A stretch of 55,471 nt of DNA from an uncultured Alphaproteobacteria bacterium (GTDB lineage: Bacteria > Pseudomonadota > Alphaproteobacteria > RF32 > CAG-239), in contig CALXUQ010000003.1 in NCBI GenBank assembly GCA_944391725.1, positions 1 to 55,471 on the forward strand, given 5' to 3'. Every line of letters starts with the position of its first letter. The stretch's first letter is position 1. The position numbers were made by a program, and so were the translations under genes. The notes beneath the pieces were generated by a model. It had not been told where the DNA came from, made no database searches, and worked only from the letters and a program-made list of their open reading frames with translations. Positions 1-55,471 of the stretch are shown here, in pieces.

Positions 1-34
1 CAATAGATATCCCCCAGTAAACTGGGGGTTCTAT

Positions 35-62
35 AGAAAAGGCACCTTTGGGTGCCTTTTCT
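35..62 (-). terminator. Intrinsic terminator-like hairpin directly after the tnpA stop
   Basis: 12-bp perfect inverted repeat AGAAAAGGCACC-TTTG-GGTGCCTTTTCT with A/T tails on both sides. Confidence 0.7.
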
Positions 63-491
63 TTACAGCTCCAAACGGAGCTGACCTAAATCCTGTCGTC
101 CTTGAAATTCTACATAATGTTTAATTTTATCTTCATCTAAGCCAACGCTACTGACGAAGTATCCCCGTGACCAAAATACATTTTCCTTAAAATATACTTT
201 GCTGAGCCAAGTAAACTTGGCTCTTATTTGCGAGGAAGATTGGCTTTTCAATTTAGCCATTACATCGGCTATTGCATATCTTGGTGGAATTGTCATCACA
301 AAATGAATATGGTCTTTATCAAAGCCAATCTTCTCTATCTCACATCCGGGGATACTTCTTAGTAGCTTGGGTAATAATTTCTTTATATAATCTACGACGC
401 CAGGCTTTAGGACACGACGACGATACTTACACACCCAAACTATGTGGTAACTTAAACGATAAACACTATGTTGACTTTGTACGACTTCCAT
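63..491 (-). CDS. tnpA: IS200/IS605 family Y1 HUH transposase
   Basis: 142 aa; YHIVWVCKYRR N-terminal motif, HuH motif DHIH, FWSRGYFVSSVG, catalytic YxxxQ (YVEFQ). Confidence 0.95.
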   Translation of the reverse strand: MEVVQSQHSVYRLSYHIVWVCKYRRRVLKPGVVDYIKKLLPKLLRSIPGCEIEKIGFDKDHIHFVMTIPPRYAIADVMAKLKSQSSSQIRAKFTWLSKVYFKENVFWSRGYFVSSVGLDEDKIKHYVEFQGRQDLGQLRLEL

Positions 492-661
492 ACCTTCTTA
501 TAGCATCGTCGTCGTGAGCATTCAACCCCCATTAAAATGGGGGTAGTCTGTAAGGCATTAAAACACCCCCGGATTTCTTGGTCTTGAAATCAAGGAATGT
601 TTCTACCTGAGGAAGTTTTGTGGCCGGTACTGAATCCAAGGTCTAAGAAGATGCAAAGTAT

Positions 662-1000
662 TTAATTGGGCAGAGCCTGTAGCAAGATGATTTCTTCCAG
701 TTCGTAGGTGCCGTCGTAATCTGCTCCAAAGCCTTCTTGCGGTTCCGTAATTTCTCTAACCTTTAATGTGGCTTGAACCGGTTGATACTTGACTGTCTCA
801 GTTCCTAAGAGCTTTTGATATTCTGTCATCAAACGGCCGGATTTATCAATCAGCCAATATTCTTTGTTATCGGCATTATCCCGAAAAGCCCGTACCTCAT
901 GTCCTAACTGCAAAGTGCCGCTGACTTCTTTGGGCTCGGGGGCTTGCTGACAACCAATCATCAATAGCAAGCCCCAGAAAATAGTCCACAGTTTATTCAT
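662..1000 (-). CDS. Small lipoprotein with an NlpE-C/OB-like domain (GHEVRxF motif)
   Basis: Lipobox-like MIGC at residue 17; motifs GHEVRAF, YWLID, EGFGADYDG; 11 bp downstream of the flavodoxin gene. Confidence 0.65.
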   Translation of the reverse strand: MNKLWTIFWGLLLMIGCQQAPEPKEVSGTLQLGHEVRAFRDNADNKEYWLIDKSGRLMTEYQKLLGTETVKYQPVQATLKVREITEPQEGFGADYDGTYELEEIILLQALPN

Positions 1001-1011
1001 ATACCAATCCT

Positions 1012-1551
1012 TTATGCATTTTTGCCGGCTTCATAAGCCTGCTTCATGGCCGGAGAAGATTTTATATCGCCGATTTGCCAAGCCCCTACTCCATATATAA
1101 TACCTTTTTCTTTGGTGCCTTCAAGACAATCTTGCGTAAATCCGCGGAAAGCCTCAATAGCCTTTTGCATATTAGCCGGATTAGAATCTGCGGCCGCCAC
1201 GATAAAATATACATCTTTATTGCGAATTTCCTCATATTTGGGTACACAGCGGTCAATAAAAGTCTTCATCTGCCCGTTCATGGTATAAAAATAAATTGGG
1301 GTTGCAAATACCAGTACATCAGCTTCCAGCATCTGCTCCAAAATCTCGGCCATATCATCTTTTTGCACACATTTATGCGTAGTATTACAAACTCCACAGC
1401 CGCGGCAATAGCCGATATGCTTGTCGTTTAGAAAAATTTTGCTGACTTGGTGTCCGGCCTCTTTAGCTCCCAAAGCAAATTGGTCGCTCAAAGTGTCGGA
1501 GTTTCCGCCTTTACGAAAACTTGATGAAATAATCAAAACTTTTTTACTCAT
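1012..1551 (-). CDS. Flavodoxin-family / NADPH-dependent FMN reductase (iron-sulfur flavoprotein-like)
   Basis: SSSFRKGGNS FMN-binding loop, CRGCGVC..C cysteine motif, ATPIYFY; SD AAGGAG 7 nt before ATG 1551. Confidence 0.9.
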   Translation of the reverse strand: MSKKVLIISSSFRKGGNSDTLSDQFALGAKEAGHQVSKIFLNDKHIGYCRGCGVCNTTHKCVQKDDMAEILEQMLEADVLVFATPIYFYTMNGQMKTFIDRCVPKYEEIRNKDVYFIVAAADSNPANMQKAIEAFRGFTQDCLEGTKEKGIIYGVGAWQIGDIKSSPAMKQAYEAGKNA

Positions 1552-1555
1552 AATC

Positions 1556-2347
1556 TTACTCCTTTGCAATTTCGTTAATCGCCGCAATCGCGTTCAAACT
1601 TCTCGGATAGCCGATATAAGGTAATAGTTGGGTCACCAGCTCAATCAGCATTTCGCGGCTGTTACCGACATTTAGGTTAGCCCCAACATGAGCCTTGACT
1701 TGCGGATCAGCACCGCCCAGCGAAATGAGCACCGCTAATGTGATGAGCTCGCGGGTCGGAATATCTAAAGTGCCGCGAGTATAATAGTCGCCAAAGCAGT
1801 TTGCTGACAAATAATCTTGAATATGCTTGAGTTCTTTAGGCGCTGAAGCACGCATGCTGGCAATATTTTCCGTGCCAAAAATTTGGCTTTGAACTTTCAA
1901 ACCTTTATCCAAACGATTTTGCGGATTTGTGGTGCTTTGCGGTTCAAGCGGTAATTTAATACCGCGCTCCAGCATAACTTCATTGGTGGCCAAGATAAAA
2001 TCATATACTTTCGCCATGCCGGCATAGGGAATGCTTTGGTAAAGCGCTTCTTTGACCTCTAGCGGAGAAACACCATTGTCCAGCGCTTGGGTAAGGATAT
2101 TTTTATATTCATTTACCGAACCGGTCGCAATATGCGCGGCCATCACCGTCAGATAACGGGTGTTAATCGGCATAATCTTGCGGTTTGTAACTTCGTTGTC
2201 CATAAAATTTTGCCACAACTGAGCCAGCTCGGGGTCGGTTTGACTAATGTCTTGCATTGGTTTTTCCTTAATATTCCAACAGCTAAAGGCGGCAAACAAG
2301 GCTACCGCCAGCACACATATTAATATTATAAGTATAGTTTTTTTCAT
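1556..2347 (-). CDS. Carboxymuconolactone decarboxylase (AhpD-like) family protein, two CMD domains, N-terminal hydrophobic leader
   Basis: FGDYYTRGTLD..TRELIT..L...G...Q...H...NL..G and YIGYPRSLNA motifs; first repeat EALYQSIPYAG. Confidence 0.9.
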   Translation of the reverse strand: MKKTILIILICVLAVALFAAFSCWNIKEKPMQDISQTDPELAQLWQNFMDNEVTNRKIMPINTRYLTVMAAHIATGSVNEYKNILTQALDNGVSPLEVKEALYQSIPYAGMAKVYDFILATNEVMLERGIKLPLEPQSTTNPQNRLDKGLKVQSQIFGTENIASMRASAPKELKHIQDYLSANCFGDYYTRGTLDIPTRELITLAVLISLGGADPQVKAHVGANLNVGNSREMLIELVTQLLPYIGYPRSLNAIAAINEIAKE

Positions 2348-2859
2348 TATTTATATTCCGCATCGCTAACCGGATTAAGCCAGGTGGTTTGGTTGTTGGG
2401 CAAGTTGGTTTCTACCGAAATATGGGCAAACCAGCTATTGGGTGCGGCCCCATGCCAGTGCTCCACTTCCGGCGGAATGCGGACCACATCGCCTTTATGC
2501 AAAATTCGGATTTCGCCGCCGCGCTCTTGGTAACGGCCTTCACCTCCCTCAACCAGCAAAATTTGTCCGCCGCTGTGTTTGTGCCAGTTGGTTCTGGCGC
2601 CGGGCTCAAAAGTGACATTAGCGATAGAAGAGTTCCAAACCTCGTCATTGGCACTGAGCCGGGTGAGATAAGTCTGACCGGTAAAAAATTTGCCGTAAGG
2701 GTTAGGTTCACCCTGACCAAAAACAGTATCAATCGGTGCTTGTTTCATTTCTATTGCTCCCAAAGATGTTGAAAAGGTTAAAACTGCCGCCGCGGCCAAA
2801 ATGGAGAAGGCGTGACGACCATGTGAAAAAATTGATAATAAGTTCTTGTTATTAATCAT
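2347..2859 (-). CDS. Cupin domain protein with N-terminal signal-like leader
   Basis: NVTFEPGARTNWHKHSGGQIL and IPPEVEHWHGA cupin motifs; stop overlaps the CMD start (TAATG). Confidence 0.9.
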   Translation of the reverse strand: MINNKNLLSIFSHGRHAFSILAAAAVLTFSTSLGAIEMKQAPIDTVFGQGEPNPYGKFFTGQTYLTRLSANDEVWNSSIANVTFEPGARTNWHKHSGGQILLVEGGEGRYQERGGEIRILHKGDVVRIPPEVEHWHGAAPNSWFAHISVETNLPNNQTTWLNPVSDAEYK

Positions 2860-2889
2860 ATTTCATGCTCCTTAGCGATTCTGAACATA

Positions 2890-2920
2890 ATCATAATTTT
2901 TAGAGCTTACTCTAAGTCAA
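2890..2920 (-). promoter_or_regulatory. MerR-type sigma70 promoter with dyad operator
   Basis: Minus strand TTGACT-19 nt-TATGAT; dyad TTAGAG-TAAG-CTCTAA (2900-2915) lies in the spacer. Confidence 0.8.
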
Positions 2921-2936
2921 GAACTTTTTTGCGCCA

Positions 2937-2970
2937 CAAAAAAAGCAGCTGACAAACTGATGTCAGCTGT
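2937..2970 (-). terminator. Intrinsic terminator after the hypothetical gene at 2994-3401
   Basis: 9-bp stem CAGCTGACA/TGTCAGCTG (2947-2970) followed by a T-run on the minus strand. Confidence 0.7.
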
Positions 2971-2993
2971 ACTCAAAAGAAACCATATAGTTT

Positions 2994-3401
2994 CTACATG
3001 AATTGATTAAATATACTGCCTTTTTCTTCAGTTTGGTTAATCTTGCCCTCAGATGTATAATAATCCGATGATGTGTCTAGATTCCGTGGCAGATAAGGAG
3101 TTGCAGGAGTTATTGATGTCGATAGTAGTCTAGAATTTATTGGACTACTTACTTGATTAAGCGCAATTTTCAAAAGAACCGATTTGGAATACAAATCCAA
3201 TGCATAATCGCCTTTTTTACCTTCCATCAAGGCTAACCAAGCAAAATACGCCAAATCTGGATTGGAATATGTATATATATTCTTCTCCTCTAAGATTTCA
3301 TTTTCCTCATCTTGTTCTTTCATTTTAGACATCACCAAACTGATGATTTGGAGGGCAGATTTACCGGAGAGATTAGAAAGATTAGAGATAGACGAAATCA
3401 T
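2994..3401 (-). CDS. Hypothetical protein (135 aa)
   Basis: ORF fills the gap, has an AAGGT SD-like site upstream and its own terminator; no recognisable family motif. Confidence 0.6.
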   Translation of the reverse strand: MISSISNLSNLSGKSALQIISLVMSKMKEQDEENEILEEKNIYTYSNPDLAYFAWLALMEGKKGDYALDLYSKSVLLKIALNQVSSPINSRLLSTSITPATPYLPRNLDTSSDYYTSEGKINQTEEKGSIFNQFM

Positions 3402-3652
3402 GATATCTTACCTTTGCCTTAGTAAAAATAACATATTTGATATAGGCAAAGGTTAGCTAGTTTGTAGATATATTTTGCGCTATAACAGTTGGTTATATAA
3501 AGATAATCCTTTGGAAATATGGGCTCTAACCAAGGTTGAGGTTGGGCGCCTAAATCAGATTGTTTTGATTGCGGACATTAAATCTTTTGGTTGCAGATAT
3601 GTAGCGACACTAATATAAAAACTATCAACATCGCCCAAAAGATATAATTTTG

Positions 3653-6600
3653 TTAAAACTCATACTGATAACCCAGACTGAGTGCCCAAGGGATGTCAAC
3701 TTTACTGCCAAGAGAGGATGTAAACTCCACATAGGCCGAGCTGTGCTCTGTGAAGGAGGCGTTGATACCCAAGCTTAATTCATAGTGCAACGAGGCCATA
3801 TCTTCCTCCATCAAGTGATCGACAATCCAAACCGAATTTTTGGCATCCCAATCATAAATCAAATTGGCTTGTGAATAAGCATCAAGCACAATTTGGTCAC
3901 CCCAGTTAAAAGATTTTCCTAAGGTTAGGCCCAGAGTATTGCTCAAATAACCGGCACTTTCGGCTCGAATCGGGGTGTCGTAATTGGTCTTATAACTAAC
4001 GCCGTTGATATACATATAGTTCATGGCGGCGTAGGGGGTCAAAAACCACTGGTCGGAAAAATCAAATCTTCGACCAGCAGACACTGCAGTTTGCCAACCT
4101 TCGGTTTCAAACTTAGCCACCACTTCGCTCATCGCCGGTGTGTAGCTTTGGTTTTTCTGATGATGTCGGAAATAAGTTCCCATAACATCTACAAACCACA
4201 TATTGCTAGTGAGCATGGTAGAATAAAGACCCAAGCTATAAGTTTTGCCGTCGCCTTTACCTAACACATCAAAGTTTTGGTGAGAGTTGGTAAAGCCGCT
4301 GTAAATTCCGACACCAAGCCGATAGGTATCATTATCAATAATTTTACCGTCAAAACCAATGCTTTCGCCCCAGATATCCGTGTGACTCTTGGTGCTGTCA
4401 TGATATGTTTGGTTAACTCTGCGCCCAATTCCTTTCACCCACAAGCCATAATCATGCTCCAGACCTTGGTGCTGATAGTGCAGACGGTTATATACGGGGC
4501 TGAGATGCGAGAAAAACAATGATGACAGTGCCGTGTAGGTGTTACGCGCAATATATGTGCCATCAGAGAGTTGCTTGGTGTTTTCAAGATACCAATCACT
4601 ACCTTCTTGCACCAAATCATATCGATAAGCTCCAACGTCAACGGCTCCACCAATCAGATAAAAATTATCCTGAGCCGCGTTGCTTCCATCAATAATCTGA
4701 AATTTGGCCGGAGCGGTATCATCGCTATAATCATGTACAATTAGTCCAAACTTACCATCTCCGCTCTGAACATTGATTTGATCAGATAGGCCGGCGGCTA
4801 AATTGCTACTCATCGAAAACACGCCATTGCCGTTGAGTTTATCGACATTAAGAGTAGTGAAATTGGGGTTATAAGCCAGACTGACAATGGAATTATTAAG
4901 TTCCATATTAGAAATTTGGTTGTTGCCGGAAATATAGAGAATACTGTTGTTGGCGGTGGTGACACCATTTAAGCTCCCTCCGCTGAATAGGCGTAATGTT
5001 CCGTTATTAAAAGTAGAATTGGTTGCGGTGGCTCCGCTTAGCACGGTTTGGATACCGCCGCGGGTGATTTGAGTGTCGGTAGCAACTCCTCCGGAGCGAA
5101 TTTCTTGCAAACCACCGTTAATGATGGTTTGTTGAGCCAATCCGGAAACAAATTGGGTTCCACCGGTTAGTGTAGAGTTAATAGCCGTTCCGCCGGAGGC
5201 AATTGTTTGTTTGCCACCAAGACCGATTTGTGTTCCAGAAGCTGTGCCACCTTCTAATATGTTTTGGATGGCTTGAGCTTTGAGTTGTGCATTGGTAGAA
5301 GTTCTACCATTTAAAACCGTCTGCACGCCACTTCCCGAAATCATCGCATTTTCAGATTTGCCGCCGTTTTCAATAGTTTGCGTTCCTCCGGTGATTTGAG
5401 TTCCGGTATCTGTGCCGGATACACTCATACTGCCCGAGGATAGGGTGGCGCTTTGTGCGGTAGAATTAGCCGCTACACTCATGCTTCCGCCCGAAACGGC
5501 AGTGTCTTGCGCTAATCCTCCCGAAAGTACGTTCAAAGTGCCACCGTTTTCAAGGCTTGCCCCATAAATTTCGCCGGAAACTTGCGCCGTACCGCCTGAA
5601 GAAATCTGCGCATTAGTAGAAGTCCCGCCATTTAAAACCGTCTGCACGCCACTTCCCGAAATCATCGCATTTTCAGATTTGCCGCCGTTTTCAATAGTTT
5701 GCGTTCCTCCGGTGATTTGAGTTCCGGTATCTGTGCCGGATACACTCATACTGCCCGAGGATAGGGTGGCGCTTTGTGCGGTAGAATTAGCCGCTACACT
5801 CATGCTTCCGCCCGAAACGGCAGTGTCTTGCGCTAATCCTCCCGAAAGTACGTTCAAAGTGCCACCGTTTTCAAGGCTTGCCTCATAAATTCCCCCTGAA
5901 ACCTCTACACTTCCTCCGGAAGAAATCTGTGAGCGATAGGCATAACCACCGCTTTCCACGATTTGGGTTCCACCGTTGACAATATTATTAAAGGCATAAC
6001 TATCCACTCCGATTTGCTGTGTTCCGCCTGAGATAGTAGTATCTTCAGCCACGCCGCCGTCTTGTACCAACTGCGTTCCGCCTTTAACCGTACCGTTAAT
6101 ATCCTGACCATAAACAATCTCTTCGCCTTGTTCTAAAATGGTTTGAGATGCAAATGCCCCGCTATTGAGCACCAACTTTCCGCCATTAACAATCGTATCT
6201 TCCGCATATCCACTGCTATATACATTCATGGTACCATTGTCATTAATGCTGGTCGACATGGCATCACCATAAACATTTTGTATACCGGAGTTGATGACAG
6301 TATTATTAGCGGTCCCTCTCACTTCCACTTGCTGAGTGCCGCCGTTAATCTCAGCGCCGAAAGTTTTACCATAACGTTTAACCTGCTGAGTACCGCCCTG
6401 AATATTGGTATTGGTGTCGGTTCCATACACGGTTTCCGTGCCTGAGACCAAGATTGTACCCTCTGCATTGCCACCTTGCAGTACCGACAAAGTGCCGCCA
6501 TTTACGGTCGTGTCATAGGCATATCCGCCATTATTAACATTTATGGTACCATTGGCAGATACATTGCTATTATAAGATTTTCCTTTAATTGTTTGCAATC

Positions 6601-6883
6601 CGGCGTGTTCTACATTGGTGTTGTACGATATTCCACCACTTTCCACAGTTTGCTGACCGTATGGGTAAATTATACTACCATGAGTTACGCCACCGCTCAT
6701 TACTTGCTGTGTACCCGAAACCGTAAAATTATCGGCAGTGCCGTAGACTTGCTGGGTGATAATGGTCATGACATCGCCACCGCTTTGGGTTGTTCCGCTC
6801 GGAACCGTGGTGGTGATGGCCTGTGCCGAAAGCGGAAATAGGCTTACCGAAAGTAATAGGGAGAATTTTCTCATGGTATACAA
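3653..6883 (-). CDS. AIDA-I/Ag43-like autotransporter adhesin (type Va)
   Basis: Signal peptide ending AQA; passenger of GGxQxVxxGG beta-helix repeats; pertactin-like junction (GNGVFSMSSNL..GLSDQINV, VDVGAYRYDL); beta-barrel ending YQYEF. Confidence 0.92.
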   Translation of the reverse strand: MYTMRKFSLLLSVSLFPLSAQAITTTVPSGTTQSGGDVMTIITQQVYGTADNFTVSGTQQVMSGGVTHGSIIYPYGQQTVESGGISYNTNVEHAGLQTIKGKSYNSNVSANGTINVNNGGYAYDTTVNGGTLSVLQGGNAEGTILVSGTETVYGTDTNTNIQGGTQQVKRYGKTFGAEINGGTQQVEVRGTANNTVINSGIQNVYGDAMSTSINDNGTMNVYSSGYAEDTIVNGGKLVLNSGAFASQTILEQGEEIVYGQDINGTVKGGTQLVQDGGVAEDTTISGGTQQIGVDSYAFNNIVNGGTQIVESGGYAYRSQISSGGSVEVSGGIYEASLENGGTLNVLSGGLAQDTAVSGGSMSVAANSTAQSATLSSGSMSVSGTDTGTQITGGTQTIENGGKSENAMISGSGVQTVLNGGTSTNAQISSGGTAQVSGEIYGASLENGGTLNVLSGGLAQDTAVSGGSMSVAANSTAQSATLSSGSMSVSGTDTGTQITGGTQTIENGGKSENAMISGSGVQTVLNGRTSTNAQLKAQAIQNILEGGTASGTQIGLGGKQTIASGGTAINSTLTGGTQFVSGLAQQTIINGGLQEIRSGGVATDTQITRGGIQTVLSGATATNSTFNNGTLRLFSGGSLNGVTTANNSILYISGNNQISNMELNNSIVSLAYNPNFTTLNVDKLNGNGVFSMSSNLAAGLSDQINVQSGDGKFGLIVHDYSDDTAPAKFQIIDGSNAAQDNFYLIGGAVDVGAYRYDLVQEGSDWYLENTKQLSDGTYIARNTYTALSSLFFSHLSPVYNRLHYQHQGLEHDYGLWVKGIGRRVNQTYHDSTKSHTDIWGESIGFDGKIIDNDTYRLGVGIYSGFTNSHQNFDVLGKGDGKTYSLGLYSTMLTSNMWFVDVMGTYFRHHQKNQSYTPAMSEVVAKFETEGWQTAVSAGRRFDFSDQWFLTPYAAMNYMYINGVSYKTNYDTPIRAESAGYLSNTLGLTLGKSFNWGDQIVLDAYSQANLIYDWDAKNSVWIVDHLMEEDMASLHYELSLGINASFTEHSSAYVEFTSSLGSKVDIPWALSLGYQYEF
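5307..5882. repeat. Tandem duplication, period 321 bp, inside the autotransporter passenger
   Basis: 5307-5561 matches 5628-5882 base for base by eye (255 bp); similarity continues with mismatches on either side. Confidence 0.9.
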
Positions 6884-7016
6884 CTCCTAAGGCAAAAAAT
6901 AATCTTTGTGCCAATATTTAATCCGCAAAATCGGCAAATTAAAGAGTGAGGTGAGAATTTGGAATCTATAAAATCTTCATGATTAAAAGTGTAAAATACT
7001 TCTTGCATATCTTATA

Positions 7017-7045
7017 TTGACATTTTTTAATTTTGTTTTCATAAT
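7017..7045 (+). promoter_or_regulatory. Putative sigma70 promoter for the lipocalin/hydrolase genes
   Basis: TTGACA-17 nt-CATAAT. Confidence 0.6.
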
Positions 7046-7096
7046 ATCGCGTAAATTAAGTGTAGCCGAATGTATTTATCCGGGAGTGAGATTGAG

Positions 7097-7462
7097 ATGA
7101 AAAAACTGTGGCTTATCTTGTTTTGCTTAATTGCTGCTTGTGACCAGCAACCTAAAAATCCGATTGTCGGACATTGGCTGGAGATTATGCCGGAAAACCG
7201 TCATATTGTACAAGGAATTAGCTTTAATGGTGACGGAACGGCTCAATCTATTGGAATGGCAACACTTAAGTATGAAAGTTGGAAACTCGATAATAACCAA
7301 TTAACCTTGAGCGGAAAAAGCATCGGTAACGGTCAGACAATTGATTTTTCCGATACTTATGAAGTGATGCAAATTAGTCCGGAAAGTTTAAAATTAAACA
7401 AACCGGGACAATATCCGGTAGAATATAGAAAAGTTTCCGAACTTCCCGAAGATGTAGAGTAA
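7097..7462 (+). CDS. Lipocalin-like domain lipoprotein (resembles the Bacteroidetes Lipocalin_3 type)
   Basis: Lipobox IAAC; motifs IVGHW, QGISFNGDGTAQSIGMATLKYESW, LSGKSIGNGQTI. Confidence 0.75.
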   Translation: MKKLWLILFCLIAACDQQPKNPIVGHWLEIMPENRHIVQGISFNGDGTAQSIGMATLKYESWKLDNNQLTLSGKSIGNGQTIDFSDTYEVMQISPESLKLNKPGQYPVEYRKVSELPEDVE

Positions 7463-7497
7463 TCTTTTTGGCTTTGATAAGAGATAAGGCTCTAGTC

Positions 7498-8224
7498 ATG
7501 CAAAAATTAATATTAGTCCATGGCTGGGACTACAAGCATTATTCTACCCAAACCTCAAGCCACGATGTTTGGGATAACCGCCGCAATTTTGTTGATGAGT
7601 TAGCAAAAATCTATGAACTCAAAATCGTTACTTTGCCTGGTTTTTGCGGAGAAAAAGAGCCTAACACTCCATGGCAGCTTGAAGATTTTGCCGATTTTGT
7701 AGAACAAAAAATTCAAGCCGGTAACTTTAAGCCCGATTATATCTTGGGATATTCTTTCGGCGGTGCCGTGGCTCTAACCCATAAACTTAAATATGATAAA
7801 AGCAAGATAATTTTGGTTTCTCCGGCCATTAGCCGCAAATATAAAAAAAAAATCTCCGGCGCACAACAAGCTAAAATACTTTACCAAGTTTTTACCTAAT
7901 TGCGTTCAGGATATTCTCAAAGACCAATACATCAGTCGAGTGCTCAAAAATCCATTCTACATTTATGGAACTGATTTTCTTAAAAAAACTTATCTAAATA
8001 TTGTCAGTATAGATTTGAGAGAAAAACTCAAGCTCATAAAGCCAACTGATTTTAAGATTATTTTTGGTGAGAAAGATACCGCCACTCCGCCGCAGCTTTT
8101 GCTTGACAAAGTACCCGAACTCAAAAATAACATAGCCATTTTAGCAAATGGCACTCACGATATTGCCAATACCAATACTACGGAACTGGTCAACGAAATT
8201 GCGAAGTTTACAAATTTACACTAA
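7498..8224 (+). pseudogene. Alpha/beta hydrolase split by a +1 frameshift in an A10 tract (phase-OFF allele, pseudogene or assembly error)
   Basis: 5' ORF has VHGW and GYSFGG; 3' ORF has GEKDTATP and GTHD; deleting one A at 7843-7852 joins them into one 241-aa frame. Confidence 0.8.
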
Positions 8225-8251
8225 CGCCAAAATGTGCAAATTATATCATTT

Positions 8252-17379: not shown

Positions 17380-18966
17380 ATGAATAAAAAATTCAAAAAA
17401 ATCATAAGATTATCTCTTTACACTTTGCTGATAGTTGCGGTGATTGGCGGGGGGTACATCGCTTGGCAGAAATATCAGGATTATCTGCGTGAGGAAATAG
17501 CTCAAACCATGAGCATTGAGGGCGAGGAGTTTAGCTTTCAAAAACTCGGCGAAATGGCAAAGCGCCTTTCGCAAAGCGCTTATGTGGCGCCTTTAGATAA
17601 CTTGCCGCCGAGCGTGAAAAAACTCAATTATGACCAACACCGCGATATTCGGTTTGTGCGCAACAACGGTCCGTGGTATGGTAAAAATCTGCCCTTTGAG
17701 GTCCAGTTCTTCCATTTGGGGTCGCTGTTTCAAATCTCGGTGCCGATTAATGAAGTGATTAAAGGCAAAACTCGCCCGATTAAATATTCGGCGGCATATT
17801 TTGATTATGGCAAAAACAAAATTAACACCAACGAATTGGAAAATATCGGCTATGCCGGTTTTAGACTGCATTATCCGCTCAATACATCGGCCTACTATGA
17901 CGAGCTCATCTCGTTTTTGGGTGCAAGCTACTTCCGTGCCTTGGCGCAACACCAAAAATATGGTATCTCGGCACGCGGCCTGGCAATTGACACCGCCGTA
18001 CAAACCGGCGAAGAATTTCCGATTTTCAGAGAATTTTGGATTGAGCGTCCGACCCGTCGCGCCAAAGATGTTACTGTCTATGCCCTGCTTGATAGCCCCA
18101 GTGTGGCCGGAGCGTATAAATTTGTGATTACTCCCGGTGCACCAACCGTAATTGATGTGGAAACTCGGCTTTATCCAAGGAAAAAAATCAATAAACTCGG
18201 AATTGCACCGCTGACCTCCATGTATTTGTTTGGCGAAAACACCAAAAACAAATTTGATGATCATCGTCCGGAGGTTCATGACAGCGACGGGCTTTTGGTG
18301 CAAAACGGAGCCGGAGAATGGTTGTGGCGGCCGTTGGATAATTCCAAATATTTACGTATCAGCTCTTTTGTGGACAACAATCCTAAAGGTTTCGGTCTGT
18401 TGCAGCGTGACCGTGACCCGGCGCATTATCTCGATTTTGAAGCTTATTACGAACAGCGCCCAAGTGTGTGGGTGGAGCCAATCGGGGAATGGGGAAAAGG
18501 AAGTGTGGAGCTGGTGGAAATTCCTTCCATTCAGGAAATTCATGACAACATTGTAGCTTATTGGGTGCCAAAAAAATCTCCTGAGCCAGGGCAAGAATTA
18601 AACTATAAATATAAACTATACTGGTTTAACGATTTTCCAATCGCGACCAAGCCCGGGGCCGTGACCGCAACTTATACCGGTATCGGCGGGGTGTCGGGGA
18701 TGCTGGAGACAAACAAACGTAAGTTTGTGATTGATTTTGATATTCTCAACATGAAATCTGAGGTCGAAAAAGGAATTGCAACACTTGATGCCTCGGCCAG
18801 CGAAGGCAAAATCGTCGGCACTCATCTGGCGTATAATCCGCTGACCAAAGGGCTGACTGCTTATGTCGATTTTGAGCCCAACGGCAAAACTTCCGAACTC
18901 CGCGTTTCGGTGGTCAAAAAAGGCAAGCCTATCTCAGAGGTATGGAGCTATCAATGGTTACCCTAA
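17380..18966 (+). CDS. opgG: Periplasmic glucan biosynthesis protein G/D family
   Basis: YDQHRDIRF, FLGASYFRA, GISARGLAIDT, EEFPIFREFW, RPEVHDSDGL, EIHDNIVAYW, WSYQW motifs. Confidence 0.95.
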   Translation: MNKKFKKIIRLSLYTLLIVAVIGGGYIAWQKYQDYLREEIAQTMSIEGEEFSFQKLGEMAKRLSQSAYVAPLDNLPPSVKKLNYDQHRDIRFVRNNGPWYGKNLPFEVQFFHLGSLFQISVPINEVIKGKTRPIKYSAAYFDYGKNKINTNELENIGYAGFRLHYPLNTSAYYDELISFLGASYFRALAQHQKYGISARGLAIDTAVQTGEEFPIFREFWIERPTRRAKDVTVYALLDSPSVAGAYKFVITPGAPTVIDVETRLYPRKKINKLGIAPLTSMYLFGENTKNKFDDHRPEVHDSDGLLVQNGAGEWLWRPLDNSKYLRISSFVDNNPKGFGLLQRDRDPAHYLDFEAYYEQRPSVWVEPIGEWGKGSVELVEIPSIQEIHDNIVAYWVPKKSPEPGQELNYKYKLYWFNDFPIATKPGAVTATYTGIGGVSGMLETNKRKFVIDFDILNMKSEVEKGIATLDASASEGKIVGTHLAYNPLTKGLTAYVDFEPNGKTSELRVSVVKKGKPISEVWSYQWLP

Positions 18967-19403
18967 AAATCCAAAGCGGCGATGATATTATCCGAGCCTA
19001 TTTCAGTAATCTCGGATTTAGCGAAAAACAGCTGCCGGCTTTGACCCGCTTGATTGATGAGCGTTTTGGCAAAGTTCCGACGGATGGCGATGAGCTGGTG
19101 GCTTTTATTGATGCACAAGTTTTGCGCTTGGCTAAATCGGTGTTTCCACATTCGGTCTTGCCCGATGAGCAGCTTTTGGCACAGTTTCGTTTGATGTTTC
19201 TTCTTTGCAACGGAGCGCAAAAATGCACCGATGAAGTATTAAAAAATCATCGTCTGCCGGAAGGACTGGGGGAACAAATGCGCAGAGCATCTTTTGAAAC
19301 CGCACCGGGGTATTGTTTTTCGGATATGGTGCCCCAAAAAATTGAATCCCCCAAGCCTGCAAACTTTTTTCTTCATCTCTTTCATCGTGCCAAAAAGGAT
19401 TAA
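18954..19403 (+). CDS. Hypothetical protein between opgG and opgH
   Basis: ORF overlaps the opgG end and stops 6 bp before opgH; no signal peptide. Confidence 0.75.
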   Translation: MVTLKIQSGDDIIRAYFSNLGFSEKQLPALTRLIDERFGKVPTDGDELVAFIDAQVLRLAKSVFPHSVLPDEQLLAQFRLMFLLCNGAQKCTDEVLKNHRLPEGLGEQMRRASFETAPGYCFSDMVPQKIESPKPANFFLHLFHRAKKD

Positions 19404-19409
19404 GCTCTG

Positions 19410-21440
19410 ATGCAAAAATTTGTTCCCATATCGCCTAAACAAGTGCGCCGCCGCCGAGTGGTGGTTTTTGGGCTCATGATTTTGAGTACCTTGGTGGCAA
19501 CTCTTAAGTGGATGACAGTCATTCCTAGTGATTCAAGCATTTTTACCCAGCTATTGATGGTGATTTTGTTTATGCTCACGTTTGCTTGGATTGCACTGTT
19601 TTTCTGGTCGAGCATTTTGGGATTTTTTGAACTATGGAGAAAACGCAATGTACCGGGGATTCATTGGGTGGATGATGACACTAAGCTCTCAACCCGTACG
19701 GCTATTTTGATGCCGGTTTACAATGAATCGCCAACCAACGTATTTGCCAACTTATTAGCTATGGCCGAAGACCTCAAAAAAACCGGACAGGAAAAAGCTT
19801 TTGATATCTTTGTCTTAAGCGATACCACCAACCCCAAAGTTTGGGTGGAAGAAGAAAAAATTTGGCTGGAAGCACGTCAGTTGATGTCGCCTAACATAAA
19901 TTTATACTATCGACGCAGAGCCAAAAATATTGCTCGCAAAAGCGGAAATATTGAAGATTTTTGCAACAAGTGGGGCGCCAAATATGACTTTATGATTGTG
20001 CTTGATGCCGATAGTTTGCTCTCAGGGAAAACCATGCTGACCATGGCGCAACTGATGGAAGACAACCCCGAAACCGGAATTATTCAGGCGCCGCCGATGT
20101 GTATTAACCGCAACTCCTTGTTTGCGCGCATTCAGCAATTTGCCGGCAAAGTCTATGGGCCGATTGTGTCTGCCGGTTTGGCTTATTGGCAGGTCGGCGA
20201 CAGCAACTACTGGGGGCACAACGCAATTATTCGGGTCAAGGCCTTTATGGAATGTTGCAAATTGCCGGTTTTAAGCGGGAGAGCTCCGTTTGGTGGGCAT
20301 ATTTTGAGCCACGATTTTGTGGAGGCGGCCCTCATTCGCCGCGGAGGGTGGTCGGCTTGGTTGCTGCCGGAACTAAAAGGAAGTTTTGAGGAATGTCCGC
20401 CGACGATGATTGATTTTGCCATTCGTGACCGTCGTTGGTGTCAGGGCAATATGCAGCACATCAAAGTACTGATTTCCAAAGGATTGCACCCCGTTAGCCG
20501 CGTGCATTTCACGATTGGGATTATGTCTTATCTCTCCTCGCCGATTTGGCTCTGCTTCTTGCTTGTCGGCCTGATGACGGCGCTCGGACGCGAAATTTTT
20601 CCGCCGACATATTTTCCGCAATCTTACACTTTGTTTCCGGAATGGCCGATTTTTGATAAAATCGGAACGATTGCGTTATTTATCCTCTCGATGTTTATGC
20701 TGATTTTTCCAAAGTTTTTGGGACTTATTATCTATCTAAAGGAAAACAAAGCTAATGAAATCGGCGGAATTTGCGGCGCCATAAAAAGTGTGTTGGCCGA
20801 AATTATATTCAGTGCCTTATCAGCTCCGATTATGATGATGTTTCAAAGCAAATTTGTATTTGATATTTTTGCCGGTATTGATGCCGGATGGAACACCCAA
20901 AACCGTGAAGATTCCGGCACTCCGTTCAAGCAAGCCTTTGAGCGCCATTTTTGGCACACCCTGCTTGGTATTGCCACTACCATCATTGTCTGGAACTATG
21001 CGCACGCACTGTTTTGGTGGATGCTCCCTATCACGGTCGGGTTGATGCTCTCTATCCCGATTTCAATGTTCTCTTCTCGCGAAAGCAACGGAATTGCCGC
21101 CCGCAAGCACAAATTCTTCATCATTCCCGAAGAGGTGAATATTCCCGAAATCTTGAAAGAAGCCAAAGCTTATTTGGCAATTTTGCAAAAAATATCTCTT
21201 GATAACTGCGGGGTGGAGGCAATTGTAACCGAGCCCAGGCTTAATGCTTTGCATATTTTGATGCTGCCGATTAACGGGCCGGCGCCCGAATTTAGCGCCA
21301 AAACCCTAGAAATGGCGCAGATTAAGCTCGAGAACTTTATCAACCATATGCTAAAAATGGAACTCACCAAAGAAGAAGAAATTGCTTTGCTTTATAGTCC
21401 GCAAATCTTACGCAAAGCTTGTTTGGCGTTGGCAATCTAG
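19410..21440 (+). CDS. opgH: Glucans biosynthesis glucosyltransferase H (GT2)
   Basis: TAILMPVYNE, LSDT, RKSGNI, LDADS, YWGHNAIIR, SHDFVEA, RDRRWCQGN motifs. Confidence 0.96.
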   Translation: MQKFVPISPKQVRRRRVVVFGLMILSTLVATLKWMTVIPSDSSIFTQLLMVILFMLTFAWIALFFWSSILGFFELWRKRNVPGIHWVDDDTKLSTRTAILMPVYNESPTNVFANLLAMAEDLKKTGQEKAFDIFVLSDTTNPKVWVEEEKIWLEARQLMSPNINLYYRRRAKNIARKSGNIEDFCNKWGAKYDFMIVLDADSLLSGKTMLTMAQLMEDNPETGIIQAPPMCINRNSLFARIQQFAGKVYGPIVSAGLAYWQVGDSNYWGHNAIIRVKAFMECCKLPVLSGRAPFGGHILSHDFVEAALIRRGGWSAWLLPELKGSFEECPPTMIDFAIRDRRWCQGNMQHIKVLISKGLHPVSRVHFTIGIMSYLSSPIWLCFLLVGLMTALGREIFPPTYFPQSYTLFPEWPIFDKIGTIALFILSMFMLIFPKFLGLIIYLKENKANEIGGICGAIKSVLAEIIFSALSAPIMMMFQSKFVFDIFAGIDAGWNTQNREDSGTPFKQAFERHFWHTLLGIATTIIVWNYAHALFWWMLPITVGLMLSIPISMFSSRESNGIAARKHKFFIIPEEVNIPEILKEAKAYLAILQKISLDNCGVEAIVTEPRLNALHILMLPINGPAPEFSAKTLEMAQIKLENFINHMLKMELTKEEEIALLYSPQILRKACLALAI

Positions 21441-21445
21441 AAAAA

Positions 21446-21845
21446 GGGCAGCCTATAAGCCGGGTTCTGTATCATATTTGCTTTATCTTGCGACAAAGAT
21501 TTATGATGATAGCCATTCATCTGGGCCGGGTTTTGCAACCAGGCTCGGCGCGACCTACCTCTGGAAGGAGTGGGAACTCTCCTATACTAAATTTCAAAAG
21601 AAATTTGTCCTAACTTGGTCTTGCTTCAGACAGGGTTTGCCTGGACCATCCTTGTTACCAAGAATGCGGTGAGCTCTTACCTCGCCTTTTCAACCTTACC
21701 TTCCGTGTAGAAAGGCGGTAATTTTCTGCGGTACTTTCCCTTGGGTTTCCCCAGCCAGACGTTATCTGGTGCCTTGTTCCCTTGAAGCCCGGACTTTCCT
21801 CACAAGTGGATTTTCCTTTCCGTTGCGCGGCTATCCGGCCACCCG
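21446..21845 (-). ncRNA. rnpB: RNase P RNA, bacterial type A
   Basis: Minus strand GAGGAAAGTCCGGGC near the 5' end and ACAGAACCCGGCTTATA near the 3' end; P1 pairing GGGTGGCC/GGCTGCCC; ends approximate. Confidence 0.95.
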
Positions 21846-21990
21846 TTTGGTACTTTACCCATTATCAATTTTTTTTGCAAGAAAAATTTATCCACATTTC
21901 CGAGGCAGTAGAATCTATATATTGTATATTTTTACATACGACATACAGCATCTTGTCGCCACTCAAAAAAAGTTTAAAATTTATAAATTT

Positions 21991-22024
21991 TCCCATTGCA
22001 TCCCATAAAATCCCATGTTATACC
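21991..22024 (+). promoter_or_regulatory. mraZ promoter with three 10-bp-period TCCCAT repeats (putative MraZ boxes)
   Basis: TCCCAT at 21991, 22001 and 22011, overlapping TTGCAT-17 nt-TATACC. Confidence 0.7.
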
Positions 22025-22054
22025 ATAGATAGTGGTGGTGAAATAGGGGGCAAA

Positions 22055-22528
22055 ATGAGAAGTAATTTTCTCTTTTTAGATACAATAATCAACAAGGTAG
22101 ACGCCAAAGGCCGCGTTTCCTTGCCCTCAGATTACCGCGCAATAGTTAAAGAAACGTCAAGCGAAATTGTCTGCTATCGGAGCCTTACTTCTCCTTGCAT
22201 TGAGGGTTGTTTGGAAGATTTGCTGGATAAGCTGGCTACCGAAATCGAAACCTCGACTGATTTTTTCTCTCAGACCCAAGATGATTTGACCAACCTCATT
22301 TTTGGTGATGCCAAACGTTTTCCGTTTGACAGCACCGGTCGCATCGGATTGACCGAAAAACTCCTCAAGCACGCCAATATTACCGACACGGCCGTATTTG
22401 TCGGGAAAGGCCGCAAATTTCAAATTTGGAACCCCGAAAACTGGGAAAAAGAAGAAGCGCGTATCCGAGCCGAAGTGCTCAAAAATCGGCCGGTGCTCCG
22501 CCCTGCCCCCAAAGAGGAGAATAAGTGA
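22055..22528 (+). CDS. mraZ: Division/cell wall cluster transcriptional repressor MraZ
   Basis: NKVDAKGRVSLP, FDSTGRIGL, FVGKGRKFQIWNP; start ATG 22055 chosen over the longer ORF-track start. Confidence 0.95.
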   Translation: MRSNFLFLDTIINKVDAKGRVSLPSDYRAIVKETSSEIVCYRSLTSPCIEGCLEDLLDKLATEIETSTDFFSQTQDDLTNLIFGDAKRFPFDSTGRIGLTEKLLKHANITDTAVFVGKGRKFQIWNPENWEKEEARIRAEVLKNRPVLRPAPKEENK

Positions 22529-23448
22529 TGATTCCCGGTGGCTATGACAAACATTTTCCGGTGATGCTCCAAGAGGTACTAACCTCGCTTGCTCCTCAGG
22601 ACGGGAAAACCTATGTCGATGCCACTTTTGGAAACGGCGGCTACAGCGAAGCTATTCTCAAGGCGGCAAACTGCAATCTCATCGCGCTTGACCGTGACCC
22701 CAATGTGCTGCCCCGCGCCGAAGAGTTCAAACAAAAATATGGCAGTCGCTTCCGTTTTATTTCAGGTTGTTTCGGCGATTTTGAAACATTGGTTAATCAG
22801 CCGATTGACGGCGCCGTATTTGATATCGGGGTGTCTTCAATGCAGCTTGACCAAGCTGAGCGCGGTTTCTCCTTTGGTAAAGATGCTCCTTTAGATATGC
22901 GGATGTCTTGTAATGGTCAAACCGCTGCAGATTTAGTGAATTCACTGTCGGAACAGGAGTTGGCCGACCTCATTTACCAATATGGCGAAGAACGAAAATC
23001 GCGTCAGATTGCCAATAAAATCGTGAACTTCCGCAAAACCAAACCCATTGAAACCACTCGCGAACTGGCGGAGATTATTTATTCCGTCATTCATAAAACT
23101 CCCAACAGCATTGATCCGGCAACCCGTACTTTTCAAGCCTTGCGGATTGCGGTTAATGATGAACTAGGCGAACTTAAGAGAGGGTTGCAAGGTGCAGCTC
23201 ATCTCCTTAAACCCCAAGGGCGTTTGGTGGTGGTGAGTTTTCATTCCTTGGAGGATAGAATTGTAAAATCTTTCTTCAAAGAAAACACGGGGAAGAACCA
23301 GCATGTTTCAAAATATGCCACTTCTCCAAAAACAACTGACAGCAATATCTTTGCTAACTGCTCCAAAGCAATTGAGCCTTCTCAGGAAGAGACAAAGCTC
23401 AATAAGCGTTCGCGGTCGGCGAAATTGAGATTTGCGGTCAAAAAGTAA
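22525..23448 (+). CDS. rsmH: 16S rRNA C1402 N4-methyltransferase
   Basis: HFPVMLQE, VDATFGNGGYS, DIGVSSMQLD, ATRTFQALRIAVNDEL, FHSLEDR, RSRSAKLR. Confidence 0.97.
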   Translation: MMIPGGYDKHFPVMLQEVLTSLAPQDGKTYVDATFGNGGYSEAILKAANCNLIALDRDPNVLPRAEEFKQKYGSRFRFISGCFGDFETLVNQPIDGAVFDIGVSSMQLDQAERGFSFGKDAPLDMRMSCNGQTAADLVNSLSEQELADLIYQYGEERKSRQIANKIVNFRKTKPIETTRELAEIIYSVIHKTPNSIDPATRTFQALRIAVNDELGELKRGLQGAAHLLKPQGRLVVVSFHSLEDRIVKSFFKENTGKNQHVSKYATSPKTTDSNIFANCSKAIEPSQEETKLNKRSRSAKLRFAVKK

Positions 23449-23474
23449 CACGAGAACCAGAAAGGAAACGTGAC

Positions 23475-23861
23475 ATGAATAGTACAAAATCAGCAACTTT
23501 AGCCTTGTGGCTGACCCTAACCTTTTTGCTCGGCTCGGGACTGTTGGTGATGAAAAACCAAGTGCAAACTTTGGAAAACCGTTTGGTGAGTATCAATAAA
23601 GATATTGAAACCGATATCAAAACCATTCATATTCTACAAGCTGAATGGAGCCATTTGAACTCGCCGTCAAGACTGCGAAAACTCGCCGAAAAACATATTT
23701 TGCTAAATCCTATCCGAGCTGAACAAATTATTAACTATTCTCAGGTACCATTTGAGTATGAGAATAGCGAATCTGACAAACGGCGCTTGGCTCAGAAAAA
23801 TATTGCCGATTATGCGGCAAAAAATAAGGAACTTAAGCGTTTGGCAAGAGCTCAAAGATAA
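23475..23861 (+). CDS. ftsL: Cell division protein FtsL (alphaproteobacterial type)
   Basis: Single TM then coiled coil, LQAEWSHLNSPSRL; position between rsmH and ftsI. Confidence 0.85.
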   Translation: MNSTKSATLALWLTLTFLLGSGLLVMKNQVQTLENRLVSINKDIETDIKTIHILQAEWSHLNSPSRLRKLAEKHILLNPIRAEQIINYSQVPFEYENSESDKRRLAQKNIADYAAKNKELKRLARAQR

Positions 23862-23916
23862 TATAACAAACAGAACTAAACAATAACACAAATTATAGTG
23901 GCAGAAGCAACGAATT

Positions 23917-25665
23917 ATGTGGGGAAAGTATTTTTCTAGAGAAGGCCGGGATAATTTTTATATGCCCGGACAAGAAATAAAAATCGGGAGAAGTGCGGCT
24001 CTCAGGAACTTGACATGCGAGAAAGACCCCTTGTCGACCTGTCGAGTACGGGTGCTCGTGGCCGTGATGGGCTTTATGTTTGTATATTTAGTGATTGCTC
24101 TCAGACTATTTGATGTGTGTGTGGTGGAAAATTTGCATTCGGAAAGAAATGTGGCCGAAGCTCCCAGTCTTGAAGTGATGCCTGATAGTCCGATTAAGCG
24201 CGCCGATATTACTGACCGCAACGGCGCTATCATTGCTACCTCACTTCCTACCGTTAACCTATTTGCAAACCCCAAAAAAATCTTAAACCCGCAGAAAGCT
24301 GCCGTAGAATTGGCTCGTATCTTACCTGATCTGCGCTATGAAGACATTTTATCCAAACTCAAACGGCGCGGCAGTTTTGTTTATATCAAACGCAACCTCA
24401 CTCCTTCTCAACAATATCAAATCAATTATCTCGGAATTCCGGGGCTGGAATTTGAACAGGGTGAAAAACGTATTTATCCCCACAAAAACTTGTTTGCTCA
24501 TGTGATTGGCAACACCAACATTGATAATATCGGTATCTCGGGCTTGGAGAAAAAGCTTGACGAACGTCTGACCCACTCGGACATTCCGCTAAAACTTTCC
24601 ATTGATTTGGGGGTACAAGACACTATTCGCGAGATTTTGGCTCAAGGAATGCAAAAATTTAGTGCCAACGGCGCAACGGCAATTTTGATGGATGTGAACA
24701 CCAGCGAAATTTTGGCTATGGTTTCTCTGCCCGACTTTGACCCCAACCGCACTCAAAACCCCGGTTCGAAAGCTCAGTTTAATATGGCGACCAAAGGGGT
24801 GTATGAGCCGGGATCTGTGCTCAAAGTGTTTAATACCGCTATGTCTTTGGAGAGCGGCAAAGTCAAGGTGGCCGATACTTTTGATGCAACTCAGCCGCTC
24901 AAGCTCAAATACAACGTCATTAAAGATTATCGCGGCGAAAATCGCTGGCTCTCGGTACCCGAAATTTTAATCTATTCTTCTAACATCGGCTCGGCTCGTA
25001 TGGCGTTTAAGGCAGGCGGCGACGAACAAAGAGAATTTATGCGCAAAATCGGGTTCTTCCAAGAACTACCGATTGAAGTACCCGAAAAAGGCAAACCCCT
25101 CGTGCCAAAACGCTGGGGCGAAGGAACCATTGCAACCGTTGCTTTTGGCTATGGATTAGCAGTCACTCCTTTACACGTTATCACGGCTTTTTCGGCGATG
25201 GTAAACGGCGGAATTTATCACGATCCGACGCTAATTAAAAAAGAGCAAAATGATGACGGCCGCAGAGTGATTTCTTATAACACATCACAATCTATGCGCA
25301 AGCTCTTGCGTTTGGTGGTGGTGGAAGGTTCGGGCAAACGGGCCAATGTCAAAGGTTATGAAGTGGCCGGCAAAACCGGTACGGCTAACAAACTTTCGGC
25401 AGAAGGGAAATATGTCGACAAAAAAGTGCGCACAACCTTTGTTTCGGCTTTTCCGATTTCTAACCCCAAATACGCTCTGCTGTTGATGCTTGATGAACCT
25501 AAACCAACCAAAGAAACTTGGGGCTTTGTAACATCTGGTTGGAACAGCGTGCCAACAGGGGGAAAAATCATTGAGGCAATTGCTCCGCAACTCAACCTCA
25601 AAGCCAATTATGACCTTGATGAATTGCGCCAAGAGCGGATTATTGAAGCCTCTTACAGCCGCTAG
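23917..25665 (+). CDS. ftsI: Peptidoglycan transpeptidase PBP3
   Basis: RADITDRNG, RIYP, SxxK (SVLK), SxN (SSN), KTG motifs. Confidence 0.95.
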   Translation: MWGKYFSREGRDNFYMPGQEIKIGRSAALRNLTCEKDPLSTCRVRVLVAVMGFMFVYLVIALRLFDVCVVENLHSERNVAEAPSLEVMPDSPIKRADITDRNGAIIATSLPTVNLFANPKKILNPQKAAVELARILPDLRYEDILSKLKRRGSFVYIKRNLTPSQQYQINYLGIPGLEFEQGEKRIYPHKNLFAHVIGNTNIDNIGISGLEKKLDERLTHSDIPLKLSIDLGVQDTIREILAQGMQKFSANGATAILMDVNTSEILAMVSLPDFDPNRTQNPGSKAQFNMATKGVYEPGSVLKVFNTAMSLESGKVKVADTFDATQPLKLKYNVIKDYRGENRWLSVPEILIYSSNIGSARMAFKAGGDEQREFMRKIGFFQELPIEVPEKGKPLVPKRWGEGTIATVAFGYGLAVTPLHVITAFSAMVNGGIYHDPTLIKKEQNDDGRRVISYNTSQSMRKLLRLVVVEGSGKRANVKGYEVAGKTGTANKLSAEGKYVDKKVRTTFVSAFPISNPKYALLLMLDEPKPTKETWGFVTSGWNSVPTGGKIIEAIAPQLNLKANYDLDELRQERIIEASYSR

Positions 25666-26831
25666 TTATTCTCACTTGGAACATAAATCTTGCTGTTTTC
25701 GGGAATGGGAGCGCCAATGCCTTTTTCTAAAGCATCAACCGGAACAAAACCCATGTCGCCGTTATCAAGCATAACCCGATACCACTTGCTATCCGGAGTT
25801 ACCCCGCTAATGCGAACGGTATGATTTTCAGGAAGTTCAAACATCACATCAAACTGCTCTGAGGGGCCATACATGACCTTGGCCTCGCCTTTGAAGTGAT
25901 ATAGCTTGCTGGTATCATTGATATCTACCGGAATATTGAGCACTTTAGATACCACAATGTCGTCAAAGGTTTGTTCGCCGTTACTAAACTTCACGCGTTG
26001 GAAATAGGTTATCTCATCTTTTTTAGCAAAGAGTTTCATCAGCTCGGCATCGCTAATGACGCTTGATGTGAGTGGAAACAGCGCTACCACAAACAACATT
26101 ATCGGCATCACTAATTGCAACATTTTTAACTTGGCGTAATTCCAATGCGGCAGGCGCGCTTTATCGGTGCGAACTCCGGTCAGTCGGATAAACTTTTCCA
26201 ACAAATCCTTTTGCTTATCATCGGCATATTCTTTGGCTTGCAATGCCGAGAGCATGGCCTTTTCCATTTTATTTTCTTGATAATAGGCTACGGCATTGTG
26301 AATGAGCAAGGTCAAATTTTGCGACCGATTGTGGTTAATGGCACTGTAATTATGCGCAATAGCCTGCACATTTTTAAACAGAGCCGGAATGCCCCACCAG
26401 CCCAAAAGCCAGTTGCTGACCGAGGTTTTTAATACCACGGCCGGAGCCTCCAATGCATTGCAGATTTCATCGTCATTGCGCACTGAAGTGGACACGATTT
26501 TGCCCCAAACCTTTTGCAAAGAGAAAGTACGGATAAACGGATTTTCAATTCCGGCTCTATCTTTATAAATCTTTAAGCCGGACATATCGGGAAAATTTTT
26601 GCTGACATAGGCTTGGCTCAACAAATCGTATATCAGGCGGCTTTTCTCATCTTTTAATACATCATAGGCAACGGAGAGGTGTTGGAACTTATCGGTTGCT
26701 TCCTCACTGGTATTACGGTCGGGGTGCCAGAGCTTGGCGCGCTCGCGGTAGTTAGCTTTTATCTCAGCTTCGCTCGCGGCGGGAGTGAGGTCTAATATCT
26801 GATAATATCCTAAAGGGTCACGCATACTCAT
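25662..26831 (-). CDS. J-domain protein with TPR-like helix, TM segment and C-terminal SH3b-like domain
   Basis: YYQIL...WHPDRN...AYDVLKD J-domain; GWWGIP motif; hydrophobic LVMPIMLFVVALFPL; YGPS...WYRV....GDMGFV SH3b pattern. Confidence 0.85.
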   Translation of the reverse strand: MSMRDPLGYYQILDLTPAASEAEIKANYRERAKLWHPDRNTSEEATDKFQHLSVAYDVLKDEKSRLIYDLLSQAYVSKNFPDMSGLKIYKDRAGIENPFIRTFSLQKVWGKIVSTSVRNDDEICNALEAPAVVLKTSVSNWLLGWWGIPALFKNVQAIAHNYSAINHNRSQNLTLLIHNAVAYYQENKMEKAMLSALQAKEYADDKQKDLLEKFIRLTGVRTDKARLPHWNYAKLKMLQLVMPIMLFVVALFPLTSSVISDAELMKLFAKKDEITYFQRVKFSNGEQTFDDIVVSKVLNIPVDINDTSKLYHFKGEAKVMYGPSEQFDVMFELPENHTVRISGVTPDSKWYRVMLDNGDMGFVPVDALEKGIGAPIPENSKIYVPSENN

Positions 26832-28513
26832 ATGTATATTCCATCCTGCAAAAGTGGGGGTTCGGGTTCATCATCACACAGCTTGATAAACTTTTCTTTA
26901 ATATTAATCCGAATATTGCCGGCATAGTCAACCTCGGAAAGTGATTTCCTAAACAAATTCATAATTTCGGTGCAAAAGTCGGTATCAATTTCTTTTTCGG
27001 TGCGGATAATGAGGTCAAAACGCCGTTCATGCGGCAGAGAAAAACCATCAAACTGGAAACCGCCTAAAACCGTGAAGGAAGTATCGACTACAAAACGAGC
27101 CGCGCCTTTGCCTTTGGGGCTGGACTGTTGGTGGCGACCGTCTTTGCCAAACCTTCTCACCGCAACCTGAATTCGGCTCAAGTTTTCGGCACCATAAAAC
27201 GGAATTTCAATAATCCGCCACTGGGTATTATCTTCGCGGCGGCCGATAATTATATCTTCTAGCCGCGCTAAGGCCTTTTGTCCCTCGGGGCCGGAAAGGC
27301 GCAAGCTATCGACCACATCTTGTCCCAGCCAACTCTCAATTTTTCCCTCACCGGCGGCTTTGAGAAAAGTCATAATATTAGATAACATTTTGGAGTTGTG
27401 AGCCGGAATTTTCTCAATTATGGCATTGTAAATCTTTGGCGCCACCTGTGTTTGGAGCGGGGATAAAATTTCGCTTAGTTTACTCCCTAAGGGCTGGGCT
27501 GTTACTCCCGCTGATTTTTGGTTTATTTTAGGTTCGCGTTCCAGCCCCAGCAATTCGGAAAAACGCAGGCTAAATTTTTCACCAACGGCGATTTTGAGCG
27601 GGACTTCGGGAAGAATCTCGCCTAAGGGCGTACGCAACACAACTTTATCCCCGCGCAAGGCGGTTTCAGCCGTAAGCTCACGGCCGGCGGGAACATTTTC
27701 AAAAAAGTTTTTAATGGTCTCAATTATCTTTTCGGGCAAGCCTTGAGATAGTTTTGCCTCGGCACCGCTGGGCGGGGTGGAATATACAGCCGAATTGTTC
27801 TGAGGCAAAGATGTTTCCAGCAAAGGTTTGAGCGTGGCGGCCAAATTGCGGATAACTTCCGGTAGGCTTTGAGCCATGGTAGTCGGTTGCGGCGAAACCG
27901 GAGTATTTGATTGCGACGCTGTTTCGACAATTTCGGGTTTGAGCGACAAATTTTCAATCAAATTGGATAATTGGCGGATTTCGGCGTTCCCTACTCCCAT
28001 AGCCGATAATTCACGTGCCAAAAGCGGTTGCAAGCGCAGCGGAACCAAAGCGACATCTTGCAAATTGCCAATGGTTTTAACCACCGCAACGGTTGGCGAT
28101 GATATCGGCATGTTGGTTTTGGAAGGGGTGGCAGATAGAAAATTTTCAATCTTTTGACCATCAACACTTATCAATCGGACATCAATCCGCTGGGGAGTTT
28201 TCGCCACTACTCGTGCCTGGATTTGGCTGGCTTGTTCGGGAAGTTGAACTTGCGGCGGCAAGTCCATTGTAACGGTAGTATTTGCGTTTCCGGCGTTCTC
28301 CCCGCGACCTAGCCCTAAATCAATACTGACCAGCAACTTGCCGGTTAAGGTTTGCAAAGTTTGCGGCTTAATCTGCAGGTTAATCTGTTGGCCCAAATTC
28401 AGGTTTCCCATGCCGCCTTCGGGAGTTTCAATCCCTGCGGTCACCCCGGAGCCGGTACTGCCGCCTTCGGGAAGAGTCACATTTAGCGGCGGAACCAGAT
28501 TAGTCATGGGCAA
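26828..28513 (-). CDS. Hypothetical protein with P/Q/T-rich N-terminus and FliK-like C-terminal domain
   Basis: C-terminal WRIIEIPF...RFVVDTSFTVLGGFQFDG...RFDLIIRT pattern reminiscent of the FliK switch domain; overlaps both neighbours. Confidence 0.6.
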   Translation of the reverse strand: MPMTNLVPPLNVTLPEGGSTGSGVTAGIETPEGGMGNLNLGQQINLQIKPQTLQTLTGKLLVSIDLGLGRGENAGNANTTVTMDLPPQVQLPEQASQIQARVVAKTPQRIDVRLISVDGQKIENFLSATPSKTNMPISSPTVAVVKTIGNLQDVALVPLRLQPLLARELSAMGVGNAEIRQLSNLIENLSLKPEIVETASQSNTPVSPQPTTMAQSLPEVIRNLAATLKPLLETSLPQNNSAVYSTPPSGAEAKLSQGLPEKIIETIKNFFENVPAGRELTAETALRGDKVVLRTPLGEILPEVPLKIAVGEKFSLRFSELLGLEREPKINQKSAGVTAQPLGSKLSEILSPLQTQVAPKIYNAIIEKIPAHNSKMLSNIMTFLKAAGEGKIESWLGQDVVDSLRLSGPEGQKALARLEDIIIGRREDNTQWRIIEIPFYGAENLSRIQVAVRRFGKDGRHQQSSPKGKGAARFVVDTSFTVLGGFQFDGFSLPHERRFDLIIRTEKEIDTDFCTEIMNLFRKSLSEVDYAGNIRINIKEKFIKLCDDEPEPPLLQDGIYI

Positions 28514-29312
28514 CTAGCCTCTTGGCGATGGCATAGACATCTTCAGCCGCTTCGGATGTGGGGTAGCGATTAAAAATCGTACTTTGGTTGCGAATGGCGT
28601 CGCGGACGCGGGTATCTCGACGGACAATTCCTAACAGCGGCGGATTTATTTTTAAGAAATTGGTACAAGCTTTGAGCAATGTATCATAAGTGCGCTGGCC
28701 TTCACGCAAAGAATTGGCCTGATTGACCACAATACTAATATCGCATTTAGTATATTGCATGGTCATTATCTTGATAAAAGCATAGGCATCGGTCAAAGAA
28801 GTTGGTTCATCGGTACAAACTACAATTATCTTTTCGGCTAAGCCGGACAAAATCCTCACCGGTTTTTCAACTCCGGCGCCCATATCCAAAATCACCTTAT
28901 CGTAAGAAGAGGCCAATACATTCAAGTCCTCTCCCAATATCTGCAATCTGCCGACCGGAAGAGAGGCCAAACCTGCAGAGCCCGAACGACCGGCAATGAC
29001 ATCAAAGTGGCCCTTATCATAATGATGTACAACCTGATTTAAGGTAAGGCTCCCCGAGACAACGCTCCCGATATCATATTTTGCCATTAACCCTAACTGA
29101 ATGTCAACATTAGCCAAACCCAAGTCACCATCAAAAAGCAAGGTCTTTTGTTTTAAGATACTTAGCGAGTGCGCCAAGGTGATGGAAAACCAAGTTTTGC
29201 CAACACCGCCCTTACCCGAGGCAACCGCAATCAGGTTCTTGCCTTTTTTGGTGCTGCGGGGGGTGGTTCCTCGGGGCATTATCTTTAGTTCTTCGGGTTT
29301 GTTTTGTTCCAT
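28500..29312 (-). CDS. flhG: Flagellar number regulator, MinD-like ATPase FlhG/FleN
   Basis: ASGKGGVGKT, DGDLGLANVD, EPTSLTDAYAFIK. Confidence 0.93.
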   Translation of the reverse strand: MEQNKPEELKIMPRGTTPRSTKKGKNLIAVASGKGGVGKTWFSITLAHSLSILKQKTLLFDGDLGLANVDIQLGLMAKYDIGSVVSGSLTLNQVVHHYDKGHFDVIAGRSGSAGLASLPVGRLQILGEDLNVLASSYDKVILDMGAGVEKPVRILSGLAEKIIVVCTDEPTSLTDAYAFIKIMTMQYTKCDISIVVNQANSLREGQRTYDTLLKACTNFLKINPPLLGIVRRDTRVRDAIRNQSTIFNRYPTSEAAEDVYAIAKRLVAHD

Positions 29313-29339
29313 GGCATCCTCTTTTCACTTAAAAAAATT

Positions 29340-30296
29340 TTAAGCCAAAATCAGTTTACTTAATCCGGCAGGTGTTATCTCTGATAAACCTCCGGCAATG
29401 TTGGCACTCACACTGGCGGCACTAAAACTCAGTTCACAACAAGCGGCAACCGATAACAACGAGCCGATGCGGCGGGTTAAATCGAGCCTGGTTGGCAAAA
29501 GTTGCTTGGCCCCAAGTTCGGTAAAGACTTCGGCTATTTCTATAGCCTCATAGGTATTACTACCGGCGGACATAACCAAAATCTTATCGCCTTTAATCAC
29601 CTCCAGCCAGCGGCTGACTTTTTTGACCTCGTCTTCCAAAAACGGATTAATCCCCGGAGTGTCTATCAAGACCAAATCGTAATTTTTTTCAGCTTTTTGC
29701 AACAGCTCATACAAATTGCGTTCGCTCTGGCAGAAGAAAAAATCTTGCTCCAAAATCTTGGCAAAAGCTTCTAACTGCTTGTTGGCTCCGGCACGGACAT
29801 TATCGGTGGAAACAATGCAGCAAGAGAGCTTTTTCATCAGGGCTAAAGCCGCGGTTTTGGCAATGGCGGTGGACTTGCCGCTACCGGGGGCTCCCATAAA
29901 AACTTTGCAAGGGTTGATTTTATCTAAGATATCGCGATATGTATATAACTCCCCTAATGCCAACTCCAAGAGCCTACGGTCATCAAAAATTTGCCGCTCG
30001 GCACTCAACTTCCTAACCGCAGATAATATCCGCTGTTTGACCAAATCCAAGGTATCGTGATATTCTAAACTCTCACGCAGCAAGCGGTCGGTATAGCGCG
30101 AAGGATTGTCGCGCACTTCCAGTTCTTGTTGTTCGTTAAAGCTAATCTCTTGGGTTTCTTCAATAGCGGCAGTAACTCTGATTTGACCGTCGTCCAGTGT
30201 TTCGGTCGAAATAATGACGGCATTATCTCCCAAAGCCTCGCGGGCTAGGCTCATGGCCTCCAAACTTCCTGATGCAGTAAAGGTTTTGATTTTCAT
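29340..30296 (-). CDS. flhF: Flagellar SRP-family GTPase FlhF (short form)
   Basis: MKIKTFTA..EAM N-terminus, GAPGSGKST, RAGA..QL, DTPG, TRLD. Confidence 0.9.
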   Translation of the reverse strand: MKIKTFTASGSLEAMSLAREALGDNAVIISTETLDDGQIRVTAAIEETQEISFNEQQELEVRDNPSRYTDRLLRESLEYHDTLDLVKQRILSAVRKLSAERQIFDDRRLLELALGELYTYRDILDKINPCKVFMGAPGSGKSTAIAKTAALALMKKLSCCIVSTDNVRAGANKQLEAFAKILEQDFFFCQSERNLYELLQKAEKNYDLVLIDTPGINPFLEDEVKKVSRWLEVIKGDKILVMSAGSNTYEAIEIAEVFTELGAKQLLPTRLDLTRRIGSLLSVAACCELSFSAASVSANIAGGLSEITPAGLSKLILA

Positions 30297-30308
30297 TTGC
30301 CTTTACTC

Positions 30309-32435
30309 CTAAATTTGGCCAACCGTCTTGATTTTGGCTTTGGGGTGGATTTCATTTTGGGACATGACCACGGTCAGCGGGCGAAAACGCTCAATAATCG
30401 AACGGACAAACGGTCTAATCCCCGGGCTGGTCAGCAAAACTGCGGTTTCGCCTTTGGCGGCTAATTCTTCCAGCGAATTTCTGACCTTGGTGATAAACTG
30501 CTGCAAGGCACTCGGAGCCATGGCCAACTGGCGGTCATCGCCCTCCCCGACAATTGCTTCGGCAAAGGCATGCTCCCATTCGGGCGACAAGGTAATCAGC
30601 GGGATTACCCCAAACTCGTTGGCATTGGCATTAGACAGCTGGCGCGCCAAACGTGAACGGACATGCTCGGTTATCATCATCAGGCTGTGGGTTGAAGACA
30701 CGGCTTCGGAAATTCCTTCCAAAATGGTGGGCAAATCGCGAATCGAAACCCGCTCTTGCAACAAGTTTTGCAAAATACGTTGTACCGCGCCCAAGCTTAC
30801 TTTGCTTGGAATAAGCTCTTTAACCAGTTTTTGCTGCTCTTTATCCATTTCTTCAAGCAATTTCTGTGTCTCGGCATAAGATAAGAGCTCGGGCATATTA
30901 TCTTTGACCAACTCGGTGATATGTGTGGTCACCACGGTGGCCGGATCAACCACCGTATAGCCCCTAAACATGGCTTCTTCACGATAACTCTGGTCAATCC
31001 ACATGGCCTTGAGCCCGAAAGTAGGCTCATAGGTTTGTTCGCCCGGCAAGGTGATAGGCTCACCTCTTGGATCCATCACCAGCAGTTGGGTCGGGCGCAA
31101 TTCGCCCTTGCCGGCCTTAACTTCTTTAATGTATATATTATACTCATTGGCCTCTAACTGCATATTATCCTGAATGCGGATAGAGGGCATTACAAAGCCT
31201 AATTCTGAGGCCAAAGCTCGGCGCAAAGCTTTAATTTGGTCGGTCAATTTCTTATTAGCTTCTTCATTAATCAACGGCAGCAAACCATAGCCGATCTCCA
31301 AGCGAATCAAATCCATGCGCAAAGCATTGGCTATCGGCTCATCGGCGGCTTTGGTTACTTTGCCTTGTTTCTTTTCTTGCTCCATAACCTCTTGGGCACG
31401 CGCTTGGGCCGCTTTTTGCTGCTTGTCTAAATAATAGGCCGTGGCTCCGGTCAAGGAAGCCAACAAAATAAACGGAGCGGCCGGAGTTCCCGGTAACATT
31501 CCCAATGCCAAAGCCATAAAGGCACTCATACCCAAGGCTTTAGGATAGTTAGTGACCTGCTCAAACAAAACTTTGTCGGTAGAATCGGTCATGCCGGCTT
31601 TTGATACCAAGATACCGGCAGCAACAGAGATTATCAGCGCCGGAACCTGACTGACCAAGCCATCACCAACGGTCAGGCGAGTATAAGTTTCGGCCGCGGC
31701 AGAAAAGCTCATATCATTTTGGACCATACCAATGATAATACCGGCAAACACATTAATAAAGGTAATAATCAAGCCAGCAATGGCATCTCCGCGGACAAAC
31801 TTGGAGGCACCATCCATGGCTCCGTAAAATGAGCTTTCTTTGGACAAGTCTTCGCGGCGGGCTCGCGCCTCATCTTCGGTTATCAAACCGGATGACAAGT
31901 CGGCGTCAATCGCCATTTGCTTACCGGGCATGGCATCCAAAGCAAAACGAGCGGCAACTTCGGCAATACGCCCCGAACCTTTGGTAATGACCACAAAGTT
32001 CACCAAAACCAAAATGGCAAAGACAATCACACCAATAATAAAATTGTTACCCATGATGAAACCGCCAAATGCCTTAATGACTTCACCGGCGGCATCTGGG
32101 CCCATATAGCCATTGGCCAAAATCAGACGGGTGGAAGCTAAGTTCAGCGACAATCGGTACATGGTAGTGATGAGCAACACCAGCGGAAAAGCACTAAACT
32201 GATTGGGCTTTTCGATAAAAATGGCAGTCATTAAGACCAAGCAAGAAATGGTAATGGAAAAGGCCAAGGCAATATCAAGCAACCAGGCCGGCATCGGCAA
32301 AATCAGGATAACCAGCATGACCACAATTGACAAAGCAAAGAAAATATCGCCCCGCTTTGTGGAGGCAACTATCAAATCCTTAAACGAACGTCCGCCAAAT
32401 ACCGAACTGCTGACATTTTCTGCTTTTTTTGCCAT
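30309..32435 (-). CDS. flhA: Flagellar export gate protein FlhA
   Basis: RLSLNLASTRLIL, EVAARFALDAMPGKQMAIDADL, FYGAMDGASKFVRGDAIAG. Confidence 0.98.
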   Translation of the reverse strand: MAKKAENVSSSVFGGRSFKDLIVASTKRGDIFFALSIVVMLVILILPMPAWLLDIALAFSITISCLVLMTAIFIEKPNQFSAFPLVLLITTMYRLSLNLASTRLILANGYMGPDAAGEVIKAFGGFIMGNNFIIGVIVFAILVLVNFVVITKGSGRIAEVAARFALDAMPGKQMAIDADLSSGLITEDEARARREDLSKESSFYGAMDGASKFVRGDAIAGLIITFINVFAGIIIGMVQNDMSFSAAAETYTRLTVGDGLVSQVPALIISVAAGILVSKAGMTDSTDKVLFEQVTNYPKALGMSAFMALALGMLPGTPAAPFILLASLTGATAYYLDKQQKAAQARAQEVMEQEKKQGKVTKAADEPIANALRMDLIRLEIGYGLLPLINEEANKKLTDQIKALRRALASELGFVMPSIRIQDNMQLEANEYNIYIKEVKAGKGELRPTQLLVMDPRGEPITLPGEQTYEPTFGLKAMWIDQSYREEAMFRGYTVVDPATVVTTHITELVKDNMPELLSYAETQKLLEEMDKEQQKLVKELIPSKVSLGAVQRILQNLLQERVSIRDLPTILEGISEAVSSTHSLMMITEHVRSRLARQLSNANANEFGVIPLITLSPEWEHAFAEAIVGEGDDRQLAMAPSALQQFITKVRNSLEELAAKGETAVLLTSPGIRPFVRSIIERFRPLTVVMSQNEIHPKAKIKTVGQI

Positions 32436-32453
32436 GATTAGACTTTAGTTTTC

Positions 32454-33788
32454 CTATCCGTTAGAGGGCGGGACTTCATAGCCTTCGTCCTGATATTGTT
32501 TGAGTTTGTTGCGCAAGGTGCGAATCGATATCCCCAGCAAATTGGCCGCTTGGGTCCGATTGCCAAAGGTATGCTTTAAGGTATCAATTATCAAATTTCG
32601 TTCCATACCGGCCAAGGTTTGTCCGCCTCCGGCAACACTTGCGGAAGGGGCATTTTCTTCTGCGGCCGGTGTCGGATTTATTACGGCACTCGGGTCAGTC
32701 AAGATGATGGCTTCGGGTTCAATCTCTTCGGCATTAGACAGCAAAACCGCGCGGTGAATGGTGTTTTCCAGCTCACGGACATTGCCCGGCCACAAATAAT
32801 TGAGCAACATATCTCCTGAGGCCTTAGACAAGTCTTTCATCGGCAACCCATTAAGCTCGGAATATTTTTTGATGAAATGCTTGGCCAAAACCAAAATATC
32901 TTCCGGACGGTCTTTCAAATCGGGAATATTGATATTAACCACATTCAAGCGATAGTACAAGTCCTCACGAAAAGCACCGTCTTTTACTGCTTGGGCCAAA
33001 TTGCGGTTAGAAGTAGCAATAATCCGCACATCTACTTTTATCGGAGTTTTGCCGCCTATTCTATCAATCTCTTTTTCTTGAATGGCACGCAACAATTTAG
33101 CCTGAATCCGGATGTCCATTTCCGAAATTTCATCTAACAACAAGGTACCGCCCGAGGCTTCCTCAAACTTGCCGATGCGACGTGCCACCGCTCCGGTGAA
33201 AGCTCCTTTCTCATAGCCAAAGAGCTCAGATTCCAACAAAGTTTCGGGAATGGCCGCACAGTTAACCGCCACAAATTTTTTATTGGCTCTTTTGGAGTTG
33301 TCATGAATAAAACGAGAGAAAATTTCCTTACCGGTTCCAGATGAGCCGGTAAGTAAAACGCTGGCTTCCGATGGGGCTATTTGCTTGGCCATTTTCAAAA
33401 TAGCCTCGGTTTTCTTATCGCCATAAATCAGAGCATGGTTCTCACGAGTGGCGGCGGCTAAAACCGCACCAATCAGTTCGGGATCCGGGGGCAAAGGAAT
33501 ATATTCCTTGGCTCCGGCCTTAATGGCCTTAACGGCTAGGCTCGGGTCATTGGCCACGCCGCAGGCTACCACCAAAACATTTATCCGCTCGCTTTCCAAA
33601 GAACTGATAAACTTGTAGACATCGAGCTTGACATCTATCATCACCAACTCAATACTCTTGCCGGAACGAAGTATGTTTAAGGCAGCATCAATATCTTGTG
33701 CCAGCGACACCTGCCCTCCTTGCGAGATGGCAATTTTGCTGGCAGCCCCTATCTGCCCGTCTAAAGTTCCAACAATTAACAGCTCCAT
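32454..33788 (-). CDS. flbD: Sigma54-dependent flagellar activator FlbD
   Basis: Receiver domain, GSSGTGKE, GAFTGA, WPGNVRELEN, HTH GISIRTLRNKL; position between fliN and flhA. Confidence 0.93.
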   Translation of the reverse strand: MELLIVGTLDGQIGAASKIAISQGGQVSLAQDIDAALNILRSGKSIELVMIDVKLDVYKFISSLESERINVLVVACGVANDPSLAVKAIKAGAKEYIPLPPDPELIGAVLAAATRENHALIYGDKKTEAILKMAKQIAPSEASVLLTGSSGTGKEIFSRFIHDNSKRANKKFVAVNCAAIPETLLESELFGYEKGAFTGAVARRIGKFEEASGGTLLLDEISEMDIRIQAKLLRAIQEKEIDRIGGKTPIKVDVRIIATSNRNLAQAVKDGAFREDLYYRLNVVNINIPDLKDRPEDILVLAKHFIKKYSELNGLPMKDLSKASGDMLLNYLWPGNVRELENTIHRAVLLSNAEEIEPEAIILTDPSAVINPTPAAEENAPSASVAGGGQTLAGMERNLIIDTLKHTFGNRTQAANLLGISIRTLRNKLKQYQDEGYEVPPSNG

Positions 33789-33813
33789 GGCTTTTTACCC
33801 TGAATATCCTTTC

Positions 33814-34167
33814 TTATTTGGTTACAGATTTAACAATCTCAGTCATAGTTATGCCCAATTTATCATCAACCACCACAACCTCACCACGAGCAACCAAGTT
33901 GTTATTGACATATATATCTATTGCCTCGCCCACCTTGCGGTCCAGCTCGATAATTGCTCCTTTATTGAGTTTCATGAGTTGGCTGACCTTCATCTGGGTC
34001 TTGCCCAAGATGGCAGAGACCTTAACCGGAATATCGTATACGGCTTCCAAGTCGCTGGTGGAGCTTGGAATATCATAGTCGTCCATATTGTTATCGGATT
34101 TCAAGACCGGATCGTTGTTGACGATGCTGCTTTCATCCATTTCATCTAAGTGCAATTCGTTTGTCAT
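33814..34167 (-). CDS. fliN: Flagellar motor switch protein FliN
   Basis: DIPVKVSAILG, LDRKVGEAIDIYVNNNLVARGEVVVV. Confidence 0.95.
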   Translation of the reverse strand: MTNELHLDEMDESSIVNNDPVLKSDNNMDDYDIPSSTSDLEAVYDIPVKVSAILGKTQMKVSQLMKLNKGAIIELDRKVGEAIDIYVNNNLVARGEVVVVDDKLGITMTEIVKSVTK

Positions 34168-34217
34168 AATATTCCTCTCTTACCCCAAAAAACTCTCAAT
34201 TTGCTTTACATTACAGC

Positions 34218-34925
34218 TTAATTTTCAGCGGCAGTTTCTTCAAGCAAATTATTAACTTTTTCCAATAATTTATCACTACCGCTCTGAACTCCGCCGTTTT
34301 CCCACTCAACCCGGCAATCGGAAACGCCTAAGCTCGCATCCTTATGCAAGGCAATTTTGCCCTCAAAATCATTAATCCGCGCCAGATTGGCAATTTGAGC
34401 CTGCATTTTACCAATAATATCGGGATTGAAATAAAACGAAAGTTTGGCCTCAGATTTGAAATTGGCAAAATTTTCATTCAAAAATTGGGTCAGAATTTCT
34501 TCAGCGTGTTCCTGACTGATATGAGGCAGTAATTTTTTAATCACGGCCAGATTCAGCTCCATAAAATCTCGTTCCAATTCTTTTTGCAACTGCTCTTTTT
34601 GCGCTAATAAATCACTGATATGCTTATCTAACTCTAATAACAAACCGGTGGTTTGATTGTCGATTTCTTCGGTTTTGGCACGGTAGCCTTCTTCATATCC
34701 CAATTTCTGAGCTGCGGTCTTGGCAGCATTCATCTCTTCTTCCGAATAAGTCGGCGCGACAACTGCTTGCGGCTCGGGAACAGTTTCGACTACTTCCGGA
34801 GTGCTGACTGCAGTCTCAGTCGGTTCTTCCTCAGGGGTGGCGACCTCGGCGGTGGGAGTTGCTACCTCTGCGCGGTCGTCATCTAAAACAAAATTGTCAA
34901 ACTCATATTTTTTGTAGCCGCTCAT
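34218..34925 (-). CDS. fliH: Flagellar assembly protein FliH
   Basis: KKYEFD N-terminus, A...GYEEG.RA repeat, C-terminal DCRVEWENGG; position between fliG and fliN. Confidence 0.85.
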   Translation of the reverse strand: MSGYKKYEFDNFVLDDDRAEVATPTAEVATPEEEPTETAVSTPEVVETVPEPQAVVAPTYSEEEMNAAKTAAQKLGYEEGYRAKTEEIDNQTTGLLLELDKHISDLLAQKEQLQKELERDFMELNLAVIKKLLPHISQEHAEEILTQFLNENFANFKSEAKLSFYFNPDIIGKMQAQIANLARINDFEGKIALHKDASLGVSDCRVEWENGGVQSGSDKLLEKVNNLLEETAAEN

Positions 34926-34938
34926 TGTGCTCACCGGA

Positions 34939-35961
34939 CTAGTAAATCAACTCATCATTGTCCTTGCCCTCGCTAATAACAATCTCGCCGGAGTTGGACA
35001 ATTCTTTAGTCGTGGTAACAATATACTGCTGGGCTTCTTCAACATCGCGCAAACGCACCGGACCCATGGCTTCCATATCTTCGCGGATAATTTTGCCGGC
35101 ACGAGAAGACATATTGCTGAAAAACAGCTCTTTGATGGTGTCTGATGCACCTTTTAATGCAATGGCCAGCTTATCCTTATCAATGTTACGCAACAGAATT
35201 TGAATACCTTGGGCGTCGACACGAACCAAATCTTCAAACGTAAACATAAGAGATTTAACACGCTCGGCACTCTCGCGGTTGCGTTCTTCCAAAGCTTCCA
35301 TAAACCTTGTTTCGGTGTTGCGGTCCAAAGAGTTGAAAATATCGGCGATGAGCTCGTGCGAATCTCTTCTGGTGGATTTGGACAAGTTGCTCATAAACTC
35401 TTTTCTCAAGGTCTTTTCCAGACTGTCTAACACTTCTTTTTGAACGGCATCCATACGCAACATACGCATGATGATTTCCATAGCAAAGTTCTCAGGCAAA
35501 AGCGCAATAACCTTGGCGGCGTGCTCAGCCTTAATCTTGGATAAGATAACTGCAATGGTCTGCGGGTACTCGTTCTTCAAATAGTTGGCTAAAACGTGCT
35601 CGTTGACATTGCCTAACTTATCCCACATGGTGCGGCCGGCCGGACCGCTAATCTCATCCATAATGGCAGAAACACGGTCTTTATCCAAAGCTTTGGACAA
35701 CAAACGCTCGGTGGTTTCGTAAGTTCCTATCAGCGAACTGTTGCTGGATAGTCTATCCGTAAATTCTTGAAACAGTTGTTCAACAACTCCGGCATTGACC
35801 TTACCAAGACTAGCCATTATAACCGAAAGCTCTTTGATTTCTTCATCATCCATCAGCGAAAACAAGGCGGATGAGCGTTCCTCATCTAACGACAACATCA
35901 AGATTGCCGCTTTTTGCTGGCCGGAAATTAAATTATAATCATCTACTACGTTTTGTTTCAT
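34939..35961 (-). CDS. fliG: Flagellar motor switch protein FliG
   Basis: QKAAILML, EYPQTIA.ILS, MFTFEDL, MGPVRLRDVEEAQ. Confidence 0.97.
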   Translation of the reverse strand: MKQNVVDDYNLISGQQKAAILMLSLDEERSSALFSLMDDEEIKELSVIMASLGKVNAGVVEQLFQEFTDRLSSNSSLIGTYETTERLLSKALDKDRVSAIMDEISGPAGRTMWDKLGNVNEHVLANYLKNEYPQTIAVILSKIKAEHAAKVIALLPENFAMEIIMRMLRMDAVQKEVLDSLEKTLRKEFMSNLSKSTRRDSHELIADIFNSLDRNTETRFMEALEERNRESAERVKSLMFTFEDLVRVDAQGIQILLRNIDKDKLAIALKGASDTIKELFFSNMSSRAGKIIREDMEAMGPVRLRDVEEAQQYIVTTTKELSNSGEIVISEGKDNDELIY

Positions 35962-35979
35962 CTTTTATTTCCTAACCTC

Positions 35980-37593
35980 TTAATTGTCGTTTTGATATAG
36001 CCATGCACGGATTACATTGACAGCGGCATCAGGGTTCTTGGCCACCAAGTCGTTAATCTTCTTCAGGGAAGAAACCTTAACTCGACCATCAACCTTATTG
36101 AGGTTTATCAGCTCATCGAGGCCGCTATCGTCCTCATTTAAGAAATTAGACAAGAGCAAGTTCTCTTCCTCAGCATTGTCGCCCAAAAGACGGGTGTCAT
36201 TGCCGCTGCCGCTGTCAAAGGCATTGTTAATCAGCGGACGGATAACTAATAAGATAACCAAAATGGCAACAATTGCAACTCCCAGACCCTCAAGCATACG
36301 CATTATCTCTTCTTTGGTGAAGCCAAAGAACATGGTGGCTTCTACTACCTCGGGCGCATTGTCAATGCTGACAAACTTCATGTTCTCAACTTCAATCATA
36401 TCTCCACGGTTGGCATCATAACCAACGGCCGATTTGACCAGAGAGGTCAGTTGCTCCATTTCTTCTTTGGTGCGATCGCGATAGACCAACTCTCCGGCCT
36501 CATTCTTATCATACACGCCATCGACCATAACTGCAACCGTTAAACGTTTGATGATGCCGCTGTTGCGAACTTTGTTTCTGACAACTTTGGAAATTTCGTA
36601 ATTGATAGTTTCTTCAACTCGCGAATTTTGCGAGAAGTTCTCGTTTCCGCCTAAGACATTATCCCCGTTGGGAATGTTTTGGGCCACAGTGACGGCTTTT
36701 TCACCATCACGCGAAGTGCCCTCCTCGGTTACCGAGGCTTGAGAACGAACAACCTGACTATCGGGGTCATAAATTTCCTCATTGGTCACAACCTGATCAA
36801 AGTCCATCTCAATATTAACCTGTGCTCGAACCTTGCCGGGGCCAATGGTCTTTTCCAACAAGGTCTGAATCGAGTTGGCCATTTTGCGCTCTTGCTCTTG
36901 GCGTATCAGCTCATTGTTGGTGTTGTTCAGGGTTTGCTCATCGTCATAGTTGTTGGTGAGCAAATTGCCGGCCGCATCTACTATCGCCACATTCTTAACA
37001 TCTAATTTCGGAACGGCGGCAGCAACCAGCTTTTGAATCGATAAGATACTTTGTGCACTTAACTTGCCATGATAAGTTTTAATCACAACCGATGCGCTCG
37101 GAGCTTGTTCTTCTCGGGAGAACATTTCTCTTTTGGGCATCACCAAATGGACACGGGCACTCTTAATATTATCGACTGAACGAATCGTCCGCGCCAGCTC
37201 TCCTTCCAAAGCTCTGACCAAGTTGACATTTTGAACAAAATTGGTGCTACCTAAGGCATCGGCATTGTCAAAAATCTCATAGCCGACATTGGAACCTTTA
37301 GAAGCTAACGCAAGCTCCGCGGTATCGACCCGCATTTTGTTGACCATGTCTTTGGGAACCAAAATCTCAGTGCCGTTCTTGGCTAATTTATATTTAACAT
37401 TGGCAGATTCCAGCTTGGAGACAATTTGCTTGGCATCTTCAAGCTCTAAGTCCGTGTACAAAACACCATACTCCGAGCGCCCCATTTGCATGGCAATATA
37501 GATAAAAAAGCTGATTAGAAAAATAAAAATAGCCACAAGCGAGGCCAACCGCCCGGGTGACAAATTTTTGATGCTTTGCAAAAAGTTATTCAC
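35980..37593 (-). CDS. fliF: Flagellar MS-ring protein FliF
   Basis: GYEIFD, RALEGELARTI, ARVHLVMP, NYEISK, RLTVAVMVDG; start GTG 37593 or TTG 37605. Confidence 0.96.
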   Translation of the reverse strand: MNNFLQSIKNLSPGRLASLVAIFIFLISFFIYIAMQMGRSEYGVLYTDLELEDAKQIVSKLESANVKYKLAKNGTEILVPKDMVNKMRVDTAELALASKGSNVGYEIFDNADALGSTNFVQNVNLVRALEGELARTIRSVDNIKSARVHLVMPKREMFSREEQAPSASVVIKTYHGKLSAQSILSIQKLVAAAVPKLDVKNVAIVDAAGNLLTNNYDDEQTLNNTNNELIRQEQERKMANSIQTLLEKTIGPGKVRAQVNIEMDFDQVVTNEEIYDPDSQVVRSQASVTEEGTSRDGEKAVTVAQNIPNGDNVLGGNENFSQNSRVEETINYEISKVVRNKVRNSGIIKRLTVAVMVDGVYDKNEAGELVYRDRTKEEMEQLTSLVKSAVGYDANRGDMIEVENMKFVSIDNAPEVVEATMFFGFTKEEIMRMLEGLGVAIVAILVILLVIRPLINNAFDSGSGNDTRLLGDNAEEENLLLSNFLNEDDSGLDELINLNKVDGRVKVSSLKKINDLVAKNPDAAVNVIRAWLYQNDN

Positions 37594-37720
37594 GAGATTC
37601 CCCAATCTGTAAATTATATTAAAAATTTCCCCGAAATTATGATTAACGCAAAAATCAATTTTAGGGAAACATAAAAAAACACATATTCACAGCCTGTTTT
37701 GCAACCACCTATATTGACTT

Positions 37721-37753
37721 AAAAAAATGCCCCGGAAATTTCTGCTCCGGGGC
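37721..37753 (-). terminator. Intrinsic terminator after flgE
   Basis: GCCCCGG/CCGGGGC stem (37729-37753) followed by a T-run on the minus strand. Confidence 0.7.
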
Positions 37754-37784
37754 GACTTTAGGATACGGATTTTTTAGTATACTA

Positions 37785-40019
37785 CTAGCTCATCCGGGTT
37801 AACTCGTCGAGCATTTCATCTGCTGTGGTGATAATCTTGGTGGCAGCAGAATAGGCTCGTTGGGTTACAATCATGTTGGAGAACTCCGTTGCCAAGTCTA
37901 CGGTTGATTGCTCGACCGAGCTGGCGGCAATCTCTCCGGCACCGTTGGTTCCCGGGCGTTTTAACAAAGCCTCGCCGGAGTAGTCGGTCTCAATCCAGGC
38001 ATTACCGGTTAGAGCTTCCAAACCATTGGCGTTGGCAAAGGTGGCAAGCGGCAGAATGGCAATCGGACGGGTTTCGCCGTTATCAAACAAAGCCGTAACC
38101 ACACCATCATCACTGACGCTCACACCTGAGTAGCTACCAAATTTGGCGCCATCTTGGGTGATATAGTTGGTGGTGAAATCGCCTGAAAGGCTGGTCAAAC
38201 CATCGTTCGTACCGATATTGCCGGCATTTAAGGTGATGGTAGTACCTTGCTTATAGCCACCATCCATGTTTTGAGCACCGTTGGCCCATTGGATAGCTGC
38301 CTCGTCGACAAAGAAGTACTTTGGCGTACCATCAGCATTGAAACGCACTGAAGGTACGATGGAGCCGGTTTCTATCTCGTTGTCATTAACATTAAAAGTA
38401 TTAGACAGAGTATATTGGGCTCCATTGGTGATGTCGTTCCAACCAGGTGTATCAGCATGTGATGAGCGAATCCGACCGCCAATAGCATTGTTTTTAATAT
38501 TATTGATGCTAAGATTGATATCTGGACCGGTAGAGCTCGGCAAAATCTCTATACTGCTGCCGCTTGCGGTGAACCTTTCAGGTTCTACGCTATCATTCTT
38601 AAGACGTCTGACAATCAAGTCTGCAACAGTGGCAGCCGGATTTACATCGCCATCAAAAGCTGAGCTGATGTCGATGTTGTCGCCGCCGCCTCCGCCATTT
38701 ACCAAGGTGTAAGTTTTGTCGCCGACGGTGATGGTGGTGCCTTCATAATCGGCAAGTTCATCTCCGCTAAAATCAATACGGGCGCAGTTTTTGATATCCT
38801 CATCAATAGATGGAATTTCAAAAATACCTGTGGCAATGCCGGTTTCGGTATTGGGGTTGGCCGCACTTTGGACGCAGGCAAGAGTTTTGCTGGCATTAAT
38901 TGTTAAGGCTTCACCAGAAATCGACTGAACAATCTCAATTTTGTTGCCATTGACGCTAAAGCGGTTGGCTCCGGGCATATTGGCCTTTAGAGATTCTAAG
39001 AACTTGTTAGCAAAATCGCTGGCAGAGGCTATACCTGTCGATATATCAACACCAATATTGTCACCTTGTGGACGTGCTCCTGCTGTGCTCAAAAATTCGA
39101 ATGTATAGTCTTTGCCTCCGCTGGTAATGGTGATGGTTGAGCCATTGGAAGGAATGCTAGTAAATTCTAATTGGCCGGCAGCATAATATACATCGCTTAC
39201 GGTGTCGCCATGTGTCTCTCTGGAGCCTGACAAAACAATGTTAGATGCTCCGGAAGGAAGTGAAGCAGACAAGCCCCAACCGTTAGACGACTCTTTAGTA
39301 TAGGTTAGGCTCAAGTTGCTGGCATTGCCCAAGCTGTCATAAATCAGGGCCGAAACCGAGTGACGACCGCCTGCTTCCGGATTTGATGCATTGAAAATTG
39401 GGTCTCCAGAGGGCAAGTTGGCGCCAAAGTTGATTTGTTTGGTGGCTGTGGCAGTTCCGCCAATCGTGTTCAAATTAATCGGGCGGAGGTTGCGGCTATC
39501 AACAATATTATCATTAATGTAAACCACATCACCGTTGGTGTCATAGTAGGCTTTCATGTAGTCAATACCGTTGATATTAACAACTGTGGCATTGGGGTTT
39601 TTGTCCCAGGGCAGCAATGACCAACCTTGGGCATAGAAACCGCCGGTGTTTTTCAGGTAGCCGTTGTTGTCAATATCAAAGTCGCCGGCGCGGGTATATG
39701 CCCACAGGTCACCTTCTCCGGGGTTGGCCGCTTGGTTAACTACAAAGTAGCCCTGACCGCTAATGGCCAAAGAAGTGGAAGATGAAACCGATGCCAACAA
39801 GCCTTGAACGTTAATGCCTTGTTTGGCCGAAGGCTGTACACCACCGGGGGAATATCTTGATGATGTGGTTTGTTTGGTCACCAAAGTCTGAAACGAGGTA
39901 TTGGCTCCCTTGTAGCCGACGGTGTTAACGTTGACGATATTATCAGAGATGGCACCCATCGCGCTAGACTGAGCGGCCAATCCTGAAATACCTGACTGCA
40001 TTGCACCAAAAATACTCAT
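37785..40019 (-). CDS. flgE: Flagellar hook protein FlgE, enlarged (744 aa)
   Basis: SDNIVNVNTVGYK, YTRAGDF, C-terminal VEQSTVDLATEFSNMIVTQRAYSA; follows flgD. Confidence 0.95.
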   Translation of the reverse strand: MSIFGAMQSGISGLAAQSSAMGAISDNIVNVNTVGYKGANTSFQTLVTKQTTSSRYSPGGVQPSAKQGINVQGLLASVSSSTSLAISGQGYFVVNQAANPGEGDLWAYTRAGDFDIDNNGYLKNTGGFYAQGWSLLPWDKNPNATVVNINGIDYMKAYYDTNGDVVYINDNIVDSRNLRPINLNTIGGTATATKQINFGANLPSGDPIFNASNPEAGGRHSVSALIYDSLGNASNLSLTYTKESSNGWGLSASLPSGASNIVLSGSRETHGDTVSDVYYAAGQLEFTSIPSNGSTITITSGGKDYTFEFLSTAGARPQGDNIGVDISTGIASASDFANKFLESLKANMPGANRFSVNGNKIEIVQSISGEALTINASKTLACVQSAANPNTETGIATGIFEIPSIDEDIKNCARIDFSGDELADYEGTTITVGDKTYTLVNGGGGGDNIDISSAFDGDVNPAATVADLIVRRLKNDSVEPERFTASGSSIEILPSSTGPDINLSINNIKNNAIGGRIRSSHADTPGWNDITNGAQYTLSNTFNVNDNEIETGSIVPSVRFNADGTPKYFFVDEAAIQWANGAQNMDGGYKQGTTITLNAGNIGTNDGLTSLSGDFTTNYITQDGAKFGSYSGVSVSDDGVVTALFDNGETRPIAILPLATFANANGLEALTGNAWIETDYSGEALLKRPGTNGAGEIAASSVEQSTVDLATEFSNMIVTQRAYSAATKIITTADEMLDELTRMS

Positions 40020-40069
40020 TTTTTTTCTCCTAAAGTCTTATCTTAATTAATTATATTTGGAAGGCTCGG

Positions 40070-40861
40070 CTAAACTGATTGTGTTTCGCTATCACTTCCA
40101 GTTTCGCCATCGGCATCGCTATCGCTGCCGCTATCATCATTACCGGTATCTTCGCCTCCGGAAGAATCCGATACTTTGTCAAAATAGTCATCATTGCGAA
40201 TCGTCACAATGTCGCCCAAAGATGCGGTTACCGAATCACCTAAGCCGACATAAACATTGTTTTCATCGCTGGCTACACCGGTGACTTTACCAAACACCGT
40301 GGTCATGACACTGGCATTGGTTTCGCCGCTCGGAACTTTGGTCGAAACGGAAATTTGATAAGCGCCGTCTTCAAGTTGGTTGCCGTTAGAATCCTTACCG
40401 TTCCAGGTAAACTCATGAGTTCCGGAGGTGATTTTTCCTTGTTCGGAATATACCACCTTGCCGTTCATATCCTTAACGGTAATGGTAACGGCAGTTACAT
40501 CTTTATCCAAAGTATAGGTGGCTTTGGCTTTGCCGTTTTCAAGCGGCATCACGTCGCCTAAGACCTGAACGGTTTTGCCAATATAGGAAACGGCTTGTGC
40601 TCCCAAATTAGCAATATTTAAGGACAAAAGCGTATCTAGCTTCTCGTTGGTCTGAATGGACTGCTCAACGCTTGAATATTGCACCAACTGGTTGGTAAAT
40701 TCGGCCGTGTCCATCGGGTCCATCGGATCTTGGTATTTGAGTTGCGTGGTGAGCAGGGTCAAAAAGGTGTTCATATCGGCCGACAAGGTTTGGCGGCTCG
40801 AATTGTCACTACCTGTGTTGCTTTGGGTATAACCGGTAAGGCTGCTGATGTCTGTGGTCAT
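40070..40861 (-). CDS. flgD: Hook capping protein FlgD
   Basis: FLTLLTTQLKYQDPMDPMD..EFTNQLVQYSSVEQ, FTWNGKD. Confidence 0.96.
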   Translation of the reverse strand: MTTDISSLTGYTQSNTGSDNSSRQTLSADMNTFLTLLTTQLKYQDPMDPMDTAEFTNQLVQYSSVEQSIQTNEKLDTLLSLNIANLGAQAVSYIGKTVQVLGDVMPLENGKAKATYTLDKDVTAVTITVKDMNGKVVYSEQGKITSGTHEFTWNGKDSNGNQLEDGAYQISVSTKVPSGETNASVMTTVFGKVTGVASDENNVYVGLGDSVTASLGDIVTIRNDDYFDKVSDSSGGEDTGNDDSGSDSDADGETGSDSETQSV

Positions 40862-40881
40862 CTCTCGTACTCCTTAATAGT

Positions 40882-42624
40882 TTATACTCTAATGTTAAGT
40901 GCGGATTTACCATCCCAAGCGATTTCGGATAAAGGAAGGTTGTCATTTCCGCTGTCTTGTTCAAAAATGTTGCCCATAAACTGCCGCAAGCCGTTTTCTT
41001 CTTCGCGTTGTTGTTGCCATGCTTGGCTGTTGTCGTTATAAGCAAAGCTCAAGCTGTTGTCATCGGTTTGGAAACCGGCATCGGCAAAGGCTTTTTGCAA
41101 AATTTGCATATCTTTTTGCAGAATTTCCATGGTTTCGGGACGGCTGGCAATGATATGCGCGTGCAATTTGCCGTCTTTGCTAAGCTGCATTTTAATTTCA
41201 ATATGTCCTAAATCTTCCGGTTTGAGGCTAATGTCAATTTTATCTACCCCTTTTACCGCGGATTTGGTTATATTGACTTTTACTTGGTCGATAACTTCTT
41301 TGCTCATGCCTTTTAAGCTTTCTTCCAGCGGAGATTTCATCTCAGTGCGCGGAAGACCTTGGGCTTGGCGAGCGGCGCCGTTGCCAACCGTTGAAGCGGC
41401 AACCACCACACCGTCAACCACTGCAGAATTGCCTTGTGAGGCAGCGGCGCTGACGTTTTCGACCATAGTTTGAATAACTGCCGCTTGCGGTACTGCTGTT
41501 CCTTGGGGAAAGGAAACATTTGGGGAAGTGGTGTTGCTACCGGCGGCGGCAGTCGGGGAAACTTGTGCAGTGTGCAGAGATTTGGGAGAATCTACACTGC
41601 TTTCAGCTGTTTCTTGGAGCGAAAGCGAGTTGGCAACCATATCCTGACGACTACGGTAGGAAATTTTTTCCTCATTGTTCTTAATCGTTACATCTAGTTT
41701 AACTTTTTTGTCTTCGGCAACTTGAATCTCTGCCTCAACCTCACCTTTAGCATCTTCTAAAAGCTCAGTTGTGTTGTCTTCTTGTCCGGAAGAAACAGCC
41801 TTCTTGGCGGCGGTGATATTCTCTTTGCTGACCAGTTCAACATTTTCTTCGCCAACGGCCTGAGGAGCGGCAACTTCTTCGGGGCTGACCATGGTCAGTT
41901 CACTAATGTCAATACCATCTTCTGCTGCAGTGCTAAGCGCGGTCATTTTTTCCAAAGATACCGGATTGCCTTCCATATCGGTAATATCTGCCAAATTTAC
42001 GGTGCTGATTTCTCCGCTCTCCATTGCGGCGGCAAGCTCAGCTCCGGTGGTGGCAACAAAATTGTTGCTTTTAGCGTCAAAGTACATAATCTCGCCCAAA
42101 TTTTTAACATCGGCCGCAGTTAATTGGGTCGGCAAATTTTGCCGTGGGGATTCTGCAGGCATATTAACTTTAGCTTCGGGAGCATTGGAGATATCTGCCG
42201 TTTGCGGAGCCAACTCAGCCTCAGTGTTTTCCATCGTCGGAGCATCTTCGCTAACTTGACGAGGAGCCTCGGCGGCAGCCGGAGCTTCAACAGGTTCAGA
42301 AGCAGTCCGTGGCTCGGTTTGGGTCGGCGTCGACACAACATCTTCTTTTACATCATCTTTTCTTTTGTTATCTTTGCGAGGTTTGCTTTCGACAACATCG
42401 GAAGCAGTGCTTTCCGCCGGACGCGCACTGTCTGATAATTTGGTGTCGGCACTTTTGTCAGCCAAAGTCACGGCGTTTTGGCCGCTAAAGTCAATTGAAG
42501 TCATGCCAAAATCTTGCTTTTTGGACGCAACCAAACTCGAAAAATCAAGCGCGCTCACTGCGGCATTGTTCTTCTTTAGCAGGGCCAGCGGGTTGTTCTG
42601 GGTATTTACGTCTTTAACTTCCAT
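40882..42624 (-). CDS. fliK: Hook-length control protein FliK
   Basis: Long low-complexity A/S/T/E-rich N-terminus; ISLKPEDLGHIEIKM and ALNIRV C-terminal signature; upstream of flgD. Confidence 0.9.
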   Translation of the reverse strand: MEVKDVNTQNNPLALLKKNNAAVSALDFSSLVASKKQDFGMTSIDFSGQNAVTLADKSADTKLSDSARPAESTASDVVESKPRKDNKRKDDVKEDVVSTPTQTEPRTASEPVEAPAAAEAPRQVSEDAPTMENTEAELAPQTADISNAPEAKVNMPAESPRQNLPTQLTAADVKNLGEIMYFDAKSNNFVATTGAELAAAMESGEISTVNLADITDMEGNPVSLEKMTALSTAAEDGIDISELTMVSPEEVAAPQAVGEENVELVSKENITAAKKAVSSGQEDNTTELLEDAKGEVEAEIQVAEDKKVKLDVTIKNNEEKISYRSRQDMVANSLSLQETAESSVDSPKSLHTAQVSPTAAAGSNTTSPNVSFPQGTAVPQAAVIQTMVENVSAAASQGNSAVVDGVVVAASTVGNGAARQAQGLPRTEMKSPLEESLKGMSKEVIDQVKVNITKSAVKGVDKIDISLKPEDLGHIEIKMQLSKDGKLHAHIIASRPETMEILQKDMQILQKAFADAGFQTDDNSLSFAYNDNSQAWQQQREEENGLRQFMGNIFEQDSGNDNLPLSEIAWDGKSALNIRV

Positions 42625-42662
42625 CGTTGTCTCACCTATAAAAGTTCACCTGGAACTATATA

Positions 42663-42679
42663 TGCAAACAGCGTGCCAA
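42663..42679 (-). promoter_or_regulatory. Sigma54 -24/-12 promoter for fliK-flgD-flgE
   Basis: Minus strand TTGGCACGCTGTTTGCA with exact GG-N10-GC spacing; flbD activator is in the window. Confidence 0.88.
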
Positions 42680-42705
42680 TTTTTGTGCTTCAAAATAATG
42701 ATAAT

Positions 42706-42737
42706 AAAAAAAGTGCCTTACTCGGGGTGAGGCACTT
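42706..42737 (-). terminator. Intrinsic terminator after flaF
   Basis: AAGTGCCTTA/TGAGGCACTT stem followed by a T-run on the minus strand. Confidence 0.75.
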
Positions 42738-42762
42738 ACTTATATATATAAATGTGTTTTAA

Positions 42763-43149
42763 TTAGGATTGAGGATTTTCCTCCGGAGCTTCATGCGCGT
42801 TAAGACCTTTGGCAATATTCATATTTATATCTATCAAAACACCTAAACTCTCGGGCTTGGGGTCTATCATGATTGAGACCGTGCGTTTGAAAATAAAAAT
42901 ACCAAGGTTAATGATGTTGGCACGAACCTCTTGCGGCTGAGGACAATTTTGCTCTTGCATGGCAGAAACAATGATTGTCCATAATTTGCGGTTTTTCTCT
43001 AAAGCAGCATCAAGCTCATTTTTTTTAGAATCCCAATTTTCTTTGATGATATTTAAGGCGGAGGCCGTACGTATCAGGGCTCTGCTCTCTAATTCAATTT
43101 GGCTAAGTGAGCTGACTTCATTGTGGGAATATTGCTGTAAATTATCCAT
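42763..43149 (-). CDS. flaF: Flagellar biosynthesis regulator FlaF
   Basis: ELESRALIRTA..L, ALEKNRKLWT, PQEVRANIINLGIFI, LIDINMNIAKGL. Confidence 0.9.
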   Translation of the reverse strand: MDNLQQYSHNEVSSLSQIELESRALIRTASALNIIKENWDSKKNELDAALEKNRKLWTIIVSAMQEQNCPQPQEVRANIINLGIFIFKRTVSIMIDPKPESLGVLIDINMNIAKGLNAHEAPEENPQS

Positions 43150-43260
43150 CTTGACCTTTCTAACTATGCAAATTAAAATCTTTTTTAATAATACTATGCT
43201 AAATTGATTAAGATTGTAATAATATTATCACATTTTCTTATTTTTTTAAAGGGTGATTGC

Positions 43261-44115
43261 ATGAACTGCTGGAAAAAAATTTTGATGCTACTGTTTTTGG
43301 GGCTGTTGGGGCCGCAAAATGCTTGGGCCGTGGTCGATTTTACGCCCGACAAAAACAAAACTGACATTCGTTATACCAGTTTTATGGATTATCCGCCTTT
43401 TGGGGTATATACCATTCGTGATCTAGGATTTGGTCAGAGCCGCAATGAATATGCAACAATTTTTCATGAGCTGATTGAAGATTTTTTTAAGAACAGTTCA
43501 ATGCGCTCCGAATTTGTCGGAAATACGGATTATTCGGATTTGGTAAGACAAGTGCGTGCCGGTGATATTGATGTGATTTTCGGAATTTATTACGGAACCA
43601 AAATTTATGACGGTCTCGATTATGTGATGCCTGCAATTATTGATAATCCGGTAACCATTATCATGCTGCCCGAAAGAGTGGGTGAGGTCAAACAACTCGC
43701 AGATTTGCAAAAACTTAAGGGGGCTAAGTTCAGCGATGATCGCTTCAGCGATTATGTTAACGGTGAATTTGAAAAATTTAAGTTGCAAACCGAATCTGAT
43801 CCGACCCAAATGTTTAAGAAACTCTACACCAGAGAAATTGATTACATTTTGGCCAGTTATTATCTCGGGGTCATTAAGGCATCTGATCTTGGGTTGCGAG
43901 GCAAACTCAGTTTCTCAAAACAGGCCATTTGGAATATGCCGCTGTTTATCGGCGTTTCGAAAGCCTCGGAATATCATGACTCTCTCATGCGCAGCCTGAT
44001 TGTGTATATCGAGAAAAAAGAAAACCGCGATAAATTTGCCCGCGAACTCCAAGAAATGGTGCGAAAATATGAACAAAAAAGTATGCAAACCGTGCCGCCG
44101 GTTTTTACCGAATGA
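43261..44115 (+). CDS. Periplasmic solute-binding protein, family 3-like
   Basis: Signal peptide ending AWA; DYPPFG, VRAGDIDVIFG, KLYTREIDYIL patterns. Confidence 0.7.
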   Translation: MNCWKKILMLLFLGLLGPQNAWAVVDFTPDKNKTDIRYTSFMDYPPFGVYTIRDLGFGQSRNEYATIFHELIEDFFKNSSMRSEFVGNTDYSDLVRQVRAGDIDVIFGIYYGTKIYDGLDYVMPAIIDNPVTIIMLPERVGEVKQLADLQKLKGAKFSDDRFSDYVNGEFEKFKLQTESDPTQMFKKLYTREIDYILASYYLGVIKASDLGLRGKLSFSKQAIWNMPLFIGVSKASEYHDSLMRSLIVYIEKKENRDKFARELQEMVRKYEQKSMQTVPPVFTE

Positions 44116-44193
44116 TTGGTTTAGAGGCTTGACCTTTAAATTATAGCGACTAAAATTGGCTTATTGAATCTTTGTATAGGAAAGTGCATTAAC

Positions 44194-44859
44194 ATGGTTT
44201 TACTCATACATCATCCCATCTTGCCGCAGTGTCGAAAAATTCGCCTGCAAATGAGCGAAAAGAAAATACTCTTTGTGCTCAAAGAAGAAGAGCCATGGAA
44301 ACTTTCTCCTGATGTGTATAAACTTAATCCGGCCGGAGAAATCCCTATCTTTGTCAGCGACGGACAAGTGATTGCCGGACAATATCCGATTTGTGAATAT
44401 TTAGAGGACATTTCTTCCGAAAATCGACTACTGCCGCCAACTCCGGGGGAAAGAGCCGAATGTCGACGCCTCATGGCTTGGTTTGATGAAAAGTTTTATC
44501 GCGAGGTATATCGAAACATTGCCCAAGAGAAAGTTTTTAAACGCTTTAGTCAAGGTTTGGCTCCGGATTCAAAAATCTTGAAAATCGGTCTTAATAATCT
44601 TAAATTCCATATGGAATATATCGACTGGCTGGCCGAAAGACGCAATTATCTCGGTGGAGCGGAATTTTCTTTGGCTGACATTACGGCGGCGGCTCATCTC
44701 TCGGTGATTGATTATTTGGGCGATGTACCGTGGGAAAATTATCACTATGCCAAGCTGTGGTACTCCAAAATTAAGTCGCGGCCCAGCTTTAAGGATATTT
44801 TGAAAGATTCCGTTAAAGGAATTTTGCCGGCCAAAAATTATGCTAATTTAGATTTTTAG
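44194..44859 (+). CDS. fzlA: GST-fold FtsZ-binding protein FzlA homologue
   Basis: GST fold (LNPAGEIP, SLADITAAAHLSVIDYLGDVPW), WYSKIKSRPSF and terminal NLDF as in the FzlA group. Confidence 0.85.
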   Translation: MVLLIHHPILPQCRKIRLQMSEKKILFVLKEEEPWKLSPDVYKLNPAGEIPIFVSDGQVIAGQYPICEYLEDISSENRLLPPTPGERAECRRLMAWFDEKFYREVYRNIAQEKVFKRFSQGLAPDSKILKIGLNNLKFHMEYIDWLAERRNYLGGAEFSLADITAAAHLSVIDYLGDVPWENYHYAKLWYSKIKSRPSFKDILKDSVKGILPAKNYANLDF

Positions 44860-44869
44860 AGATTGCATC

Positions 44870-45343
44870 ATGAAACTCGGAAAATTGCTCTTGTGCTTGC
44901 CAATCGTATTCGTAAATGCTTGTACTTCTGTATATGAAGACAAAGCGCAAGGCCAGATTGTGTATCACTGGGAGAGGCCCAGAACCGGTGTCATCAAATT
45001 TTCACGCGATCATTCCGAGTGCTTGCGTGAGGCCGAAAACTGGACCTGGACACCGGATATAAACAGTTGGTTCTACTCCGAAGAGGCTAAGCTCAATATT
45101 CGTGCCGACTGGCATGCCGAACGCGGGATTTGGGCTACTTACGTGCCATATCCCGGGGCGCAACCCTTAATTGTCAACTCCTTGCGTGATGATGAAAATA
45201 TTAAACCAAAGTCTTATCGCGAATGTATGGAAAAACGCGGCTATGCCCACCGCTTTACCGATATTCCCGAAACCACCAACTTATATATTTATCGTCCGCA
45301 ACGAGTTTTGCAAGACAAGCCTTTCAGCCAAGACGACATATAA
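44870..45343 (+). CDS. Hypothetical lipoprotein
   Basis: Lipobox-like VNAC; W.RP....F.RD...C and YRECMEKRGY cysteine pair. Confidence 0.7.
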   Translation: MKLGKLLLCLPIVFVNACTSVYEDKAQGQIVYHWERPRTGVIKFSRDHSECLREAENWTWTPDINSWFYSEEAKLNIRADWHAERGIWATYVPYPGAQPLIVNSLRDDENIKPKSYRECMEKRGYAHRFTDIPETTNLYIYRPQRVLQDKPFSQDDI

Positions 45344-46758
45344 GCTTCCTCAAAGCTTTGGGGCTGATACCCTCCGCCGCTGGCTTTATAAAAAGCAATT
45401 ATCTCCTGATAAATTTGCCCATTGCTTGCCACCAATTGGTTTTGGGCGGCAAGCAGGTTTTGCTCCGCGGTCATAACATCGCTAAACTCAACCAGACCAC
45501 GCTCATATTTATCTAAGGTCAATTCGGTGGCTTTTTTCTGCGCCTTGGCGGCCGCATAAGCCGAACTGTTTTTCCGGTACTCCTCATTAACTGCGGTCAT
45601 GGCATTTTTTATCTCGGCAATAGCATTTAAGACACTGTTTTGGTACTGATAAAAATATTCTCGCGTGGTTTCTTTTTGCAGTTCGACCTGATTTTGCAGT
45701 GCCCCCCAATGGAAAACCGGTAAACTGATGGCCGGAGAGTAATTATACATATAGCTATCGGTATCGACCAAATCCGGCACTTTTAATGCCTGCCAGCCTA
45801 AAAATCCGCTCAAAGACAAATTGGGATACAAATTGGCAATGGCGGCACCTATCTGAGCATTTTGTGCATGGAGTTGGTGCTCGGCAATACGGACATCGGG
45901 GCGGTTTCGGACTACCGATACCGGCAGTTCATACAATCTGGAAAGTTTATACTCAAAGCGGCGGCGAACCAAATTATTGTCGTCTGCAGAGAGCTGATTT
46001 TCCAAACCACCGGGGAGTTTGCCAACCAAAATGGTTAAGGCATTTTTATAGGCTTCGGCTTGTTTTTTGAGCTCCGGAATGGCGGCTTTGGTGTTTTCGA
46101 CCATATATTGAGCTTGGTTAAGTGCCAAATTATCGGCCAGGCCATATTTGTTCTTGGTGGCAATTGTATTATAAATATCTTCTTGCAATTTAAGATTTTG
46201 CTCAGCGATGCGGATTTGGGCCTGTGCCGTGCGCAAGCTAATATAATCGGCGGCAACTTCGGCAGTCAGGCTTAAGTAGACATTATCCAAGTTGGCGGCC
46301 GCAGCCTCAAACATGGCTCGATAGCTCTCGGTTTGGCGGCGGGTTTGGCCCCAAATATCTACCTCCCAAGCGGCATCGAACCCCAGCTGGTAGTAGTCCG
46401 TATCTATCGTATAACCAATGTTTTTGCTTGGTTTATTATAATGATAACTACCATCGGCATCAATCATCGGCAGACTTCCGACCGCATTTATTTTTAGACT
46501 ACTGCGTGCCTGGCGCAATTTTTCAATGGCGATTTTGGCATTGGGACTATCTTTCAAGGCCTGCTCCACCAACTGATTTAAGGTGGGGTCGCGAAACTCC
46601 TTATACCATTCTTTACTGACCATCTGTCCGGAAACTTTCGTTAGTTCTAAGCTTTTCTGAATTTCTTGGTCAGAATATAGCTCCGGACGCTCAAAATCCG
46701 GACCGACCGAACAAGCCGCCACGCTTAATCCTAACAGCAGAATCGTGGTTTTACGCAT
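45289..46758 (-). CDS. RND efflux outer-membrane lipoprotein (NodT/OprM family)
   Basis: Lipobox [38 protein letters not shown]; start ATG 46758. Confidence 0.93.
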
Positions 46759-49700
46759 TTTCCTTACCTCCGGTTTGATGTTGTGCAGGCGGAGGGGGCG
46801 GCAGGTCTTCTTTATCACCACTCCACTCTTTGATACTCTCAAACAAAGCAAACAGCGCCGGAATAAAAATAATCCCGACAAAGGTGGCGGCTATCATGCC
46901 AAAAAACACCGATGTACCAATGGCAATTTGGCTGGAAGCACCGGCTCCGGTGGCTATCACCATCGGGAAAACGCCCAAGATAAAAGTTAAGGCAGTCATC
47001 AGCACAGCGCGAAAACGTTCGGAAGCGCCTTTCTCGGCGGCCTCGACTATGCTTTTGCCTTCTTCGCGATAAGCCTTGGTAAACTCCACAATCAAAATGG
47101 CATTTTTGGCGGCCAAGCCAATCAGCATAATCAGCCCCAGTTGGGCATAGATACTCAAAGACAAACTCATGATGTGCAGACCTATCAGTGCGCCTAAAAT
47201 GGCAAAAACAGTAGAAAACATTACCGAAAAGGCCAACATCCAACTCTCGTATAGGGCCACCAAAAACAGATAGCAAAAGACCAAAGCCAAGGCAATTAAG
47301 ATACCGGCGAGTCCTGCTGCCTCCACTTCTTGCAGGCTTAGTCCGGTCCAAGCAATTTTGTAATCTTGCCCCAAAAGCTGTTCACCCAAGCTCAAAATGT
47401 TATTAATTGCCGTACCGGTACTGACATCGGGCTTGGTTTGGGCAGTAATAGCGGCGGCAGTATACTGGTTGTAGCGGTAAATGGTTTTTGGGGAAACCTC
47501 GGTGCTGATATCGGCAAAGCTTTTGAGACGAATTAATTTTCCGCTATTGGAGCGCACGTACAAATCCTCCACATCTTGAATATTTTGACGATAGGGGAAA
47601 TCGGCCTGAATTATCACCTTATTGACCTGTCCGCTCAAGGTAATGTTATTGATGTATCGTGAACCCAAATTATTCTGCAAAGCCGAAAACAATGATGAAA
47701 CCGGTATTTGGTAAGACTGGAGTTTGGTCCGGTCAACATCCAAATATATATGCGGCGTATCGGCAGTAAAGGTAGAAAATGCATAAGACAATGAGGTACC
47801 GGTGTTCATCTTGATAAGCATTTCTTGGAGTTTTTCAAACAATTCGTTGGGGGTGATGTCGGCATTAATCGCCAAAAGCTCTAAGGACAGGCCATCGGCA
47901 TTACCAATTCCGGGGATGGCCGGCGGGGCAAAAAAGTTGACTTCGGCTTGCGGATTGTCGGCAAAGGTTGCGGTCAGCCTTTGGACAATGCTCTCAATAG
48001 AAAGCGATTTTTTAGTACGTTTGCTCCAAGGCTCCAGTCCGATTACGCCCAAGGCCACATTCTCGCCGCCACCGCCCAAAATGGAATAGCCGGCAACGGA
48101 AATATAATATTTGATACCCTCAGTTTGCAAAAGTTTTTCTCCAACTTCCTGCAAAACATCATTGGTTTGGTTAATGGTGGCAGTATTGGGGAGCTGGATA
48201 TTGGCAAAAATTATACCTTGGTCTTCTTCGGGGATAAAAGATGAGGCGGTATGTCTGAAAACCAATCCCACCACAGCAATTGTACCAAGCACAATCAGGG
48301 TGGTGAGTTTCAATCGGGAAGAAAACCAGCCAACGCTATGAGTATATTTTTCGCGGAAAAACTCAATAAAATCGTTAAACCAGCCAAAGAAACGGTTTTT
48401 GACCGAAGAATCGTCATTTTGGAGAAAAATGGCACAAAGTGCCGGACTTAAGGTCAGGGCATTAAAGGCGGAAAAGACCACAGCTGTAGCAATGGTCACG
48501 GCAAACTGCTGGTAGATTTTGCCGGTGATGCCGGCCATGAGCCCAACCGGAATGAAAATGGAGAGCAACACAAAGGTGGTGGCAATAATTGCACTGGCAA
48601 TTTGCTGCATGGCCTTAATTGAGGCGGCTTTGGCATCTAATTTTTCATAAAACATCAGGTACTGGACGCGCTCCACCACGATAATGGCATCGTCTACCAC
48701 CAGGCCAATGGCCAAAATCATGGCAAACAAAGTCAGAATGTTGATGTTAAAGCCCAGCAAATATATCACCGCAAAAGTGGCAACGAGCGAAACCGGAATG
48801 GTGATAAGCGGGATAAGCGTGGTTTTCCAGCGTTGCAGAAAGATAAAGGTGACGGCCACAACCAGCGAAAAAGTAATGACCAGCGTTTCTAAGATACTTT
48901 TAATCGAGGCACGGACAAAGTCGGTCGAATCGTAGGCGACTTCTAATTTGATATCTTCCGGGAAAGTGGCCTGCAGTTTTTCTATCTCCTGATAGACCTC
49001 GTTCATGATATCTAAAGAGTTGGAGTTTGGAGTTTGGCTCAAAGCCATGACCACTGCCGGTGTGTTATCAAAATCGGCATTCATTTGGTAGCTATCTGCG
49101 CCCAGCTCTATTCTTGCCACATCTTTGAGCCGGATAATGCCGCCGTCTTCTGAGGTGGCGACCACAATGTTCTCAAAGTCTTTGACATCGTTTAGCAAGC
49201 CCTTGGCGGTGAGGCTCAAGACGACCGGTGTATCTTTAGCGCTCGGAGCCGCACCGATGCGTCCGATGGAGGCTTGGGTGTTTTGGTCCTCTATAGCTTG
49301 CACAATATCTGAACTATCTAACCCCAATGATGAAATTCGGGCCGGATTGAGCCAAATACGCATACTATACTGCGGGCCATAGATGGAAACATCGCCCATA
49401 CCGGAAATACGTGCAATGGAGTTTTTGACATTATCATAGGCAAAATTGCTCAAGTACAAATCATTATAAGTATGGTTAGGTGAACGCAAAACCAACATAC
49501 CCAGCATATTGGCCGACTGAGTTTTAACCTCCAATCCCTCTTGAGTGACAATGGCAGGCAACTGCGACATCACCTGTTGGAGCCGGTTTTCGACTTTGAC
49601 TTGCGCAATGTCGGGGTTGGTGCCAATGTTAAAAGTAATGGTCAGATTATAAGAGCCATTGTCATCGGAAGTGGAAGACATATAAAGCATATCTTCCACG

Positions 49701-49915
49701 CCGTTAATTTCGTTTTCAATCGGGACGGCAACCGTATCTACCAAAACTTGAGCATTGGCTCCGGGATAATTGGTGCTGACCACAATTTGCGGCGGGGTGA
49801 TTTCGGGATATTGCGAGACCGGCAAAACCACAATGGCCATGAGCCCAAGCAGGACCATGACAATGGCGATTACTCCGGCAAAGCGCGGTTTATCAATAAA
49901 ATATTCTGAAAACAT
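46751..49915 (-). CDS. RND efflux inner-membrane transporter (AcrB/HAE1 family)
   Basis: [24 protein letters not shown] proton-relay [20 protein letters not shown]. Confidence 0.97.
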
Positions 49916-51081
49916 CAGCGTTTGCCCTCCCCGCTGTTACGGTCAAGAATGTTAAGCTTGAACTTTTGGTCGGGGCTTAGGCGACTGCTCAATTTATCAA
50001 TCACCAAATATTCATCCGGGGCAAAAGTATTTTTGATTACATAGTCATCGCCTTTAATGCCGATTATCTCGATTAGGCGGCGTTCGATTTGGTTAGCTTT
50101 GGCAACATACACGTAATTGCCGCTGTCTTCCATAATCACCTGATTTTGGCGTACCAAAACGGCATTTTTAACCGTTTTTTCCAGCAAAACATCAACATAG
50201 GCATTGGCAACCAAAGTGTGGTGAGGGTTTTTGAAGTCGGCATAGACGGCAATGGAATTGGTGGAGCGGTCAATTTGGTTATCTAAAAACTGAAACTCGC
50301 CGCTTTGATTATAAATTTGCCCATTGCTGAGGCGGATTTTGATGTTTTCGCCGGCAAACAAATCCCCATTTGAGCGCGCAAGCTCGTTTAAGTAATCTTT
50401 ATCGGAAATGGAAAACACCACACGAATCGGGTCAAACTGAATGATTTTGAGCAAACTGCCACTGCTTGGAGAGACATAGTCGCCGCGAGTGAGGTTGACG
50501 TTGCCGACCGTGCCGCTGATGGGCGCAGAAATCAAAGTATAATCCAAATTAACTTGAGCCAAGTTACGATTGGCTTGAGCTTGGGCCAGTGCGGCTTTGG
50601 CATTGAGGTACGAGGCTTTGGCATTATCAAGCTCGGTTTTAGAAATAACTTCAGTTCCGGCCTGTTTCATTCGCTCATAATAAACCGAGGCATTGTTTAA
50701 GGTGGCTTTAGCTTCCATAACCGCGGCTTTGGCGGCATCAAGACTGGCTTGATATTCATCGGGGCGGATTAAAATAAGTTTATCGCCACTATCGACGTAT
50801 TGGCCTCCCGAAACATAGATTTTTTCAAGGAAACCGCTGATATAGGGCACAATATCAACCTCGTGAATGGGCATGACATAGCCAATGTAAGACTGAGTAA
50901 TCTCCACATCTTGAGGAAGAAGCGCCACCACATTTAGGCTCAGCTCACGAGGGGTGGCTTCGGGTGCCGTTTTTTTACCCATTAAGGGGAAAAAATGCCA
51001 AGCCAAGGCAAAAGCGCCTAAAATCAATATCAAAAGCAGATAAGAAAATGTTTTATGTTCTTTTTTTTGCGCAGATTTCAT
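49915..51081 (-). CDS. RND efflux membrane fusion protein (AcrA-like, TM-anchored)
   Basis: [44 protein letters not shown]. Confidence 0.93.
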
Positions 51082-51187
51082 ATTGCCACAACCTTAGTTA
51101 TATTGCCATTTGCACAATAGATAATGGCTCTAAGGCTTAATTCAAGCTTTAGGGATATAACAAAATCAGCATCAAATTTAAGAATAT

Positions 51188-51934
51188 TTATTCGAGAAAA
51201 AATTCTATCGAATTTAGTATTTCGGCGATATCTCCGTCTTCTTGCATTCGGTGGCTTGAACCCTTACGCAACTTGAGCACCACATTGTCGTGGCTGATTT
51301 GTTTTACAATCTCGAGCGAATATTTCCACGGATAGGCCGCATCTTTAATCCCTTGAATCAGTTGCACCGGGCAACTCAGCTTGATTTCCTTATCTAACAA
51401 ACGGTTTTCGCGGCCGCTATCAAGCAATCCCTTCGTAAACAAATAGTCATAATCATCGGTATGAAAAAAGATTTGCCCTTTTTCTTGCAACTCTTGTTTT
51501 TGGGCGGAGCTCATATATTCTTCTTCCAGCCCGATAGTAAAATCGGGAGCGGCCGAAATGCCCACAATTCCCACGACCCGCCGTGGTCTTAAAATTCCGC
51601 CCAACAGTGCCAGCCAGCCGCCAACCGACATTCCAACCAAAAGAACCGGCTCGCTTATTATATCATCTATCATTTCAAGCATTTGGCTTTTCCAGACATT
51701 AATGTCAGATTTGGCATAATTTTCAATATCCGAGCCATGTCCGGCTAATTCAAACCGCGCAAAGCCCAAGCCTTTTTCCAGACAATAGCTCTTAATACTT
51801 TCAGGTTTTCTCCCCCAAGGGTTGGAGCACAAGCCGTGCAGGTACAAAACCGTAAAATTGTTAGTTTTTGCGGAATTTGCTTTGATGTATTCAAAATTTG
51901 TGGTAAATCTGCTCTTAAATGTGTGGGCGGGCAT
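51188..51934 (-). CDS. Alpha/beta hydrolase
   Basis: YLHGL, RFELAGHGSD, nucleophile elbow GMSVGG, QGIKD, SHRM. Confidence 0.88.
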   Translation of the reverse strand: MPAHTFKSRFTTNFEYIKANSAKTNNFTVLYLHGLCSNPWGRKPESIKSYCLEKGLGFARFELAGHGSDIENYAKSDINVWKSQMLEMIDDIISEPVLLVGMSVGGWLALLGGILRPRRVVGIVGISAAPDFTIGLEEEYMSSAQKQELQEKGQIFFHTDDYDYLFTKGLLDSGRENRLLDKEIKLSCPVQLIQGIKDAAYPWKYSLEIVKQISHDNVVLKLRKGSSHRMQEDGDIAEILNSIEFFLE

Positions 51935-51982
51935 ATCAAAAATCCGTATTGTTAAGGTTAATAGTGAGGATAATATAAGAAA

Positions 51983-53134
51983 ATGGCTAAGTTACAAGCA
52001 AAATCTCCGGTGGTGTTACAAGTCTTGCCGGAGCTTGATACCGGCGGGGTGGAACGCGGAACTATCGAAATTGCGGCCGAACTCCAAAAGCGCGGTATCA
52101 AAAATTTTGTGGCTTCGCAAGGCGGACGTTTGGTACATGAACTTGACAAGCTCAAAATCCCTCACCTCACCTTGCCGCTCAAAACCAAAAATATTTTCAA
52201 AATGCGCAAAAACGCCAAACTCTTGGAAGATTTTATTCGCAAAAACAATATCAATATTGTTCATGCGCGTTCCAGAGCTCCGGCTTGGAGTGCTTATTGG
52301 GCGGCAAAAAAAGCTAATGTACATTTTATGACCACTTTCCACGGGACTTATGGACTCGGACCTTGGGGTATCAAAAAATTCTACAACAAAGTCATGACCT
52401 TTGGCGAGCGTGTGATTGCGATTTCTAACCACATCAAAAACCATATTCTCAAAAACTACAAAGTTGACGAAAGCAAAATCCGCCTAATTCATCGCTGTGC
52501 CGATGTGGAGATTTTTTCACCCAAGGCCGTGACCCAAGCGCGGATGATTGGCAAACTCCGCGAATATAAAATCCGCGAGGACAAGCCGGTTATTTTGCTT
52601 CCCGGTCGGGTTACCCGTTGGAAAGGTCAGCATATTCTCATTGAGGCCTTGCACCTGATGAAAAACAAAAACTACTACTGCATTATTGCCGGAGACAGCC
52701 AAGGACGTCAAAAATATGTAGATTACCTCGAAAAGCTGGTGCGCAAATATAAACTGCAAGGCAAAGTCGGTTTCTTTGGGCGCTACAGCGATGCACCGGC
52801 CTTGATGATGGTGTCTAATGTCATTTTATCGACCGCGATTGAGCCGGAGGCTTTTGGTCGGATTTCGATTGAGGGGCAGGCCATGGGCAAAATCGTGGTG
52901 GCTTCCAATATCGGAGGTTCAACCGAAACCATTATTGACGGAGTGACCGGAAAGCTTTATCAATATGACAATCCGCAAGAACTGGCCAATGCTTTAGACT
53001 GGGCTTTGGGCCTTTCCGAAGAAGAAGTTAGCAAAATCTCGAAAGCGGCAATAAAAAATGTAAAAGAAAACTTCACAAAACAAATAATGTGTGATAAGAC
53101 TATTGAGGTTTATGAAGAGCTTGCAAACTCTTGA
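51983..53134 (+). CDS. Glycosyltransferase family 4
   Basis: GGVERGT, HARSRAPAW, PGRVTRWKGQ, EAFGRISIEGQAMG (EX7E). Confidence 0.93.
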   Translation: MAKLQAKSPVVLQVLPELDTGGVERGTIEIAAELQKRGIKNFVASQGGRLVHELDKLKIPHLTLPLKTKNIFKMRKNAKLLEDFIRKNNINIVHARSRAPAWSAYWAAKKANVHFMTTFHGTYGLGPWGIKKFYNKVMTFGERVIAISNHIKNHILKNYKVDESKIRLIHRCADVEIFSPKAVTQARMIGKLREYKIREDKPVILLPGRVTRWKGQHILIEALHLMKNKNYYCIIAGDSQGRQKYVDYLEKLVRKYKLQGKVGFFGRYSDAPALMMVSNVILSTAIEPEAFGRISIEGQAMGKIVVASNIGGSTETIIDGVTGKLYQYDNPQELANALDWALGLSEEEVSKISKAAIKNVKENFTKQIMCDKTIEVYEELANS

Positions 53135-53246
53135 GTAGACCAAAAGTTTCTGCCGAAAAGCTGTTGCGGCGGAAAGCGGCATTTGTGTTTGTCGCAAATT
53201 AACAGTAAAAACAGCATGTTAGATAAATTTAATAAGGAAATTTAAA

Positions 53247-55178
53247 ATGGTTGCGATTAAATTACCCGATGGGTCAATTATGAATATGGAGAGCGGCGTC
53301 AGCGGTTTTGACGTGGCTGAAAAAATTAGTGCAAACTTGGCAAAAGCGGCTTTGGCTATCACCGTGAACGGCAAGACACAAGATTTGAGCACTCCCATCA
53401 CTACCGACGCAACCGTAACTATCATTACCGGTAAAGATAAGGAAGGCCTCCAAATCATTCGTCACAGCTGTTCTCACGTGATGGCTCAAGCAGTCAAAGA
53501 ACTGTGGCCAGATGTTCAAGTTACAATCGGGCCGGCTATCGAAAATGGCTTCTACTATGACTTTGCCCGCAAAGAGCCTTTTACGACTGATGATTTTGCT
53601 AAAATCGAAGCTAAAATGCACGAGATTGTCAAACGCGATGAAAAGCTGGAACGTATCGTGATGCCGAGAAACGAGGCAATTGCTTATTTCAAAAATTTGG
53701 GCGAACACTACAAAGCCGAAATTATTGAAGATTTGCCTGAAGATGAAGTAATTTCGCTTTATCGTCAAGGCAACTTTACCGATCTTTGCCGCGGTCCGCA
53801 CGTGCCTTCGACCGGAAAAATCGGCGATGCTTTCAAACTGATGAAAGTGGCCGGGGCTTACTGGCGCGGCGACTCGACTAAAGAAATGTTGCAGCGTATT
53901 TATGCTACCGCTTGGGCCAGCAAAAAAGATTTGGATGAATATCTCAAAATGCTTGAAGAAGCCGAAAAACGCGACCACCGCAAACTCGGTAAGGAAATGG
54001 ATTTGTTCCACTTTGAACCAGAATATGCTCCGGGCGCGGTTTTCTGGCATGACAAAGGATACAAAATCTACCGCAAGCTGATTGAGTATATGCGCAAACG
54101 TCAGGAGAATAACGGCTATATTGAAGTGGCGACCCCGCGGATTATGGACCGTTGCTTGTGGGAAACCTCCGGTCACTGGGATAAATATGGTGCTCATAAC
54201 TATTCGGGCAAAACCGAAGATAACAAAGTTTTCTGTGTGAAACCGATGAACTGCCCCGGCGGATTGCTTATTTACAAACAAGGGGTGAAGTCTTATCGAG
54301 ATTTGCCGCTCAGAATGGCCGAATTTGGTATGGTGAACCGCTATGAAGCCTCGGGCTCGCTGATGGGGCTGATGCGGGTGCGCGAATTTACTCAAGACGA
54401 TGCCCACATCTTCTGCACGCCTGACCAAATGGAAGAAGAATGCGTATCTACCATCAAGCTTATCTTGGATATTTACAAAGACTTTGGCTTTGATGATGTC
54501 AAAATCTATCTCTCAACCCGTCCGGACAGCATTTATCGTATTGGCTCGGATGAGATTTGGGATATGTCCGAAAAAGCTTTGGCCAATGCCTTGGAGCACA
54601 ATGGCTATAAGTATGAAATCAACCCCGGTGAAGGCGCATTCTATGGTCCGAAGCTAGAATTTATCCTCAAAGACGCTATCGGGCGGGAATGGCAGTGCGG
54701 TACGGTTCAGATGGATATGAACTTGCCGCAACGCTTTGATATCTCCTACATTGGAGAAGATGGTGAAAAACACCAGCCGGTGATGTTGCACCGTGCTTTG
54801 TTTGGTTCAATTGAGCGTTTCTTGGGTATTTTGATTGAAAATCATGCCGGAAAATTGCCGCTCTGGCTCTCTCCGGAACAAGTTGTGGTTTGCCCGGTGA
54901 CCAATGATTTTGATGATTATGCTCAAAGCGTGGCCAAAGCACTCAAAGCCGCCGGACTGTATGTCAGCACCGATTTGCGTAGTGAAAAAATCACTTACAA
55001 AATCCGCGAACACTCGGTAGCTAAAGTTCCGGTCATTGCCGTGGTTGGAGCCAAAGAAAAAGAAAACGGCACCGTGACCATTCGCCGTATTGGTTCGGAC
55101 AAACAAGAAGTTTTGAAGCTAGAGGACCTGGTGAAAACATTGCAAGAAGAAGCTAAAATGCCTTCTCAGGATCGCTAA
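53247..55178 (+). CDS. thrS: Threonine--tRNA ligase
   Basis: TGS domain, HSCSH and DLCRGPH editing motifs, KPMNCPG, MRVREFTQDDAH, HRALFGSIERF. Confidence 0.99.
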   Translation: MVAIKLPDGSIMNMESGVSGFDVAEKISANLAKAALAITVNGKTQDLSTPITTDATVTIITGKDKEGLQIIRHSCSHVMAQAVKELWPDVQVTIGPAIENGFYYDFARKEPFTTDDFAKIEAKMHEIVKRDEKLERIVMPRNEAIAYFKNLGEHYKAEIIEDLPEDEVISLYRQGNFTDLCRGPHVPSTGKIGDAFKLMKVAGAYWRGDSTKEMLQRIYATAWASKKDLDEYLKMLEEAEKRDHRKLGKEMDLFHFEPEYAPGAVFWHDKGYKIYRKLIEYMRKRQENNGYIEVATPRIMDRCLWETSGHWDKYGAHNYSGKTEDNKVFCVKPMNCPGGLLIYKQGVKSYRDLPLRMAEFGMVNRYEASGSLMGLMRVREFTQDDAHIFCTPDQMEEECVSTIKLILDIYKDFGFDDVKIYLSTRPDSIYRIGSDEIWDMSEKALANALEHNGYKYEINPGEGAFYGPKLEFILKDAIGREWQCGTVQMDMNLPQRFDISYIGEDGEKHQPVMLHRALFGSIERFLGILIENHAGKLPLWLSPEQVVVCPVTNDFDDYAQSVAKALKAAGLYVSTDLRSEKITYKIREHSVAKVPVIAVVGAKEKENGTVTIRRIGSDKQEVLKLEDLVKTLQEEAKMPSQDR

Positions 55179-55203
55179 CTTCTTAATATTACTGAATTGT
55201 TAT

Positions 55204-55234
55204 AGCCCTTTCCCTTGCCGGAAGGGCTTTTTTT
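55204..55234 (+). terminator. Intrinsic terminator after thrS
   Basis: AGCCCTT/AAGGGCT stem followed by T7. Confidence 0.75.
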
Positions 55235-55395
55235 ATAGCTAAAAATTTGTATCAATTTATCACAACGAATCCGACTCGCGAAAAATGCTGTTTTTGGTGA
55301 ACTTCATTGGCTAATCTGATGAATCTTAACCATTTATTTATGAATTTGCTATATGCTTGAAATAGCGATAAAAGATTTCGAAAGGCAGAAAAAAC

Positions 55396-55424
55396 TTGCG
55401 AAGCAGGTAAATTTGTGCTATGAT
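55396..55424 (+). promoter_or_regulatory. Putative sigma70 promoter for a gene beyond the window
   Basis: TTGCGA-17 nt-TATGAT with extended -10 TGn. Confidence 0.5.
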
Positions 55425-55471
55425 AAATCTTGTATTGTTAGTAGAACAATCACATGTTTTAACGTGAAACA

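What the first reader, a model, noticed from the sequence alone, without database searches (positions are those of the whole stretch)
25662..26831. J-domain-TM-SH3b protein translationally coupled to the end of the flagellar operon
Seen: its ATG overlaps the upstream stop (ATGA, 26828-26831). It has an intact HPD J-domain, a GWWGIP segment, a TPR-like helix, a TM and an SH3b-like C-terminus. Known: HPD J-domains recruit DnaK, bacterial SH3b domains often bind peptidoglycan, and FlhF/FlhG position polar flagella. Inference: a transmembrane co-chaperone that links the cell wall to cytoplasmic Hsp70 at the flagellar assembly site. I know of no such core flagellar component.
Basis: partly seen in the sequence, partly recalled or inferred. 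Interest (0 to 1): 0.72.

Follow-up and report, generated by a model that had tools for sequence, protein, structure and literature searches.

The report
Membrane J-domain co-chaperone partnered with FlhG
The last gene of this gut alphaproteobacterium's flhA-flhF-flhG flagellar operon encodes an undescribed membrane-spanning Hsp70 co-chaperone that always sits next to the flagellum-number regulator FlhG, even in relatives that have lost the flagellar genes at this locus, so it probably links chaperone activity to where and how often flagella are started.

Summary
ORF 25662-26831(-) encodes 389 aa. Its ATG overlaps the upstream TGA (ATGA). It has an orthodox HPD J domain, an invariant NWxxGWW hairpin, TPR-like helices, one TM helix and a C-terminal SH3b-like domain.

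The gene order is strongly conserved. In 80 loci from species-representative gut alphaproteobacterial genomes, the gene follows an FlhG-type ATPase gene in 79; the 80th contig is too short to show it. Five deep environmental lineages (24-32% identity outside the J domain) show the same flhA-flhF-flhG-X-J order, where X is the ORF561 family, or sit beside fliI/fliJ.

It is not a universal or strictly flagellar part. In five loci the fliK-to-flhF block is absent between unchanged flanks. A diverged FlhG-like gene and the J gene remain there, both under purifying selection. Another 25 loci keep only a mini FliF-FliG fusion, a short FliH, sometimes FlhF, then FlhG and J.

Best reading: an inner-membrane class-C J protein, probably anchored to peptidoglycan, that recruits DnaK to the FlhG/FlhF initiation module. 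The closest precedent is Vibrio SflA, which has a different architecture and no homology outside the J domain. I found no paper describing this family. It is a new variant of a known kind.

The parts
25662..26831 (-). Whole gene: 389-aa J-domain / TM / SH3b protein, last gene of the flagellar operon
   Evidence: ORF. More than 120 full-length homologues at 44-99% identity. dN/dS 0.05-0.16.
26828..26831 (-). ATGA start/stop overlap with upstream ORF561
   Evidence: Sequence. 4-nt or 1-nt overlap in 45/50 ORF561-J junctions of relatives.
26625..26807 (-). J domain (residues 9-69), cytoplasmic
   Evidence: Pfam PF00226 E 8e-21. PDB profile hits cover only residues 5-86. Foldseek hits to the Ydj1 and DnaJ J domains.
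26718..26726 (-). HPD tripeptide (H36 P37 D38)
   Evidence: CAC CCC GAC. Invariant in 85/85 sequences.
26460..26531 (-). Beta-hairpin (residues 101-124), a relic zinc ribbon in which only C122 is left
   Evidence: AF2 strands 101-110 and 115-124. Distant relatives carry CxxC...QPR...CxxCA in the aligned columns.
26340..26447 (-). Helical hairpin (residues 129-164) with the invariant NWxxGWW turn; N140-P149 = 26385-26414
   Evidence: AF2 helices 129-143 and 148-164. Invariant N140, W141, G144, W145, W146. Hydropathy is below the TM range in most members.
26178..26327 (-). Three-helix TPR-like bundle (residues 169-218) with the conserved H178-N179-A180
   Evidence: AF2 pLDDT above 90. Foldseek gives only weak TPR-type matches, best E 0.32.
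26055..26126 (-). Single transmembrane helix (residues about 236-259)
   Evidence: KD 2.26, with one such peak in all relatives. Net flank charge is +2.7 on the N side and +0.7 on the C side.
25722..26015 (-). Predicted periplasmic beta domain (residues 273-370) containing the SH3b-like fold; Pfam SH3_3 match at residues 322-367 = 25731-25868
   Evidence: Pfam SH3_3 E 1e-3 here and above the gathering score in homologues. Foldseek SH3b hits 3npf, 6biq, 4krt. SH3b repeat proteins hit residues about 315-375.
26828..28513 (-). ORF561: conserved protein of unknown function between flhG and the J gene (family 'X')
   Evidence: No Pfam, NCBIfam or PDB match. Homologous to the 525-629-aa genes in the same position in distant lineages, E 1e-43 to 1e-55. 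Databases call it only 'hypothetical protein'.
28500..29312 (-). FlhG (MinD/ParA-type ATPase, deviant Walker A SGKGGVGKT)
   Evidence: Pfam CbiA/ParA and NCBIfam MinD-like matches. Upstream neighbour or next-but-one of the J gene in 79/80 loci.
29340..30296 (-). FlhF (SRP-type GTPase)
   Evidence: NCBIfam TIGR03499 E 1.6e-34 and Pfam SRP54.
30309..32435 (-). FlhA (export gate), start of the flhA-flhF-flhG-ORF561-J run with 12-27 nt gaps or overlaps
   Evidence: ORF coordinates. 79-99% identical in type A loci. The equivalent gene in distant loci hits Pfam FHIPEP.

Best explanation
The gene encodes a single-pass inner-membrane class-C (type III) J-domain co-chaperone.

Shown:
- An orthodox HPD J domain sits at the N-terminus.
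- It is followed by a family-specific cytoplasmic module: a relic zinc ribbon, an NWxxGWW helical hairpin and a TPR-like helix bundle.
- Then come one TM helix and an SH3b-like domain on the far side of the membrane.
- The gene is the terminal member of a sigma54-activator/flhA/flhF/flhG/X/J operon whose order is conserved over deep divergence, and its start overlaps the upstream stop.
- Its one near-invariant neighbour in the gut clade is the MinD/ParA-type ATPase FlhG.

Inferred:
- The SH3b domain fixes the protein to peptidoglycan in the periplasm.
- The cytoplasmic module binds FlhG, or an FlhG-containing complex with FlhF, FliG or the ORF561-family protein.
- The J domain then triggers ATP hydrolysis in DnaK, so that Hsp70 clamps onto and remodels that client at the membrane. 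This would reset or limit the FlhF/FlhG-driven start of an MS-ring/C-ring, and so control flagellar number or placement.

In function this combines two Vibrio proteins. HubP is a peptidoglycan-bound membrane landmark that recruits FlhG. SflA is a membrane J-domain protein that restrains flagellar initiation.
For: Domain anatomy:
- J domain E 8e-21 with HPD.
- AF2 model, mean pLDDT 83.6.
- One TM helix in all members, with a more positive N-side flank.
- SH3b supported by Pfam in homologues and by Foldseek.

Synteny in the gut clade:
- The J gene is directly downstream of flhG, or of flhG-ORF561, in 79/80 species-level loci.
- Start/stop overlaps are conserved.
- The downstream neighbour varies: ftsI lies within 8 kb in only 3 loci.

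Deep conservation, at 24-32% identity outside the J domain:
- L082/83: FlhG-X-J.
- L088: FliG..FliN-MotA-EBP-FlhA-FlhF-FlhG-X-129aa-J-J2.
- L091: the same without MotA.
- L093: FliH-FliN-EBP-FlhA-FlhF-FlhG-X-723aa-J.
- L081 and L086: beside fliI/fliJ and cheYBR.

Stepwise reduction keeps J together with FlhG:
- Type B (21 loci): mini FliF-FliG fusion, short FliH, FlhF, FlhG, J.
- Type C (4 loci): FlhF is gone.
- Type D (5 loci): only FlhG-like plus J, between the same flanking genes as in the window.
- In type D, J still has HPD, GWW and the SH3 motifs with dN/dS 0.12-0.16. FlhG-like has dN/dS 0.07-0.11.

Precedent: SflA, a TM DnaJ-domain protein, represses flagellar initiation in the FlhF/FlhG pathway, and HubP recruits FlhG (PMC7226244).
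Against: - There is no direct evidence of any physical interaction with FlhG, FlhF, FliG, ORF561 or DnaK. I could not run a multimer prediction.
- Peptidoglycan binding by the SH3b domain is untested.
- In two distant lineages (L081, L086/87) no flhG lies next to the J gene within the contig. The FlhG link is therefore near-universal only in the gut clade and in four of the six distant contexts.
- Type D FlhG-like proteins have lost the signature lysine of the deviant Walker A motif. If J acts on FlhG's ATPase cycle, that cycle has changed there.
- The middle domain has no significant structural relative, so its role in partner binding is a guess.
- Gene order shows functional association, not mechanism.
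Confidence: 0.5

Rival explanations
1. It is a dedicated assembly co-chaperone for membrane-embedded flagellar parts. It brings DnaK to nascent FliF, FlhA or export-gate subunits during MS-ring and export-apparatus assembly. FlhG is only a genomic neighbour.
For: The gene lies in the operon that also encodes FlhA and FlhF, downstream of fliF-fliG-fliH. Type B loci keep a FliF-FliG mini-fusion together with J. In Vibrio, FlhF promotes MS-ring formation (PMC7226244).
Against: Type C and D loci keep J after FlhF, and in type D after every FliF/FliG remnant and FlhA, are gone from the locus. J there is still under purifying selection. FlhG-like is the only flagellar-family gene retained with J in all four locus types.
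Confidence: 0.2
2. The FlhG-like ATPase and the J protein form an autonomous envelope or cell-pole module, for example for positioning another structure or for division-site or envelope homeostasis. Its flagellar association is ancestral but not essential to its present function.
For: Type D loci have lost the flagellar block in situ but keep both genes under purifying selection. Type B and C loci keep only relic parts. MinD/ParA ATPases position many cargos (established knowledge).
Against: In 50/80 gut-clade loci, and in all six distant contexts examined, the gene sits inside or beside flagellar or chemotaxis genes. I could not test whether type B-D genomes lack flagellar genes elsewhere.
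Confidence: 0.15
3. It is a general housekeeping membrane J protein, DjlA-like, that happens to be co-transcribed with flagellar genes.
For: Class-C membrane J proteins with general roles exist, such as DjlA (established knowledge). Source databases label relatives only 'J domain-containing protein' or 'CbpA'.
Against: The position relative to flhG is conserved across lineages with only 24-32% identity and across repeated rearrangements. The taxonomic range is narrow, 165 hits in 1.84 billion representatives. NCBIfam DjlA scores 17 bits against a cut-off of 162.
Confidence: 0.08
4. The J domain is used as a scaffold rather than to activate Hsp70. The protein would then be a purely structural membrane tether.
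For: J-like domains without chaperone function are known, for example ARC6/Ftn2 in plastid and cyanobacterial division (recalled knowledge, not checked here).
Against: HPD and the helix II/III signature residues (K25, Y28, K33, H36, P37, D38, N40, F49, A55, Y56, Y68) are invariant in the 18-sequence alignment. HPD is present in 85/85 sequences. Such conservation is typical of functional J domains.
Confidence: 0.05

Closest known systems
SflA of Vibrio alginolyticus (transmembrane DnaJ-family regulator of flagellation)
   Same: It is a single-pass membrane protein with a cytoplasmic J domain and a periplasmic protein- or ligand-binding domain. It acts in the FlhF/FlhG pathway: it represses flagellar initiation at wrong sites and localises with flagella and the pole (PMC7226244, section 7).
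   Different: The domain order is inverted. SflA has a signal peptide, an N-terminal periplasmic TPR/SLR domain, a TM and a C-terminal J domain. Here the order is N-terminal J domain, TM and C-terminal periplasmic SH3b. There is no sign of homology outside the J domain: the non-J region has no PDB relative, although the SflA periplasmic domain has been crystallised. SflA is described as Vibrio-specific and is not encoded in flagellar clusters. This gene is operonic with flhG in Alphaproteobacteria.
HubP/FimV polar landmark proteins
   Same: The topology and logic match: a periplasmic peptidoglycan-binding domain, one TM and a cytoplasmic interaction region. HubP recruits FlhG (and SflA) to the pole (PMC7226244). 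The middle domain gives a weak, non-significant structural match to FimV TPR3 (4mbq).
   Different: There is no LysM or FimV domain. This protein is much smaller. HubP has no J domain. The resemblance is functional analogy only.
DjlA and other class-C membrane J-domain proteins
   Same: They are membrane-anchored and have an HPD J domain. They lack the G/F, zinc-finger and CTD regions of DnaJ.
   Different: DjlA has an N-terminal TM and a C-terminal J domain, no periplasmic domain and no flagellar linkage. The NCBIfam DjlA model is far below its cut-off, 17 against 162 bits.
TopJ of Mycoplasma (terminal-organelle J protein)
   Same: It is a J-domain co-chaperone dedicated to building a polar motility organelle. 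The NCBIfam TopJ models match the J domain, E 1.7e-14.
   Different: The match covers only residues 9-69 and scores 53 against a cut-off of 300. The architecture and the organelle are unrelated.

Membership tests
J-domain proteins (Hsp40, Pfam PF00226) | Four-helix J domain of about 70 aa | tested here: met
   Pfam E 8e-21, 74.3 bits against GA 27.8. AF2 helices at 9-12, 21-35, 43-59 and 62-74. Foldseek TM about 0.8 to the Ydj1 J domain.
J-domain proteins (Hsp40, Pfam PF00226) | HPD tripeptide between helices II and III | tested here: met
   H36-P37-D38 at 26726-26718. Present in 85/85 relatives.
J-domain proteins (Hsp40, Pfam PF00226) | Stimulates Hsp70 (DnaK) ATPase | not testable with these tools
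   Needs biochemistry.
Class A/B DnaJ (canonical DnaJ/CbpA) | G/F region, CxxCxGxG zinc-finger domain and/or C-terminal substrate-binding domains | tested here: not met
   NCBIfam DnaJ_bact scores 70.8 bits against a cut-off of 377.2 and covers only residues 9-112. CbpA scores 44.8 against 403. PDB profile hits stop at residue 86. The protein is therefore class C.
SflA (Vibrio) | Single TM with a cytoplasmic J domain | tested here: met
SflA (Vibrio) | N-terminal signal peptide and periplasmic TPR/SLR domain; C-terminal J domain | tested here: not met
   The J domain is at residues 9-69 with no signal peptide. The domain beyond the TM is SH3b-like. SflA architecture is taken from PMC7226244.
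SflA (Vibrio) | Represses flagellar initiation in the absence of FlhF/FlhG | not testable with these tools
   A genetic phenotype.
DjlA | Match to the DjlA equivalog model (N-terminal TM, C-terminal J domain) | tested here: not met
   NF006948 scores 17.2 bits against a cut-off of 162. The domain order is opposite.
Bacterial SH3 (SH3b, Pfam PF08239 SH3_3) | Sequence match above the Pfam gathering score | tested here: inconclusive
   The window protein scores 19.6 bits against 27. Family members pass: L063 27.7, P0190 28.9, P0205 31.6, P0211 32.2. The non-J query also hits multi-SH3b repeat proteins at residues about 315-375.
Bacterial SH3 (SH3b, Pfam PF08239 SH3_3) | SH3 beta-barrel fold | tested here: met
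   Foldseek probability 1.0 to SH3b domains of 3npf, 6biq and 4krt and to Abl SH3, with E 0.014-0.04.
Bacterial SH3 (SH3b, Pfam PF08239 SH3_3) | Binds peptidoglycan | not testable with these tools
   Needs a sacculus pull-down.
Core (universal) flagellar component | Present wherever flagella are present, and absent where they are absent | tested here: not met
   The family has only 165 hits (E<1e-3) in 1.84 billion representatives. It persists at loci where the fliK..flhF block has been lost.
HubP/FimV landmark | LysM domain and FimV C-terminal domain | tested here: not met
   No such Pfam hits. There is only a non-significant Foldseek match to FimV TPR3.

The most novel reading that the evidence does not exclude
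FlhG (a MinD/ParA-type ATPase) and this membrane J protein form an autonomous two-component module in which an Hsp70 co-chaperone, anchored through the membrane to the cell wall, is the missing landmark or regulator of FlhG in Alphaproteobacteria. The module is ancient. It was ancestrally duplicated (J1/J2, plus a J-less paralogue) with an intact zinc ribbon. It is robust enough to outlive the flagellum itself, surviving in gut lineages that reduced the apparatus to a FliF-FliG mini-fusion or lost it. That would imply a direct Hsp70-to-ParA/MinD regulatory link not described so far.
Probability: 0.3. Interest if true: 0.8.

Novelty: new variant of a known kind. Interest (0 to 1): 0.62.

Why it matters
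How FlhF and FlhG are localised and reset is an open problem. The review PMC7226244 states that the mechanisms remain largely unknown. Alphaproteobacteria that use FlhF/FlhG lack a known HubP-like landmark.

A membrane-spanning, probably wall-anchored J protein that is genetically welded to flhG gives a concrete, testable candidate. It would tie the general Hsp70 machine to spatial and numerical control of a large nanomachine.

The graded series of loci is a natural deletion experiment. It runs from a full cluster, to a FliF-FliG mini-fusion with FlhF, FlhG and J, to FlhG-like plus J alone. It points to which proteins work most closely together, and it may reveal a repurposed flagellar relic in common gut bacteria.

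Tried and rejected
1. ORF561 as a FliK-like hook-length protein. From the C-terminal sequence pattern I suspected a Flg_hook-type domain. There is no Pfam hit in any of 18 members at E up to 5. hhalign against the window's true FliK gives E 0.32 and hmmsearch gives E 1.5. Rejected. A genuine FliK is at 40882-42624.

2. Structural identification of the middle domain (residues 85-232). The AF2 model is good (pLDDT 87), but Foldseek against the PDB gives nothing below E 0.32. The full-length model search is dominated by J-domain hits.

3. Profile search with the non-J regions of distant relatives (A4), meant to find named or cultured carriers. It returned only 2 hits because of the word-index prefilter. 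It gave no information.

4. Cluster look-up for organism names of distant relatives. It returned only 'CbpA', 'DnaJ domain-containing protein' and 'Pseudomonadota bacterium'.

5. Promoter and terminator scan of 23500-34500. There is one weak sigma-70-like match inside ORF561 (26988-26961, 9/12) and no terminator between the operon genes or between the J gene and convergent ftsI. Terminator-like sites are not enriched (14 found against 15.2 expected). Promoter-like sites number 30 against 15.7 expected. None of this is decisive.

6. The GWW hairpin as a second TM helix. Hydropathy is at most 1.2 in most members and reaches 1.6-1.85 in only three distant ones. AF2 makes it a helix-turn-helix. 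I treated it as cytoplasmic or interfacial.

7. Literature searches for a described alphaproteobacterial flagellar J protein. Four searches found no paper. One found two unrelated papers. Otherwise only SflA papers turned up. The primary SflA paper PMC3562094 is not held.

8. Linkage to the dcw cluster (ftsI convergent). It is present in only 3 of 80 loci, so it is coincidental.
Full report
**1. What is in the window**

The ORF at 25662..26831 on the minus strand encodes 389 aa. Its ATG (26831-26829) overlaps the TGA (26830-26828) of an upstream 561-aa ORF, so the ATGA at 26828-26831 is real.

On the same strand the upstream genes, in genomic order moving away from the J gene, are:
- ORF561 (26828-28513)
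- a MinD/ParA-type ATPase, FlhG (28500-29312)
- FlhF (29340-30296)
- FlhA (30309-32435)
- a sigma-54 activator (32454-33788)
- FliH, FliG, FliF, FlgE, FlgD
- a true FliK (40882-42624)

. Gaps within flhA-flhF-flhG-ORF561-J are 12-27 nt or overlaps. The downstream gene is a convergent ftsI whose stop codon overlaps that of the J gene.

**2. Anatomy of the protein**

- Pfam DnaJ matches residues 9-69 at E 8e-21. HPD is H36-P37-D38.
- The canonical DnaJ, CbpA and DjlA models are far below their cut-offs and match only the J domain. PDB profile hits stop at residue 86. This is therefore a class-C J protein.
- An AlphaFold2 model built on 18 homologues (mean pLDDT 83.6) shows, in order: the J domain; a beta-hairpin (101-124); a helix-turn-helix (129-164) whose turn is GWWG; three further helices (169-218); a long helix (232-255); a low-confidence linker; and a beta domain to residue 370.
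- Hydropathy gives one TM-grade peak (2.26, residues 241-259), and one such peak in every relative. The GWW segment stays below TM range in most relatives.
- The flank on the J-domain side of the TM is more positive, net +2.7 against +0.7. There is no signal peptide, and a J domain must meet cytoplasmic DnaK. The topology is therefore N-in, C-out (inference).
- For the C-terminal domain, SH3_3 is sub-threshold in the window protein but above the gathering score in several family members. Foldseek aligns the model with SH3b domains of cell-wall hydrolases.
- The middle domain, modelled alone (pLDDT 87), has no significant structural neighbour. It gives only weak TPR-type matches. The non-J region has no sequence relative in the PDB.

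**3. The family**

More than 120 full-length homologues (44-99% identity) come from uncultured gut Alphaproteobacteria. They are labelled 'Azospirillum sp.' or 'Alphaproteobacteria bacterium' MAGs, or Candidatus Scatocola, which NCBI places in Rhodospirillales.

An exhaustive HMMER search with residues 80-389 against 1.84 billion representative proteins found only 165 hits at E<1e-3. Part of these are unrelated multi-SH3b proteins that match only the last domain.

About a dozen hits are distant full-length relatives (24-32% identity). All ten that I scanned carry an N-terminal J domain, although the J domain was not part of the query.

In those relatives the hairpin region carries CxxC...QPR...CxxCA, a zinc ribbon. 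The window protein retains only C122 there. Ancestrally the family therefore had this order: J domain, zinc ribbon, GWW hairpin, TPR-like helices, TM, SH3b.

**4.

A scan of one genome per species found 173 matching stretches, and 80 loci were fetched. tblastn with the window's proteins shows the J gene directly after an FlhG-type gene, or after flhG-ORF561, in 79 of 80 loci. The 80th contig is too short.

The downstream neighbour is variable. ftsI is within 8 kb in only three loci.

Junctions are tight. By the longest-ORF rule, 36 of 50 ORF561-J junctions overlap by 4 nt and 9 by 1 nt. FlhG-J junctions mostly overlap by 4-14 nt.

The distant relatives repeat the pattern:
- L082/83: FlhG - 525 aa - J
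- L088: FliG...FliN-MotA-EBP-FlhA-FlhF-FlhG - 621 aa - 129 aa - J - J2
- L091: FliN-EBP-FlhA-FlhF-FlhG - 629 aa - J - J2
- L093: FliH-FliN-EBP-FlhA-FlhF-FlhG - 615 aa - 723 aa - J
- L081 and L086/87: the gene lies beside cheY-cheB-cheR and/or convergent fliJ-fliI and a CtrA-like regulator

.

The 525-629-aa genes are homologues of ORF561, E 1e-43 to 1e-55. ORF561 has no Pfam, NCBIfam or PDB match and is not FliK. Databases call it hypothetical.

**5. A natural deletion series**

The 80 loci fall into four types.

- **Type A (50 loci, including the window):** the full cluster.
- **Type B (21 loci):** upstream of FlhF-FlhG-J there is only a 466-aa fusion and a 173-aa truncated FliH. The fusion consists of TM1, a FliF RBM3-like segment, TM2, FliG_M and FliG_C. 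There is no FlhA, hook gene, FliK, activator or ORF561 within 17 kb.
- **Type C (4 loci; one contig is too short to be sure):** FlhF is also missing.
- **Type D (5 loci):** in the four with full flanks, the AcrB, OEP, 157-aa, GST and 303-aa genes that flank the window's flagellar cluster (window 43204-49915) abut an FlhG-like gene (36-40% identity) followed by J. The whole fliK..flhF block and ORF561 are absent in situ. The fifth type D contig (L072, 4.2 kb) is too short to show its flanks and is assigned by its FlhG-like sequence.

The type D FlhG-like proteins have lost the signature lysine of the deviant Walker A motif: SGKGGVGKT becomes SGTTGIGKT or SGSKAAGKT.

The J proteins of all types keep HPD, NWxxGWW, HNA and the SH3 motif. 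They are under purifying selection, with dN/dS 0.05-0.08 in A, 0.05-0.11 in B/C and 0.12-0.16 in D. The type D FlhG-like genes are too, at 0.07-0.11.

In an NJ tree rooted with distant relatives, D forms one clade and B+C another. Because the outgroups have the full arrangement, B-D are derived reductions (inference). I could not test whether these genomes carry flagellar genes elsewhere.

**6. Interpretation**

The 'core flagellar component' reading needs narrowing, for two reasons. The family is confined to a few alphaproteobacterial lineages. Its constant partner is FlhG rather than the flagellum.

The order of retention (FlhG, then FliG/FliF remnant, then FlhF, then everything else) places the protein at the initiation step. 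That is where FlhF, FlhG and the MS/C-ring proteins meet. It is not at hook or filament assembly.

The most likely mechanism is a wall-anchored membrane tether that hands FlhG, or an FlhG complex, to DnaK. This mechanism is inferred, not shown.

The closest known system is Vibrio SflA. It is a transmembrane DnaJ-domain protein that represses misplaced flagellar initiation and depends on HubP, which also recruits FlhG (PMC7226244). SflA has the opposite domain order and a TPR/SLR periplasmic domain. It is described as Vibrio-specific and is not encoded in flagellar clusters. The present family therefore works like SflA and HubP combined but is not a member of either family.

**7. Novelty**

No paper in the searchable library describes a J-domain gene linked to flhF/flhG in Alphaproteobacteria. 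Only SflA papers appear. Source annotations are generic.

I rate it a new variant of a known kind, namely membrane-tethered class-C J proteins with a flagellar-placement precedent. Interest is moderately high because of three things: the unusually clean synteny, the uncharacterised partner ORF561, and the relic loci.

Noticed in passing
L022:4077-5477 (also L025, L039, L047, L026, L035, L052): A 466-aa natural mini-fusion. It consists of TM1, a FliF RBM3-like piece (about window FliF 230-446), TM2, FliG_M and FliG_C. It lacks FliF RBM1/2 and FliG_N. It is followed by a 173-aa truncated FliH. It looks like a reduced flagellar relic kept with FlhF/FlhG/J in 25 gut-clade species.
   Followed up: partly
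L063:7205-8002, L072, L074, L077 (type D FlhG-like): The FlhG-like ATPase has lost the signature lysine of the deviant Walker A motif (SGTTGIGKT or SGSKAAGKT instead of SGKGGVGKT). It is still under purifying selection (dN/dS 0.07-0.11). It may be a pseudo-ATPase or have an altered cycle.
   Followed up: partly
window 26828-28513 (-), ORF561: A conserved protein family of about 525-630 aa lies between flhG and the J gene in both near and very distant lineages. It has no Pfam, NCBIfam or PDB match. Its C-terminal 200 residues are the most conserved, with the motif RF(V/I)(V/I)DT...LGxFQFDG...RFDLIIRTEK.
   Followed up: partly
window 25662-25665: The convergent ftsI (+) and the J gene (-) share overlapping TAG stop codons within the palindrome CTAG. 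There is no intergenic space and no terminator-like hairpin between the dcw and flagellar operons.
   Followed up: no
L088:10001-12275, L091:7675-9862, L081:5613-8049, L082:4155-5012: Distant lineages carry two tandem full-length paralogues (J1, J2) with intact CxxC...CxxC zinc ribbons. L082 has a J-less paralogue (285 aa) that aligns with the middle-TM-SH3 part only.
   Followed up: partly
L088:9615-10004 and L086:879-1268: A 129-aa ORF directly upstream of the J gene is shared by two distant lineages (26% identity, E 1.5e-8). It may be another small partner. It is absent from the window.
   Followed up: no
L081, L082, L086, L088, L091 (downstream of the J genes): There is a recurrent arrangement in which the J gene is convergent with fliJ-fliI, followed by a CtrA-like response regulator (Response_reg + Trans_reg_C).
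   Followed up: no
L032, L044, L074 record titles: Contigs carrying this alphaproteobacterial operon are deposited under the names Bacteroidaceae, Lactobacillus sp. and Lachnospiraceae. This is probably mis-binning or mislabelling in the source assemblies.
   Followed up: no
window 33789-34217: A gap of about 430 nt lies between the sigma-54 activator and fliH. In the distant loci L091 and L093 a fliN gene lies immediately upstream of the activator gene, and in L093 it sits between fliH and the activator. A small fliN may lie here, below the ORF length cut-off I used.
   Followed up: no
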